Assembly: GCF_963676685.1 (NCBI RefSeq)
Contig: NC_092357.1
Coordinates: forward strand, 3,348,001 to 3,412,000
From: Mytilus edulis
Lineage: Eukaryota
Reading direction: 5' to 3'
Length of the DNA: 64,000 bases
The notes beneath the pieces are model-generated. The model saw only the letters and a program-made list of their open reading frames with translations. It made no database searches and had not been told where the DNA came from. Shown piece by piece: positions 1-64,000 of the stretch; within the stretch, counting starts at the first letter, position 1; every line of letters begins with the position of its first letter. The position numbers were made by a program, and so were the translations under genes.

Positions 1-1027
1 CTAATTATGGCCATTGTTAATACTAAAAAATACAGTTAATCTGAATATGTGTGAATTGTATAAGATTAAATGATAATAATATACCTAATCCTTCGTACAA
101 GACCTAAAAACACTTTCATTTATGAATAAAGATAAAATAAAATCGCATTTTTATATAGTAACACCACTGAAACCTTCAGTAACCCCAATGACACAAAAGT
201 ATCACCATTGATATCACATTTCAAATTTTACCTTTATCAAATACTGAACACAAAGCAAAGATCACCTGGCAAAAGAAAAAGATGAAAAAATAATTTTAGG
301 CTAAAAAATCTCAAATTATATAACATAACATCCATTCCTAAAAATGTCAATAGTGTTTCTAAATAGTGTCATTGGTGTTACCAAAGTACATCAGTTTGTG
401 AAAACTGTGTATAACTGTTATACATGATATTGTTAAAACATTGTTAAATAAATATTTTTTTTCATACATAATATGATGTTTCGCTTGTTAAACATGAAAT
501 AGACACAAAACAATGCTGATTGTCATGATATATTCAGTGGTGTTACTAAACTGGTCAATGGTGTTATTTTATCAAAATGGTCTCACCAATGACAGTAACA
601 CCAATGATTTAAGGTGTATTTTAAGATTCAGTTACGAAATAAGTGCTCCATTCCCCCTATTCTATATGTTGTTACTGGTGCATGTTTCTATAATCAATAT
701 ATTTCATTATTCAAAGTTAAGGAAATGTTTTCAAAAAATGATTTTTATAAAGGGTACACCATGGACAATTACGATATAACCTTTATTTACTTTTACGATT
801 TTGTTTACTAAATCTTTAACATAGTTGTTTGTTTTATTTTGCATAACATGTTTACGGGTAACATTGCTAAGGGAGAAACTGTTGTAAATGCCCAAATCTT
901 GCGAAAGATAACTCTTAACCTACTAATTTGTCCTTTGGTTACACCATTGACTTAAAAAATGTTATATTTCCTTTTGGTGATTTTTTTTATTATAAAACCA
1001 ACATACACCTCCTAAATCATTAAACAA
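1..1027 (+). repeat. Left arm of ~1 kb inverted repeat (partner 5401-6426); runs off window edge
   Basis: aaccccaatgacacaaaagtatcaccattg (181-210) is the near-exact reverse complement of 6218-6247; aaaaccaacatacacctcctaaatcattaaacaa (~994-1027) of 5403-5436; spurious ORFs 513-779(+) and 5634-5900(-) share ISAPFP. Confidence 0.9.
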
Positions 1028-1714
1028 AAAAATTAATATGGATAGTGTGGTTAAACAGATGCGTTTCAAGTAGATTTACCTGTAGAAAAGCATATGCAAT
1101 GTGCAATAGTTACTGCCATCCAAGTTTGTGTAATGAATGTTTTAATATAGTGTGCTTAACATTTCTGTATACGAGTAAGATGTAATATTTAAATATAATG
1201 TGACCTACAGTAAAATATACATTTTAGGTTATCATTTTAATAATGATCTATTGTGCTTAATATTTCAATTTCGTGTAGCATTTTAAAATATTATGCCTAA
1301 CATTTTATTCATATATAAAGGTTTGCATTTTTAAATATTGTACCTTACATTTTAAATATTGTACCTTACATTTTAATATATTTGCCTATCATCTAAATAA
1401 ACACATGTATTGTACTAAACTGTTTATAATTAATGTTTATAATGAAGTTTTAATATGATTCGATAGAATAACTTATTTAACTTTCATTAATTTTCTTTAT
1501 TCTCAAAAACTTTTCATCATTTCAATTACTATGTATAATCCCTGACGTTTTTTCTAGTGATTATCGATAATTCCTTAAAAGAAATCAGTTATTATTTATT
1601 ATCCCTAGACTAATTAGTGATCTACATAATCCCTGAAAATTTCAGGGATTTTACAAAATCCATGATTATACTAATTCACTGTACTATATATATCACCGTT
1701 AATGATGTCCGTAC

Positions 1715-1890
1715 CAAAACATATTGGAGTGTAGTCATTCCATCCATCTGTGATGCAATCGATTAACTGGTTTCCGAGTAATCGATACCCAGTGTCACAG
1801 GAAAAAGTTGCAGTAGAACCAACAGCTGTTCCGGTTTGGTAAGTTTTCCGTTTGGAATCTGTGGAATATCTTCACATTGAACATGTTGAA
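1715..1890 (-). pseudogene. Isolated sushi/CCP (SCR) domain exon, phase 1-1, with 1-nt frameshift (pseudogenised or assembly error)
   Basis: ttgcag acceptor (1891-92), G|gtacgg donor (1713-14); translates QHVQCEDIPQIPNGK/[TY]QTGTAVGSTATFSCDTGYRLLGNQLIDCITDGWNDYTPICF = C..P.IPNG..G..A.F.C..GY.L.G....C...W....P.C sushi consensus; needs +1 A in the A4 run (T 1844-1847). Confidence 0.85.
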
Positions 1891-3414
1891 CTGCAATTCA
1901 ATTATTGTAGATTATTAATGAAACAATACATGGTAAATCCAGACTGTAGCTCAAAATTTTAGGTGTATATCTTCATAAATAATGATTTCAATTTTACTTT
2001 CAAGAAATCCAGAACAATCTTATTAATACGATATCTTCTATTAGAAGTCGATTTTCCTAGCCTATTTTACTAAGAGCCAGTGCGATTCGTCACATTAAGG
2101 CGAACAGGCACAAGTCATATAAGTAGTCTCTCTCATATTGCTTCTGACAATTTTAAATTCTTCTGCCTTTAGATTTTTCACAAGTGGTCAGTTTACAAGT
2201 GTTTTGTAAAACCCATTTTAAAAGCATGTAATGGACATGGAAAACATTTGAAAAAAAGCTAAAACAAACATTGATATTAGCTTTTAATACGATAATCATT
2301 ATGGACAACAACTGTCACAGTCCTGACTTGGTACATGCATTGTATTATGTGAAAATGATAGATTCAACCTGGTTTTATAGCGCTAAACCTCTCATTTGTA
2401 TGAAGTATAGATAAGATTAATACTAGTATACTTACACACACAACACGGTCTTGAATCACAACATTTGCCGTTTTCTATCCATCCTGGACAATACATGCTA
2501 TTACAACTTAAATATACGAGTCCTTACATAGCCGAGAAATGTATTTTTTTTACAAAGGGAAGGCTGAGATTGATATTCAGGGTAATTGCTTAAAACGTTT
2601 TTTTTTTATTTTTTGCTATGGGATGGGGGATTTTGATTCCAATATTTTTTGTAGGGGTTCATTCTTTTTTCTTGAAGATTTTACAAATTTCAAATACTGA
2701 TATGGCAGGAGATACACACGAATGCCATGCATGAGTGCTCCGCAAAATGTTCTACTTTCTCTTTTTTTCAAAAAAATGCACATGATTTTTGTTCGCAGAT
2801 ACGCAGTTATTTGGTGAATTTAACACTTGTTATGGTTTGAAACTTTCAGTAATTAAAAGTTATATAGTTTAGGCTTTTTGAACGATTCACTGATTGTGTG
2901 AAAATTTTAACAGAACATGTACTAACACCTGATAAAATTGCGTTATCTTCAGAATTATTGATAGCTTTCATTACTATTCACAAGGACATATAACTAACAT
3001 ATTATCCATACTATTCGAATCTGAGTTTTTATTCATAAATTGTCCGGCATAGATGGTGCTGTTCCAAGTTGTCTCCTTTTTCTGTTTCTTGAGAAGTATT
3101 TGTTTAACCTGTCCAGTCACTATAAAGTATTACAATTCATATGTAGACCCAACACATATAAAGTGGCCAAAAACGTATCTATACTATTAAACGAGAAGAC
3201 CTCATTTTGGGTGTAGCTTCTCTTCCTTCCACAGTAAACCAATCATCATGCTTCTGTGTCCTATAGGTAACATGCATAGTCGCATTTGTCATCCATTCTT
3301 ATGATTATTCCGATTGAGTTATTTTGGGAGAAAAACGACAAAAAAAGGAGTTCGGATATGATTCCGTCATCGGATTGACTTTTAGTCATAGATAAGACTT
3401 CCGGTTTGAAACAT

Positions 3415-3941
3415 GCACAAATACAACAAATGGTATGATAGATAACAAAAATGAAAAATAAATAAGCCAATCAGAGCGTTCTCCATATCATGGTGTTTAG
3501 ATCGCAAGAACCACAACTATTTTACCTCCTGATAGAGAACAATTATTTTTCGCGTCTATCTACATTTAAACTACGATTACACTACTTGAATATATAGAGA
3601 CTCTGTATTCTTTCTACTGTTTCTTTGAATGTTTACTATTTTAAAAGGGGTCATACCAGTTGCATATATATTAAAAAAAAGTAAAACAGTGACACAAGTA
3701 CAACCAATCGTATGATGGATAACAAAAATGAAAAATGAATAAGCCATTGAGAGCGTTCTCATAGGAATCACAACTATTACACATCCTTAAAGAGGACAAT
3801 TATTTTTCGCGTTTATCTACATGTAAACTACGATTATACTACTTTAATATATAGAGACTCTCTGTATTCTCTCTACTGCTTTCTTTGAATGTTTACTATT
3901 TAAGGGTCATACCACTTGCATATAGATTAAAATAAGTAAAA
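3415..3941. repeat. ~275-bp diverged tandem duplication inside the Helitron
   Basis: gataacaaaaatgaaaaat..ataagcca...ttttcgcg...aaactacgatta...atatatagagactc...gggtcatacca occurs twice (from ~3415 and ~3693). Confidence 0.85.
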
Positions 3942-3949
3942 ACTTTAAC

Positions 3950-4045
3950 TGGAAGCGGGACAGACGGACAAACGGACGACCGAACGAACGAACTCACGGA
4001 TGCACAGATTATAAAACATAATGCCCATAAATTGGGCATACAAAT
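3950..4045 (+). mobile_element. Helentron/HINE-like 3' end nested or captured in the Helitron
   Basis: (GACG/GAAC)n microsatellite followed by terminal hairpin atgccca-taaat-tgggcat. Confidence 0.5.
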
Positions 4046-5400
4046 TTATTGTTGAAAGGGAAAATAGTGATTTGGCAAAAATGAAAGTAAGGTAGAGATT
4101 AGAAGTAGACAGGACCTTTTCGAGGCGTCGGTATCGGTGTTTTTAAGCTCGGGATTTGGGGATTGACCCTTACGGGATCCGGGAATATATTTTTCGATTT
4201 CGGGATTTCGGGATCAGGACCCCTTCGACCACCCCTCAAATAAGCCTTAGTCGGTCTTAGTCATTTATACATGATTCATATCCTACCATTGGCATGTAAA
4301 TAAGGATCTCAAAAGAAAAAGCACTGATAGGATTGTACTAGAAGCATATTTTATTAGACTAATAATGGTCTATATATAAGCAGTTACGTTTATTTCATGT
4401 TTGAAACGGTGCAAATTTTTATTTTGATTTGACTTTTACCAAAAGAAGCATTGTAGCAAAGGAGAGGAATAATTGTGGTCTGAGGCCAGACACACGAAAA
4501 TAATTGAATTTAACAGAGAGGAAACAAATATCGGGCTTTGGAAAAAGGGAGAGGGGAAAAGGGAGAGAGCTTTTGATACCTTTTATGAAATTCTCCATGC
4601 ATAATATCTTTTAAAAAAAATCATCCTACAACAGTTCACAAGCTGTATATGCCCGCGATTTCGCGGGTGTGTTCTAGTGGCTTTTAAATTAGAGAAGCTA
4701 GGGTAAAAAAATAGAAGTACACATTTTCAACATTTTTGTGGGACTACCATACAAAATATAGGAATATGTAGTTGGAGACTGCTGCTGAATAGAAATGTGT
4801 TGGGCTCTGCCGCTCAACTGATACCTGTTTTCAATATAGTCTATATAAAAGTTTGACATTTAATTTTTGGTGTTTTTGTATATGCCAAATCAAATCTGCG
4901 GTCGTATCAGTCTGCCCTCAGCGAAGCATTTGTTGCTTTTTGGTTGGTTCTTTTTTTTTCTTTTGATCATGACAATTAATTTGTAGGTGTTTAGTTGCTA
5001 ACTATAGCCATAAGTGTTTATTTGTTACTTAGCTTGAAACGTGCACCTGATAAAAGTATCTGGTAGAGTGAAAATGTGTTGATCAGGTTTAAAAAAGGGT
5101 CATTATAAAAAAAAAAGGCAAAACTATGTTATAATATTTGGTCTTTTAAAGTCACAGACATGACAATACATTAAAATAACACTTGCATATGTTAGACATG
5201 AATGTTTTGTGATACACTATATACAGTTTACAGTATAAAATATTATCAAAACATCCTTAATGTTTTCTTAAAGCCTTTGATACAGCCAGAATAAACTGTT
5301 ATTTTTTACTATAAATCCCTTCAGACCTGAAATAGGACTATCATTCATATCATTGGTTATCAGGATTTATCACTTTTTATTGCATTTTGATATATACAAA

Positions 5401-6426
5401 CATTGTTTAATGATTCGGGAGGTGTATGTTGGTTTTATAATAAAAAAATTCACCAAAAGTAGAAGTTCAATTTTAAAGTCAATGGTGTAACCAAAAGACA
5501 AATTGGTAGAGTAAAAGTTATCTTTCTCAAGATTTCAGCATGTACAATAGTTTCTCCCTTAGCGATGTTACCTGTTAACATGTTATGCAAAAGAAAAAAA
5601 ACATTTATGTTGAAAATTTAGTGAAAGTAAAAGCTATAACGTAAATAAAAATAGTGTCCATGGTGTACCCTTATAAAAATCTTTTTTTTTTAAATTTCCT
5701 GAACTCTGAATTATAAAATATATTGATTGTAGAAACATGCACCAAAAACAACATATAAAATAGGGGAATGGAGCACTTATTTTGTAACTAATTCCTAAAC
5801 AAAAAAGGTAAATCATTGGTGTTACTGTCAATGGTGAGACCACTTTGATAAAATAATACCATTGATCAGTTTTGTAACACCACTGAATATAATATGACAA
5901 TCAGCATTGTTTTGTGTTTCTTTCATGTTTAACAAGCAAAACATCATATTATTAATGAACATCTATACTTATTTAACGATGTTTTAACAAAATCATGTAT
6001 TACATATACAAAGGTTAAAAAAACTGGTGCATGCTGGTAACATCAATGACACTATTTAGAAACACTATAATTAAGATTTTTAGTTATTGATGTTATGTTA
6101 TATAAATTGATATTTTTTAGCCTAGGAATTATTTTATTTTCTTTTTAAATTTCTTTTGCTCGGTGTACTTGGTTTTGTGTTCAGTACTTAATAAAAGTAA
6201 AATTTGAAATATGTTGTCAATGGTGATACTTTTGTGTCATTGGAGTTACTAAAGGGTCAGTGGTGCTTCTATATAAAAATGCAATAATTTTTATTTTTTA
6301 TTAACAAATGTAAGTATTTGCTAGTCGTATACGGTGGATAGGCATTATCTGATCATCTAGTCTTCAACATTTAACATATATCCCGTATAAGGGTAAGTTT
6401 TAATATATAAAAAAGGCAATAATAAG
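5401..6426 (-). repeat. Right arm of ~1 kb inverted repeat (partner 1-1027)
   Basis: Colinear reverse-complement similarity to 1-1027 with many substitutions. Confidence 0.9.
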
Positions 6427-7454
6427 AACAGCTTACTTTTATACAACAATTTTTTTCTGAAATTTATGTTCAAATAAAATAAGTAGTAATTTAAACCTTA
6501 ACAACAAATTGGAAAAGTTGTTTGATATTTAACAATAATGTTTAGTACCTAAATGCATGTTTTAAATTGGTAACAACATTGACACGATTCTATCAAGGGA
6601 TGACTTAAAATTGTTAAAATTGAAGGAACTCTTTATTTGTCCCATTGCAAATTTTTGAATATTGTTACTACCATACTATAGAATAGAGGGACATCTTTTA
6701 AACAATGTATATTTTTTTCAAATATTCCCATAGAAATGTACATGTTTTTTTTATAATGACCTGTATATATCCAGCAAGTCATGGTATTATCATGGGTAAT
6801 CATAACTCCATTCACCATAAAATCCAGTTTTGGACAATATGGGTGCATACAATATACCTAATGAATTTACTTATGTATCACCCAGACTCAAGACTCAATT
6901 TGGAATTTATGATTAACTTAGAGAGTAAAAAATTATGTGACAGTGTCAAAATTAGGTGCCAGTCTTTGTCAGAATCAGGTAATTTAGGTAAAAATCAAAA
7001 CATGATCAGAAAAAACCCACCGAGATAATCATGCTATTTAAAACTAACCATCATCCTGAGTTAAAAATAATTGGTCTTTCGTTTGTGTGTGTCTGGTAAT
7101 ATCAACTAACTTGGTTAGAAAATTGGTTAGAATGATAGCAAATTACAGAGTTTATCGTTAATTTCTAGTGCATTTCAACCAAATTGTATCTTCTATTACC
7201 AGAACAGAAAACAGAAACAAGTGTTATTTTTGTGTATAACCACAGTTTATGAACTGAAATCAATGTCAAATTGGGTGTGTTTTTTTGGTCATAGTTTCAC
7301 CACTGCCTGATTCTTAGGCAGACTGGCACTTAATGAGAAGATTTGTTGAGAGTTTAAAGATTGTGAATTTGAATATTTTTTGTTTTGTTTTGTAACTTGT
7401 TGTAAGTTGGATACTGCTACTCAATAGAAATGCTATTCGGAATTTCACAAGGGA

Positions 7455-7543
7455 ACTTGTTTCTATCCACGGAAAGACCCACTATCAACATATATTTACG
7501 TCAATATAGTTGATAGTTGGTCTACACATGGATAGAAACAAGT
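7455..7543. other. 89-nt near-perfect hairpin flanked by 10-bp direct repeat
   Basis: acttgtttctatcca/tggatagaaacaagt (15/15) plus agacccactatcaac/gttgatagttggtct; ggaatttcac at 7439-7448 and 7550-7559. Confidence 0.85.
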
Positions 7544-8364
7544 GCATGTGGAATTTCACCTGCGTTTGTCTGTGAGTTACATGAATTACCGTGATGATTA
7601 CTTTCAACAGTTTTACCAACGACATTATCACTTGATATGGGGTATAATGTAGGAAATGAATAATAGTAGTCATGGCCACCGAGAGCACCTGATTTTACTA
7701 TCTTCGGGTACGTTTTTCCGAAATTTATTGCTTGCAGAGGGGTTTCTATGTTCCTTCGGCAAGACGAAACTTTAACACTATAAGTGTGATCATTAATTAT
7801 GATAGTGTGACTTTGAAATGAAGTACCTGTGATATTTAGGAAATTTGCTTTCGCTGTAACTGACTAAAGATCATGCAGACGATGAAACATGGCGTAAAAG
7901 AAAAGAGGGACGAAAGCGTAAGATATTGTTGTCAAAACTTTATTTCCTTGGAACAATAACATTCAAAAGTGTAAAATAAACTACACAAGTTACAAACAAA
8001 TTTTAAATGTTGTTTTTGTTAACAAATAAAAATTCATGTCGTATTTAACATCACAATTGTTCAGTTCTGTCCCATTTTTTCAAGATCACGAATACATGTT
8101 AAACTCGGCAGCCATTAAAAGAAATAATCGTACGAGATTTAACGAGAGTGACGAAACTTTTCAGATGGGTCGTGTAGAGAGAGTTATCGTTCTTTATTCC
8201 AAAACAATGCTTCTACCATAAGTGCTAGCTAAAGCTGGCATATTATAGTTCGTATATACCTTATGCATACTTAGACATATCAAACCTAACAAACTATTCA
8301 ATACAGATTAAGTCACCACTTCGGTTTTATCATGTATATCTATTATATAGTCATTCTATAGAGT

Positions 8365-8960
8365 TCACTGTTTGCAAAAGTATAAATTATTCTAAATAAT
8401 AAGGATGCTCTCATCTTAGGCAGAAAACCCAAGCCGTATTGGGCACAACTTTTTGGAAATTTTGGTCCTCATTGCTCTTCAACTTTGTACTTGTTTTGGC
8501 TTTCAAACTTTTTTCATCTGAGCGTCACTGGTTAGTCTTGTTTGAACGACACGCACGTCTGGCATATTAAATTTTAAACCTGGCACCTTTTGTTAACTAT
8601 TATTCGTGTGTTTCTCTGTCATATATGTTCTCCCATTGCCTGATAGTCTGTCATGTAATGTTGTTATTTTATTGTTATAGTAAACATTGCAATAAAAGCG
8701 GAAGTTTTGGCATGCCACTATACCAGGTTCAACCAACCATTTTTTTTCTTAGAATGCCCTGTACTAAGTCAGGAAAATGGCCATTGTTATATTATAGTTT
8801 GTGTCTGTCTGTGTTACATTTTAAGGTTGTGTTTCTGTCGTGTCGTTGTTCTATTATATTTGATGAGTTTCCCTCAGTTTTAGTTAGTAACCCGGATTTG
8901 TTTTTTTTTTCTCTCAATCGATTTATGAGTTTTGAACAGCGGTATACTACTGCCTTTATT
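8365..8960 (+). mobile_element. Composite interspersed repeat with decayed hammerhead motif (retrozyme family 1; motif 8522-8564)
   Basis: gcgtca-CTGGTTA-gtcttgtttgaac-GACA-cgcacg-TC-tggca; homologous to 31390-31940. Confidence 0.7.
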
Positions 8961-11369
8961 CTGACAATTACGTCACAAAAGCTTAAATGAACGATTCAGT
9001 CGTCACAAAACAAACGGAAACAACTTACAGTAATCAACCAAAACTTTGCAATCGAACTAACAAAGGGTCACTGGGGTATATGTATGTGGTTTTCGACACT
9101 TTTCACCAAGGACAATAGGACTCGTGCATCTGACAGAACGACGTTCGTTTTCTTTAGAACAATTTTGGATGCAAAAAAAACGAAGTCAGGTACGAATGGA
9201 TAAATAATGTTTATCTTTTTTTTTTGCACGAAATATTCTTTTAAAACATTTGCCACGCAACGTTTATCGATATGATTTTACCTTTTATCGTAACCTGGAC
9301 CCCCCTAATTATCACTTTATCGGATCAAAAGGGGGAAACAAGAACATCGCTGTTTGATTTATCTATTACTTTTGATTTTGACATCTATATTCGATGATAA
9401 TTGTTGGTTTAAACATAGACAAACACGCATAAAATACTCAGACTAGGTTAATATCATTGTAAATGTAATTTGCTCTTTGTATTTTCTGCAAAGTTGTATT
9501 AAATTACCAACGTGGCATAAACTATGTGCATGTTTACTAGCAACGGGTAGTATACTATCCATGTTTTTAATACTTAAACATTCTAAAACCGAGTCTTTTT
9601 GTTAATTAGATGACATAACATAGACATATATCACACTCCCATATAAGTAATAATGTAAAACTGTTACTTTGATACACTGATCATAAACACCTTCCCCTTG
9701 TTTTGATTTTTTACGATATTTTCATTGACGCTCATAAATGTGTAAAGCGAAAATAGTTTCGAAATTTTAGAATTCTTTGTAACAAATCATAATTCATGAA
9801 TAAGATTTTTGGCTGCATGTGTTCCAAAATGATATCAAATGTTTTTATGGTCCGACATGGTATTAAATGTATTTACAAGAAGAAAATATTTTGATATTCC
9901 ATGACTTGGTATATGTTGTTTTGTTGGGTTACTGTCTGATTAACGTTTGCACAACACTCATTTTCGGAAGAAACTTATTGATCTTACGGACAAACTTTTA
10001 GTTTATTTCAAATAAATATGACAAACCCGATTATTATAGATTAAATATATTACCAATACAACGCCGATTTAATCCTGAACATAGACAGAGTTACCGTATA
10101 TATACATAGAACAATAACAAAAAAATCAATATCAGAACTTAGTTGATCACGTATTTCAAAATTGTATCCATTCGAAAAGGCATTTGGTCGTCTGTCCGGT
10201 CTGTACCTGTGTGATGTTGTTCATTGGTTATGTTAGGATGATGTGGTCTGTGTATATTTCTCCTCGAAAACATGGTGGTTCTTGAAATGTCACCAATCCA
10301 ATAGTTTTGTAAATGGTATCTCAGGTTATTCTTTCAAACTTGACTTTATGAGTATATTATTGTTATCTATGAATACAAGATAAAGAGAGACAATCGTTGA
10401 GTAATGTTTGTTTCAATAAGAAAGCCAAAAGAAGTAAAATCCAGTAGGAAAGCGTGTTTCTAATACTTTGATGCACAATTAAACTAGGCATTATTGTAAT
10501 TGACATACTTATTAGGAGAACATAAGACTTACGCTTTTCAAACATGTGAAACGTATTTATTTGGCAAATGTCATCTCATCAAGTAAGCTGACTACAGATT
10601 TAAGAAAATTCAGATTGAGATTAATTTCTAAAAATCTTCTTTACGACGACGACGACGAACAGGATAACGACGATGACGACGAACACGATGACAATGATGA
10701 TAATGCATCTGTGTTTACGTCGGCTAGGAAATATAACATGGATATATTAATAGAGAAATGTTATCTCACTATCATCTGACACTATTTTGTTTAAACATTG
10801 ACTATGATGATGGAAACATGTTTCAAGTGGATGATAGAACCCACAACAAATTGAAATTGTATTTTGTGTGTAGCTTTTCTTTTAAAGCCTTAATATGTTC
10901 AACCCTATAGGTAATAATTTTGATAAAAATTAACAAAATCCTCTGTATTTCTACCAAATTTAGGCGTAGAAAAACATAGAGTGCAGGCTTTGACAAACAA
11001 AATATTCAAATCAAATATGTAAAATGCTACATGAGACACTGTGGTTAAATATTCTTTTTGTCAACGAATGCGCCTTATGTTTCCAGTCCAAAAAAATGGT
11101 GGTTTACATGTTTTCTTTAGTTTTCGTCGAAAATCAATATACATGTATGACGAAAAGAACGGTTTATTGATATGTTATCAACAAAAACGGTGTATTGCCT
11201 GCCTTGTCTATGATATTGCTATGGTTAATTGTTACATTTATTAACAAATCATATTTTGAAATTTATAGCTAAAAATAAGAACCGTTTTAGGGCCTTATCA
11301 AACCTGATCTTCTTAATAATTGCTTACATCTCACAATAAGACGAAATATGCTGTAGTTAGAAACATATA

Positions 11370-11720
11370 TGTTTTATATCTTGATCTGTTCCTCGTCATG
11401 GATGGACAACTACACTGGAATCATTGACATTTGTGATGATTTCAACTTACAAATTGTCAACTACCCACATTTCTTAAAAGTCACATACCCTTCACATCAT
11501 CGTTTGACGTTTACACAATTTATTATATTCGTTAGAATGTTACAGTCATGCATGCTTATACTATAAAGACCTAATTAACAGAGGTTTGTGCCATACATAA
11601 AAACTGCTCCAACAGAGTTACAGAGTTAGAAAAATGATGACTGAAAGCGACAAAACATAAATTTGACAGTCAAGAAGTATCACGAATTGGTTTACCGCTA
11701 TCTAATGTAACTAATTAGCG
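11370..11720 (+). mobile_element. Highly decayed relic of Penelope-like RT C-terminus
   Basis: Fragments YLDL..DDFNLQIVNYPHF..YKDLINRG..KLLQQSY..HELVYRY resemble the YDKRDDFNFPIVNFPF-type PLE RT tail; multiple frameshifts. Confidence 0.5.
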
Positions 11721-13670
11721 ATCTTTAAATAGTCGTATGCAATTGATGCGAGTGTTTCCTATCCTTGAGTGCTTCATTTCGTTAATGCACATGATGGTTG
11801 ATTCATGCTATAGTAAAGTTCATGTGGTTTTCTTAGTGTTTGTTTGTTTCCTTGATTTATGTTTTTTTAAGCAATTGGCGGGCTCGATATGTTGAAACCA
11901 CTTGTTCCTGAAATCTGACATTTGAAATCACCGTGAAGATTTCCCTGATGCTATCAAGACTCAAAAAGGTATTGCCATGTGTTATCAGTTTATAGACTTG
12001 AAATTTCGTCATTCATCTTAAAAGCAAATCAAACCTGTTATCAGACTCGTATACACGGGATATAGGTACGATATTGTTGTCAAATCATTAAACAGACTCG
12101 TATACAAGGGATATAGTTACGATATTGTTGTCACTCGTATACAAGGGATATAGTTACGATATTGTTGTCAAATCATAAAAATGACAATATGGTATTAACA
12201 TTTATTCACTCATAGTTACTTTACATCGGAGATACATACATTTATGTTAAAACAAGTTTTTGCATGAAAAAAAAAGCAATACACATTACCATGATTACGG
12301 TACATAATGTTTTTGTTAATTGATAATACTAACCTCATACGGAAATCATACTTACAGTTAAAAAAAAGTCTAACGTGTGTCCTGTTTTCTCAGTTGTAAC
12401 AACAATGCATTTCAACTGGTTAATTTACAAATGATTTTATTCATATAATATCCATGTAGTTTTAAATTGATATAACTTGTTTAAAATTCAGTTTAATTGA
12501 AATTATCAATCTGTTAAGACTATGGCATTGCGTGTGTGACGGTAAAATTGTCAGCTATTGAATGTACACAAATCAAATATGTCCTTGTTAAATCATGTAT
12601 ATAATGTAGTAACATAGAACATAACAAGTTTGCATTACGTCCAACTTTTAGATAACGCTTGTTTAATAAAAAAAATACAATTCACAAAAAAATTTACTTG
12701 GTTAAACCATTATTGAAGAAACAATTATTGTCGAAACACAGTGCAGTGTTATTTTTTAGTGGCTAGCAACTAGAGGAAATTTTCTGAAAGTGAGTTCCTT
12801 AGTCAAAGCTTTGATGATTGATTGTCTTGTATGACTTGCAAAAATGTTTAAATCAATGCAGTTGTTTTTGCTCGGACTTTTTTCCGTCCAAAATGATAAG
12901 AAAAAATGTTGTCTGTTAACTGATAATTCACGGAATTAGTTATCTACACTAATTCATCTTCAAGGTTTTATTCCAAGGACAGATTGAATAATATATGTTA
13001 CAAAATCTTACTATTCCATCGTGGTTCCACTGTTACCATACATTGCTAGTCCTGCGTGCTACCCAGTTACAATTTATTGCTATTCCGTCGTGGTTCTACA
13101 ATTACAATTTATTGTTATTCCTGTGTGTTACCCCACCTACAATCTATTGCTATTCCTTTATAGTTCCGCTGTTACAATAAACTGTTAGATTCCAGCGTGT
13201 TACCCCAGTTACAATCTATTGGAAGAAAACTACCGACCGTGAAGGTAAAATGGCCACAGTGATAGTAACTTGAACTCGTTGAATAGGTTACAGGCGTGTT
13301 ATTTTGTAAATTATTTATTCAACATTTGACCGATGTTTTGATAATTGTCATTTGTTTACTACTATAAATACAATAACGTATGCGTAAAACCAAAGCAATT
13401 TAGCGATTGTAATGAAATATCCTACAGATAATTGAATAATACAGTACATCTGTCTGTACGTTTGTAACAGTTTTATCATCTTACTTGAGACCAAGTGACA
13501 AATTTATAAAAAATCGCCAAAATCCATGACTGAAACATGTGAAAAATGAATAAAATGACGAATTCATTTGCCGACGACATTTTTTTTTATATTTTGTTAA
13601 TACATTTGTTAACAATAGATAAAAGACCAAAATTAAAAGAAGTGCATATCCTCCCTAGAAAGACTTTGAA

Positions 13671-14388
13671 ATCTTAAGCGTCTGCATGAATATGGACGTT
13701 AACAAACAAGTTGATTTTTTGGCATATCCCACAAGAAATGAATGGTCGGTTCATCTTAAGTGTCTGGACAAATGAGGACGTTAACAAACGAGTTGATCTC
13801 CTGGCTTATCTCACAACAAATGAATGGTCGGTGCATCTTAAGTGTCTGAACGAATGAGGACGTTAACAAACGAGTTGATCTCCTGGCTTATCCCACAACA
13901 AATGAATGATCGGTTCATCTTAAGCGTCTGGACGAATGAGGACGTTAACAAACGAGTTCATCTCCTGGCTTATCTCACAACAAATGAATGGTCGGTTCAT
14001 CTTAAAGGTCTGAACGAATGAGGACGTTAACAAACGAGTTGATCTTCTGGCTTATCCCACAACAAATGAATGGTCGGTTCATCTTAAGCGTCTGGACGAA
14101 TGAGGACGTTAACAAACGAGTTGATCTCCTGGCTTATCCCACAACAAATGAATGGTCGGTTCATCTTAAGCGTCTGGACGAATGAGGACGTTAACAAACG
14201 AGTTGATCTCCTGGCTTATCCCACAACAAATGAATGGTCGGTTCATCTTAAGCGTCTGGACGAATGAGGACGTTAACAAACGAGTTGATCTCCTGGCTTA
14301 TCCCACAACATATGAATGGTCGGTGCATCTTAAGTGTCTGGACAAATGAGGACGTTAACAAACGAGTTGATCTCCTGGCTTATCCCGT
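13671..14388. repeat. 82-bp tandem array, ~8.7 copies, with adjacent terminal hairpin (HINE-like host)
   Basis: Unit tcatcttaagcgtctggacgaatgaggacgttaacaaacgagttgatctcctggcttatcccacaacaaatgaatggtcggt starts at 14079, 14161, 14243; hairpin agacga-ga-tcgtct + aacttgtt at ~14418-14439. Confidence 0.9.
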
Positions 14389-16188
14389 AAGAAAACTGTC
14401 TTTAGTACGAGGCTTCAGACGAGATCGTCTAACTTGTTGAAACACAAAAATCGTCGTTCGCTTTTTTTTTTTGAAAGAGCGCTGATTTCAGACTAAGGAT
14501 TTGGTCTGGTGCGTACTATCCATGTTTTTTCTCTCTCACAATAAAACGGTGTCACATGAAGCTACTCTCAATGCACGTGAAAATACATGATTCCTTTGCA
14601 ACAAATTTTATATTCCAAAATACCATGTGTCAAGTCAAATTTTTCCCCGTCACACCCCCTTATAACATGCATGCACCTTCATTTTTCAGTAGCAGTCCTT
14701 ACTTCCTAACCTTTCTTTATCTCTGTTTCTGTGCAACCTTACTTATGCAATGGCTGTTAAGTTAATGTGTTCTTGTCTTATACTATATATGTTATAATGT
14801 AATATTTGCTACTGGACGTTGTACAACAAACGTTCAATAAATCTTTTAAACGTTCTACCTGGGCTCTGTTGTTCATCTTGTCATTATTTAAAAACGATTG
14901 ATTATATATAATGACATAACGAGTCGTTCATTTTCTGTTATTCAACAATATTTTACGACAAGTTGAACAACATGATAATCACTGGTGTTAAACTGATAAC
15001 CGTAACTGGAATTACGACGAATGGCGACAGCAGAAATAGGTATTACTTTTCAGTCATTTTTCTCAAATGTAGCATGTTTTTGGTCAATAGTTACTCAGTT
15101 GCAAGGTTTTTCTATACCATTACATCATATTTGAATCGTAACGGTGCACTATAATTGTCTTAGCGCTTAGAAAATTGCCGTCGATAAATTCGGGATGATA
15201 ATCGTAACTCCAAAAAGTGATTATCGTAATTTCGGTAATAGAAACTGAGAAGATAATCGTAACTGCGATAATGGTTGATTGATATTGACACTGAACACTG
15301 TCTATCTAATACATGTAATAGCATATGGTGAGGAAATAATCACGGAAACGTTCTAACATCTTATGACATTTCTTTTTGTGCATATGATATATGATTAATA
15401 GTTCTAATGTAAACAGCTACATACTAGTATATCATAATTTTGGAATGAGAAAGGGGGGACAAGCCTCAAGATATTTGGAAATGGGGAAACACGAACTATA
15501 TTAAAATACAGAAAACTCCTGGACCTAGGAATATAGAAAATATGGGAATGAGCGAAACTTTTAAAAATTTGTATCCGTAATTTTGTTGATACTTGTAAAA
15601 TACCCTAAGAGTTTTATTTGGTTAATGTATGGTATAAATAGATGTTATGTTCAAATCAAGTTTAAATCCTTGAAAATTTTACAAAGTGAATCCATTAAAT
15701 AAATTACATGTAAATCTGTTGTAATGTTTAAATAAAATAAAATAAAATATTTAAAGCCTTGTTTTTAACAAAGGCATTGATCTTTATTATAATATCCACG
15801 ATTTTGTTGATAGCTATATATACGTCAATGTATGTATTTTATTTATTGTAGACATATGAGATCAATGGGTTTAAGCATTAATTTTTGTGGAAAATAAGGG
15901 AACGGTATGAAACAAGAACCAACGTTTATCATGTAAGTTTTAAATTATAAACGATATCGTATTCATTCGCGGCTTTAGATAAATGTATGGAGGGCTGATA
16001 TTAGTTAACTATATTTGATGCCCGGATGAAAACATCAAACTATAAACGATAGCGTATACATTCGAGAATTAAATCTGTATACAGAGGGCTGATATTGGTC
16101 AGCAATATGATAGTGGTGCCAGTATTAATTGATTATAGTGTATTTGAAGGTTGACTATATTGCACACTTTTACAAATTCGTGATATAA

Positions 16189-16938
16189 GAATGATTCATT
16201 TGGTTCCATAACCATTTCGTACCATTGCCATTTCGTACCTGAAAATAACAATTTCGCACAAGGAACTTGTCATTTCCTTCCATGACCATAGATTATTTCG
16301 TAGCGTAAGAAACTATTTCGTACCATAATGACCAATTTCATACCGTATGGAAAAAATGGCTGTAGCATTTCGTACCAACAAGTATAACTAATTTCAAAAA
16401 TAGCTAACGATGCATTTTGGTATGAAATGTTCAGCATTATTATCTTACATATGCAACGAAATGATATATCTTACATTCTCAAAAATGATACAAAAGGGTA
16501 AACATTATAATTCTTCCATTTGGCACGAAATGGTATAATGTTCCATATGCATAGTACGCAATGGTTTACATTTTAATTCTTTTATATGGTACGAAATGGT
16601 TTATATTTGAATTCTTTTATATGGTACGAAATGGTTTACATTTTAATTCTTTTATATGGTACGCAATGGTTTACATTTTAATTCTTTTATATGGTACGAA
16701 ATGGTTTACATTTTAATTCTTCCATATGGTACGAAATGGTATACATTTTGATTCTTCTATATGGTACGAAATGGTATACATTTTAATTCTGTATATGGTA
16801 CGAAATGTTTTACATTTTAATTCTTCCATATGGTACGAAATGGTATACATTTTAATTCTTCCATATGGAACGAAATAGTATACATTTTAATTCTTCCATA
16901 TGGTACGAAATGGTTTTGGTACGAAATGGCTAAGATTC
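16189..16938. mobile_element. MITE-like element with inverted (ccatttcgtacc/ggtacgaaatgg) motifs and internal 35-bp tandem array (~16520-16915, ~11 copies)
   Basis: Left half repeats ccatttcgtacc, right half its reverse complement; unit atggtttacattttaattcttttatatggtacgaa. Confidence 0.75.
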
Positions 16939-17236
16939 ACTGTACAACAATCCACTTTGATGATGTTTTTACTTCTCGAAACATAGAAATAAAGCATGCT
17001 TTTAGAATTAACAAACATGTAATTGAATTTGAAAAAAAAACAATTACCGGTTTTAGACATGGCAGAATTAATGTTCTAGTATATAATGGAGATACTTTCT
17101 GATTTTATCAAATTTAAAAATTGAATGTTTATCGTTTAATAATTCCCGAAATGTTTGTACTTAAATTGCATGTTAAACAAAACCCCACTACATGTCCTTT
17201 ACTTTATGTACATCTGGTTTTGTTTGGTAGTCGCAT

Positions 17237-17958
17237 GTCAGAGTTTACATTAATCAGCGTGTCTATCCATCCGTCCATGTGTCCGTTAAGGAATCCGTCC
17301 GTCCGTCTGTCAGTGTTTACATTAATCAGTGTCTATCCATCCGTCCATGTGTCTTTTAATGAATCCGCCCGACCGTCTGTCAGTGTTTACATTAATCAGT
17401 GTCTATCCATCCGTCCATGTGTCTGTTAAGGAATCCGTCCGTCCGTCTGTCAGTGTTTACATTAATCAGCGTGTCTATCCGTCCGTCCATGTGTCTGTTA
17501 AGGAATCCGTCCGTCCGTCTGTCAGTGTTTACATTAATCAGTGTCTATCCATCCGTCCATGTGTCTGTTAAGGAATCCGTCCGTCTGTCTGTCAGTGTTT
17601 ACATTAATCAGCGTGTCTATTCATCCGTTCATGTGTCTGTTAAGGAATCCGTCCGTCCGTTTGTCAGTGTTTACATTAATCAGCGTGTCTATCCATCCGT
17701 CCATGTGTCCGTTAAGGAATCCGTCCGTCCGTCTGTCAGTGTTTACATTAATCAGCGTGTCTATCCATCCGTCCATATGTCCGTTAAGGAATCCGTCCGT
17801 CCGTCTGTCAGTGTTTACATTAATCAGCGTGTCTATCCATCCGTCCATGTCTCCGTTAAGGAATCCGTCCGTCCGTCTGTCAGTGTTTACATTAATCAGC
17901 GTGTCTATTCATCCGCCCATGTCTCCGTTAAGGAATCCGTCCGTCCATCTGTCAGTCA
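17237..17958. repeat. 72/70-bp tandem array (~10 copies) containing (GTCC)n microsatellite; HINE-like
   Basis: Unit gtcagtgtttacattaatcag(cg)tgtctatccatccgtccatgtgtccgttaaggaatccgtccgtccgtct; source of spurious ORFs 17121-18119. Confidence 0.9.
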
Positions 17959-18564
17959 ATCCGTCAAAACATGTGTTTTCTACCTTTAAAACACCTTGGA
18001 GTTCGAATATGAAACTTGATAATTATGAATTAAGAATGGAAATAGTGAATATGTCAAAGAGACAACAACCCGACAAAAGAGCAGATGTATGTTGGTATGA
18101 ATATAGTTACATGTGTTAGAGGCAGGGTATATCGCAAACACTTTGTTTAACTTAGTCACCATTTTTCAAACATTGTTTCTGTACCCTTACTGTTAAACTA
18201 ATTTTGGTTTGGTAATAACACTTTACATGTTTATTTACTAAATTGGACATTACTACAATTTGTATTGTGCACACGACGAAAAAAACCCGTACAGTGGCAG
18301 TAAAAGTAAAAACTTGATTCAACTAGAAAATATAAATCACCACAAAAAAAAACTTATAGCTTGCTGTTTGGTATGAGCCAAGGCTCCATGTTCAAGGCCG
18401 TACTTTATACATAATGGTTAACTTTAACAGATCGTGACTTCGATGGAGAGTTGCATACTAAATCTTCCTTATATTTACATACATTGAAAGTCATGGTCAA
18501 TTTTAAGTTAAACTTACTACAATAATTAATCCTGTGCATAAATTGTCCAAACCCGCTTGTCAGG

Positions 18565-18569
18565 ATGAG
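18565..18569 (+). CDS. Exon 1 coding part (ATG AG) of multi-pass membrane protein gene
   Basis: ATGAG|gtgagg strong donor, phase 2, matching phase-2 acceptor ttttcag|G at 18731 to give MRKLEPK. Confidence 0.65.
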
Positions 18570-18730
18570 GTGAGGCTTGTGTTACACATTCTTAAGTTTC
18601 TTATGTATGTAGGGTTTAGGTGACTTGCTTGTTTTTTAGTCTTTTCTTTTCGAACAAATGTTTTGGCGATGCATTACAAGGGTTAGTTTTCCAAATTAAT
18701 GAATCTATATTCTTTACAATTGTTTTTCAG

Positions 18731-19629
18731 GAAGTTGGAACCGAAATTGAAACAACTTGCAATAGTCGGACTAATATTTGGGAGTTTATTTTTACAATGG
18801 AACGGTACTAAATGTTTGATAGAAGGAGAGGATCTGTTTGAGGACAAATGGACCATAAAAAGTCTCCTGGCTTCAGCAGCCATTGAACTGGTATTCATTC
18901 TAGTTGCGTTCAAAACAGAGGAGTTCCGAATGATTGTTGATAATTCCGAAGCGATTACAATTTTCTTTTTCCTCCATGTACTATCAAGTGGTCTGTTGAA
19001 ATATTACGACAATGTACCTCTTGTAGACAGAGGGACGGACATATATCCACCTCTTATACCAATCATTGTACTGATCTGTCTTGTTATTTGTAAAGGAGCT
19101 CGAATACAACATATCACCATGGTTACCACTGGTCTGCTGTCTTTAGGCGCATTGTTTGTATCGCTTGGTGTCAATAAAGATTTCACCATGAATAGAATAG
19201 ATTACTTATCGTTTTCCTCTGTTTTTGCAACTGTGTTGAAGCTGATATGCCTTAAACATTTTAAAGATCAAAACATCAAGGTCACAATACGTCTGAGAGC
19301 TATTGGTATATTCTTTGCCGGAACTATTATTGTGATTGTACCCGTTTTAGAATTTACGAACAAATCTAACTTGGGGACGTTTATGCTAGTGTCATCTATG
19401 TCTGGTTTAGCTTCTGTAACAGTGTTATACTTATTATATAATCACTTGATGTGCACAAACACAGTTTTAGAGACATCCGCGTATCTTATGATGGGATACC
19501 TATTGCATCAAATACTAGAAAGTGAATCTATAAACATTCTTCCTGTTTTATTTGGTACTTGCGTTTTGATTGCTACATATATCTGGCACGTTCAGAAGCA
19601 ACACGACGATTCCAAAGCACCATTTATAG
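18731..19629 (+). CDS. Exon 2: divergent DMT-superfamily / SLC35(TPT)-like membrane protein, ~10 hydrophobic segments
   Basis: 899-nt open exon between tttttcag and G|gtaaga; alternating TM segments; LGALFVSLGVNKDFTMN..SSVFATVLK..LK resembles TPT-type SLC35 TM5-6. Family call is inference. Confidence 0.8.
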
Positions 19630-20229
19630 GTAAGAAACGGCACTTGTCCTGCCACAATAAAAATTAAAAAAAAACTTTTAATTTCAAATTGATTGTCCTG
19701 CCAAGATAAAGAAATCGAAAATATTTCGATGTAAATTAAAATTCCAAGAAATCGTTTGCTAACGTCTATAATATACAAAAAAAAAACACAAATTATTGAT
19801 GCTGCAGAATTTAGAAACAAAACTATTCAAATGTTGTATTCTTGCTAGTTTTTGTAAGCTTGTTTATTGAATTGTTTGTTTTTTTAATTTTCAGCTACAA
19901 CCCAAAAAACTAAAAAAATCTTTTATAAAGCACAGTACGCAACATTTAGAGAACTACAATTCAGGTTTGTCACCGTTAATAGGAAAACACGATCAACACA
20001 TTTCCTTGACTGAAACATTATTCTTATGTAGTACTTTCCGTACTTTGATTTACTTTCTTTGAGTTACTTCCCTTTAATATCAGTCTGATATGATTTATAA
20101 AAACCCCATATATTATTTGTATCATTATTCTTATGGTATACAAATGAACACGCTGCTTCTTAATTTGTCATTCTTATTATCGCCATTCGGCCCTAGAGAA
20201 TATTATCAGTGAATATATAATAACAACTG

Positions 20230-20425
20230 TCATACTGTGAGAGGTTCAGCAAGCTATACTGAAAACCAAGTTCAATCCACCGTTTTCTACATCTATATCA
20301 AGTCAGAAATATGACAGTTGTTATCCATTCGTTTGATGTGTTTGAGTTTTTGATTTTGTCATTTGATTAGGGACTTTCCGTTTTCAATTTTCCTCGGAGT
20401 TCAGTATTTTTGTGATTTTACTTTC
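20230..20425 (+). repeat. Abundant interspersed repeat module (gagagg...ttcaatccacc...caagtcag...gattagggactttcc)
   Basis: Copies also at ~41340-41520, 46910-47292, 57682-58165, 62945-63080 and 2333-2400(-). Confidence 0.75.
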
Positions 20426-20535
20426 TACATTGAAAATTACATAAAAAAATTAAGCTTGCAATTCTTATTATTAAAGTTATGTTATATCATTGAAAATAAA
20501 CTCATTATAGATACCAGGATTGAAATTCTGTATTT

Positions 20536-20580
20536 GCACCAGACGCGCGTTTTGTTTACAAAATACTCACCAGTGACGCT
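20536..20580 (-). ncRNA. Decayed minimal type I hammerhead motif (family 1)
   Basis: Minus: gcgtca-CTGGTGA-gtattttgtaaac-AAAA-cgcgcg-TC-tggtgc; two core substitutions. Confidence 0.65.
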
Positions 20581-20694
20581 TGAATAAAAAAAAATGAAAG
20601 ACCCTAAATACAGTACGAAGTTGAAGAGTATTGAGAACCAAAAAATCCTAGGAGTGTTGCCAAATAAATTGTGACTAAAATCAAACACTGTGTA

Positions 20695-23547
20695 TTTTTG
20701 TTTTTCTTTGCCTTTTATAATGTTGCCATGGTCCTTGGAGAACACATGCAGTCATATCATTTTGTTTTTCTTTGCCTTTTATAATGTTGTCATGGTCCTT
20801 GGAGAGCACATGCAGTCATATTATTTTGTTTTTCTTTGGCTTTTATAATGTTGCCATGGTCCTTGGAGAGCACATGCAGTCATATTATTTTGTTTTTCGT
20901 TGGCTTTTATAATGTTGCCATGGTCCTTGGAGAGCACATGCAGTCATATTATTTTGTTTTTCTTTGGCTTTTATAATGTTGCCATGGTCCTTGGAGAGCA
21001 CATACAGTCATATAATTTTGTTTTTCTTTGGCTTTTATAATGTTGCCATGGTCCTTGGAGAGAACATGCAGTCATATTATTTTGTTTTTCTTTGGCTTTT
21101 ATAATGTTGCCATGGTCCTTGGAGAGCACATGCAGTCATATTATTTTGCTTTTCTTTGGCTTTTATAATGTTGTCATGGTCCTTGGAGAGCACATGCAGT
21201 CATATTATTTTGTTTTTCTTTGCCTTTTATAATGTTGCCATGGTCCTTGGAGAGCACATGCAGTCATATTATTTTGTTTTTCTTTGGCTTTTATAATGTT
21301 GTCATGGTCCTTGGAGAGCACATGTAGTCATATTATTTTGTTTTTCTTTGGCTTTTATAATGTTGCCATGGTCCTTGGAGAGCACATGCAGTCATATTTT
21401 TTTGTTTTTCGTTGGCTTTTATAATGTTGCCATGGTCCTTGGAATGCACATGCAGTCATATTATTTTGTTTTTCTTTGGCTTTTATAATGTTGCCATGGT
21501 CCTTGGAGAGCACATGCAGTCATATTATTTTGTTTTTCTTTGCCTTTTATAATGTTGTCATGGTCCTTGGAGAGCACATGCAGTCATATTATTTTGTTTT
21601 TCTTTGGCTTTTATAATGTTGCCATGGTCCTTGGAGAGCACATGCAGTCATATTATTTTGTTTTTCGTTGGCTTTTATAATGTTGCCATGGTCCTTGGAG
21701 AGCACATGCAGTCATATTATTTTGTTTTTCTTTGGCTTTTATAATGTTGCCATGGTCCTTGGAGAGCACTTACAGTCATATTATTTTGTTTTTCTTTGGC
21801 CTTTATAATGTTGCCATGGTCCTTGGAGAGCACATGCAGTCATATTATTTTGTTTTTCTTTGACTTTTATAATGTTGCCATGGTCCTTGGAGAGCACATG
21901 CAGTCATATTATTTTGTTTTTCTTTGGCTTTTATAATGTTGCCATGGTCCTTGGAGAGCACATGCAGTCATATTATTTTGTTTTTATTTGGCTTTTATAA
22001 TGTTCTCATGGTCCTTGGAGAGCACATGCAGTCATATTATTTTGTTTTTCTTTGGCTTTTATAATGTTGTCATGGTCCTTGGAGAGCACATGCAGTCATA
22101 TTATTTTGTTTTTCTTTGGCTTTTATAATGTTCTCATGGTCCTTGGAGAGCACATGCAGTCATATTATTTTGGTTTTTTTTGGCTTTTATAATGTTGCCA
22201 TGGTCCTTCGAGAGCACATGCAGTCATATTATTTTGTTTTTCGTTGGCTTTTATAATGTTGCCATGGTTCTTGGAGAGCACATGCAGTCATATTATTTTG
22301 TTTTTCTTTGGCTTTTATAATGTTGCCATGGTCCTTGGAGAGCACATGCAGTCATATTATTTTGTTTTTCGTTGGCTTTTATAATGTTGCCATGGTCCTT
22401 GGAGAGCACATGCAGTCATATTATTTTGTTTTTCTTTGGCTTTTATAATGTTGTCATGGTCCTTGGAGAGCACATGCAGTCATATTATTTTGTTTTTCTT
22501 TGGCTTTTATAATGTTGCCATGGTCCTTGGAGAGCACATGCAGTCATATTATTTTGTTTTTCGTTGGCTTTTATAATGTTGCCATGGTCCTTGGAGAGCA
22601 CATGCAGTCATATTATTTTGTTTTATTTTGGCTTTTATAATGTTGTCATGGTCCTTGGAGAGCACATGCAGTCATATTATTTTGTTTTTCTTTGGCTTTT
22701 ATAATGTTGTCATGGCCCTTGGAGAGCACATGCAGTCATATTATTTTGTTTTTCTTTGGCTTTTATAATGTTGCCATGGTCCTTGGAGAGCACATGCAGT
22801 CATATTATTTTGTTTTTCGTTGGCTTTTATAATGTTGCCATGGTCCTTGGAGAGCACATGCAGTCATATTATTTTGTTTTTTTTTTGGCTTTTATAATGT
22901 TGCCATGGTCCTTGGAGAGCACATGCAGTCATATTATTTTGTTTTTCTTTGGCTTTTATAATGTTCTCATGGTCCTTGGAGAGCACATGCAGTCATATTA
23001 TTTTGTTTTTCTTTGGCTTTTATAATGTTGCCATGGTCCTTGGAGAGCACATGCAGTCATATTATTTTGTTTTTCGTTGGCTTTTATAATGTTGCCATGG
23101 TCCTTGGAGAGCACATGCAGTCATATTATTTTGTTTTTCTTTGGCTTTTATAATGTTGTTATGGTCCTTGGAGAGCACATGCAGTCATATTATTTTGTTT
23201 TTCTTTGACTTTTATAATGTTGCCATGGTCCTTGGAGAGCACATGCAGTCATATTATTTTTGTTTTTCTTTGGCTTTTATAATGTTGCCATGGTCCTTGG
23301 AGAGCACATGCAGTCATATTATTTTGTTTTTCTTTGCCTTTTATAATGTTGCCATGGTCCTTGGAGAGCACATGCAGTCATATGATTTTGTTTTTCTTTG
23401 CCTTTTATAATGTTGCAATGGTCATTGGAGAGCACATGCAGTCATATTATTTTGTTTATAATGTTGCCATATTTTGTTTTTCTTTGCCTTTTATAATGTT
23501 GCCATGATCCTTGGAGAGCACATGCAGTCATATTATTTTGTTTTTAT
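20695..23547. repeat. 64-bp tandem array, ~44 copies, in intron 2 of the membrane-protein gene
   Basis: Unit ttattttgtttttctttggcttttataatgttgccatggtccttggagagcacatgcagtcata (20821, 20885...). Confidence 0.97.
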
Positions 23548-23833
23548 TGGCAAAGCTTTGTCTGCTCTTTGGTCGGGTTGTTGTTTCTTTGACATATATA
23601 TTCCCCATTTCCATAATCAATTTTATCATAGAACAAAATAAACTGACAACGCCATGGCTTAAAAGAAAAAGATAAACAAAAGTACACACAACATAACATA
23701 GAAAAATTGAAGACTTAAAAACATGAACTCCACCAAAACTAGGGGTGATCTCAAAATATGTAATTGACATTGGTTTAACTGTTTTTGCTAATTCGTAGAT
23801 ATATTTTAGATAATTTAGATATATCGTATCCGT

Positions 23834-24484
23834 GGGTGCATTTCTTTCTAACCAAAATTTTGTAATCGTTTTATGGCGTTTGCTGTTGTTTTCTAAACGC
23901 TACAAAAGTAGAAATCTTTGTTTACTAACCCTGTTTGAACTTTCAATAATGCATGCACATCTTGTTGGTAAACAGACGATTGAAAAACGTATTAGCAAAT
24001 ACCTCGTTTAATCCGGTTGAATTTAGAAACAGATGAAGCGTTTGTTCTAACAAACGACGAACGACAAACTGTAGACGCATTTTTAGTGTTTGCATAGTTT
24101 GTCAAAGTTTATGTAAACTTTGCAAACGTATGTTAGAAAGAAATGATCAAAATATATATATAGAGTGCATTTCTTTTGTAAAATTTGGTAAATGTTGTGT
24201 CGCGTTTTTAGTTTTTTCTAAACGCTACAAAATTAGAAACAAATACATCGTTTAATAAGTCTTTACTGACCCTGTTTGAACTTTCAATAATGCATGCACA
24301 TGTTGTTGGTAAACATATTTTTTACATACGTAGAAACAGATACATCGTTTAATCAGGTTGAAGTTAAAAACAAATGAAGCGTTTGTACTAACAAACGACA
24401 AACTGCAGATGCATTTTTAGCTTGTGCATAGTTTGTCAAAGTTTATGTTAACTTTGCAAACGTATGTTTGAAAAAAATGCGCGC
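23834..24484. mobile_element. Two adjacent copies of a ~315-bp MITE separated by a TA run
   Basis: TIR catttctttctaac (23839)/gttagaaagaaatg (24132-24145); second copy 24163-24484 with the same internal sequence. Confidence 0.75.
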
Positions 24485-24963
24485 TCAGCCGAAATGCACT
24501 CATAGATTCTACCACTGCATCGAATGTGAACGATATTTATCCATTCGAGACAGTTATATTTTTAAATTTAAAACACGAATCTCGCCGAGCGTTTTACATA
24601 TATATTTAAAATTTAACTGTCGAGATTGGATAAGTATCGGATTCCACGAGGTTTTGTGGTGGAATCTGTTTCTCTAATGATTTTTTAACAATATGCAAGC
24701 AAACTTATTCCTTCATTTCGATAGATCAGTTCTTTCTATGTGACGTCAATAGGCATGGTCGCCTTTTTTCATGCCGTCACAATAGGAAATTCAGAGGAAA
24801 GCAAGAAAACTCGACGTCATAGTCGGATGTTGACCAATGAAGAACTGAGATCAGACGAACAACACCTTGATATTTTTTTTTAATATACAATGGGTTCAGA
24901 AAGAGATAAACTGATGCAGAATAAGAGAAACTTTAATATACATATTTAATGTTCTAATTTCAG

Positions 24964-25145
24964 ATATATCGTCCACGAGTCATGAGATGTTCACCCGGAT
25001 GGAGTTTATAATATTCATGGGAGGTGTATTAGCCGTGTTGTTTTACGTGTTACAACCACGTGTTAGTAGTAGAGATATAAATAATCTTAGTTATGTTGGA
25101 CTGGACAAGATTGTAAGAAAACTATTACAGAACAAAGCCAGTTGA
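24964..25145 (+). CDS. Exon 3 (terminal) of membrane protein gene; adds one more TM helix
   Basis: aatttcag acceptor, phase 1 matches donor 19629; (D)ISSTSHEMFTRMEFIIFMGGVLAVLFYVLQPRVSSRDINNLSYVGLDKIVRKLLQNKAS*; spliced CDS 1086 nt = 361 aa. Confidence 0.75.
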
Positions 25146-26390
25146 TAAATGTATAAAACGTAGTGTGTTGATGTAAACGGTTCAGTAAAAGTATTTTGAG
25201 GGAGATTTTATCAATTAAACATAATTTATTTAATTTTATGATTTATTTCATATATGAGTTGATCTTGTTTTAGTTTACTGTCAAGTGGCAAATATTTCAC
25301 ATATATTTAGGAGGAGAGCAAATTTAATTAGAATTGTCATTATGAGCAATAACGGATGTCACCAGGTCTGCCAATTGCCACTTAACGGCAGCCATTTTGA
25401 AATCTGTGTATATTGAATGAAAATGATATGATATGCATCAAAACAAATTTAAAGCATTTAAAAAAAATTCTAATTTGAAGTGCTTTTGTGACAACTGTGG
25501 CCATTTTGAAAATTCCAACGATGGATGTCATGTATTCACATATCAAGTAACATTTACACAAAGTTTCACTCAACTTGAAGGACTTTCCGATTTTTCACAT
25601 TCTATCTGTTTCAATGACAATGGCAGCCATCTTGGAAATGCAAACCCCCGATTACACATTTATACATGGGGGTTAACATTACAGTAAAGTTCAATCATCA
25701 TTGGTTCATACAATTCCGAGAAATATTCTGGACAAAAAACTGTGAAACAATAAGATAGATTACTAGATTTGCCATTGCAAGCAATAGGAGATGGCACACA
25801 AACTACATTGTCACTAAACTTCAACCATTTTGAGAATTTTTAAACAGTCAAAACACAAAAAAACATCTCAACCTATCAGCCTGTAAATTTAAAGTTTGGG
25901 GTATTTTTCAAAGTTTCACATTTTTGAAGTTTCCATGGCAACGGCGGCCATTTTGGAAATTCCAAGTTCAAAAGTCCAATCGTTACTTGCCTGTTTAAAT
26001 TTCCATGGTAACTGTCAATTTCGAAAATTCCAACATCAGTTTCAACATTGAGTTATGCCATGTCACATATTCATGAATTTTCTTTGAGTTTTATCTTATA
26101 TTCCTTAAAAAAATGCTGCTTTGATGTTTTTTCCCAATGTTTACATTTTTTTTCAGTGTCCATGGCAATGGCAGCCATTTTGCAATTGCTAAGTACTGTA
26201 ATTACCTCAAGGCACTACTTCCAACATTTGCAAAAACTGTCATTAGGTTGGCTCTTATAATACAAGATTTAGTATTTTAATTTTATATATATTTTCTCAG
26301 TTTCCATTATAACAGAAGTCATTTTCAACCATTCCATTCCATTACACTACTTCACTAAGTGGTCTGTATTATGGTTCTTGAAATTTTCTT

Positions 26391-26462
26391 ACCGGAACTA
26401 GGATCGAACCTGGAACCTTTGCGTTAGTAGTCCGATGCGCTAACCATTACACCACGGCTCTC
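26391..26462 (-). mobile_element. tRNA-derived SINE head (not a functional tRNA)
   Basis: A box TGGTGTAATGG and B box GGTTCGATCC present, but anticodon and acceptor stems do not pair. Confidence 0.65.
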
Positions 26463-28337
26463 ATTAAAACAAACTGGTATATAGTACAGCACATTTAAAA
26501 TGCCAGTGGAAAAAGAAGTAATGTTGAATAGAGGCAAACCATTAACATAACTTAGGTTTCGATGAACACCAGTAACATATATGCCGAGTATTATTGTTAT
26601 TTTGTTACGGTGGAAAGCAAACAAAAACAGTCCTATATAAAATATTTTCTGAGCTATTTGTCAAATATAAAAAAGACAGTAGAAGGAATTATGATATATA
26701 TAGCTGATGATAACAATAATAATAATTGTAATTAGAACATAATATTAATAACATTGAAAACACAGCAATAAAACAACTCGCGGTTTTAGCATCAACTATG
26801 TTAACACGACGTGTGCCACAGTTGGAGCAAGATCTGATAAGCAGCTGAGATCGCTCTGTTTTTATGGTGTTTGTGCTGCTCAGTGTTTAGTTTTCTTTGT
26901 TGTGTTTTGTGAACTATTGTTTGTCTGTTTGTCATTCTCTTTCTAGCCATTGGGTTGTCAGTTTATTTTTGACTTGTAAGTTTGAATTCCTCTCATATAT
27001 TTTGTTTTTTTCTTTTTGACTGCCTATCGCGAAACTAAGTTTTGCCATACATGATTTAGCGTACATTAATTGACAAATCAGTACTGCATTAAAGAGATCC
27101 TAATTGACAGTTGTAACACAATTGACCGAGAACACCAGACTTGAAGGTTGCACATTACACCAAGATCTGATAAAATGTTTCACCTTTGCGACTCAGTTGA
27201 CATCGGTAATGAATACAGTTATATTATACCTTGTAAATATTTCAAAGATGATAGAAACAAATATTTACCACAATATTGTAAATCTGATAAAAATGTTATA
27301 AAATTCGAACAAGTATATTCAACCCGAAATTGTGTTGAAATTGAGAAACTCTGAAGATTTATTAAATGTACTTCTGTGAAAGTCTATTCGTTATAGATAA
27401 TGCATATTTTAAGATTTTTCTTGTTGTAGAACACCCCGAGGTGTGTTCTACGACAAGAAAACAACTTTTGCAGCTTGGTGCTATGTTTTTTCAATTGTGA
27501 TGACATTTCCACCGCGTAAAAGAGGTTAATTTGTCAACAATTTTAATTAAATCGAATGAAATATCCAGAAAGATTGTCTTTTGAATAGCAATACATTTTG
27601 TTAACAGATAATCAGTATACAATTATATACCCTCCCCATCCGCCCCCTTTTGAGAGTTTCGTGAATGTTATTCTTTTATTAGTTGATCATTTGATATAGT
27701 AAAAGACATATATACATAAATTTAAAAAAGTTAAGAACTGACACGAAAACGAATATAGATACATATAGGTTACAGTATCATTTCATATTCAGTGTGTATC
27801 GTCCTGAACATGCATGAACAATTTGCCACTGGACGTTAAGCAACCAACAATCAATCAACCTTTTCAGTGTGACTCAATAAGATTTTCAAATCTTACACAG
27901 GAATATGTTAAATCTAGCTTTATTTCATGAAAATCTACACTAAAATACTATAAATTCTGTATTTAAGCGATAAATTAACAAAACTTTAATGAAACTAAAA
28001 TTAAAATGTGGTCAGTGATTTTTTTTGTACCTATCATTGATTAAACTTTAAAAAAATAAATTCCCAAATCGGCAACAAAAAACTATCAGACGAATTTGAT
28101 TTTGAAGTAACTTATAGATTCTATTTTTTTAAGGAAAATAATGACCTAACACAGGTCATTATTTTATGCCTTGGAGCATATTTCATTGAAACATGGTATA
28201 TCGTCCGGGTTGATTCTGAAAAAGAATGACCTATGGTTCTGTAATAGTTATACACCGAGGGAAAGGTGTGTCTGGATAAGAAACCCCGTCGGCCGGAGGC
28301 CGGATAGGGGGTTTCTTATCCAGACACGCCTTATCCC

Positions 28338-28628
28338 CTTCCCTTTCCTGAATGTGACCTACCGAATTAGACTATTTACCGGATTTGTTATCACATAAGC
28401 AACACGACGGGTGCCGCATGTGGAGAAGGATCTGCTTACCCTTCCGGAGTACCTGAGATTACCCCTAGTTTTTGGTGGGGTTCGTGTTGTTTATTCTTTA
28501 GTTTTCTATGTTGTGTCATGTGTACTATTGTTTTTCTGTTTGTTTTTTTCATTTTTAGCCATGGCGTTGTCAGTTTGTTTTAGATTTATGAGTTTGACTG
28601 TCCCTTTGGTATCTTTCGTCCCTCTTTT
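28338..28628 (+). repeat. Well-preserved copy of abundant bivalve repeat (cttacccttccggag..cctgag family)
   Basis: Diverged relatives at ~26795-27000, 23630-23755(-), 59030-59120(-). Confidence 0.7.
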
Positions 28629-29919
28629 ACATCCCATTCTAAGCTCTATATTGTTAACATTGATTATTAGATGAAAAAAAAACCGATAGCATATATTTTA
28701 TTAACAATATCAAACCATAATTACTAAGATCTTTGTTTATTACATGAAACCCCACTAGTAACCTTATTTTGGTTATCTTTGTTCAAACTTTGACAAGTGA
28801 GTATATTTTACCAATGTCAATGTTGTTTTGCATATTCCAATTAAATCCATGGGTTAATATAGATCAGCAGGTCAAGGTTAAAAAAAAAAAGGTTGACCGT
28901 ATCGTGTATTCTTATTTACAAACAAAAAATACGTCATGCTCCTTGTATGCAGTTGTCAACATGGAAGGGTATGAGACGGACGACCTTTTGTGGCAAGCGT
29001 TGGATTCGGTAGAAGAGACTAAAGATAAAGGCAATACCATAACCCAAAGTACTTACCTGTATCAGTTTAATTAAGGTAATCATAACTACACTTTTTATCT
29101 TACGTTTTTATAGACAAAAAAACCCTCATCAGAATAAATAAACTTTCATATTCAGGCTTACAAAGGGATAAGTGTGTCTGCAATAGAAACCCGACTACCA
29201 GACACGCCCAGCATACAAATATACATATTTAATATGTCGTTACTCTCTCCTTTGGGTGCATGGGCTGATCCAGCTGGGGGTTTCCAACTCAACAGAAAGG
29301 GGGTGGGGTTCCAATCAAATATATTGATCTTTTTAATCGGGTTCATCCTGCGGAATCCCAAACCCTTGGATAACGGGGGAGGGGCGAGAGTTAGAATGCC
29401 CCTTTAAAAAAATATCACTGCGTTAGAATAGAAACAAATGACTGGGATAGAAAATATTACTTTCAGCAAAGGAGTAATTAAAGGATTATTTTTGTATTCA
29501 AAATAGATGCCTAATTTTTTTTCGCTATTGGAATTTTCTAAAATGTTTTTTTTTTAATATCTTGAAACAGTCTGTAGTGAACACTGTTAGTAATTTTTTA
29601 TGTTCATGCTATTTAAAGACTAATCAATTTCTATTGTTACGAATAACAATGAACTTTGTTTGCGGGATGTAGAAGCAGGGGTTTCCAGAAACCCCGCTCG
29701 TCACACCCTGTGGTCGAAATCCATTGTTATTCGTAACAATAGTTCTATTCAATTTACACGTGTTTCAACAATAGAAACTATGAAGTATAACAATAGAACT
29801 GGGGTGTAAGAAAGGAAATAACTCCATATAGGTATATAATCCTGGTTAAACAACTATTGTATATGTGTGTATTTATCTTTTGCCAAACTTTTTGAGGAAT
29901 TACTTTTATAATTATGATA

Positions 29920-30205
29920 AAATTGAGAATGGAAATGGGGAATGTGTTCAAGTGAAAACAACCCGACCATAACGCAGACAACAGCCGAAGGGAACCTATG
30001 GGTCTTTAATGCAACGGAAAACTCCCACACCCGGAGGTGTCCTTCAGCTTGACCCTACACAAATATGTAAACCAGTTCAGTGATAATGGACGTCATACTA
30101 AACTCCGAATTATACACAAGAAACTAGAATTAAAAACGATGCAAGACTAACAAAGGCCAAAATGCTCTTGATTTGAAACAGGCGCATAAATGCGGCGGGG
30201 TTAAA
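29920..30205. repeat. Interspersed repeat (gagaatggaaatggggaatgtg...acaacccgacc family)
   Basis: Second copy at 38955-39218; fragments at 18030-18085 and 23560-23625. Confidence 0.75.
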
Positions 30206-30805
30206 TACAGTCAAACTCAGTTTAAGATGGAGAAGTCCGAGTCCGATGTCAGAATAGGAAATAAAAGAAAAAAAAAAAGAAATTACAATCCTACATAAAT
30301 TTCAACAGACTACTAGCAGTTACTGACATGCCAGCCCCAGACCTCAATTAAACTGATTGAAAGATAAACATATATCAAGTATAATCCTTAAATTTATTAA
30401 AAATATATTACTTAAAAACAAAGTTACATTGAATCATTTTTGTGCGTGTACATATCCCTCTGAATCATGCGTTCATTTATTACGTGGTATTGTTAACAAT
30501 ATTAAAATTTCGTGTATATATAAATTGTTTCAGTTCTTTCCAGTTGATATCCCTTTCGGCCCTTTTTATTGTTGATTCTTTTCTGTTTGCAAATCTTCGC
30601 TCTCTTCTGTTCGACCGTAAAAAAAGTGGTGCACACGTGTAATTAAAAAGTGACAGGAACAATGTTTAAGTGTGTCCTTCTAATTTAATTCTACAAAGGA
30701 GTAAATAATGATACAAACTTTGATTACGTCGAGGTCCCATGACAAACATTTGTCAATGGGCTGATAGACAAAACACTTTCAGCCAATCAGAAAGGGTGTT
30801 TTATA

Positions 30806-31387
30806 AAGGAGTAGGTCCAGTAAGACCCCTTTTTGGCCCCAAAATATAACAGTTTTACAAAATTGTTAAAATGTAAACTTTTAGATATTTATTGGACAGT
30901 AGAATGCCTCTGCTACATAAATATGGGCTGTATTTGACAATACAATGCGCATATATCGGGTACTAGCACCATTAAGTCATGCTAAATTACTGAAATCTTC
31001 ACAATTCTAGCATTTTAGTTAAATTTTAAACGGTTTTCGTGTAAAACAAAAGTAGCCGCATTCGTGTTCATCCTTAATATTCAAATATACGTTGTATTGT
31101 ACGATAATACATAAGATATATAAAGGTTGAGGATGAACACGGATGCGGCCTCTTTCATTTTTGACAAAAACCATCTGGAAAGTGACATTTTTCTGCATAT
31201 TTGATAGATTTTTCCTGTTTGAGCTTGAATCTGACCGTTTTAAATGACTAACTCAGTTAAAATCTTTCACATAAACTAAATGAATCAAATGAAATAGACA
31301 CTTAAGTGTTTGAAAAGTGGTCAAAATCTTTCGTCATATGAACCTGAAATTTGAGGCCATAATGGGTCCTTACCGGACCTACTCCTT
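30806..31387. mobile_element. 582-bp MITE with ~40-bp TIRs and TA target-site duplication
   Basis: TA|aaggagtaggtccagtaagacccctttttggccccaaaat ... atttgaggccataatgggtccttaccggacctactcctt|TA. Confidence 0.9.
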
Positions 31388-31389
31388 TA

Positions 31390-31610
31390 CTGTTTGCAAA
31401 AGTACGTATTATCCGAAATACTACGGATTTGCTTATCCCAGGCATGGTTAACCTTAGCACAACCTTTTGGAAATTTGGGTCATCAATGTACTTCGACTTA
31501 GTACTTATTTGGCTTAATTACTATTTTGATCAGAGCGTCACTGGTGAGTCTTATGTAGATGAAAAATACGTATGGTATATTAAATTACCAATTACCTTTG
31601 ATAACTATCA
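31390..31610 (+). mobile_element. Retrozyme family 1 fragment with decayed hammerhead (31535-31575)
   Basis: gcgtca-CTGGTGA-gtct-tatgt-agat-GAAA-aatacg-TA-tggtat. Confidence 0.65.
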
Positions 31611-33181
31611 GCATATGGAAATATCCTATTGTAATGTGTATTTGTTTATTTCTCTGTCCTGACTGTTCTTGCATTTATTTGTACTGTAGTCTTGTCATGT
31701 AATGTTGTCATTTTAGTGTTATATTTAACATTAGTTTGTAGAACGGTTTTGTTTTTTCTCTATCGATTTATGAATTTCGAACAGCGGTATACTACGGTTG
31801 CCTTTATTTATATTTAACATTGCCATAAAAGCGCGAGATTTGGCTAGTTGCAAAACCAGGTTTATCTCGTCATTTTTTTCTTTAAATGTCCTGTACCAAG
31901 TAAAAATTACAGTTGTTATCTTATAGTTCGTTTCTGTTTGTGTTGCTAAATGTGGAAGCAGTTACTTTTTTATAAAATAATATCCGTATTTTTGTGGCAG
32001 CCAAAAACTGGTGGCTAGTGTTCAAATCGTAACATACAAGGCTCCTTAACTGGAATACGCTTGTATTACGCTACACTCGAATAACCGGTAAGGCCTAATA
32101 TTGTCGAGCAAAATTTTGTCCTGGAGATTTAAACGAAATTGAACAATACTTTGTTACATATCAACGTACAATATCAGAGCATGTTAATAAACAGAACAGT
32201 GTGTGTCCTTATGCATAGAAAACCATTTATTTAATTAATGCTTAAAATGAATTCCTTTTCTAAATTCAAATAATATATTGCATTATTTAAAGGAAAAAAA
32301 TATCGAAAAACGTATCAAATTGACATAAAACAAATTCCGCTAAACTTATGAATGATGTTGGCACATACAAATGAAGTCATACACAATGGAAACTTATGAA
32401 CTGATCGTTATGGTTTCGACAATACATTTCAACCTGCAAAAAAAATTGTTCCATAAAATTGCTAGGAGGAAAAAAGTATATTCCTTCTAATTTGCGATAA
32501 CATTTCATGGATTGTTGCATTAAATAAAACTTCATGTTTACAATGTGAAGTACGGTTTAATACAAGTAATTTGATTGGACGACTTATCAGGTTGTACAAA
32601 TATCGGATCTCATCGGCTGTCTATGAACAAAGTGTAGTAGTCAGCTGCAAACCAGCTTAACAAGGCTCCGTGTTGAAGGCTGCTCTTTAACGTATAATTG
32701 TGACTTGGATAGAGAGTTGTTTCATTTGCACTCATTTGCACTCATACCACGTCTTCATATATCTAAATAGAAATCTCAAAATGAACGTACTACTATTATT
32801 GTAATAAAAAAACATTTATTTTCAAAATGTTATATCTATCTTTGATTTTGTATGTTTTCTTAAAATAAAAACGGCGGAAGATAACAAAGGGACATATGAA
32901 CGACAAACTAACCTTATAACTTATAAAAATCTAGATTTATAAAACCTGTAATTTTCGTACTACCAAACAAAGTAATCTATTGAATCAAACGTGTTCCACA
33001 TAATACCTGTATCAAGGCAGGAACATGACATTTGTTTTTCAATCGTTTGATGTGTTTGATCTTTTGCCTTTGTTAATTAGAGTATTTTTTGATATTCGAC
33101 TTTTTACGAAAGTTAATATTTGGTTTGTGGATTAGGGAGCGACCATCCAAGATCCGTTCTTGTAATTAACAAACAGGGAAA

Positions 33182-34912
33182 TATCATCAGCAGGAATACT
33201 GGTTGTATTGGTGTTTCTTGCTTTGCATGTATCATCAGCAGGAATACTGGTTGTGTCGGTGTTTCTTGCCATGCATGTATCATCAGCAGGAATACTGGTT
33301 GTGTCGGTGTTTCTTACTATGCATGTATCATCAACAGGAATACTGGTTGTGTCGGTGTTTCTTGCTATGCATGTACCATCAGCAGGAATACTGGTTGTGT
33401 CGGTGTTTCTTACTATGCATGTATCATCAGCAGGAATACTGGTTGTGTCGGTGTTTCTTACTATGCATGTATCATCAACAGGAATACTGGTTGTGTCGGT
33501 GTTTCTTACTATGCATGTATCATCAACAGGAATACTGGTTGTGTCGGTGTTTCTTGCTATGCATGTATCATCAGCAGGAATACTGGTTGTGTCGGTGTTT
33601 CTTGCTATGCATGTATCATCAACAGGAATACTGGTTGTGTCGGTGTTTCTTACTATGCATGTATCATCAGCAGGAATACTGGTTGTGTCGGTGTTTCTTA
33701 CTATGCATGTATCATCAGCAGGAATACTGGTTGTGTCGGTGTTTCTTGCTATGCATGTATCATCAGCAGAAATACTGGTTGTGTCGGTGTTTCTTGCTAT
33801 GCATGTATCATCAGCAGAAATACTGGTTGTGTCGGTGTTTCTTACTATGCATGTATCATCAGCAGAAATACTGGTTGTGTCGGTGTTTCTTACTATGCAT
33901 GTATCATCAACAGGAATACTGGTTGTGTCGGTGTTTCTTGCTATGCATGTATCATCAGCAGGAATACTGGTTGTGTCGGTGTTTCTTACTATGCATGTAT
34001 CATCAGCAGAAATACTGGTTATGTCGGTGTATCAACAGCAGGAATACTGGTAGTGTTGGTGTATCATCAGCAGGAATACTGGTTATGTCGGTGTATCAAC
34101 AGCAGGAATACTGGTTGTGTCGGTATATCATCAGCAGGAATACTGGTTGTGTCAGTGTATCATCAGCAGGAATACTGGTTGTGTCGGTGTATCATCAGCA
34201 GGAATACTGGTTGTGTCGGTGTATCATCAGCAGGAATACTGGTTGTGTCGGTGTTTCTTACTATGCATGTATCATCAACAGGAATACTGGTTGTGTGGGT
34301 GTTTCTTGCCATGCATGTATCATCAGCAGGAATACTGGTTGTGTCGGTGTATCATCAGCAGGAATACTGGTTGTGTCGGTGTATCATCAGCAGGAATACT
34401 GGTTGTGTCGGTGTTTCTTACTATGCATGTATCATCAACAGGAATACTGGTTGTGACGGTGTTTCTTGCCATGCATGTATCATCAGCAGGAATACTGGTT
34501 GTGTCGGTGTTTCTCACTATGCATGTATCATCAGCAGGAATACTGGTTGTGTCGGTGTTTCTTACTATGCATGTATCATCAGCAGAAATACTGGTTATGT
34601 CGGTGTATCAACAGCAGGAATACTGGTAGTGTTGGTGTATCATCAGCAGGAATACTGGTTATGTCGGTGTATCAACAGCAGGAATACTGGTTGTGTCGGT
34701 ATATCATCAGCAGGAATACTGGTTGTGTCAGTGTATCATCAGCAGGAATACTGGTTGTGTCGGTGTATCATCAGCAGGAATACTGGTAGTGTTGGTGTAT
34801 CAACAGCAGGAATACTGGTTGTGTTGGTGTATCAACAGCAGGAATACTGGTTGTGTCGGTGTATCATCAGCAGGAATACTGGTTGTGTTGGTGTTTTTTG
34901 CTTTGCATGTAT
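33182..34912. repeat. Compound 48-bp/32-bp tandem array with 576-bp higher-order duplication
   Basis: atcatcagcaggaatactggttgtgtcggtgt(+ttcttactatgcatgt); diagnostic variant block at 34021 recurs at 34597. Confidence 0.95.
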
Positions 34913-35147
34913 TACCAGCCATGGAAATTAAAAATCGATCAAAATAACGCGATCAGATTTGTATGACTCAATTGACTAACTTATCAGACGACTATAACTG
35001 ATATATCGAGTAGAGGTTCTAAAAAGTCTGTGTCGCTCACCGTGTTCGATGTGCTGCAGTGCAAACTCCAATTATACTGGTATACAGAGTCAAGGCTCTA
35101 AAAGAGCATGTGTTGCTCCCCTTGGTCTATGTGCTGCAGTGCATAGT

Positions 35148-35784
35148 AAACACTCTACAGCATTACAGACAAGAGTATAGTTCACGACACAACTCTCTGT
35201 TTTATTGATGGTGACTTGTTTGTACATCTTACTTTACTAAACACTCTACAGCATTAAAGACAAGAGTATAGTTCACCACACAACTCTCTGTTTTATTGAT
35301 GGTGACTTGTTTGTACATCTTACTTTACTAAACACTCTACAGCATTAAAGAAAAGAGTATAGTTCACCACACAACTCTCTGTTTTATTGATGGTGACTTG
35401 TTTGTACATCTTACTTTACTAAACACTCTACAACATTAAAGACAAGAGTATAGTTCACCACACAACTCTCTGTTTTATTGATGGTGACTTGTTTGTACAT
35501 CTTACTTTACTAAACACTCTACAGCATTAAAGACAAGAGTATATTTCACCACACAACTCTCTGTTTTATTGATGATGACTTGTTTGTACATCTTACTTTA
35601 CTAAACACTCTACAGCATTAAAGACAAGAGTATAGTTCACCACACAACTCTCTGTTTTATTGATGGTGACTTGTTGGTACATCTTACTTTACTAAACACT
35701 CTACAACATTAAAGACAAGAGTATAGTTCACCACACAACTCTCTGTTTTATTGATGGTGACTTGTTTGTACATCTTACTTTACT
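35148..35784. repeat. 91-bp tandem array (7 copies) inside HINE-like element
   Basis: Unit starts 35148, 35239, 35330...; preceded by duplicated ggctct-aaa-agagc..tgtgt.gctc.cc terminus (~35013 and ~35091). Confidence 0.9.
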
Positions 35785-37049
35785 AGACATTCTTGCTGTT
35801 TACAGTTATCTTTATGTATTATTCAAAGTGATAACAAAACAATGCAAACGATTCTTAAAAATACCAATTTAGGGGCAACAAACACTATATTTTTGTGATT
35901 CAACATTTTACTGTTTTTGTTATTTTTATTTAGAGCTTTTATTGGCACTACATTTTTGCTCGTGATTATTCAAAATAATCCCGTTTATTTATCATCTTCA
36001 AAAACTATAACAAAACATATATACTCATTAAAGAATGGTCAATTAATCATAATGAAATGATTTGTTTTCAATTCAGGACAAGATATGTCAGCCAAGCATT
36101 GCTCCTTCAATAATCATTATTGCATAAATGCTAATGTTAGGATAGATATACCTCAAAATGAGAACAACCATAAAACATCACATCAAGCCAAAGAGATTGT
36201 GATGTAATAATAACATCTTAAAGGAAAACCAAGTGTATCTCCATTTTCCTTTTTTTATTGGCTTTGTCTATTTACCACTGTTGGGCGGCCATCCTTTATT
36301 TACGAAATCATAAATACCCACAAGCCAGAAATTAAAGAAACACCAATATTTATTTCAAAGTGTTTATTATAAAGCAAATGGATATATATGATATTAATAC
36401 AAGATATATTTATATAATAAGTCAAATAATATAATATTACAGGTAATGAGTTATAGTTCTTTATATTTCGACAGAAAAAAAAGGCACACAACTGTCTAAA
36501 CAATTATACAAAAACCTTATCATGAGGTCCAGGGGTTGATCTTGCCATTTTGAAAGGGAGTCCTAACCCAGGACAAAAAGGGGGGTGTGGTCCAACTACA
36601 TGTCCCCACTCAAATGCTTTGATCGTCCAAAAAAGGTGGGTTCCAACACCCGGAACCAACCCCCTCGATCCGCTTCTGAGGTCTGTTACACAATGATAAT
36701 ACAAGTACTATTCGATGACTGATTAACATTCATTTAACTATTAATAGAATTTACGCTATCCAGCTACTAAATTTCTGCAATGGCTCAATTTGCTGTATTA
36801 TGATATGATGTTTAAAAATGTGTTTTTCAATTTTAGATATAAAAAATGTAAATCACAAATTAAAAACCAATTCTTCAGAGAACAATTGAAGGTCTTTCCA
36901 CCTCGACAATTAGAATGAAATTTAGAAAAAAAAATTAGAAAGGGTCAATCCTTGTTGATGTAATTTGGTACCTTAACTGATATAGAAAAAAAAGATTAAT
37001 AGGTATATACAGAATATTTAATTGTTTTATAATGAACAAAAACAAATTT

Positions 37050-37920
37050 AAAGCAAAGGTCAAACTCTAGAACGTCAAGTTGACCTTTGCCCTTGACCTC
37101 AATTTCAAGGTCATAGGTCAGTGATCTCGAATAACGATAACAAGCAAACTTCAATATTTATAACATGACCTTGACGTTTGACCTTGACCTCAATTTCAAG
37201 GTCATGGGTCAGTGAACTCAAATTAGAAGGTCCGAGGTCAATCACTTGTATGATTGTGGAGAAATAACGATTTCAAATACATAAGGGGAGAAAACTCCTA
37301 TAAGGGTTAACCAAAACACTTCGACTGAATAAGTTGAAAATGCGCCTTATTGTAAACAGTGATTTTGCAAACATATCATATCATCAACTGTTACAGTTTC
37401 TTTTGAATAACGATAACAAGCAAAATTCAAAATTTATAACATGACCTTGACCTTTGACCTTGACCTCAATTTCCGTTATATGGACCAAGCACTTCATATC
37501 AAAAGACTGGAGGCCTCTACAACTTATACTGTATGAATTAACCCAACATATCGTTTATTTTAAATTTTCAAAGGGAAATAACTCCCATAAGATGTCTTCT
37601 GATCACCCCAGTCGAAGTAAAACAAATCATTCTTAAGAGTAGACAAACAATTTGGTGAAAACATTTTGTAAAAATCTTATACGGTTTTTGAGATATAGCG
37701 ATAACAAGAAAAAGGGGACGCGGGGAGATAACTCCTATAAGAATAAGTGTTCGGTCACACAGGGTGAGTTTTGAAACATCCATTACTGAACAACACCATT
37801 GGCCAAACATCCAATCGATATGTTGTAAAACAAAAAAGCATCTTAGACGCAGAAGAAAAAAAAAAAAAAATAATCAGAAGAAAAACAAAAGGTCTTTCCA
37901 CGAAAAGTTGAAAGACCTAA
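37050..37920 (+). mobile_element. Helentron/HINE-like element (tgacctt-rich) with 3' hairpin
   Basis: Repeated tgaccttgacct..tcaatttcaaggtca; terminal ggtctttcca-cgaaaag-ttgaaagacc (37890-37917). Confidence 0.55.
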
Positions 37921-38358
37921 TTATGATATTGTCATGGCATCTTAACTTGGTTGACTGCATTGATTAGTTTTGCAACAGATGAGTTAAAATATATAATTCA
38001 AATTTCGTATTCACAATCATTTTTATCTTTTCTCTCTGTATCATCACTTAGGTACTGACGCTTATCATCACCTATACTGACGCTTATCATGGTGAAATAG
38101 CAGAAACACAAGGGCAATTTCTACTAGCACTAGTAAAAAAAGGTAAGTCTGGAAAAGTCATATGTTTGTAATACTATATATACAGTTGTTTGTATTTTTG
38201 TTTTTCTGTTTGTTTTTGTCATAATGTTTTCTATGTTTACGCTTTGTCTTTTGTGTTAGATAGGATAATTTTTTCGACAAATTTGTTAACAATGAGAGTA
38301 ATTAAAGCAATTTGCTAAAACTTTATATTTGGTTGGCTTTCTTACTATTTTGATATGA

Positions 38359-38409
38359 GCGTCACTAAAGCATAATGAGTCTAATGAAGACAAAATGCGA
38401 GTCTGACGT
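38359..38409 (+). ncRNA. Decayed hammerhead motif (family 1)
   Basis: gcgtcact[aaagca]taatga-gtct-aatga-agac-aaaa-tgcgag-TC-tgacgt; core disrupted. Confidence 0.5.
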
Positions 38410-40080
38410 ATCAAATTATCAGACTGTTATCTTTGATAACTATTATCCCGTCAAATATACAAAAGGAGAATTACAAGGATAATTTCCCTTAGTTTTTCAT
38501 ATCACAACGTAACTCTTTTCCTTTATCATCACTTTTGACTTGTCCGTCAGTTCTGTTACTGTCACCAAAACTTCTCTCTCACACTAGATTGTCATGCAAC
38601 CTTGTAGTTAATTATGAAATACATTTTAGATGATCATATCTGTTTCATTATTTTCATTTATGAGTTATGCCCATATATTGATTGGCCTAAACATACTACT
38701 GTAACAGCTAATCATCGCCATTCATCGGAAACGACACACAAGAGTTTCACGAGACTTGCAGATATTAAGTAGTTTGTAAATGTGAATGTCCTGAAATAAG
38801 TTTTGGACTAGACGACTCTTCTAGGAGTTATGAGTCTTTGAACATAGGAATCTGATGATATGTTGTTTGCCAGGTGAAAACGTTGGATAATCATTACGTA
38901 TTGTGACCTTGATTTGTTATCTTCAACTATTTATGGTATTTCATTTGAACATTACAGTTGAGAATAGAAAAGGGGAATGTGCCAAAGAGACAACAACCCG
39001 ACCACAGAGCAGACAACAGCAGAAGATCACCAACAGGTCTTCAATGTAACGAGAAATTTCCGCACCCGGAGGCGTCCTTCCGCTGGCCCCTAAACAAATA
39101 TATACTAATTCAGTGATAATGAACGACATACTAAACTCCAAATTGTACACAAGAAACTAAAAGTAAAAATAATACAAGACTAACAAAGGCCAGAGTCTCC
39201 TGACTTGGGACAGGCGCAAAGATTATTGTCGCAATCTTGAGACCAGCAATCTATCTTTCGTTTAGAACTTTTACCAGTGTTAAAATGTTCCAGAAAAAGG
39301 TATATACATATGTACCCCCAAAACAACGATACATGGATTGTTTGCTGCCTGGTAAACCATATATTTCCGTAACACAATTAGAGCTTATTGATAAGAAGAT
39401 CAAATAATAGATATACGGATGTAACACTCAATCATGTCAATAATGAAAACAAGAGCTACTACATGAGAACCAATAATTGACAAATTAACTAACAAAATAC
39501 AAAGCAAAATATAAAAAAAACTATATTGTACACAACATTATATATTCCTTTGCAATAAAAACATCTCAATATGCATATACATTTACATTGCTGAATTATT
39601 TTTTCTATCATTTAAATATTCAATTGTTCTAATAATAAGCAACACAGACCCCCAAAAAACAAGACCATCAAAGACAGATACGGATGTCTTGTATTTATGT
39701 TTCACAGCTTGTTTTAGTATTCTAATATAAAGTTACTTTGTGGATGTAAGGATGCAAAGAACACGAAAAGTATAGTACAAATACCTTGAAAATTATACAA
39801 AAGTGTTGATTGTTATTCCGTCTCAAATCTGAGTTACCTGCATGCTCATTGCTTTTTAAAAATTAGTATTTCAAAAGTAAGGAAAATAATAAAAAAAGGC
39901 TTTTTAGTCTGTATACAAGATGAACACAATATCACAAAATAAGCAGAAAAAATGATAAACAAGGCCAATTCCAAAATTATTTACCAAAAACACCTGTTAT
40001 GTTAATAAAAAGAAATCTATGTAAAAGAATTTTCAAATAAAAGATGAACAAAATGTTTTATAGAAACTATCTTGAACTGA

Positions 40081-40124
40081 GCATCACTGATGATTGTTAT
40101 GTAAACGAAACGCGTGTTTGGTGT
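40081..40124 (+). ncRNA. Minimal type I hammerhead motif (family 1), core boxes intact, helix II weakened
   Basis: gcatca-CTGATGA-ttgttatgtaaac-GAAA-cgcgtg-TT-tggtgt. Confidence 0.7.
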
Positions 40125-40894
40125 ATCAAATTATAATATTGGTACCAATGATAACTAGTTATAGTATACGTTAAGAAGTTAATAAGAAAAACATGGTGCC
40201 ACCGAAATTGTTTTCTTACTAGAAGTAAACAATGCATTTTTCTTTAACTTTCATTCATTTAAAAAGTTGTAACTTCATTGGGGGTGTGAAAGCGTTGGCC
40301 CAAGATACAATTTGTGTGCACGGTCAACGCATTTACAACCCTATGAAGGTACAAAAAAGCATGCAATACTCATAATTACCATTTTTTAGCTAGGACCATG
40401 ATAACACGATTTTTATCAAGTTTTTATATAATTTGCCTATGAACCTTATTGTGGGACCTTGTGTCATCGTGAATGATCATTTTTATTGTGAAATGAAGTT
40501 GGTTAAGGAATAACGCGAGACTGCAGCGTGACCAATCAAAAAAAACGTATTATAATGAAACATACATCTAATGTAATTATTACTGTTTGTGTTAACTCCG
40601 CTTAAATGGGTAAGTTGAAAATTGATTTAAAGAAACAGAAATATTTGGCATTTGTTGAAAAAATAAATAAATATATCACTCAAATGTTCTTACATTGGTT
40701 TCAAATCTGTCTTAAAATTCAAAACGGACTAGACCGATTACGTGCTGTGTTTTTTTATATATAATCCAAGATGGCGGTAAACTGCATGCAGTTAATCTAA
40801 AATCCATTCTCAGATGATTTCTATACAATGTTTTGAAAAGCGTGTTTTAGATGCGTTCAAGAGAAATTCAAGCTAAATACACAATCAAAAAAAG

Positions 40895-41205
40895 TTAAAA
40901 TAAATCTGATAATGTGTTGTCAACGATTTTTACATTTTTTCCAATGTTACTGAATGCACGTGCGATTTCTCGCAAGGTTGGTTTCAGATTGTGCATCCTA
41001 CAAAACTTAAATCTCCATTCTTCTAAGATCTCCCGGTTCAGTCTAACCAAATCTTTTTCATTTTGTCTGTGGCTGATCTGTTCCCAGATATTAAAGTCCA
41101 TTCCAAGCTCTATTAGGAACGGGAGAGAGTTCTTTCCTACCAATGGAGCCAATCGGTCAATGTGTTCTGCTGTAGGTACCAGATCCCACTTCTCAGGTTC
41201 CATGT
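40895..41205 (-). CDS. Roco gene last exon: second death-fold domain + stop
   Basis: catag acceptor, phase 1; DMEPEKWDLVPTAEHIDRLAPLVG...LIELGM...ILEEW...PTLREIARAF..IG matches death-domain helix pattern. Confidence 0.85.
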
Positions 41206-41564
41206 CTATGTGGTCAAAGATAGAAAAATAAAAACATATGTGCTACATGTTAAGAATTTTAGTAGAATATTTCGAACATTGATTCTTAATATAAGGGAAA
41301 CTCCATACCTACAACCATGTTACATAAAAGTTAATGGTTAAGCTAGTTATAGAACCTGGTTTTATCAACCATTTCCGACATAAAAAAATGCTGTTACTAA
41401 GTCAGAATTATGGCAGTTCCTATCCATTCGTTTGATGTGTTAACGCTTTTAATATTTTCATTTAATTAGGGACTTTTCGTTTTAAATCTTCCTCTAAGTT
41501 CAGTATTTTTGTGTTCTTTCTGTTTATTACACTTATAGGAGAATGCTGTATTCACATTACTTAC

Positions 41565-41592
41565 CAAAACAAATAGGCTTGCCTTTCAAAAG
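41565..41592 (-). CDS. Roco microexon (28 nt, LLKGKPICF)
   Basis: ttattattccag|...TTTG|gtaagt; phase 0->1 bridges the neighbouring exons exactly. Confidence 0.85.
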
Positions 41593-42311
41593 CTGGAATA
41601 ATAAAAAAGATACCTTTTACACAACTTTCATTATATAATTAAACACATTTTTGATGTACAAAACAGTAAAAGTGCATGTGATATAAGCATGCTTAGTACT
41701 AATTAAAAAACATTAAAGTCAGAATTGAGACAAACACATTCTTGTAATTACTTTTATGTGTATGTATACATAATGTGTATGCTGTCTATTAGCAAGATGT
41801 GTTTCAAATTATACTTTAGTTCTGGCAATTTACATATCAAATTATACTTGTTTGTCTAAAAGGTGTAATTGTGTTTTTTTTTCTATTCACGGGGAAAAAG
41901 TTATATAAGATTTTTTTTCAAAAGAATATTTATGTTTCTGCTTGTTTTCTCTGAAACATTTTGCTTTAGAAAAACCTTTTTATCACAAATGCATCTATGC
42001 AGATTTATCAATCACGTATGAGAGCTGTTCTCATTATATTTAGATGATTACTTATGACTTATTTGAAAGCCTCAATATGAATTTAATAGGATGCATACTA
42101 GTATAATCTTAAACTTACATTAATATTTATCATATTAAACTCGGTACCGTCAGTATGCGTAATATATGCGATATAAGAATTTCTTCTGGATTTTTTCGTC
42201 ATAGGTAAATATATCAGGCTAAAATTGTTATAAAATATATCACTTAAAACAAAGTGCACTGATTTGACAAACACTGTTTCTATATGTTGAGATTCATTAT
42301 AAAAGATGTAC

Positions 42312-42580
42312 CTTGCAAAGTATGTGGATACTTGTTTTTCCTATTATCTGTAACGCCGCTTTGACGTCTTCAAATGTCACCACCATGCTATCTCGACATT
42401 GTCTTAAAATTTCAAAGCATGCAGTCTTTGGATCTTCAGTTTCCAATATGGTTTCAACTTCCCTGTCCGACAATCCCATATGTAATGCCATCTCTTTAGC
42501 TTCAAATGGACTGTACAATAAGGACAGACGACGGAAGTCAAGGTCTGATGGTGTCGCTCTCATGAAGTCTTCTTTAGTAA
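42312..42580 (-). CDS. Roco exon: first death-fold domain
   Basis: gatacag| phase 1 ... AAG|gtacat phase 0; PSDLDFRRLS...EMALHMGLSDREVETI...CFEILRQC...TFEDVKAALQIIG. Confidence 0.85.
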
Positions 42581-43579
42581 CTGTATCGAAAAAACTTCAT
42601 ATTTATAAAAACAAACATGGTTTTATTAACACAAAATAGCCCTTGAATTATTAGAAGAGATGCATGTCACCAAAAACACCAAAAGGATACACAGACACCT
42701 ACTACTGTGATATAAATAGTATTATTCCGAAACTGAACATAATGTATAAAAACAACATTAAACAGGGAAAACTTATACATAATGTTACCACATAATTGCT
42801 TTCAAACTTAAACTAAAATTGTATATATCATATTCTTTAAATTCATCTTTTCCAGTGAGAAGTTAATCCCTATCAGATTGAAAGACGGCTAATTTAATGT
42901 CAGTGTCCATTGATCTCTTATGGGGAGTTCTCTCATTGCCAAACACATCACATCGTTTGTTTATATATTACCAACTATATTTGCACCTGTTCCAAGTCAG
43001 AAGCCCCAGGTATTTGTTAGATAGCACTTGATGAGTTACAGCCTCCTTCACGTCACATGACTTACCTTCATTTTGAATATTTAACTCAAACTTTGTTGGC
43101 CAAGGGCATCTTAGTGTCCGAACATTTGATAAGCTATATGACCAGTAATGTTACGCATAAACCAAGCATTAACAAAATAAGGTTACATTTGCTTACAGGA
43201 GTTGAAAGCAAAGTTTATTCAAACTTTATCATTGCTTCTAATACGAAAGTATGACATTTTTTTCATTTAATGGCGTCAATACTGATGCAGAAGTTACTTA
43301 GAAAATGCAAGTCGGACTCTTCGACATTAAAGATGTTCTTTATCTTGTCACCAGAAAACAAATTGTTTGCTATCATACAAATGTTGTAGTATTTGAATAA
43401 AAATTATGTCCATCAATAAATGCAATAGTCATATCAAACTAACTTTTTTGGATTACAACTATAAAAATGTAAATAGTTGAGAGGTTCTTAATGTGCGTAA
43501 ATCAATTGTACTGAAAAAAGTTATGACATCAAACTAGAAAACAAGTTATCCAACAATCTAAATAAAACATGTACAATAC

Positions 43580-43610
43580 CTGTGCACCCTGGTTTACACT
43601 TCACTCCATC
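43580..43610 (-). CDS. Roco microexon (31 nt, DGVKCKPGCT)
   Basis: ttttcttctcag|...CAG|gtattg; phase 0->1. Confidence 0.85.
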
Positions 43611-44196
43611 CTGAGAAGAAAATGAAATTAAGTTGTATTGCAAGATAACTATTTTTTACATCATTTCGGTACATACGTATAAACATATATACAGAAAACT
43701 ATTCTTTTTACACTCAAACGGATGGGAATAAAATAAAATAACGATCGTCAAATTAAAAAAAACTTGTTTGGTATTAGCATATATCAGTATATAGACCGTT
43801 TGAAATTAAGAATTAATCCTTTCCGTATTTTAATTCATTTTTGGGGAAAACATATTAAACTTTTCATTTTTAAATTTGTATCTATTTAACAGGCATGACA
43901 GATAAAGTCAAACTTAAAGAAAACCATGTCTAGCATTTCAGCCAAACAAATGTGTTTACATTGATCATCGTCATTATCATTAAGTTAGTGTTTCCTTTTG
44001 GTTAGCTGACAAACATATCATTGTTTGTCTGGCAAGACAGTTTCACTCGGAGTGTAATGTTTAATATTATATAATTCTCAACAATAAGCAAGTTTGTCGG
44101 TGTAAAATTTAAATGTCTTATAGAACTATGAGTGTATTTATATAAGTGTGTTGCCTGTAGTTCACACTAATCGAAACTTTGAATAACATGTACTAC

Positions 44197-45441
44197 CTTT
44201 TCTGCAATCCATGACATGATTGTGTGTATGCTATGTTCAATGCCATGCGAAGGACATATCCACACTTGGTCTGTGTCAGTAAGATCGTTAACTTGCAGGA
44301 AGCATGGGTTAGCTGGTGAGTTACAACATATTCTTGTCACAAAAGATGTATCATTGATTTGAGTCTGATCGCTACTAGTTCTAATATACAGATCACTTAT
44401 TTTCTCTAAGGCTGATGTTAGACATTCACAGATGCTGGAAGCTACATCTCTCGCTATAAGGGTGTTTGAAGTGGTATGAACAAGACGAGAAATGATTATC
44501 TCATCTTCACAGGCAATATACATATCCAAACATGGATCAATGGTGAACACTCCCGACCTATGGAACAACATGTCCTTGTTGGACTGCCCGTATGTTTTCA
44601 CTGCCCAGACATAAAGGCAGTAGCTTATAAATCTGAAGGATAATGCAGGAGGTATCATAAATGATGATGTTTGAAAAGCTAGGGCAATACTCCTGTGCGT
44701 GAAGCCAGCTGACTGCAGGTATCCAGAATCATCTTTAGCTCGTACCATACTAGCAACATAGTAAAAATCAGCAGGGATACGCATTCGGTTAGAATTGTAT
44801 CTCATCGGTTCAACCAATATATCCAGATGGGTCATAACATTTAATAGATAATCTTTGTCTTGGTAAAATTTTACATATTTCTTTCCCTTCCAAACGCTTT
44901 CTATTGCTTGTTTTGATACCACCCCTGTCTTGCCCATTGCATCCCATATTTCTTCTCTTTTCTTGTCGCCTTTACAAAATTGCCTATCTGTAACAATTGA
45001 TTTAAATGCTTCGATCAGAAGAGTGGGAGACAGAATAATTCGGTCGTCCAATTTATGTTCATCGAAGTATAATAACTTGCCAATTGAATGTTGAAATTTC
45101 AGAAACACCTTCAACTCAACTTCTGACAACGGTCTAATAGGTTGCAATGAGTTTATTTTCTCTAGATGCTCTAGTGTAATAAGTTGGATGTTGCGTTTGA
45201 TCAACGATGCAAATTCTAACTCTAACGGGATAAAGCATTTTGGAAGGGGTTTACCCCATGTTGGTTGCCTCTCTGATTCCCTGACGATAGCGTCCTTTAT
45301 CTTCGCCATTTCAGGGTCATGTTTGTCTTTAGCATTTACAAATATTTTATCACTGATAACCAGTTGTTGCATTAATGGATCTTCGTGGAACATCTTGTAG
45401 ATTTCTTCAAATATGTCATTTCGTCTTTTTTCAACTTCATT
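44197..45441 (-). CDS. Roco exon: end of ROC (G5-like FVNAK) and COR domain
   Basis: 1245-nt phase 0-0 exon; WGKPLPKCFIPLE, FLKFQHSIGKLLYF, IILSP..LIEAFKSIVT are COR-A hallmarks. Confidence 0.92.
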
Positions 45442-46491
45442 CTAAGCATACAATACAATATGTTCTAACCTTTATTTATAACTTTATTATCATAAAACTA
45501 TTCATTGAAGGTATGTATGTTTCGTATATATATAAAAGTTCCATTATAGCAAAATTATAAAGTTATATTTTGATTTAAACGTTATGCTTTTTTAAAGGAC
45601 ACCTACATGGCAAAGCCTTACATTGACAATTTGCAATACGATAAGTAATGTAAAAAAAACATGTATCCTGCAATTGTGTGTCTCCTTGTACTTTAACAAC
45701 CAAACAGATATCGCTTGCTTGTATATGTATACTTTACAGATACCGCTTAAAATGTCCGTCAACTGCCCGACTAGCTTGTGTATTGTTGTTGAGTGTTGTA
45801 TTAACCTCTATAGCCTCAGAATATGTGCATTACAGTTGCATTCAATGACGTATTGCTTCCCCCTCTTGTGTTAGTGTAACTCTAAATCAATTTACGTTTT
45901 GTTTGTTTTTCTAGCAGATCAGTTATTCGAATTTTCTGACAAACATGAGCAGCAGAACTCAATGATCTACGGCGCCAATCTAAACTTGGATATGTATATG
46001 TAATTAACCATAAAACAATGACAATACATCATGTGCTAGTTATGTTACGTTAGCTCATAGCTCTGAAGTGAAGGACAAGTAATATACTTTTGTTTTTAAT
46101 ATTATTTGTTTTTGTTGTTGAAATTATTTGTTACGTTAAAATAAATAATTATTAACTTTAGCGCGTAATATTTTTGCACATTCAAGATTTTTTTTCTGTG
46201 TACTACGAAAATAAATTCTATAAAAACGTGGGTTTTTGTTTTTGTTTCTAAGCAAACACATGGAAAACAGTAATAGCAGGATAAAGACAATATCTGTTTA
46301 GTACTTTGGTTTGTTTACTGAAATCGCGTTACTTCTGTTTCTTAGCCTCGTACAATTACAGGTGATATTTAAAGACCCTAAACAGTTATTGTCTTTTGAT
46401 TCTTCCTATTTTTATTAGGTTAATAAACATTATCAAAGAGTCCATCGTTTCAATCGTAAGGAATCGTCTACATCATTCTTACAGCGTTTAC

Positions 46492-46589
46492 CTGATCTTT
46501 GTGCGTTAAAACAATCAGAATTTTAGGAAATCCCTGGAAACTTCCTTTACAGTATGTTACAATGGTGTTGACCCAGAATAGGAGATAAT
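46492..46589 (-). CDS. Roco exon: ROC G4 region (DYLLFWVNTI...PKILIVLTHKDQ)
   Basis: ttacag| phase 1; CAG|gtaaac (alternative in-frame donor 46483 GCT|gtaaga); THKD = G4; absent from ORF track. Confidence 0.9.
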
Positions 46590-46909
46590 CTGTAATGTTT
46601 AAAAACAAATAAACCCGAAAATACACAAGGAGAAAAGTATTTAAGTCATTTGAATGTAAACGTTCTCAGAAATATACTTTGAATTATTTTATTTATTATT
46701 ATTACTTTTACTGTTTAGTCTGTTTTTTGTTATATCTATTTTACGTGACTCTGCATTTATGTATGCCGTCATACTTCGAACGACAAAATTATTTTATGTT
46801 TACCTGTGGGAATTTCAACCGCGCAATTTTACACCAGTACTGAAAACCTTCCATCCTTTACGGGTAGATTTTACATAGATAAATAAAGCCGTATAAGATA
46901 AGCAAAATG

Positions 46910-47292
46910 AGAATGTTAAATTTAATGTATGCCTTTTTGTGCTTCTTCGTTACATTTGTTGTTTTTATAGTGATTAAGATAATAACACAATATTGACTGC
47001 TGTACCTCTATTTTTGACATTTTAACTCTTTGAGTATGTTTGTTTTGTTCATGCATCGTTGACAATGTAATGGAATTTGATGCGACTGTCATACAAGTGA
47101 GAGGTTTAGCTATCTATACAACCAGGTTCAACCCACCATTTTCTACATTAGAAAATGCCTGTACCAAGTCAGGAATATGACAGTTGTTATCCATTCGTTT
47201 GATGCGTTTGGACTTTTGAGTTTGCCTTTTGATTTTGGACTTTCCTTTTTGAATTTTCCTCGGAGTTCAGTATTTTTGTGTTTTTACTTTTT
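46910..47292 (+). repeat. Interspersed repeat, near-identical to 57682-57958
   Basis: Shared actctttgagtatgtttgttttgttcatgcatcgttgacaatgtaatggaatttgatgcgactgtc...gttttt. Confidence 0.85.
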
Positions 47293-49086
47293 AATACTAT
47301 TGTTATGATACCACTTTTGATTTTCCCCTAAAAGTCTTTTTAAATTTGCACTTTTGAAAAAAATTGTGCAAACTTTTGTCCTTGATTCAAATACAAAAAT
47401 ACTTGGCATGAGCAACGTTACATGAGAAAATATCTGAAAAAGTCAAATTTCCATGTTCCATTTTTCACCAGCATTTTCTGTTTTATTAAGGCACCTTTAT
47501 AAAAAATTTAAGTTTCAGTATTAACTAAAGTATATAATGCACCAACTATTGCCAATTAAACACTATTTCTTATATTTCTTCTAATAAGTTTTTTATAATT
47601 TAAATGTTCAACCCCCAAGCGTCCTTCATCCCCAAACAAACGCATGTTGTCCGGTGTTGTTTTCTGACAACTTAATCATTCAAAAAATGTCTAAGTTAAG
47701 TAAACAGGCTTTCGATTGTTTCACAAATATGACATATAATATAGAAAATTTGTCCCTTACTGGTCTGATTTTATAATAACTAATGCATGTGATAAAATTT
47801 TGCTATGTAAGGGTCTTGTAAATTGTGTCACAAAGGGGTACTTTTCCTCCTGTCACTACTTTTTTTTCACCTGTGGGTACGTTTGAAAGAACAGCAATTG
47901 ATTTCTTCATATGTATAGGTGAAAGGCAGCCTGATAAAAAGTAACATCACAGCCTTACTCAGCAACAGGAAGGAAGTTTAAGTCAATTTCAGTGATGAAT
48001 CACAAAGTTAATCTACTATACGCCAACCATTTCATTCAATATAAATTATGATCATCATATTAAAAAAATCTCAACATAATATGCACTATATTGAATTAAA
48101 AGACAGGTATTTTTTACTTGAGAATTGTTTATTAACTAGGCAGATTTGTCGTTTTGCAAATACAGTTTAAAAAGATAAATGACATTACTTCCTGATATCT
48201 TCCAAATGTGACCAATTTGAAATGTTGTATTTAACTACATAAAGCAATTGTTTTGAAAAATAATTCCTTCCTATTACCAACTCTGTCCTGTTATTTGTCC
48301 TGTTACACAGCATGCTTCCATGTTACCGACATATCGGACTACATTTTAGTATATTGCTTAACCTTCTGTATTGAAAATGTTAAAATAAATAATTGGCATT
48401 TGAAATAATATAGTAGGATTTACTAGATATAGTATCTTTAACTTATTATTTATTCCCATTATAAACTATCTTAAATTGATTCACTGTGGTAACAGGAAAG
48501 AGCTGGAATTTGTTTGTACATTTTTTAAGATTGCAATTATTATCAAATTGAACAATTGTTTGAATTACAGAAAAATATTCACATATCATCGATGTACGTT
48601 CTTCCATTTGTGCTATTAAAATAACGATTCTAAAGACATTTCTTGATGTTTTTTCCTATTGCCAGAAATTAAACATTTTCAGATATTGATTCATATCCCG
48701 TTCAGTACTACAGACAGAAATAACATATCATTACACATTTTCTCTTTTTTATTTGTATAGAAGGTCAAGTAACCATTTTACCTCAAATTTGCAAAATACA
48801 AAATAATGGTGCGTTGAATTTCCTAAGATGTTTGTTTATGACCCAGAATTATCCTACTGCAATGAAATGTCATTATCATGAGCATATTTTTTCAACCCTT
48901 ATTTCTATGCAACTTTGATTTGGTGATATCAAAAATTACTTGACTGCTAATCTCAACAACAATTGCCAAATTGTGTTGATGTTTAATTTAATAAGGCCTT
49001 TTTAAACATAAAAAAAAAAATATAGATATATAGGTTAAAATTGTTTCGTAACACGGTCTTTAAAACTAATGTCAGTTTAGTAATAC

Positions 49087-51569
49087 CTCTTGAGGTTTTA
49101 TGTCCACTTTTTCCTGGGAGGTATTGTTCATAAAGACATGGATCATCAAGTTTTCTACTTCCATCCAATACAATTATGTAAATAGCTCTGTACGTTAAAA
49201 ATGTTTGATGAGTTGAATAGAAAACATCCTGGCCACCAAAATCCCAGATAATTATAGGTACTTTCTTTCTGATGTGAAGCTTCTTTTTACCAACTTTAGA
49301 AGACTTCTCTAAGAAGCTTTCCTTTGTGATTGACACTTTAACTTCTTTGACTCGTTTAGTAATGCCAAACACACGTTTCAGACGTGCTATAATTCCAGGT
49401 TTAGTAACAGTTTTAATATGCAAATCACCAGTGAAACCTGACTTCAGAGAAGCATCAAGAGAATCTTCCATTGGTTTGTATTCATCAAACGAAGGTTCAT
49501 GTATTTGTCTGAATTTTGTAACATCTGAAGTTTGGTTTTCAGTTGCATAATCTAGGACGACTAGATCGTTCCTTGTGTCTGAACTTTCCCCATCAAATTC
49601 AGATATAACTGATTGCCTTTCTAAACTACGGAGTACGCCTTGTACATCTGACTCATATGTGTCATCGTTGTCTACTCTTTCTAATTTCTGTCCTGCAACA
49701 TGACCTGGTTGTTTCTTTTCCATACTAATTGCCAAACTATTAGCACAACCAGGTACGGTTTGAAACTGAGGTTCGGGCAGTGTTTTGGATTTCACAGCTT
49801 CTGTCATTAAGCATTCAGTGGATAACGTTGCATCGCACGATTTTGATTCATTCGATTTATGCTTCAGCCATTCTTCGTTGGCGGACATTGATGCCTCCTC
49901 TGTAACATCTGATATATTTGGACTGGTTGGTGTAGTATCTGCTGAAGGAACATTTGATGTTGTGTTGTTGTATCTGCTGAAGGAACATTTTGATGTTGTG
50001 TTGTTGTGTCTGCTGAAGGAACATTTTGATGTTGTGTTGTTGTGTCTGCTGAAGGAACATTTTGATGTTGTGTTGTTGTGTCTGCTGAAGGAACATTTTG
50101 ATGTTGTGTTGTTGTGTCTGCTGAAGGAACATTTTGATGTTGTGTTGTAGTATCTGCTGAAGGAACATTTTGATGTTGTGTTGTAGTATCTGCTGAAGGA
50201 ACATTTTGATGTTGTGTTGTAGTATCTGCTGAAGGAACATTTTGATGTTGTGTTGTTGTGTCTGCTGAAGGAACATTTTGATGTTGTGTTGTTGTGTCTA
50301 CTGAAGGAACATTTTGATGTTGTGTTGTTGTATCTGCTGAAGGAACATTTTGATGTTGTGTTGTTGTGTCTGCTGAAGGAACATTTTGATGTTGTGTTGT
50401 TGTGTCTGCTGAAGGAACATTTTGATGTTGTGTTGTTGTGTCTGCTGAGGGAACATTTTGATGTTGTGTTGTAGTATCTGCTGAAGGAACATTTTGATGT
50501 TGTGTTGTAGTATCTGCTGAAGGAACATTTTGATGTTGTGTTGTAGTATCTGCTGAAGGAACATTTTGATGTTGTGTTGTTGTGTCTGCTGAAGGAACAT
50601 TTTGATGTTGTGTTGTTGTGTCTGCTGAAGGAACATTTTGATGTTGTGTTGTTGTGTTTGCTGAAGGAACATTTTGATGTTGTGTTGTTGTGTCTACTGA
50701 AGGAACATTTTGATGTTGTGTTGTTGTGTCTGCTGAAGGAACATTTTGATGTTGTGTTGTTGTGTCTGCTGAAGGAACATTTTGATGTTGTGTTGTAGTA
50801 TCTGCTGAAGGAACATTTTGATGTTGTGTTGTTGTGTCTGCTGAAGGAACATTTTGATGTTGTGTTGTTGTGTCTGCTGAAGGAACATTTTGATGTTGTG
50901 TTGTTGTGTCTGCTGAAGGAACAGTTTGATGTTGTGTTGTTGTGTCTGATGAAGGAACATTTTGATGTTGTGTTGTTGTGTCTGCTGAAGGAACATTTTG
51001 ATGTTGTGTTGTAGTATATGCTGAAGGAACATTTTGATGTTGTGTTGTAGTATCTGCTGAAGGAACATTTTGATGTTGTGTTGTAGTATCTGCTGAAGGA
51101 ACATTTTGATGTTGTGTTGTTGTGTCTGATGAAGAAACATTTTGATGTTGTGTTGTTGTGTCTGCTGAAGGAACATTTGGATGTTGTGTTGTTGTGTCTG
51201 CTGAAGGAACAGTTTGATGTTGTGTTGTTGTGTCTGCTGAAGGAACAGTTTGATGTTGTGTTGTTGTGTCTGATGAAGGAACATTTTGATGTTGTGTTGT
51301 TGTGTCTGCTGAAGGAACATTTTGATGTTGTGTTGTAGTATCTGCTGAAGGAACATTTTGATGTTGTGTTGTAGTATCTGCTGAAGGAACATTTTGATGT
51401 TGTGTTGTAGTATCTGCTGAAGGAACATTTTGATGTTGTGTTGTTGTGTCTGATGAAGGAACATTTTGATGTTGTGTTGTTGTGTCTGCTGAAGGAACAT
51501 TTGGATGTTGTGTTGTTGTGTCTGCTCGTAAAAGGGATCTGCAAACTGTGATTTCTTCCAGGGAAAAAT
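49087..51569 (-). CDS. Roco giant exon: intra-ROC insertion (36-bp repeat + low-complexity region) then G3 WDFGGQ; contains -1 frameshift at 49953-49955
   Basis: cttatatag| phase 1 gives DFSLEEITVCRSLLRADTTTQHPNVPS...; exits ...IIIWDFGGQDVFYSTHQTFLTYRAIYIIVLD...TSR G|gtatta. Confidence 0.88.
49936..51527 (-). repeat. Coding 36-bp minisatellite, ~44 copies, encoding ADTTTQHQNVPS
   Basis: Unit GCAGACACAACAACACAACATCAAAATGTTCCTTCA; commonest variants GAC/GAT, ACA/ACT, CCT/CCC are synonymous only in this frame. Confidence 0.95.
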
Positions 51570-52377
51570 CTATATAAGAAATAAACTAAAACTATTGATT
51601 AGATGTTTTGGCAAATTCCAATATAAAAGTACAATTTTTTACAAAACAAAAATGCAAAACTTTATCTTGTTATCTATGATGAGTTTCTTTGTTATTCATA
51701 TGTAAGTATTTTCTTACTTGTTAAAATGTTTTTGTTTATTTTAAACTTGTTAATTGATTTTTTAGCTTCTGTAAAATAAAGTGTTGTAGTATTGAAAAGT
51801 CATCATTAGCCTAAGGAGAGACATGTGATACAATTATATATCCATGTCCTTGATAACATATATTGTACATATAATCACAATTTAAAAACGTACATATATA
51901 TTGGATAATAACTCTTACATTTAAGTAATACTTTTCTTTATAAACCCTGAAATATATTATGTCGTCAATATTGTGATTTTTGTCAACTTTAAATTGAAAG
52001 GTGAAAGACGAATTATGGTTTGTTTTTATTGCAATTACCAATTGGGTATAGCTGAAGTGGAATATATATGATGGAATATAAATCAGACATGTGGAAATGT
52101 GTCTAATTAGCACAAACTAAATTAAAAGTTGGACAAATACGTTGTACAAAATAAACAAATGTTGGTATGTATTTGGACTGGACAAATAAAATGCAGTGAT
52201 TTTTAGGACTTATATTTTGTTTACAATTTGATAAACAATTCTATTGAAACTTTAATAGTTTTTAACTGAAACTTTATTTCAACCTGATTTTAACTTCCGT
52301 AAACTGCACACTGTAATACATGAAAGTCTGGAAAATATGAAAGAGGATAACTTCGGATTTCAAATGTATGGCTTTGA

Positions 52378-52752
52378 GCGTTCCTGATGAAAGTAAATCC
52401 AGAAAAGCGCTTCGGTCGCAAGAAATTATTAAACGTGTTGGTATCATTTTTTTTACATCGATACCTGTGCTGGTGGATTATCAGTCCCCGAGGGTATCAT
52501 CAGCTCAGTAGTCAGTGCTTCGGTAGTGACATGAATTAACAAACTTTAGTAAAATTTTCCGTTAATAAATTTTGAAATTATTATGAAACTAAGGTTTAAA
52601 CTCCCTCAGGCAAAGTTGGTTTTATATGAATTTGGCTATTTATTTTAGGTATTTTTGACATATAGCTGTTCAACGATTTTAGTTACTCATCTATCTCGGA
52701 TTTAAAATATTTGGCTTGAGCTTTCCTGATGAAGGTAAATCCAGAAAAACGC
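52378..52752 (+). mobile_element. Retrozyme-like monomer (family 2): 342-nt unit bounded by two hammerhead motifs
   Basis: CTGATGA at 52384 and 52726; first: gcgttc-CTGATGA-aagtaaatcca-GAAA-agcgct-TC-ggtcgc; flanking sequence tcggattt.aaat...acgtgttg also duplicated. Confidence 0.75.
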
Positions 52753-55700
52753 AAGCAATTATTACACGTGTTGAATTTATTTGTTTACAGCAAATTATTT
52801 ATAAAGCTGTATTAAAAGATGTCATGTGTAATGGGTAATAACCAGTGACACAATGTTCATGTATATATATAGTGAACGTTTGTGGTTTATTAAATATATG
52901 AAGTGTGAAGTTATTATATTATATATTAAAAAAATCTTTGGCAATGTAATCATTAATTTAACCAGATAATTTAAGACGCTTTTAACCAATCATATTCCTA
53001 GAAGATGGTTTAATAATGAATACACAAGACGGATATCTCATCTATACAAACTCAACAGTGGCTCTCAAAATTTAAAACCACATGGCCAACCTCATTTAAA
53101 CTTATTAAGATACATCCTAAGAAAACAATGAAATCAGGACCATATAGCCGATTGCTTCAATTGTAAAACATAAATAATTCATTTGTTATTAATCAGATAG
53201 TGTTGAATAGAGCTGTCGCAGAACTCACGTATCGAGGACGTATCCGTATATTACGGAATTTATTTAAAGTATTTGTGAATATGCTAAAATGAGTAGTACA
53301 TGTATTCGTAAAACCAATAGTCCTTAAATGAAGGGGTGAAGTTATGTAAAAATAATACGTGTCACTTGATAAGTGTAGTAACCATTTTAATGTGTATCAT
53401 CGAACTTTTTTCACGATTAAAGCGATGTATAAAAAAATCATTAATAGTCCATTTGAATTCTATATTTTCTAAAATGAAATATCAAAAGTCAGCTTTTTAA
53501 ACTATAGTGCTTAATTAATTTTTGTTCGTCCGGTATGGGATCTTCAGTATGACAAGGTAAATAAACTGTCATTGAGAAAACGAGTTGACTTAAAACTGGT
53601 CCAATGTTTATTCCTAATTCTAAACAGTATACATTAAATATGAATGGAGATCATCATAATCAAGGGTATTCCATTTGTATTTTTCTGATAATAAACGATT
53701 GACTGTCGTTGTCAGATTTTAAGAATGCATTCACGAAACAGACATAATTAAATTAAATAAATGTATAACTTCAATATTAATAGACAAAATCTCCTTGAAA
53801 AAAAAATCATAGTTCGTATGACAATCAAATAAAAACATTTTATCAAATTCAACAACATGTTTCATATATGAAAATCGGGATTTTGTATTGCTTATTTTGA
53901 AGATTGATCGAATACAAGTGGATCATAAACATTATGAACTGGAAACAACATTAACAATCCCTTTTACATAAGAGGCGTAAGAAAGAAGAAACCATAGGGA
54001 CATTCCTAAATCGATGTTAATCGGAATTGTACTTTGTCTAGTATAACTCCAGTTTTTGTGTGATAGTTGCTTATTGCGCTATGAGTTAGGGAGCTTCCAT
54101 TGATTTTTATGGGGGGGAACAGGGTTTGTTAGCTTAGATGCAATTTGATAAAAGACAGGTCATGAGTATTGAGTAACAAAAATGCACCTCAGCAAAGAAA
54201 AAGGGCATGCTAACAATATATACATGTAAGTGAAAATTATTAACTATTTGACAAAAGCCACGACCTAATAGAGGGAAAATCAAAAAAGGGAGAACAGCGA
54301 TTAAAACTAAAACCAAATGCCGTACACATTTTTCATCATAGCCCCCATAGACATCACATGGCAGCTCCCTCAAATTTAAAGAATATGGTGAATGTTTATA
54401 TAAAATAGACCGAGGTTGTTATTTTCACTGATGGTATTTCTCATATTTGTACATATGTATCGTCTGTCTACCTAAAATAAATGACCACTGTAATCGACAA
54501 ATCATCAATTAAGATTTTCAGTCCATGATTAATGTTCATTAAAAAGATAACATAGTAATCATGTTAAAATCTGAATCAAAATGAGTATATATCACTTCCT
54601 CGATATTTGAAATAAAAATTGAAAAAGTTTCCTTTTTTGAACAGCTTTTAAAAAGCGCTAGCAATAAAGTCAGAAGAAAGTACCGGTATATATGTGCATT
54701 TATTAACGGACATTTAAAATTCAGAAAATATCGCTTAATTTTGTTTGTTTAATGTCGTGCCAAATATCTCATTTTAGAGTTTGCAATTTTAACAAAACAT
54801 TTTATTCTCACTAAATTGGTAAGCAAGAAAATTTCACAGCCTGGAGGTACATGTAATTACAATACTGAAAATATCTATCAGAGAGATTTTTTTTTAACGT
54901 ATGCAATTTAATGATACAAAAGGAAAAGCTCGTAAAGTTTTTTTTAGCGTAAAAAGGGGTACCTCTATCTTAAAGGTCACATTCATGATTAATATAATTA
55001 GTATGCAATAATCTTATTCTAATAATTGTTCAAATTAAGTAAAATGCAACACTGTGTTTTTTTTACATTCAAACACACCTAACCTGTTATGATGACGTAT
55101 AGTTAAAAATATATTTTACCCATGTATTTAAGTTTTCATGAATTGTACAATCTAACTGTTGATGTAAACACAATGATTTTAAAAATATAAATACTGAAAT
55201 TTGAAGCGAGATTATATCTTTTTGTTACTGTTTTAAACATTTCATAAACCAAACAGGCGACCCAAAATTTTTAGAAAAGGTGTACCTGAGTGAATTTCTT
55301 AAGATTGATAGCAATGATAGGACATGTTGTTTAAATACTGTTACCTTGGCAGATATGCAAATGCTTTTACAGAACAATGTCTGTCCTGTCTTTTTTCTAC
55401 TCTAATCAGTTCTGCCTTTTTATTTATTTCATCCTGAATTCTTTTACGTAAACTTTCATGATGCGGTTTTTGGCAAAGTGACTTTTACTCCTTTTTTTAC
55501 TCAAGAGTCTTTTTCTGTCACCTAATCCATTTTCATTCATATCGGCCCTGCTTTTTTTAGTTTATATTGCCCTTACTAAATTTCGTGCCTAGCCCCTCCC
55601 CCCCCACCCTAAATAAATAAAAATGGACGCTAGATGTATTTCGTGAAAGTAATATTTGAAAAGGCAATTGATTCTTTATTCAATATATGTGAATGTTTTT

Positions 55701-56858
55701 ATAATACATCAATTAAATGTCAAACTGTTTGTCTGGGCAATTTTTTTTTAAAGTTTAATAAAAGACAGCTATTCTGAAAAAAAAATTATGAAGATATTTC
55801 GTAATAGGGCAGACAGGGAATTTTCAGAAGTTCAAGGCGAATAGATACTTTGAATACTACAATGTATAGTAGTGTAACAGATAATTTCTTCTTAAACAAG
55901 GATGAAGGAATGAACGTCCCACATGAAAAGATGATTTGTAAGTCAAACATGTTTTTTTTCAATAATTAGTCATATAAAATGGAATTCGTTAAGAACAGGA
56001 CGTTCAACAATTGAACCAAATATATAATCAAACACGCCTACCTTGTTATGATGACTCATCACAAAAGTTATTTCACTTGACCCATATCTTTTGCTTTCTC
56101 TTAATAGGAAATGTTTATGTCAATATTTAAAAATATGGCTTTAAAATATGAAAATAATGGAATTTAAAGCGTTATGATATTCTTTTAGTTTCTGTATTAA
56201 ATCTACCCGAACACGCTTTGACTATAACAGGTATGCTTGACTTTACTCTCGAATCTCGAAGTTATATTTTGTTTTCATTAATGTCTGTTAAATCAATCTT
56301 CAGTATTCCAATGTTTTTTACATTAGTTAGGCATATTGAAAAAAAAAACAAAGCACACATGACATGATACCCCTTTTTGATTTAATTTATAAGTTGATAG
56401 AGTCACCCGGTCAGAAAAAAAGATACTCATTTTAACTGTCTCGCACGTAAATGAATACTTTGATACATATACGTATCTAAATACTGCAGTTCTGCAACAC
56501 TTAAAAGGAAATCAAAGACGGAACCATAAGTATTGATATATCATGGGTGAGAGTATTTATTGCAACTGAATAATCACATTTCTTTCGTCATAAAAAACAG
56601 AACTGCTTTAAACAAATTGATATAGTTAATTGAAATCTTTTAAACAAAATTAAATAAATTGAAAATGAAAATATATACTTTGCTGTTTTCATTTATTTTG
56701 ATCCATCATAAAGCAAGTTAACATTGTAAGCATTGTCTACCAGATGAACAAGGTAAAGTTATATTTGAATCATATCTAATATTGTATGAATATTATATTT
56801 ATTACCGCCAAGACTCAAATTACTGATAATATACCATACAGATCTTCTTAAAGCTTAA

Positions 56859-56950
56859 GGGGCATCGATGGCCGAGTTGTATAAGTATTAACTACTGTAA
56901 TAAATGGTCTGTCAACACTGAGGTTGTGAGTTCTAACGTCGCCCGTGCCG
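56859..56950 (+). mobile_element. Decayed tRNA-derived SINE head
   Basis: ggggcatcgaTGGCCGAGTTG...gaggttgtgAGTTCTAACG A/B-box-like motifs. Confidence 0.5.
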
Positions 56951-57030
56951 TCGCCGTAATTTTTCACAAGACAAATTAGTACTGTCTACCCAGCACCGAA
57001 TTAATGGCTTTTGGGTTATCTAGGTCTTAC

Positions 57031-57288
57031 CTTGCTGTCCTCCAAGCCATTCCTTCGTTTCACGATCAAAGTAGGAAAGGCCATTGTATAATTCTATTCC
57101 ATCAGTTGACTTTCTGAATCTAGTTGGTTGTTTACCGACAAGATGTCTGGCAATAGTTGTCTTCCCTGTACCTTGTTCTCCAGCTAACATTACTCTTGAC
57201 TCAAAATGAAGAAAACTTTCTTCGACCAATAAACTTGAAAAAATGTGGGCTGAATTTTTATCCAATTTTTTCACTTCAATTGGAAAAC
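57031..57288 (-). CDS. Roco exon: ROC G1 (GEQGTGKT) and G2 (STDGI)
   Basis: ttttcag| phase 1 ... CAAG|gtaaga phase 1; RVMLAGEQGTGKTTIARHLVGK...KSTDGIE. Confidence 0.92.
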
Positions 57289-57681
57289 CTGAAAATTCGA
57301 CTAATCAATGTAATATTCAAATTCTACTGATACGTGAAGTACGATGGTTTATCGTTTAGCATTAGTTAACCATTATACCGAATGCGTTGTTCTTGGTAAT
57401 ATTTTTTTGTACGTTTGTTCTTCTTTCCTGCGTTTTACATATATTGGAAACATGTCCATCTCCCTAAACATATCACTATAAAATCACTTAATTTCAAAAC
57501 ATGTCAAGGTGCTAAAGTGGTACAAAACTTTTTTTTTATAAGAACGCCCATTCGGATCAACTATAAAAAAAAAACAGCCAACTCTGAATGGGTCGAGTCT
57601 CCCGATCTCGTCAAAATTCTCGAAATGTTGCAAAACACAAAGACATACAAAACAAAATGCTCAAGCTGAAGGACAATTCAT

Positions 57682-58165
57682 GACATTTTTACTCTTTGAG
57701 TATGTTTGTTTTGTTCATGCATCGTTGACAATGTAATGGAATTTGATGCGACTGTCATACAAGTGAGAGGTTTAGCTAGCTATAAAACCAGGTTCAATCC
57801 ACCATTTTCTACATTAGAAAATGCCTGTACCAAGTCAGGAATATGACAGTTGTTATCCATTCGTTTGATGTGTTTGGACTTTTGATTTTGCCTTTTGATT
57901 TTAGATTTTCCTTTTTTAATTTTCCTCGGAGTTCAGTATTTTTGTGTTTTTACTTTTTATCTGTAATACACTACACACGAGAGGTTTAGTGCTATAAAAC
58001 CAGGTTCAATCCACTATAATTTTCTTCATTTTAAAATTGCTGTACCAAGTCAGGATTATGACAGTTGTTGTCTATTCGTCTGATGTGTATGTTTTATTAT
58101 TTAATTTTGACATTTGATTAGGGACTTTCCGTTTTAAATTGTCTTCGGAGTTGTGGTTTTACATT
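57682..58165 (+). repeat. Two tandem copies of the gagaggtttag...caagtcagga repeat module
   Basis: 57682-57958 matches 47017-47292; second partial copy 57975-58165. Confidence 0.8.
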
Positions 58166-59710
58166 TTTAATATACGGATACTATCAATTTAAAACTAAGA
58201 CGACAAACGTTGTCCACCATTTTTCAAACGGGATTCGAAATTACATAATGTGGATTAATATTAGCATTGATTATTGCTCTATCGTTGAGTATACTTTTTT
58301 AAATATTTCTTTTACTATTTCAGCTGGTGTTAAAACTTTCACGTTGACTTGAAATAAAAAATATTTTTAATAAGGCCCTTTTTGATTGGCTTAAAAAATC
58401 CTTGTCAATTTGGAGCATCCAATTAGCTGTGCAGAATTTAAGTTAACTGCAAGACAAAAAAACGTACAGATAAACATGAATTACACCAAAGGTTATAGTA
58501 CGTTCTTAATGTTTGAGAACATGTTGGTTAACTTCTAGAATTCATCTTGTTGTTCATGGAAAGTATCGATTAAAGTTGGTTCTGGTCACAATGTGGACGT
58601 TAAATCCAATACCTCGTGTAAAGAGAGTGCCCTGATCTCAATAACATTAAAAACCCTTGCATCAAGTGTAAGTATGGCCTGGAGGAAGAGTGTTGCTAAT
58701 CAAAAAGTTCCTCTATCCAATATACCCTCTTTGCTACTGGCTGTCAAAACTACCTTCATTTTCAATGGATGAGGAAGTAGAAAAATTGTCGTCACAAAAT
58801 GTCGAAAATATTTATATTCAATTCCCGAGTCCCGATAAGGTAACTCATATTTTCCCGCAAACAATAAAGTCCCGATAAGGTAACTCATATTTTCCCGCAA
58901 ACAATAAAGTCCCTATCCTGACGTCCCAAAAAATACCATCAACCCTCAAGACAATAACAATCAAAACAAAGAAGTAAACAAAGACTCACAAAAACCAAAG
59001 GACATTTACATCAACAGTTATAAATACAATTAAGAAACAACACGAACTCCATTAAAAACCCGGAGTTAAATCAGGTGCTCCGGAAGGATATGCATTTCCT
59101 GCACCGTATACGTCACCCGTTATTTCTTTGTTCAGTCCGGTAATGATTGACATTTAACCTTCATGTTGCATTAATTAATATGTTCTCGTCCTTTTTTATC
59201 CTTAGCACAATTCCAACCTTGTGAACGATGGTATTTATATATTTTTAAGGACATTGAGGGCTTTACATTTCGTGAGGTGTTACAGCAACGGTAATCTATT
59301 ACTGAGGTGCAAATCCCTAGTGTTTTATATATAATTATGACAATGTTAATACTAAGTTCATTCTGCAGAAGACTTTTACAATACAACCACTACTTGACAA
59401 GATGATCATTTACTTTCACTAGCTGAGAACATAGACAGTACTTATAACTGCGCTGATAATACTCTTCGGAGGAAACTTCCATTACCATAGATATCGACCA
59501 AATGATCGAAAATAAAATGATTTTAGAAGAAAACAAATACGTCAGACGCACAATATTTGTGCAGTTCATGATTGACGCTCGATTCTAAAAACAATAAAAT
59601 GACCACAACACAAATGACTCATCATCCATTGAAAAAAAAACCTCAACATTCAAACTTGTATATAACAAAAATATCATCGTAGATGTCAGAATTGATTTTG
59701 TTTACATTTC

Positions 59711-59754
59711 TGCCAGATGCACGTTTCGTTTACAAACGACTCATCGTTGCGCTC
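59711..59754 (-). ncRNA. Decayed hammerhead motif (family 1)
   Basis: Minus: gcgcaa-CGATGA-gtcgtttgtaaac-GAAA-cgtgca-TC-tggca. Confidence 0.6.
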
Positions 59755-59933
59755 AAATAAAAAAAGTGAAGAATAATATAATTAAGTACGGAGTTAACGT
59801 GCATTAAGGACTAACAATTCCTAAAAGTTTTGACAAATTATCTATTGTCAAACACATACAACAAAATAAAAAATGATTGTTCCTTATTCGAGAGAAATCA
59901 GTTAATAACAAAATATAGGTTCAAAGTACTTAC

Positions 59934-59955
59934 CAGGAAGGCGTGATTCATAATC
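59934..59955 (-). CDS. Roco microexon (22 nt, DYESRLP)
   Basis: ttcttttctttggcag|GATTATGAATCACGCCTTCCTG|gtaagt; phase 0->1. Confidence 0.8.
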
Positions 59956-60147
59956 CTGCCAAAGAAAAGAAATACTATATGTGTGCGTCTTTTATTAAAG
60001 CTTTGCCTTTTTTATAAGTTAACATACTAAACAACTGTATTACAAGAATATGCACTCATTCATAAACATACATTTGTTACTAACTTGTCTCGTTATTAAA
60101 AATGAATTGAAAATACCAGTAAAAAGTATGTACAATTCATACATTAC

Positions 60148-60201
60148 CTTTAATAACTGTCTCATTTCAAATGTTTTGGCTAGTTCGCTTGGCCTTTTTC
60201 C
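60148..60201 (-). CDS. Roco exon (54 nt, GKRPSELAKTFEMRQLLK), like the last half-repeat of an ankyrin stack
   Basis: tgtgttttacag|...AAG|gtaatg; phase 0-0; resembles G.TP.DLA capping ankyrin motif. Confidence 0.75.
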
Positions 60202-60477
60202 CTGTAAAACACAAAGTGGTTTTATGTGTATACAACAGACGGAACTGATTTAAACGCTGCTAACGTAAGAAAGAAATAACTGCAGAAAACTGACTGATAT
60301 GTGTAGTTTTTAGGTTTGAGTTCCGTAATTTTGTTATTTTAACATTAAGAAACAGTCACGTTCCCTTTCCCGGAGTGTAACCTACCGAATTATACGTTTT
60401 ACCTTTATTTGTGACATTTTTACCTATTGTGTCTGTCTGTTTTGTTCACGCATTATTGTCGATATAATTATTTTTTG

Positions 60478-62943
60478 TTTTAAGATGCTTGAATGCAGGT
60501 TATGATAAAGGGGAACTTTCTGTTATTAATACTGTATATAAAATTGGCTCTGGTGTTATAGCAAGAAGATTTAGAACAGTGTTGACTACACTTATTGATA
60601 CTGATCAGACAGGTTTTATGCGTGGAAGATATTTTAGGGAAAATCTAAGATGATCTATGATATCATGGAATATACTGAAGATAATGATGTACCAGGCCTT
60701 TTATTGTTGATAGATTTTGAAAAAGTCTTTATGTCCATTTCATGTGAATTTCTTAATGTATTGATTTTTTTTAAATTTTGGCGATTCTATTATAAATTGG
60801 GTGAAAGTGCTCTATCAAATCATTAATTCAGCATTTATTCAGGAAGGAAATCTTTCAGACTTTTTCACTGTTGAACGGGGTTGTAGACAAGGGCCATTAT
60901 CGACTTATCTTTTCATTTTTTGTGCAGAAATTTTAGCGTTAAAAATAAGAAATAACAAAAATATAAATGACATAATAGTTCTTCATGTTGAACACAAACT
61001 CTCGCAGTTAGCTGACGATACATCACTACCTATAGATGGTAGTGAAGAATTCTTAAATGAGGCATTGTTGGAACTGAATTGCTAAAATTTCTGGTTTGAA
61101 TATAATTTTTTCCAAAACTCATGTAATTTGGATTGGAAGTAAAAATTACAGCTCAGAAACATTTTGTACAAATCAAAATCTTACTTGAGGAAGCACATCT
61201 TTTTAATTATTGGGTGTTAATTTTGATGTTGATTTAGACAAACTAGGCAAAATCAATTATGATGAAGATATTGTAAAAATAAAAAGACTAGTCAAACAAT
61301 TGTCTAGACGTAACATTTCTGTTATTGGTCGAACTACTGTTGTCAAGACACTTTTGTTGCCAATTTTAAATCTTTTAATATTGTTACTAAAACATGTACC
61401 TTATCCAAGTGAAGATAGTATTAAACAGATAAATGAACTTATGTATAAGTTTATTTAGAACTCACCAGTTCATAGAGTGAAAAAGGATGTAAAACACAAA
61501 GATTGTTGTGCTGAAGGCCTAAAAATGATTAATTTACATGCTTTTATAAATGCTTTGAAATGTACTTGGATAGGAAGAGTTTTTAAAAACGATTGTAAAT
61601 GGCGAAATATATTTTTGTCATATATTGATAAAGATATATTATTTAGCTGTGGTAATAGATATGTAAAGCAACTACAGCAAAGTATTAAGAATATATTTTG
61701 GAAAGATACTGGGTGCTTGGCAAATGGTAATTGAACAAGAAATGAATTTGTACGACTGGGAATATTTTCTTTCCAGTCCATTTGGATGAATAACATATTC
61801 CAAATTGACAACAAACCAGTGTTTTTATCAAAGACTGGCATAGTGTATTATACTTGTTAATGATATTGTTGGGGAGAATGGTACCTTACTATTTTTTTTA
61901 TCAATTTCAGGAGTGTTTTCAGATGAATTAAAACATCATGAAATATAATAGCATAATTTCTATGCTAACTAAGACTTCCAAAAAAATTAATAGGGGAGAT
62001 TATAAATAAGTATCTCCTTTCATACCATAGTTATAAAGACCACTCTCAAAAGCAAAAAGGAATCTAAAGATATGTATCTGGTGCTTAACAAAAACAACAC
62101 TGTTCCTACATGAGTAAAAATATGGGAAACAATTTCAGTTTTAGAAAATCAAAACTGGAAAAAGATGTGTCAACTACCATTTGCTATTTCAAAAAATACT
62201 AATCTACAATGGCTTCAGTATAGAATTAATCATACAATTCTGGCAACAAATACGTTTTTAAACAAAATTGAGATAGTGCAAAACACATATTGTACTTTTT
62301 GTTAGCCTGAACTTGAATCAATTAAACATATACTGTGGGACTGTTATTATGTACAATAATTTATTGAGCAAACTGAAATGTGGTTTCTCCAGAATGGTAT
62401 TAGTATACTCTTTGCACAGGATATATTTTGTTTTGGAAATTAATCACGAATGTACAAAGGTGACCATCCAAACAATATTTTTCTCTGGATTAAACAATAT
62501 ATATATAAAAGAAGATATGTTAAAGGAGAATTAAGTTTAACAGCATTGATTGAAAAAATAAAGTATCATTATATTTTGGAGAAGAAGATATTTAAAAAAA
62601 ATGTGTTGACAAGTTTAATCAAGCTTGGTGCATTTACCAAGAGGCTTTACAAGATATTTGATTGATTAGAAACTATACAAAATTAACAGACATCAAATTT
62701 CTTAATTTGTTTTTCTTAATTATCTTTTAATTCTTTTATTTAATAATTCTTTATATTTTTTTTGATTATCCTTTTTAATAAGATATCATTATAAAATCCC
62801 AACAAAAGATTATTTTCAAGTTCTATACATTTTCTGATGAGTTGTCTTATATTATATTTTGATATATATGAACTTACTATTTGATAACTGTACTGTTGTA
62901 TATTATAACATGTTATAGATAAAAAAAAAAAAAAAAAAAAAAA
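60478..62943 (+). mobile_element. 5'-truncated, decayed L1/Tx1-clade LINE (ORF2 RT to C-terminal Zn finger, poly(A) tail)
   Basis: LIDTDQTGFMRGR..ENLR, GLLLLIDFEK, RGCRQG.PLS.YLF..CAEIL, QLADDT, QYRINHTILATN..CTFC..ESIKHILWDC; many stops/frameshifts; poly(A) 62921-62943. Confidence 0.92.
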
Positions 62944-63523
62944 TGTTTTTGATTCGACGGTCTTACACGTGAGAGGTTATAGCGATATTAAACTAGGTTC
63001 AATCCACAATATTCTAAATTCGACTATGCCTGTACCAAGTCAGGAATATGACAGTTGTTGTCTATTCGTTTGATGTTTTTGGTACATATATTGTTTTTGT
63101 AACATTCATGTCAGTCAATGAACAACGGTTGGTGATGTAAAAATTGCTATCCTTTTACTACCACACAATGATTGAGCCAGATAACTTATTTCTTAACAAA
63201 TGCAATTGTCTGATTATACCTTTCAAAAACTTGTTGCTTCCTTTAAAAATTGTTATAATGATTGCTCCCATACATGTAAATGATCTCTTTTTCTTATTTT
63301 GATGGTATTAAGCAGTGAAATTTTCATAGGATATTTCTTCATTGTTGAGGGTCATACAGTGGAAGGGGTAACCCGGATTGTGTATATCTTTGTTTCTTGA
63401 TTGATACAAATAGTTTTTTATGACTTCCATATCTACTTTTTCTAAGCATAAACATCTTTAGTGACTTAATCTTTTTATTCTATCTGACTTGATTTGCTAA
63501 AAACTTTCTATATGAAATGAATC

Positions 63524-63600
63524 TTTTTTTTTTTTTTTTTTTTTTTTAAATTATAATGTTTTATTTGAATTTTACATTTGTTAGAGATACATAAAGTACC
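63524..63600 (-). mobile_element. 3' tail of another retroposed element (AATAAA + A24), sense to the Roco gene
   Basis: T run 63524-63547 with tttatt at 63560-63565. Confidence 0.5.
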
Positions 63601-63967
63601 GGTACCTTATCCCGGCCTCGTTAACGTTAGTATATCGCATTTCATTGATAAGTTAGTACTTGTTAGTGCACAATATATATTATATATAGTAATAATGACA
63701 TGTATGTAACGGAATAGAAATATGATAACATGATGTATTATAAATTATAATTTATGAAATTAATTTAATTTTTGTTGCAACCAGATTATTGAATTTTTAA
63801 TATTTGCCTTTTTTATTTATCAATATTTCGTGATATTGAAGAAATTCGTTTTTGAAAATTTCAAACATATTAGTTTGTTTTGTTTTTTGTTCGGATATAT
63901 AGTATCCTTTGTATACAGTAAAAAGAATAATTGTTATTAAATCATTAATACTGTAATAACTTGTAGT

Positions 63968-64000
63968 ACGCCAGACACGCGTTTCGTCTACATAATATAA
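63968..64000 (-). ncRNA. 3' half of family 1 hammerhead motif at window edge
   Basis: Minus: tatgtagac-GAAA-cgcgtg-TC-tggcgt. Confidence 0.6.

Follow-up and report, generated by a model that had tools for sequence, protein, structure and literature searches.

A long disordered loop is predicted to emerge from the turn between strands beta2 and beta3 (the interswitch) of the Roc GTPase domain in a family of Mytilus proteins, as supported by sequence comparisons and structural models. Judging from the sequences compared, this insert is a hallmark of the family and not a peculiarity of the window gene; insert-bearing members comprise hundreds of Mytilus genes, plus relatives in oysters, scallops, and amphioxus. 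The window (the whole stretch of 64,000 nucleotides analyzed) originates from Mytilus edulis, and the gene is located on its minus strand. The interpretation best explaining the data as a whole, which is considered fairly probable, is that this gene represents one of more than 140 M. edulis paralogues of an ANK-Roc-COR family featuring death-domain-like C-terminal modules, and that its array of 44 units of 36 nt is exon sequence.

Gene layout and Roco membership

The motifs, the coordinates, and the 36-nt × 44 array described in the initial annotation were matched on re-reading of the sequence. The following features were assigned (window positions; the slash marks a junction):

57031..57288, minus strand: exon A, encoding beta1, the G1 P-loop, alpha1, G2, and beta2; acceptor ttttcag/G, donor CAAG/gtaaga
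57181-57158, minus strand: G1 GEQGTGKT, in exon A
57109-57095, minus strand: G2 STDGI, in exon A
57031, minus strand: 3' end of exon A, phase 1, after ...WLGGQQ
51570..57030, minus strand: intron A/B, gtaaga ... ttatttcttatatag; junction shared with annotated paralogue proteins
51526..51569, minus strand: start of exon B and N-flank of the insert, (D)FSLEEITVCRSLLR, predicted helix; acceptor tatatag/A
49942..51525, minus strand: coding minisatellite of 44 units (36 nt each), translated as ADTTTQHQNVPS when read in frame with exon A
49953..49955, minus strand: frameshift site in an A-run, 3 bases instead of 4, unit 44
49864..49866, minus strand: premature TGA, met by the ADTT frame past the deletion
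49430..49941, minus strand: last degenerate unit and acidic linker, ADTTPTSPNISD plus ~170 aa, in the G3 frame, predicted to be disordered
49247..49429, minus strand: C-flank of the insert, basic and conserved, GDLHIKTVTKPGIIARLKRVFGITKRVKEVKVSITKESFLEKSSKVGKKKLHIRKKVPIII; predicted strand-helix-strand-helix into beta3
49087..49246, minus strand: G3 to the end of exon B, WDFGGQ (49246-49229), switch II, and beta4; donor AGAG/gtatta, phase 1
46492..46589, minus strand: exon C, alpha3-beta5, with G4 THKD at 46506-46495
44197..45441, minus strand: exon D, end of Roc with the G5-like NAK, then the COR domain
42584-42309 and 41212-40898 (span 40898..42584), minus strand: exons E and F, two C-terminal helical modules, labelled death domains in family annotations and located by tblastn

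The complete G1-G5 set (GEQGTGKT, STDGI, WDFGGQ, THKD, and NAK) is thus present in the window gene. The profile search proposed for Roc, COR, and Death was performed exon by exon and recovered the first two domains, but not the third. The G3 part of exon B corresponds to positions 31-91 of the Pfam Roc profile (E 1e-8, 35.9 bits versus a cut-off of 27), whereas exon A, covering profile positions 1-38, remained under this cut-off with 21.1 bits because the Roc domain is split. A COR domain follows directly C-terminal of Roc (Pfam COR-A, 39 bits versus a cut-off of 35.3, in the ORF 44167-45393; E 9e-10 for exon D). Pfam Death was not recovered on exons E and F of the window gene, and Dark_CARD reached no better than E 0.12; in the AF2 model of paralogue P0008, two helical bundles (1001-1084 and 1101-1186) match the C-terminal modules. 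Some family members are named ‘Death domain-containing protein’ in the source annotations.

As determined by tblastn, all exons other than the array region are intact and share 85-98% identity with paralogue P0007, with values of 98% for exon A (P0007 residues 1-54) and 93% for exon D. No protein covering exon B of the window gene was present among the family candidate proteins of 470-1490 aa. Furthermore, an Rfam search of positions 46000-58000, hammerhead included, yielded no family at gathering score, and the same applied to intron A/B.

The insert across the family

Evidence for the insert at the family level was obtained from the coding frame, the exon junction, and the spacing of the motifs. 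Within the linker, the coding frame contains no stop codon in 20 out of 20 paralogous loci, compared with 2-54 stops in the other two frames and means of 2.6-39.5 in shuffled sequences; none of the loci compared has lost this frame within the linker. Exon A is joined to exon B by the junction GGQQ/DFSLEEIT in annotated (predicted) proteins of four Mytilus species, and the DFSLEEIT motif of the N-flank is conserved in paralogues down to ~50% identity. Mytilus members have a median spacing of 303 aa from the P-loop to G3, and the oyster, scallop, and amphioxus relatives one of 169 aa, compared with 48 aa in LRRK2, and the offsets of G1 and G3 in phmmer searches are consistent with a split Roc fold. 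A continuous open frame through the G domain is present in paralogues L011-L024 and absent in the window gene as assembled.

The stretch of ~230 aa between array and G3 had initially been described as low-complexity sequence. This holds for ~170 aa, which form a variable acidic, Ser/Thr-rich linker (S+T 22%, D+E 19%), but not for the remaining 61 aa, a conserved basic segment predicted to be structured. The insert would be composed of three parts. It would begin with a helix that is conserved (DFSLEEIT...), continue with a disordered linker that is acidic, rich in Ser and Thr, and fast-evolving, and end with the basic strand-helix-strand-helix segment, likewise conserved, which leads into beta3 and G3. 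Median omega values amount to ~0.78 for the linker and ~0.18 for the core/C-flank partition. Positive selection on the linker was not supported: omega exceeded 1 in some pairs, yet the N:S ratio was indistinguishable from neutral (p 0.2-1). The family includes many truncated members, and the entries looked up for these truncated proteins were genome-annotation products only, with no transcripts among them.

Structure prediction, which had been suggested as a check, was carried out on two paralogues, P0028 and P0008, the AF2 models thus representing these proteins and not that of the window gene. In both, one Roc fold is rebuilt from the two halves, with ~190-240 disordered residues in between and conserved structured flanks on either side. 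Disorder is confined to the linker, where pLDDT values are ~30. The N-flank helix spans residues 57-73 of P0028 and 219-228 of P0008 in the respective models, and the C-flank of P0028 is predicted to consist of the elements E317-322, H325-335, E344-349, and H350-362. In the VIA comparison of the P0028 model (1-528) with LRRK2 (1338-1522), a Z value of 15.2 and an rmsd of 2.7 A were obtained for 166 aligned residues with 25% identity. The best 16 rows of the Foldseek search with P0028 were all LRRK2; the matches also included 5hzh, which belongs with the engineered LOV2-insertion GTPases discussed below. The proposal of a disordered interswitch loop on an otherwise complete Roc domain is hence supported for the family by the junction, the open frames, the AF2 models, and the Z value of 15.2, but not for the frameshifted copy in the window.

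Minisatellite array and frameshift in the window copy

TRF delimited the array at 49931-51526, with a period of 36, 44.4 copies, 96% matches, and 0 indels. In the frame encoding ADTTTQHQNVPS it contains 43 full units plus unit 44, and a higher-order pattern of ~9 units is visible. The period is a multiple of 3, and the array has no stops in the frame that the adjoining exon sequence dictates, the conserved acceptor tatatag/A together with phase 1 leading into the ADTT frame of exon B. Because the unit contains no stops, the array is almost free of them in each of the three minus-strand frames. Since the array variants comprise 3 synonymous and 7 non-synonymous types, they alone are no proof of selection on the ADTT frame.

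In a search of the assembly, three paralogues on C14 were the only other loci to carry the repeat unit, each at the homologous site, and a generic satellite or transposon fragment was rejected on account of this confinement. The ADTTTQHQNVPS unit occurs at the homologous position and in frame in L011, L012, P0003, P0004, and P0087. An array that stays in frame all the way from exon A to G3 is seen in L011 (~41 units, 794-aa open frame) and in the annotated, predicted CDSs of P0003 (~16 units) and of P0004 and P0087 (~6 units), the inclusion of the units in the protein resting on the predicted CDSs of paralogues. The comparison of inserts suggested by the initial annotation revealed unit numbers of ~2, 6, 16, 41, and 45, differing among paralogues and species. 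In other paralogues, different units are expanded in the homologous linker. The array may be described as a probably recent in-frame expansion of the 12-aa unit ADTTTQHQNVPS, with an ancestral linker state of perhaps ~2 copies.

Unit 44 of the window copy has CATCAAATG in place of CATCAAAATG, with A4 changed to A3 at 49953-49955. This 1-nt deletion relative to every other unit and to four paralogues was seen in the window copy alone, and tblastn frames switch from -2 to -1 at this site. As a consequence, the ADTT frame encounters the TGA at 49866-49864 before reaching G3, which lies in another frame. The GTPase, previously described as apparently intact, is therefore not intact as assembled, the frame of G1/G2 and the array being cut off from that of G3-G5. 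A split of the domain by ~790 aa had also been proposed; the distance from the G2 Thr to the G3 Asp does amount to ~800 residues if read through, but in the assembled sequence the array frame is discontinuous with G3. The canonical mRNA of the assembled copy would encode G1/G2 plus the repeat and would end 5' of G3. We lean towards regarding this copy, from its sequence, as a probable null allele or young pseudogene, unless an assembly error or a splicing bypass accounts for the lesion.

The former of these exceptions is possible, if rather doubtful: the gene would be intact, the A having been lost through an error in assembly or consensus calling or being absent from the sequenced haplotype only, and the normal product would carry the full insert of ~800 aa. 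Every other exon is intact at 85-98% identity to P0007, the single-base lesion resides in a homopolymer bordering a near-perfect array of 1.6 kb that is hard to assemble, and L011 shows that a gene with ~41 units can remain open. However, four A's make a rather short run for an error of the homopolymer type, the assembly contains no second haplotype copy of the locus for comparing the deletion, and truncated members are numerous in the family. Transcriptional slippage at the A-run was considered but dropped, given its length of only 3-4 A's.

Quite improbable, in turn, is a skipping of the array by splicing exon A to the ttccttcag/CAG acceptor of the last unit (exon start 49941 or 49938); in phase 1 this would give ...GGQQ-A-DTTPTSPNISDV... 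in the G3 frame, a product with a short insert and without array and DFSLEEIT helix. A pyrimidine-rich NAGNAG acceptor is present in every unit, and the G3 frame would be restored only by the acceptor past the deletion, as worked out from the sequence. Against this, all annotated proteins use the upstream acceptor tatatag/A, which is kept together with the DFSLEEIT helix in all paralogues to ~50% identity, and the array is held in frame in L011, L012, and P0003. An intronic nature of the array was rejected for the family, given that the frame is conserved and so are the helix and the acceptor upstream of it. It is extremely unlikely that the real frame is that of the 853-aa ORF (TTSKCSFSRHNN repeats), continuous with G3 and entered via the acceptor caatag/TT (exon start 51591). 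This frame is uninterrupted from 48983 to 51544, would follow from that acceptor in phase 1, and has a frame-0 translation matching Pfam RDM3_C (E 3e-25). Nevertheless, the tract of the acceptor is purine-rich and poor, the conserved DFSLEEIT start would be lost, the frame is used by no paralogue or database protein among those compared, and its openness is trivial for a unit without stops. The RDM3_C match was discarded as periodic and compositional, in a frame used by no paralogue.

Known systems and possible role of the loop

The Roco proteins LRRK2, LRRK1, and those of C. tepidum and M. barkeri share with the mussel family G1 GxxxxGKT, the G2 Thr, G3 DFGGQ, G4 THKD, and G5 NAK, and LRRK2 Roc is the closest structural match, as judged from the P0028 model. 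Compared with known Roco proteins, the mussel family has beta2 and beta3 separated by an additional 100-800 residues, lacks both LRR and kinase, and features N-terminal ANK repeats and two helical modules after COR. In DAPK1, ANK repeats are followed by Roc-COR and, at the C-terminus, by a death-fold module. This domain order resembles that of the mussel family, which however lacks a kinase or calmodulin-binding region and has two C-terminal modules rather than one.

Surface-loop additions preserving the Ras-like fold are represented by the G-alpha helical domain, the SRP/FtsY I-box, the Rho insert helix, and the EF-G G' subdomain. These occupy different sites of the fold (G1-G2, the G2 region, beta5-alpha4, and G4-G5) and, unlike the mussel loop, are folded, fixed in length, and non-repetitive. 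The array itself resembles mucin-type coding VNTRs in its Ser/Thr/Pro-rich in-frame unit, near-identical copies, higher-order pattern, and differences in number between gene copies, but resides inside the loop of a cytosolic enzyme domain and not in an extracellular stalk. In the engineered Cdc42Lov and photo-inhibitable Rac1, the insertion was made at the same switch I-switch II turn, at a distance from the surfaces that contact nucleotide and effectors. Cdc42 tolerates LOV2 between residues 47 and 48 with allosteric coupling, the G domain still folding (PMC10083549), and in Cdc42Lov disorder of the insert is transmitted allosterically (PMC10083549). The Cdc42Lov insert is a man-made, folded 140-aa photosensor, whereas that of the mussel is natural, mostly disordered, 100-800 aa long, and equipped with its own conserved flanks.

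Because the interswitch turn is distant from the nucleotide pocket, the G fold would presumably tolerate any loop length. The conserved flanks would clamp the base of the loop, the sequence of which may be free to drift and to expand via replication slippage or unequal exchange. The loop is probably a flexible, modifiable or interaction-prone appendage. In a further-reaching and unlikely scenario, put forward as a conjecture, the insert would be a module with a regulatory function in a Roco family that is hugely expanded and immune-receptor-like, and would represent nature's equivalent of the engineered ‘extrinsic disorder’ switches. Any phosphorylation or cleavage of the loop, or binding to it, as well as its minisatellite-set length, would be relayed via the flanks to switch I/II and then to the death-fold modules, providing a threshold or bait that differs per paralogue or allele.

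For genome annotation, the split has the effect that the two halves score poorly on the Roc profile and full-length proteins report the C-terminal half only. Repeat-bearing copies are easily mis-framed, as exemplified by the 853-aa ORF of the window, which is in the wrong frame. Full-text searching of a limited collection, which provides weak evidence of novelty, brought up no account of an insert of this kind for Roco proteins. Provided that the predicted proteins exist, the switch I-switch II turn of hundreds of invertebrate Roco GTPases carries a disordered stretch of 100-800 residues; this is the turn that protein engineers picked for allosteric control of small GTPases. If this is true, the family would offer a natural system for the tolerance of the Ras-like fold at this turn and for regulation of the switch by a loop.

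Exons and reading frame of the window gene

The window (G000:C14:3348001-3412000, from the 1.37-Gb assembly) contains no N runs and has a G+C content of 32.5%. The exons of its Roco GTPase gene were mapped by tblastn with the annotated paralogue proteins P0007 and P0008, and the boundaries were then refined on the sequence.

Exons of the Roco gene
57288-57031, minus strand: exon A, G1 and G2
51569-49087, minus strand: exon B, insert, array and G3
46589-46492, minus strand: exon C, G4 THKD
45441-44197, minus strand: exon D, G5-like NAK and COR
42584-42309, minus strand: exon E, C-terminal helical module
41212-40898, minus strand: exon F, C-terminal helical module

Both GEQGTGKT and STDGI lie within exon A, which ends in phase 1 after WLGGQQ, and WDFGGQ (G3) starts at 49246 on the minus strand. 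The Roc domain is split, since positions 1-38 of the Pfam Roc profile match exon A and positions 31-91 match exon B. COR-A (Pfam) was found on exon D, and the Pfam search did not confirm death domains on the window's exons. Among the candidate proteins of 470-1490 aa, none covers exon B, and no Rfam family reached the gathering score on either strand of positions 46000-58000, including 52378-52752.

A single array was detected by TRF at 49931-51526 (period 36, 44.4 copies, 96% matches, 0 indels), over which all three minus-strand frames are nearly open because the unit lacks a stop codon. The conserved acceptor tatatag/A (exon start 51569), together with the phase 1 of exon A, sets the array frame (the ADTT frame) to (D)FSLEEITVCRSLLR and then ADTTTQHQNVPS in 43 full units. 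Unit 44, with an A-run at 49955-49953, reads CATCAAATG versus CATCAAAATG in all other units, and in a DNA alignment with four paralogues only the window shows a gap of 1 nt. Past this unit, the ADTT frame continues as MFLQQILHQ and ends at TGA 49866-49864, and the sequence downstream of the deletion (from ADTTPTSPNISDVTEE up to G3) sits in another frame, a change from -2 to -1 that was also visible in tblastn. The coding array described between G2 and G3 in the initial annotation is real, but in the window copy it is out of the G3 frame owing to this 1-nt deletion.

A mechanically listed ORF of 853 aa (48983-51544, minus strand) represents the G3 frame extended back across the array as TTSKCSFSRHNN, and differs from the frame fixed by exon A. 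Its translation matched Pfam PF23348 (RDM3_C beta-solenoid) with an E-value of 2.8e-25, a match that is most likely periodic and compositional, in a frame used by no paralogue. The array variants comprise ten types, three synonymous (including the two commonest) and seven non-synonymous in the ADTT frame, which would weakly favour that frame; a higher-order pattern of ~9 units was also present. The assembled allele would yield a truncated product. Because its stop precedes the last exon junctions by a long way, its mRNA would, as a general rule, be subject to nonsense-mediated decay. Every 36-nt unit (49942-51525, minus strand) also features ttccttcag/cag, a pyrimidine-rich NAGNAG acceptor whose phase matches exon A. 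Of these acceptors, the one past the deletion, which would start the exon at 49941 or 49938, is alone in bringing back the G3 frame.

Coding constraint and unit number among paralogues

The family is very large, with at least 149 matches to exon A and at least 140 to exon B in the M. edulis genome, and 23 paralogous loci were fetched for comparison. The open frame containing WDFGGQ extends back by 120-790 codons in every locus with the motif, far enough in most loci to take in a conserved start (close subfamily, DFSLEEIT; distant ones, NALDVVY). Stops in the coding frame of the linker were absent in 20 of 20 loci, versus 2-54 in the other two frames and means of 2.6-39.5 in shuffled linkers serving as control. 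The exon joins GGQQ/DFSLEEIT and KTSR/DYL are exact in annotated proteins of M. edulis, M. trossulus, M. galloprovincialis and others. For the variable linker, median omega was 0.78, with N:S counts indistinguishable from neutral, and omega was 0.18 over the final ~60 aa of the insert and the G3 region. Taken together, the open frames, the stop control, the annotated junctions and the omega pattern show constraint that acts on the frame and the flanks and is absent from the linker sequence.

In the assembly search, the 36-nt unit was confined to the homologous site in three paralogues of the same contig (C14). Unit numbers in loci (L) and annotated proteins (P) were as follows.

Number of 12-aa units in the insert
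~2: L013, L014, P0005, P0007 (M. edulis); P0008 (M. trossulus); P0002 (M. galloprovincialis)
~6: L012 = P0004 (M. edulis); P0087 (M. galloprovincialis)
~16: P0003 (M. galloprovincialis)
~41: L011 (M. edulis)
~45: window

The frame from DFSLEEIT to G3 is intact in all of these copies except the window. The window is nearest by linker dS to L014 and L012, not L011, so unit number changes fast. Expansions of other units, all in frame, occupy this position of the linker in L015 (C14:1097500-1102700, plus strand; 13-aa unit SSKPNISDVTEVA, ~35 copies), L019 (C14:2926400-2930000, minus strand; ~28-aa unit, four copies) and P0001 of M. trossulus (~31-aa unit, three copies).

Tandem arrays are common in the window, so that an array as such is unremarkable here.

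Further minisatellites in the window
13671-14386: 82 nt, 8.7 copies
16502-16916: 35 nt, 10 copies
17236-17956: 72 nt, 10 copies
20696-23457: 64 nt, 43 copies
35147-35793: 91 nt, 7 copies

A compound array at 33182-34894 (plus strand; 48 nt, 17.7 copies, and 32 nt, 28 copies) is open in all three plus-strand frames (ORFs of 603, 417 and 281 aa), and may be another coding minisatellite or simply consist of units without stops.

Predicted fold and breadth of the insert

Structures were predicted (AF2) for the annotated paralogues P0028 and P0008 in place of the spliced window protein.

Predicted models
P0028: 536 aa, alignment A1 (60 sequences), mean pLDDT 56.4, disordered 72-313 (pLDDT ~30)
P0008: 1191 aa, alignment A2 (81 sequences), mean pLDDT 75.7, pTM 0.69, disordered 233-421

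Outside the disordered stretch, the P0028 model is a G domain, to which the insert adds a helix on the N-side (57-73) and a strand-helix-strand-helix on the C-side (317-362) leading into beta3 (370-378). In the P0008 model, 233-421 is the sole long disordered stretch; ANK, Roc and COR are confident, followed by two C-terminal helical bundles. The closest structure to the P0028 model was the LRRK2 Roc domain (VIA Z 15.2, rmsd 2.7 Å, 166 residues aligned, model 1-528 versus LRRK2 1338-1522; Foldseek E-value 2e-4). In the sequence alignment to 2zej, G1 falls on residues 6-24 and G3 on 54-95, offsets that imply ~320 extra residues between G1 and G3.

A phmmer search with P0028 against 1.84 billion representatives resulted in 1442 matches at E ≤ 1e-3. 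The distance from the P-loop Lys to the G3 Asp is 48 in LRRK2. Its median is 303 aa among the Mytilus proteins (n = 58) and 169 aa among more distant representatives (n = 69), 65 of which have at least 100 aa. Members from Saccostrea echinata, Ylistrum balloti, Argopecten irradians and Branchiostoma belcheri carry an extra low-complexity stretch between G2/beta2 and WDF[GA]GQ. Distant M. edulis Roc subfamilies (L025-L027 and L033; C11, C12, C7 and C5 clusters) share the intron after beta2, with exons merely ~0.7-1 kb apart and a shorter insert comprising the NALDVVY helix, a Ser/Thr/Glu-rich linker of ~50-60 aa and MTKEEIRKKMEKVLKSGKYKMKVGRLIFWDFGGQ. In M. galloprovincialis, P0022 has Pfam matches to a C-type lectin and a transposase-type HTH, and in P0002 a tail rich in Ser/Thr/Pro follows the Roc half; these extra domains may reflect gene fusion or wrongly joined gene models.

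Molluscs have been reported to possess Roco-TIR and Roco-death proteins (PMC9334734), and a full-text literature search found no description of an interswitch insert in Roco proteins. In the engineered Cdc42Lov, LOV2 was placed between residues 47 and 48; the protein folds, and a disordered insert lowers effector binding (PMC10083549). This site is the same turn as that of the Roco insert.

For the family, the anatomy, conservation pattern and predicted fold of the insert were demonstrated, and the large loop initially proposed to sprout from the Roc interswitch stands as a structural reading; the window copy, however, is frameshifted. The linker is acidic (D+E 19%) and the adjoining flank strongly basic, and an intramolecular contact between them is conceivable as speculation from composition. 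The interswitch turn would tolerate any loop length, with the conserved flanks presumably clamping the base of the loop, which would act as a flexible appendage whose length may shift via slippage or unequal exchange.
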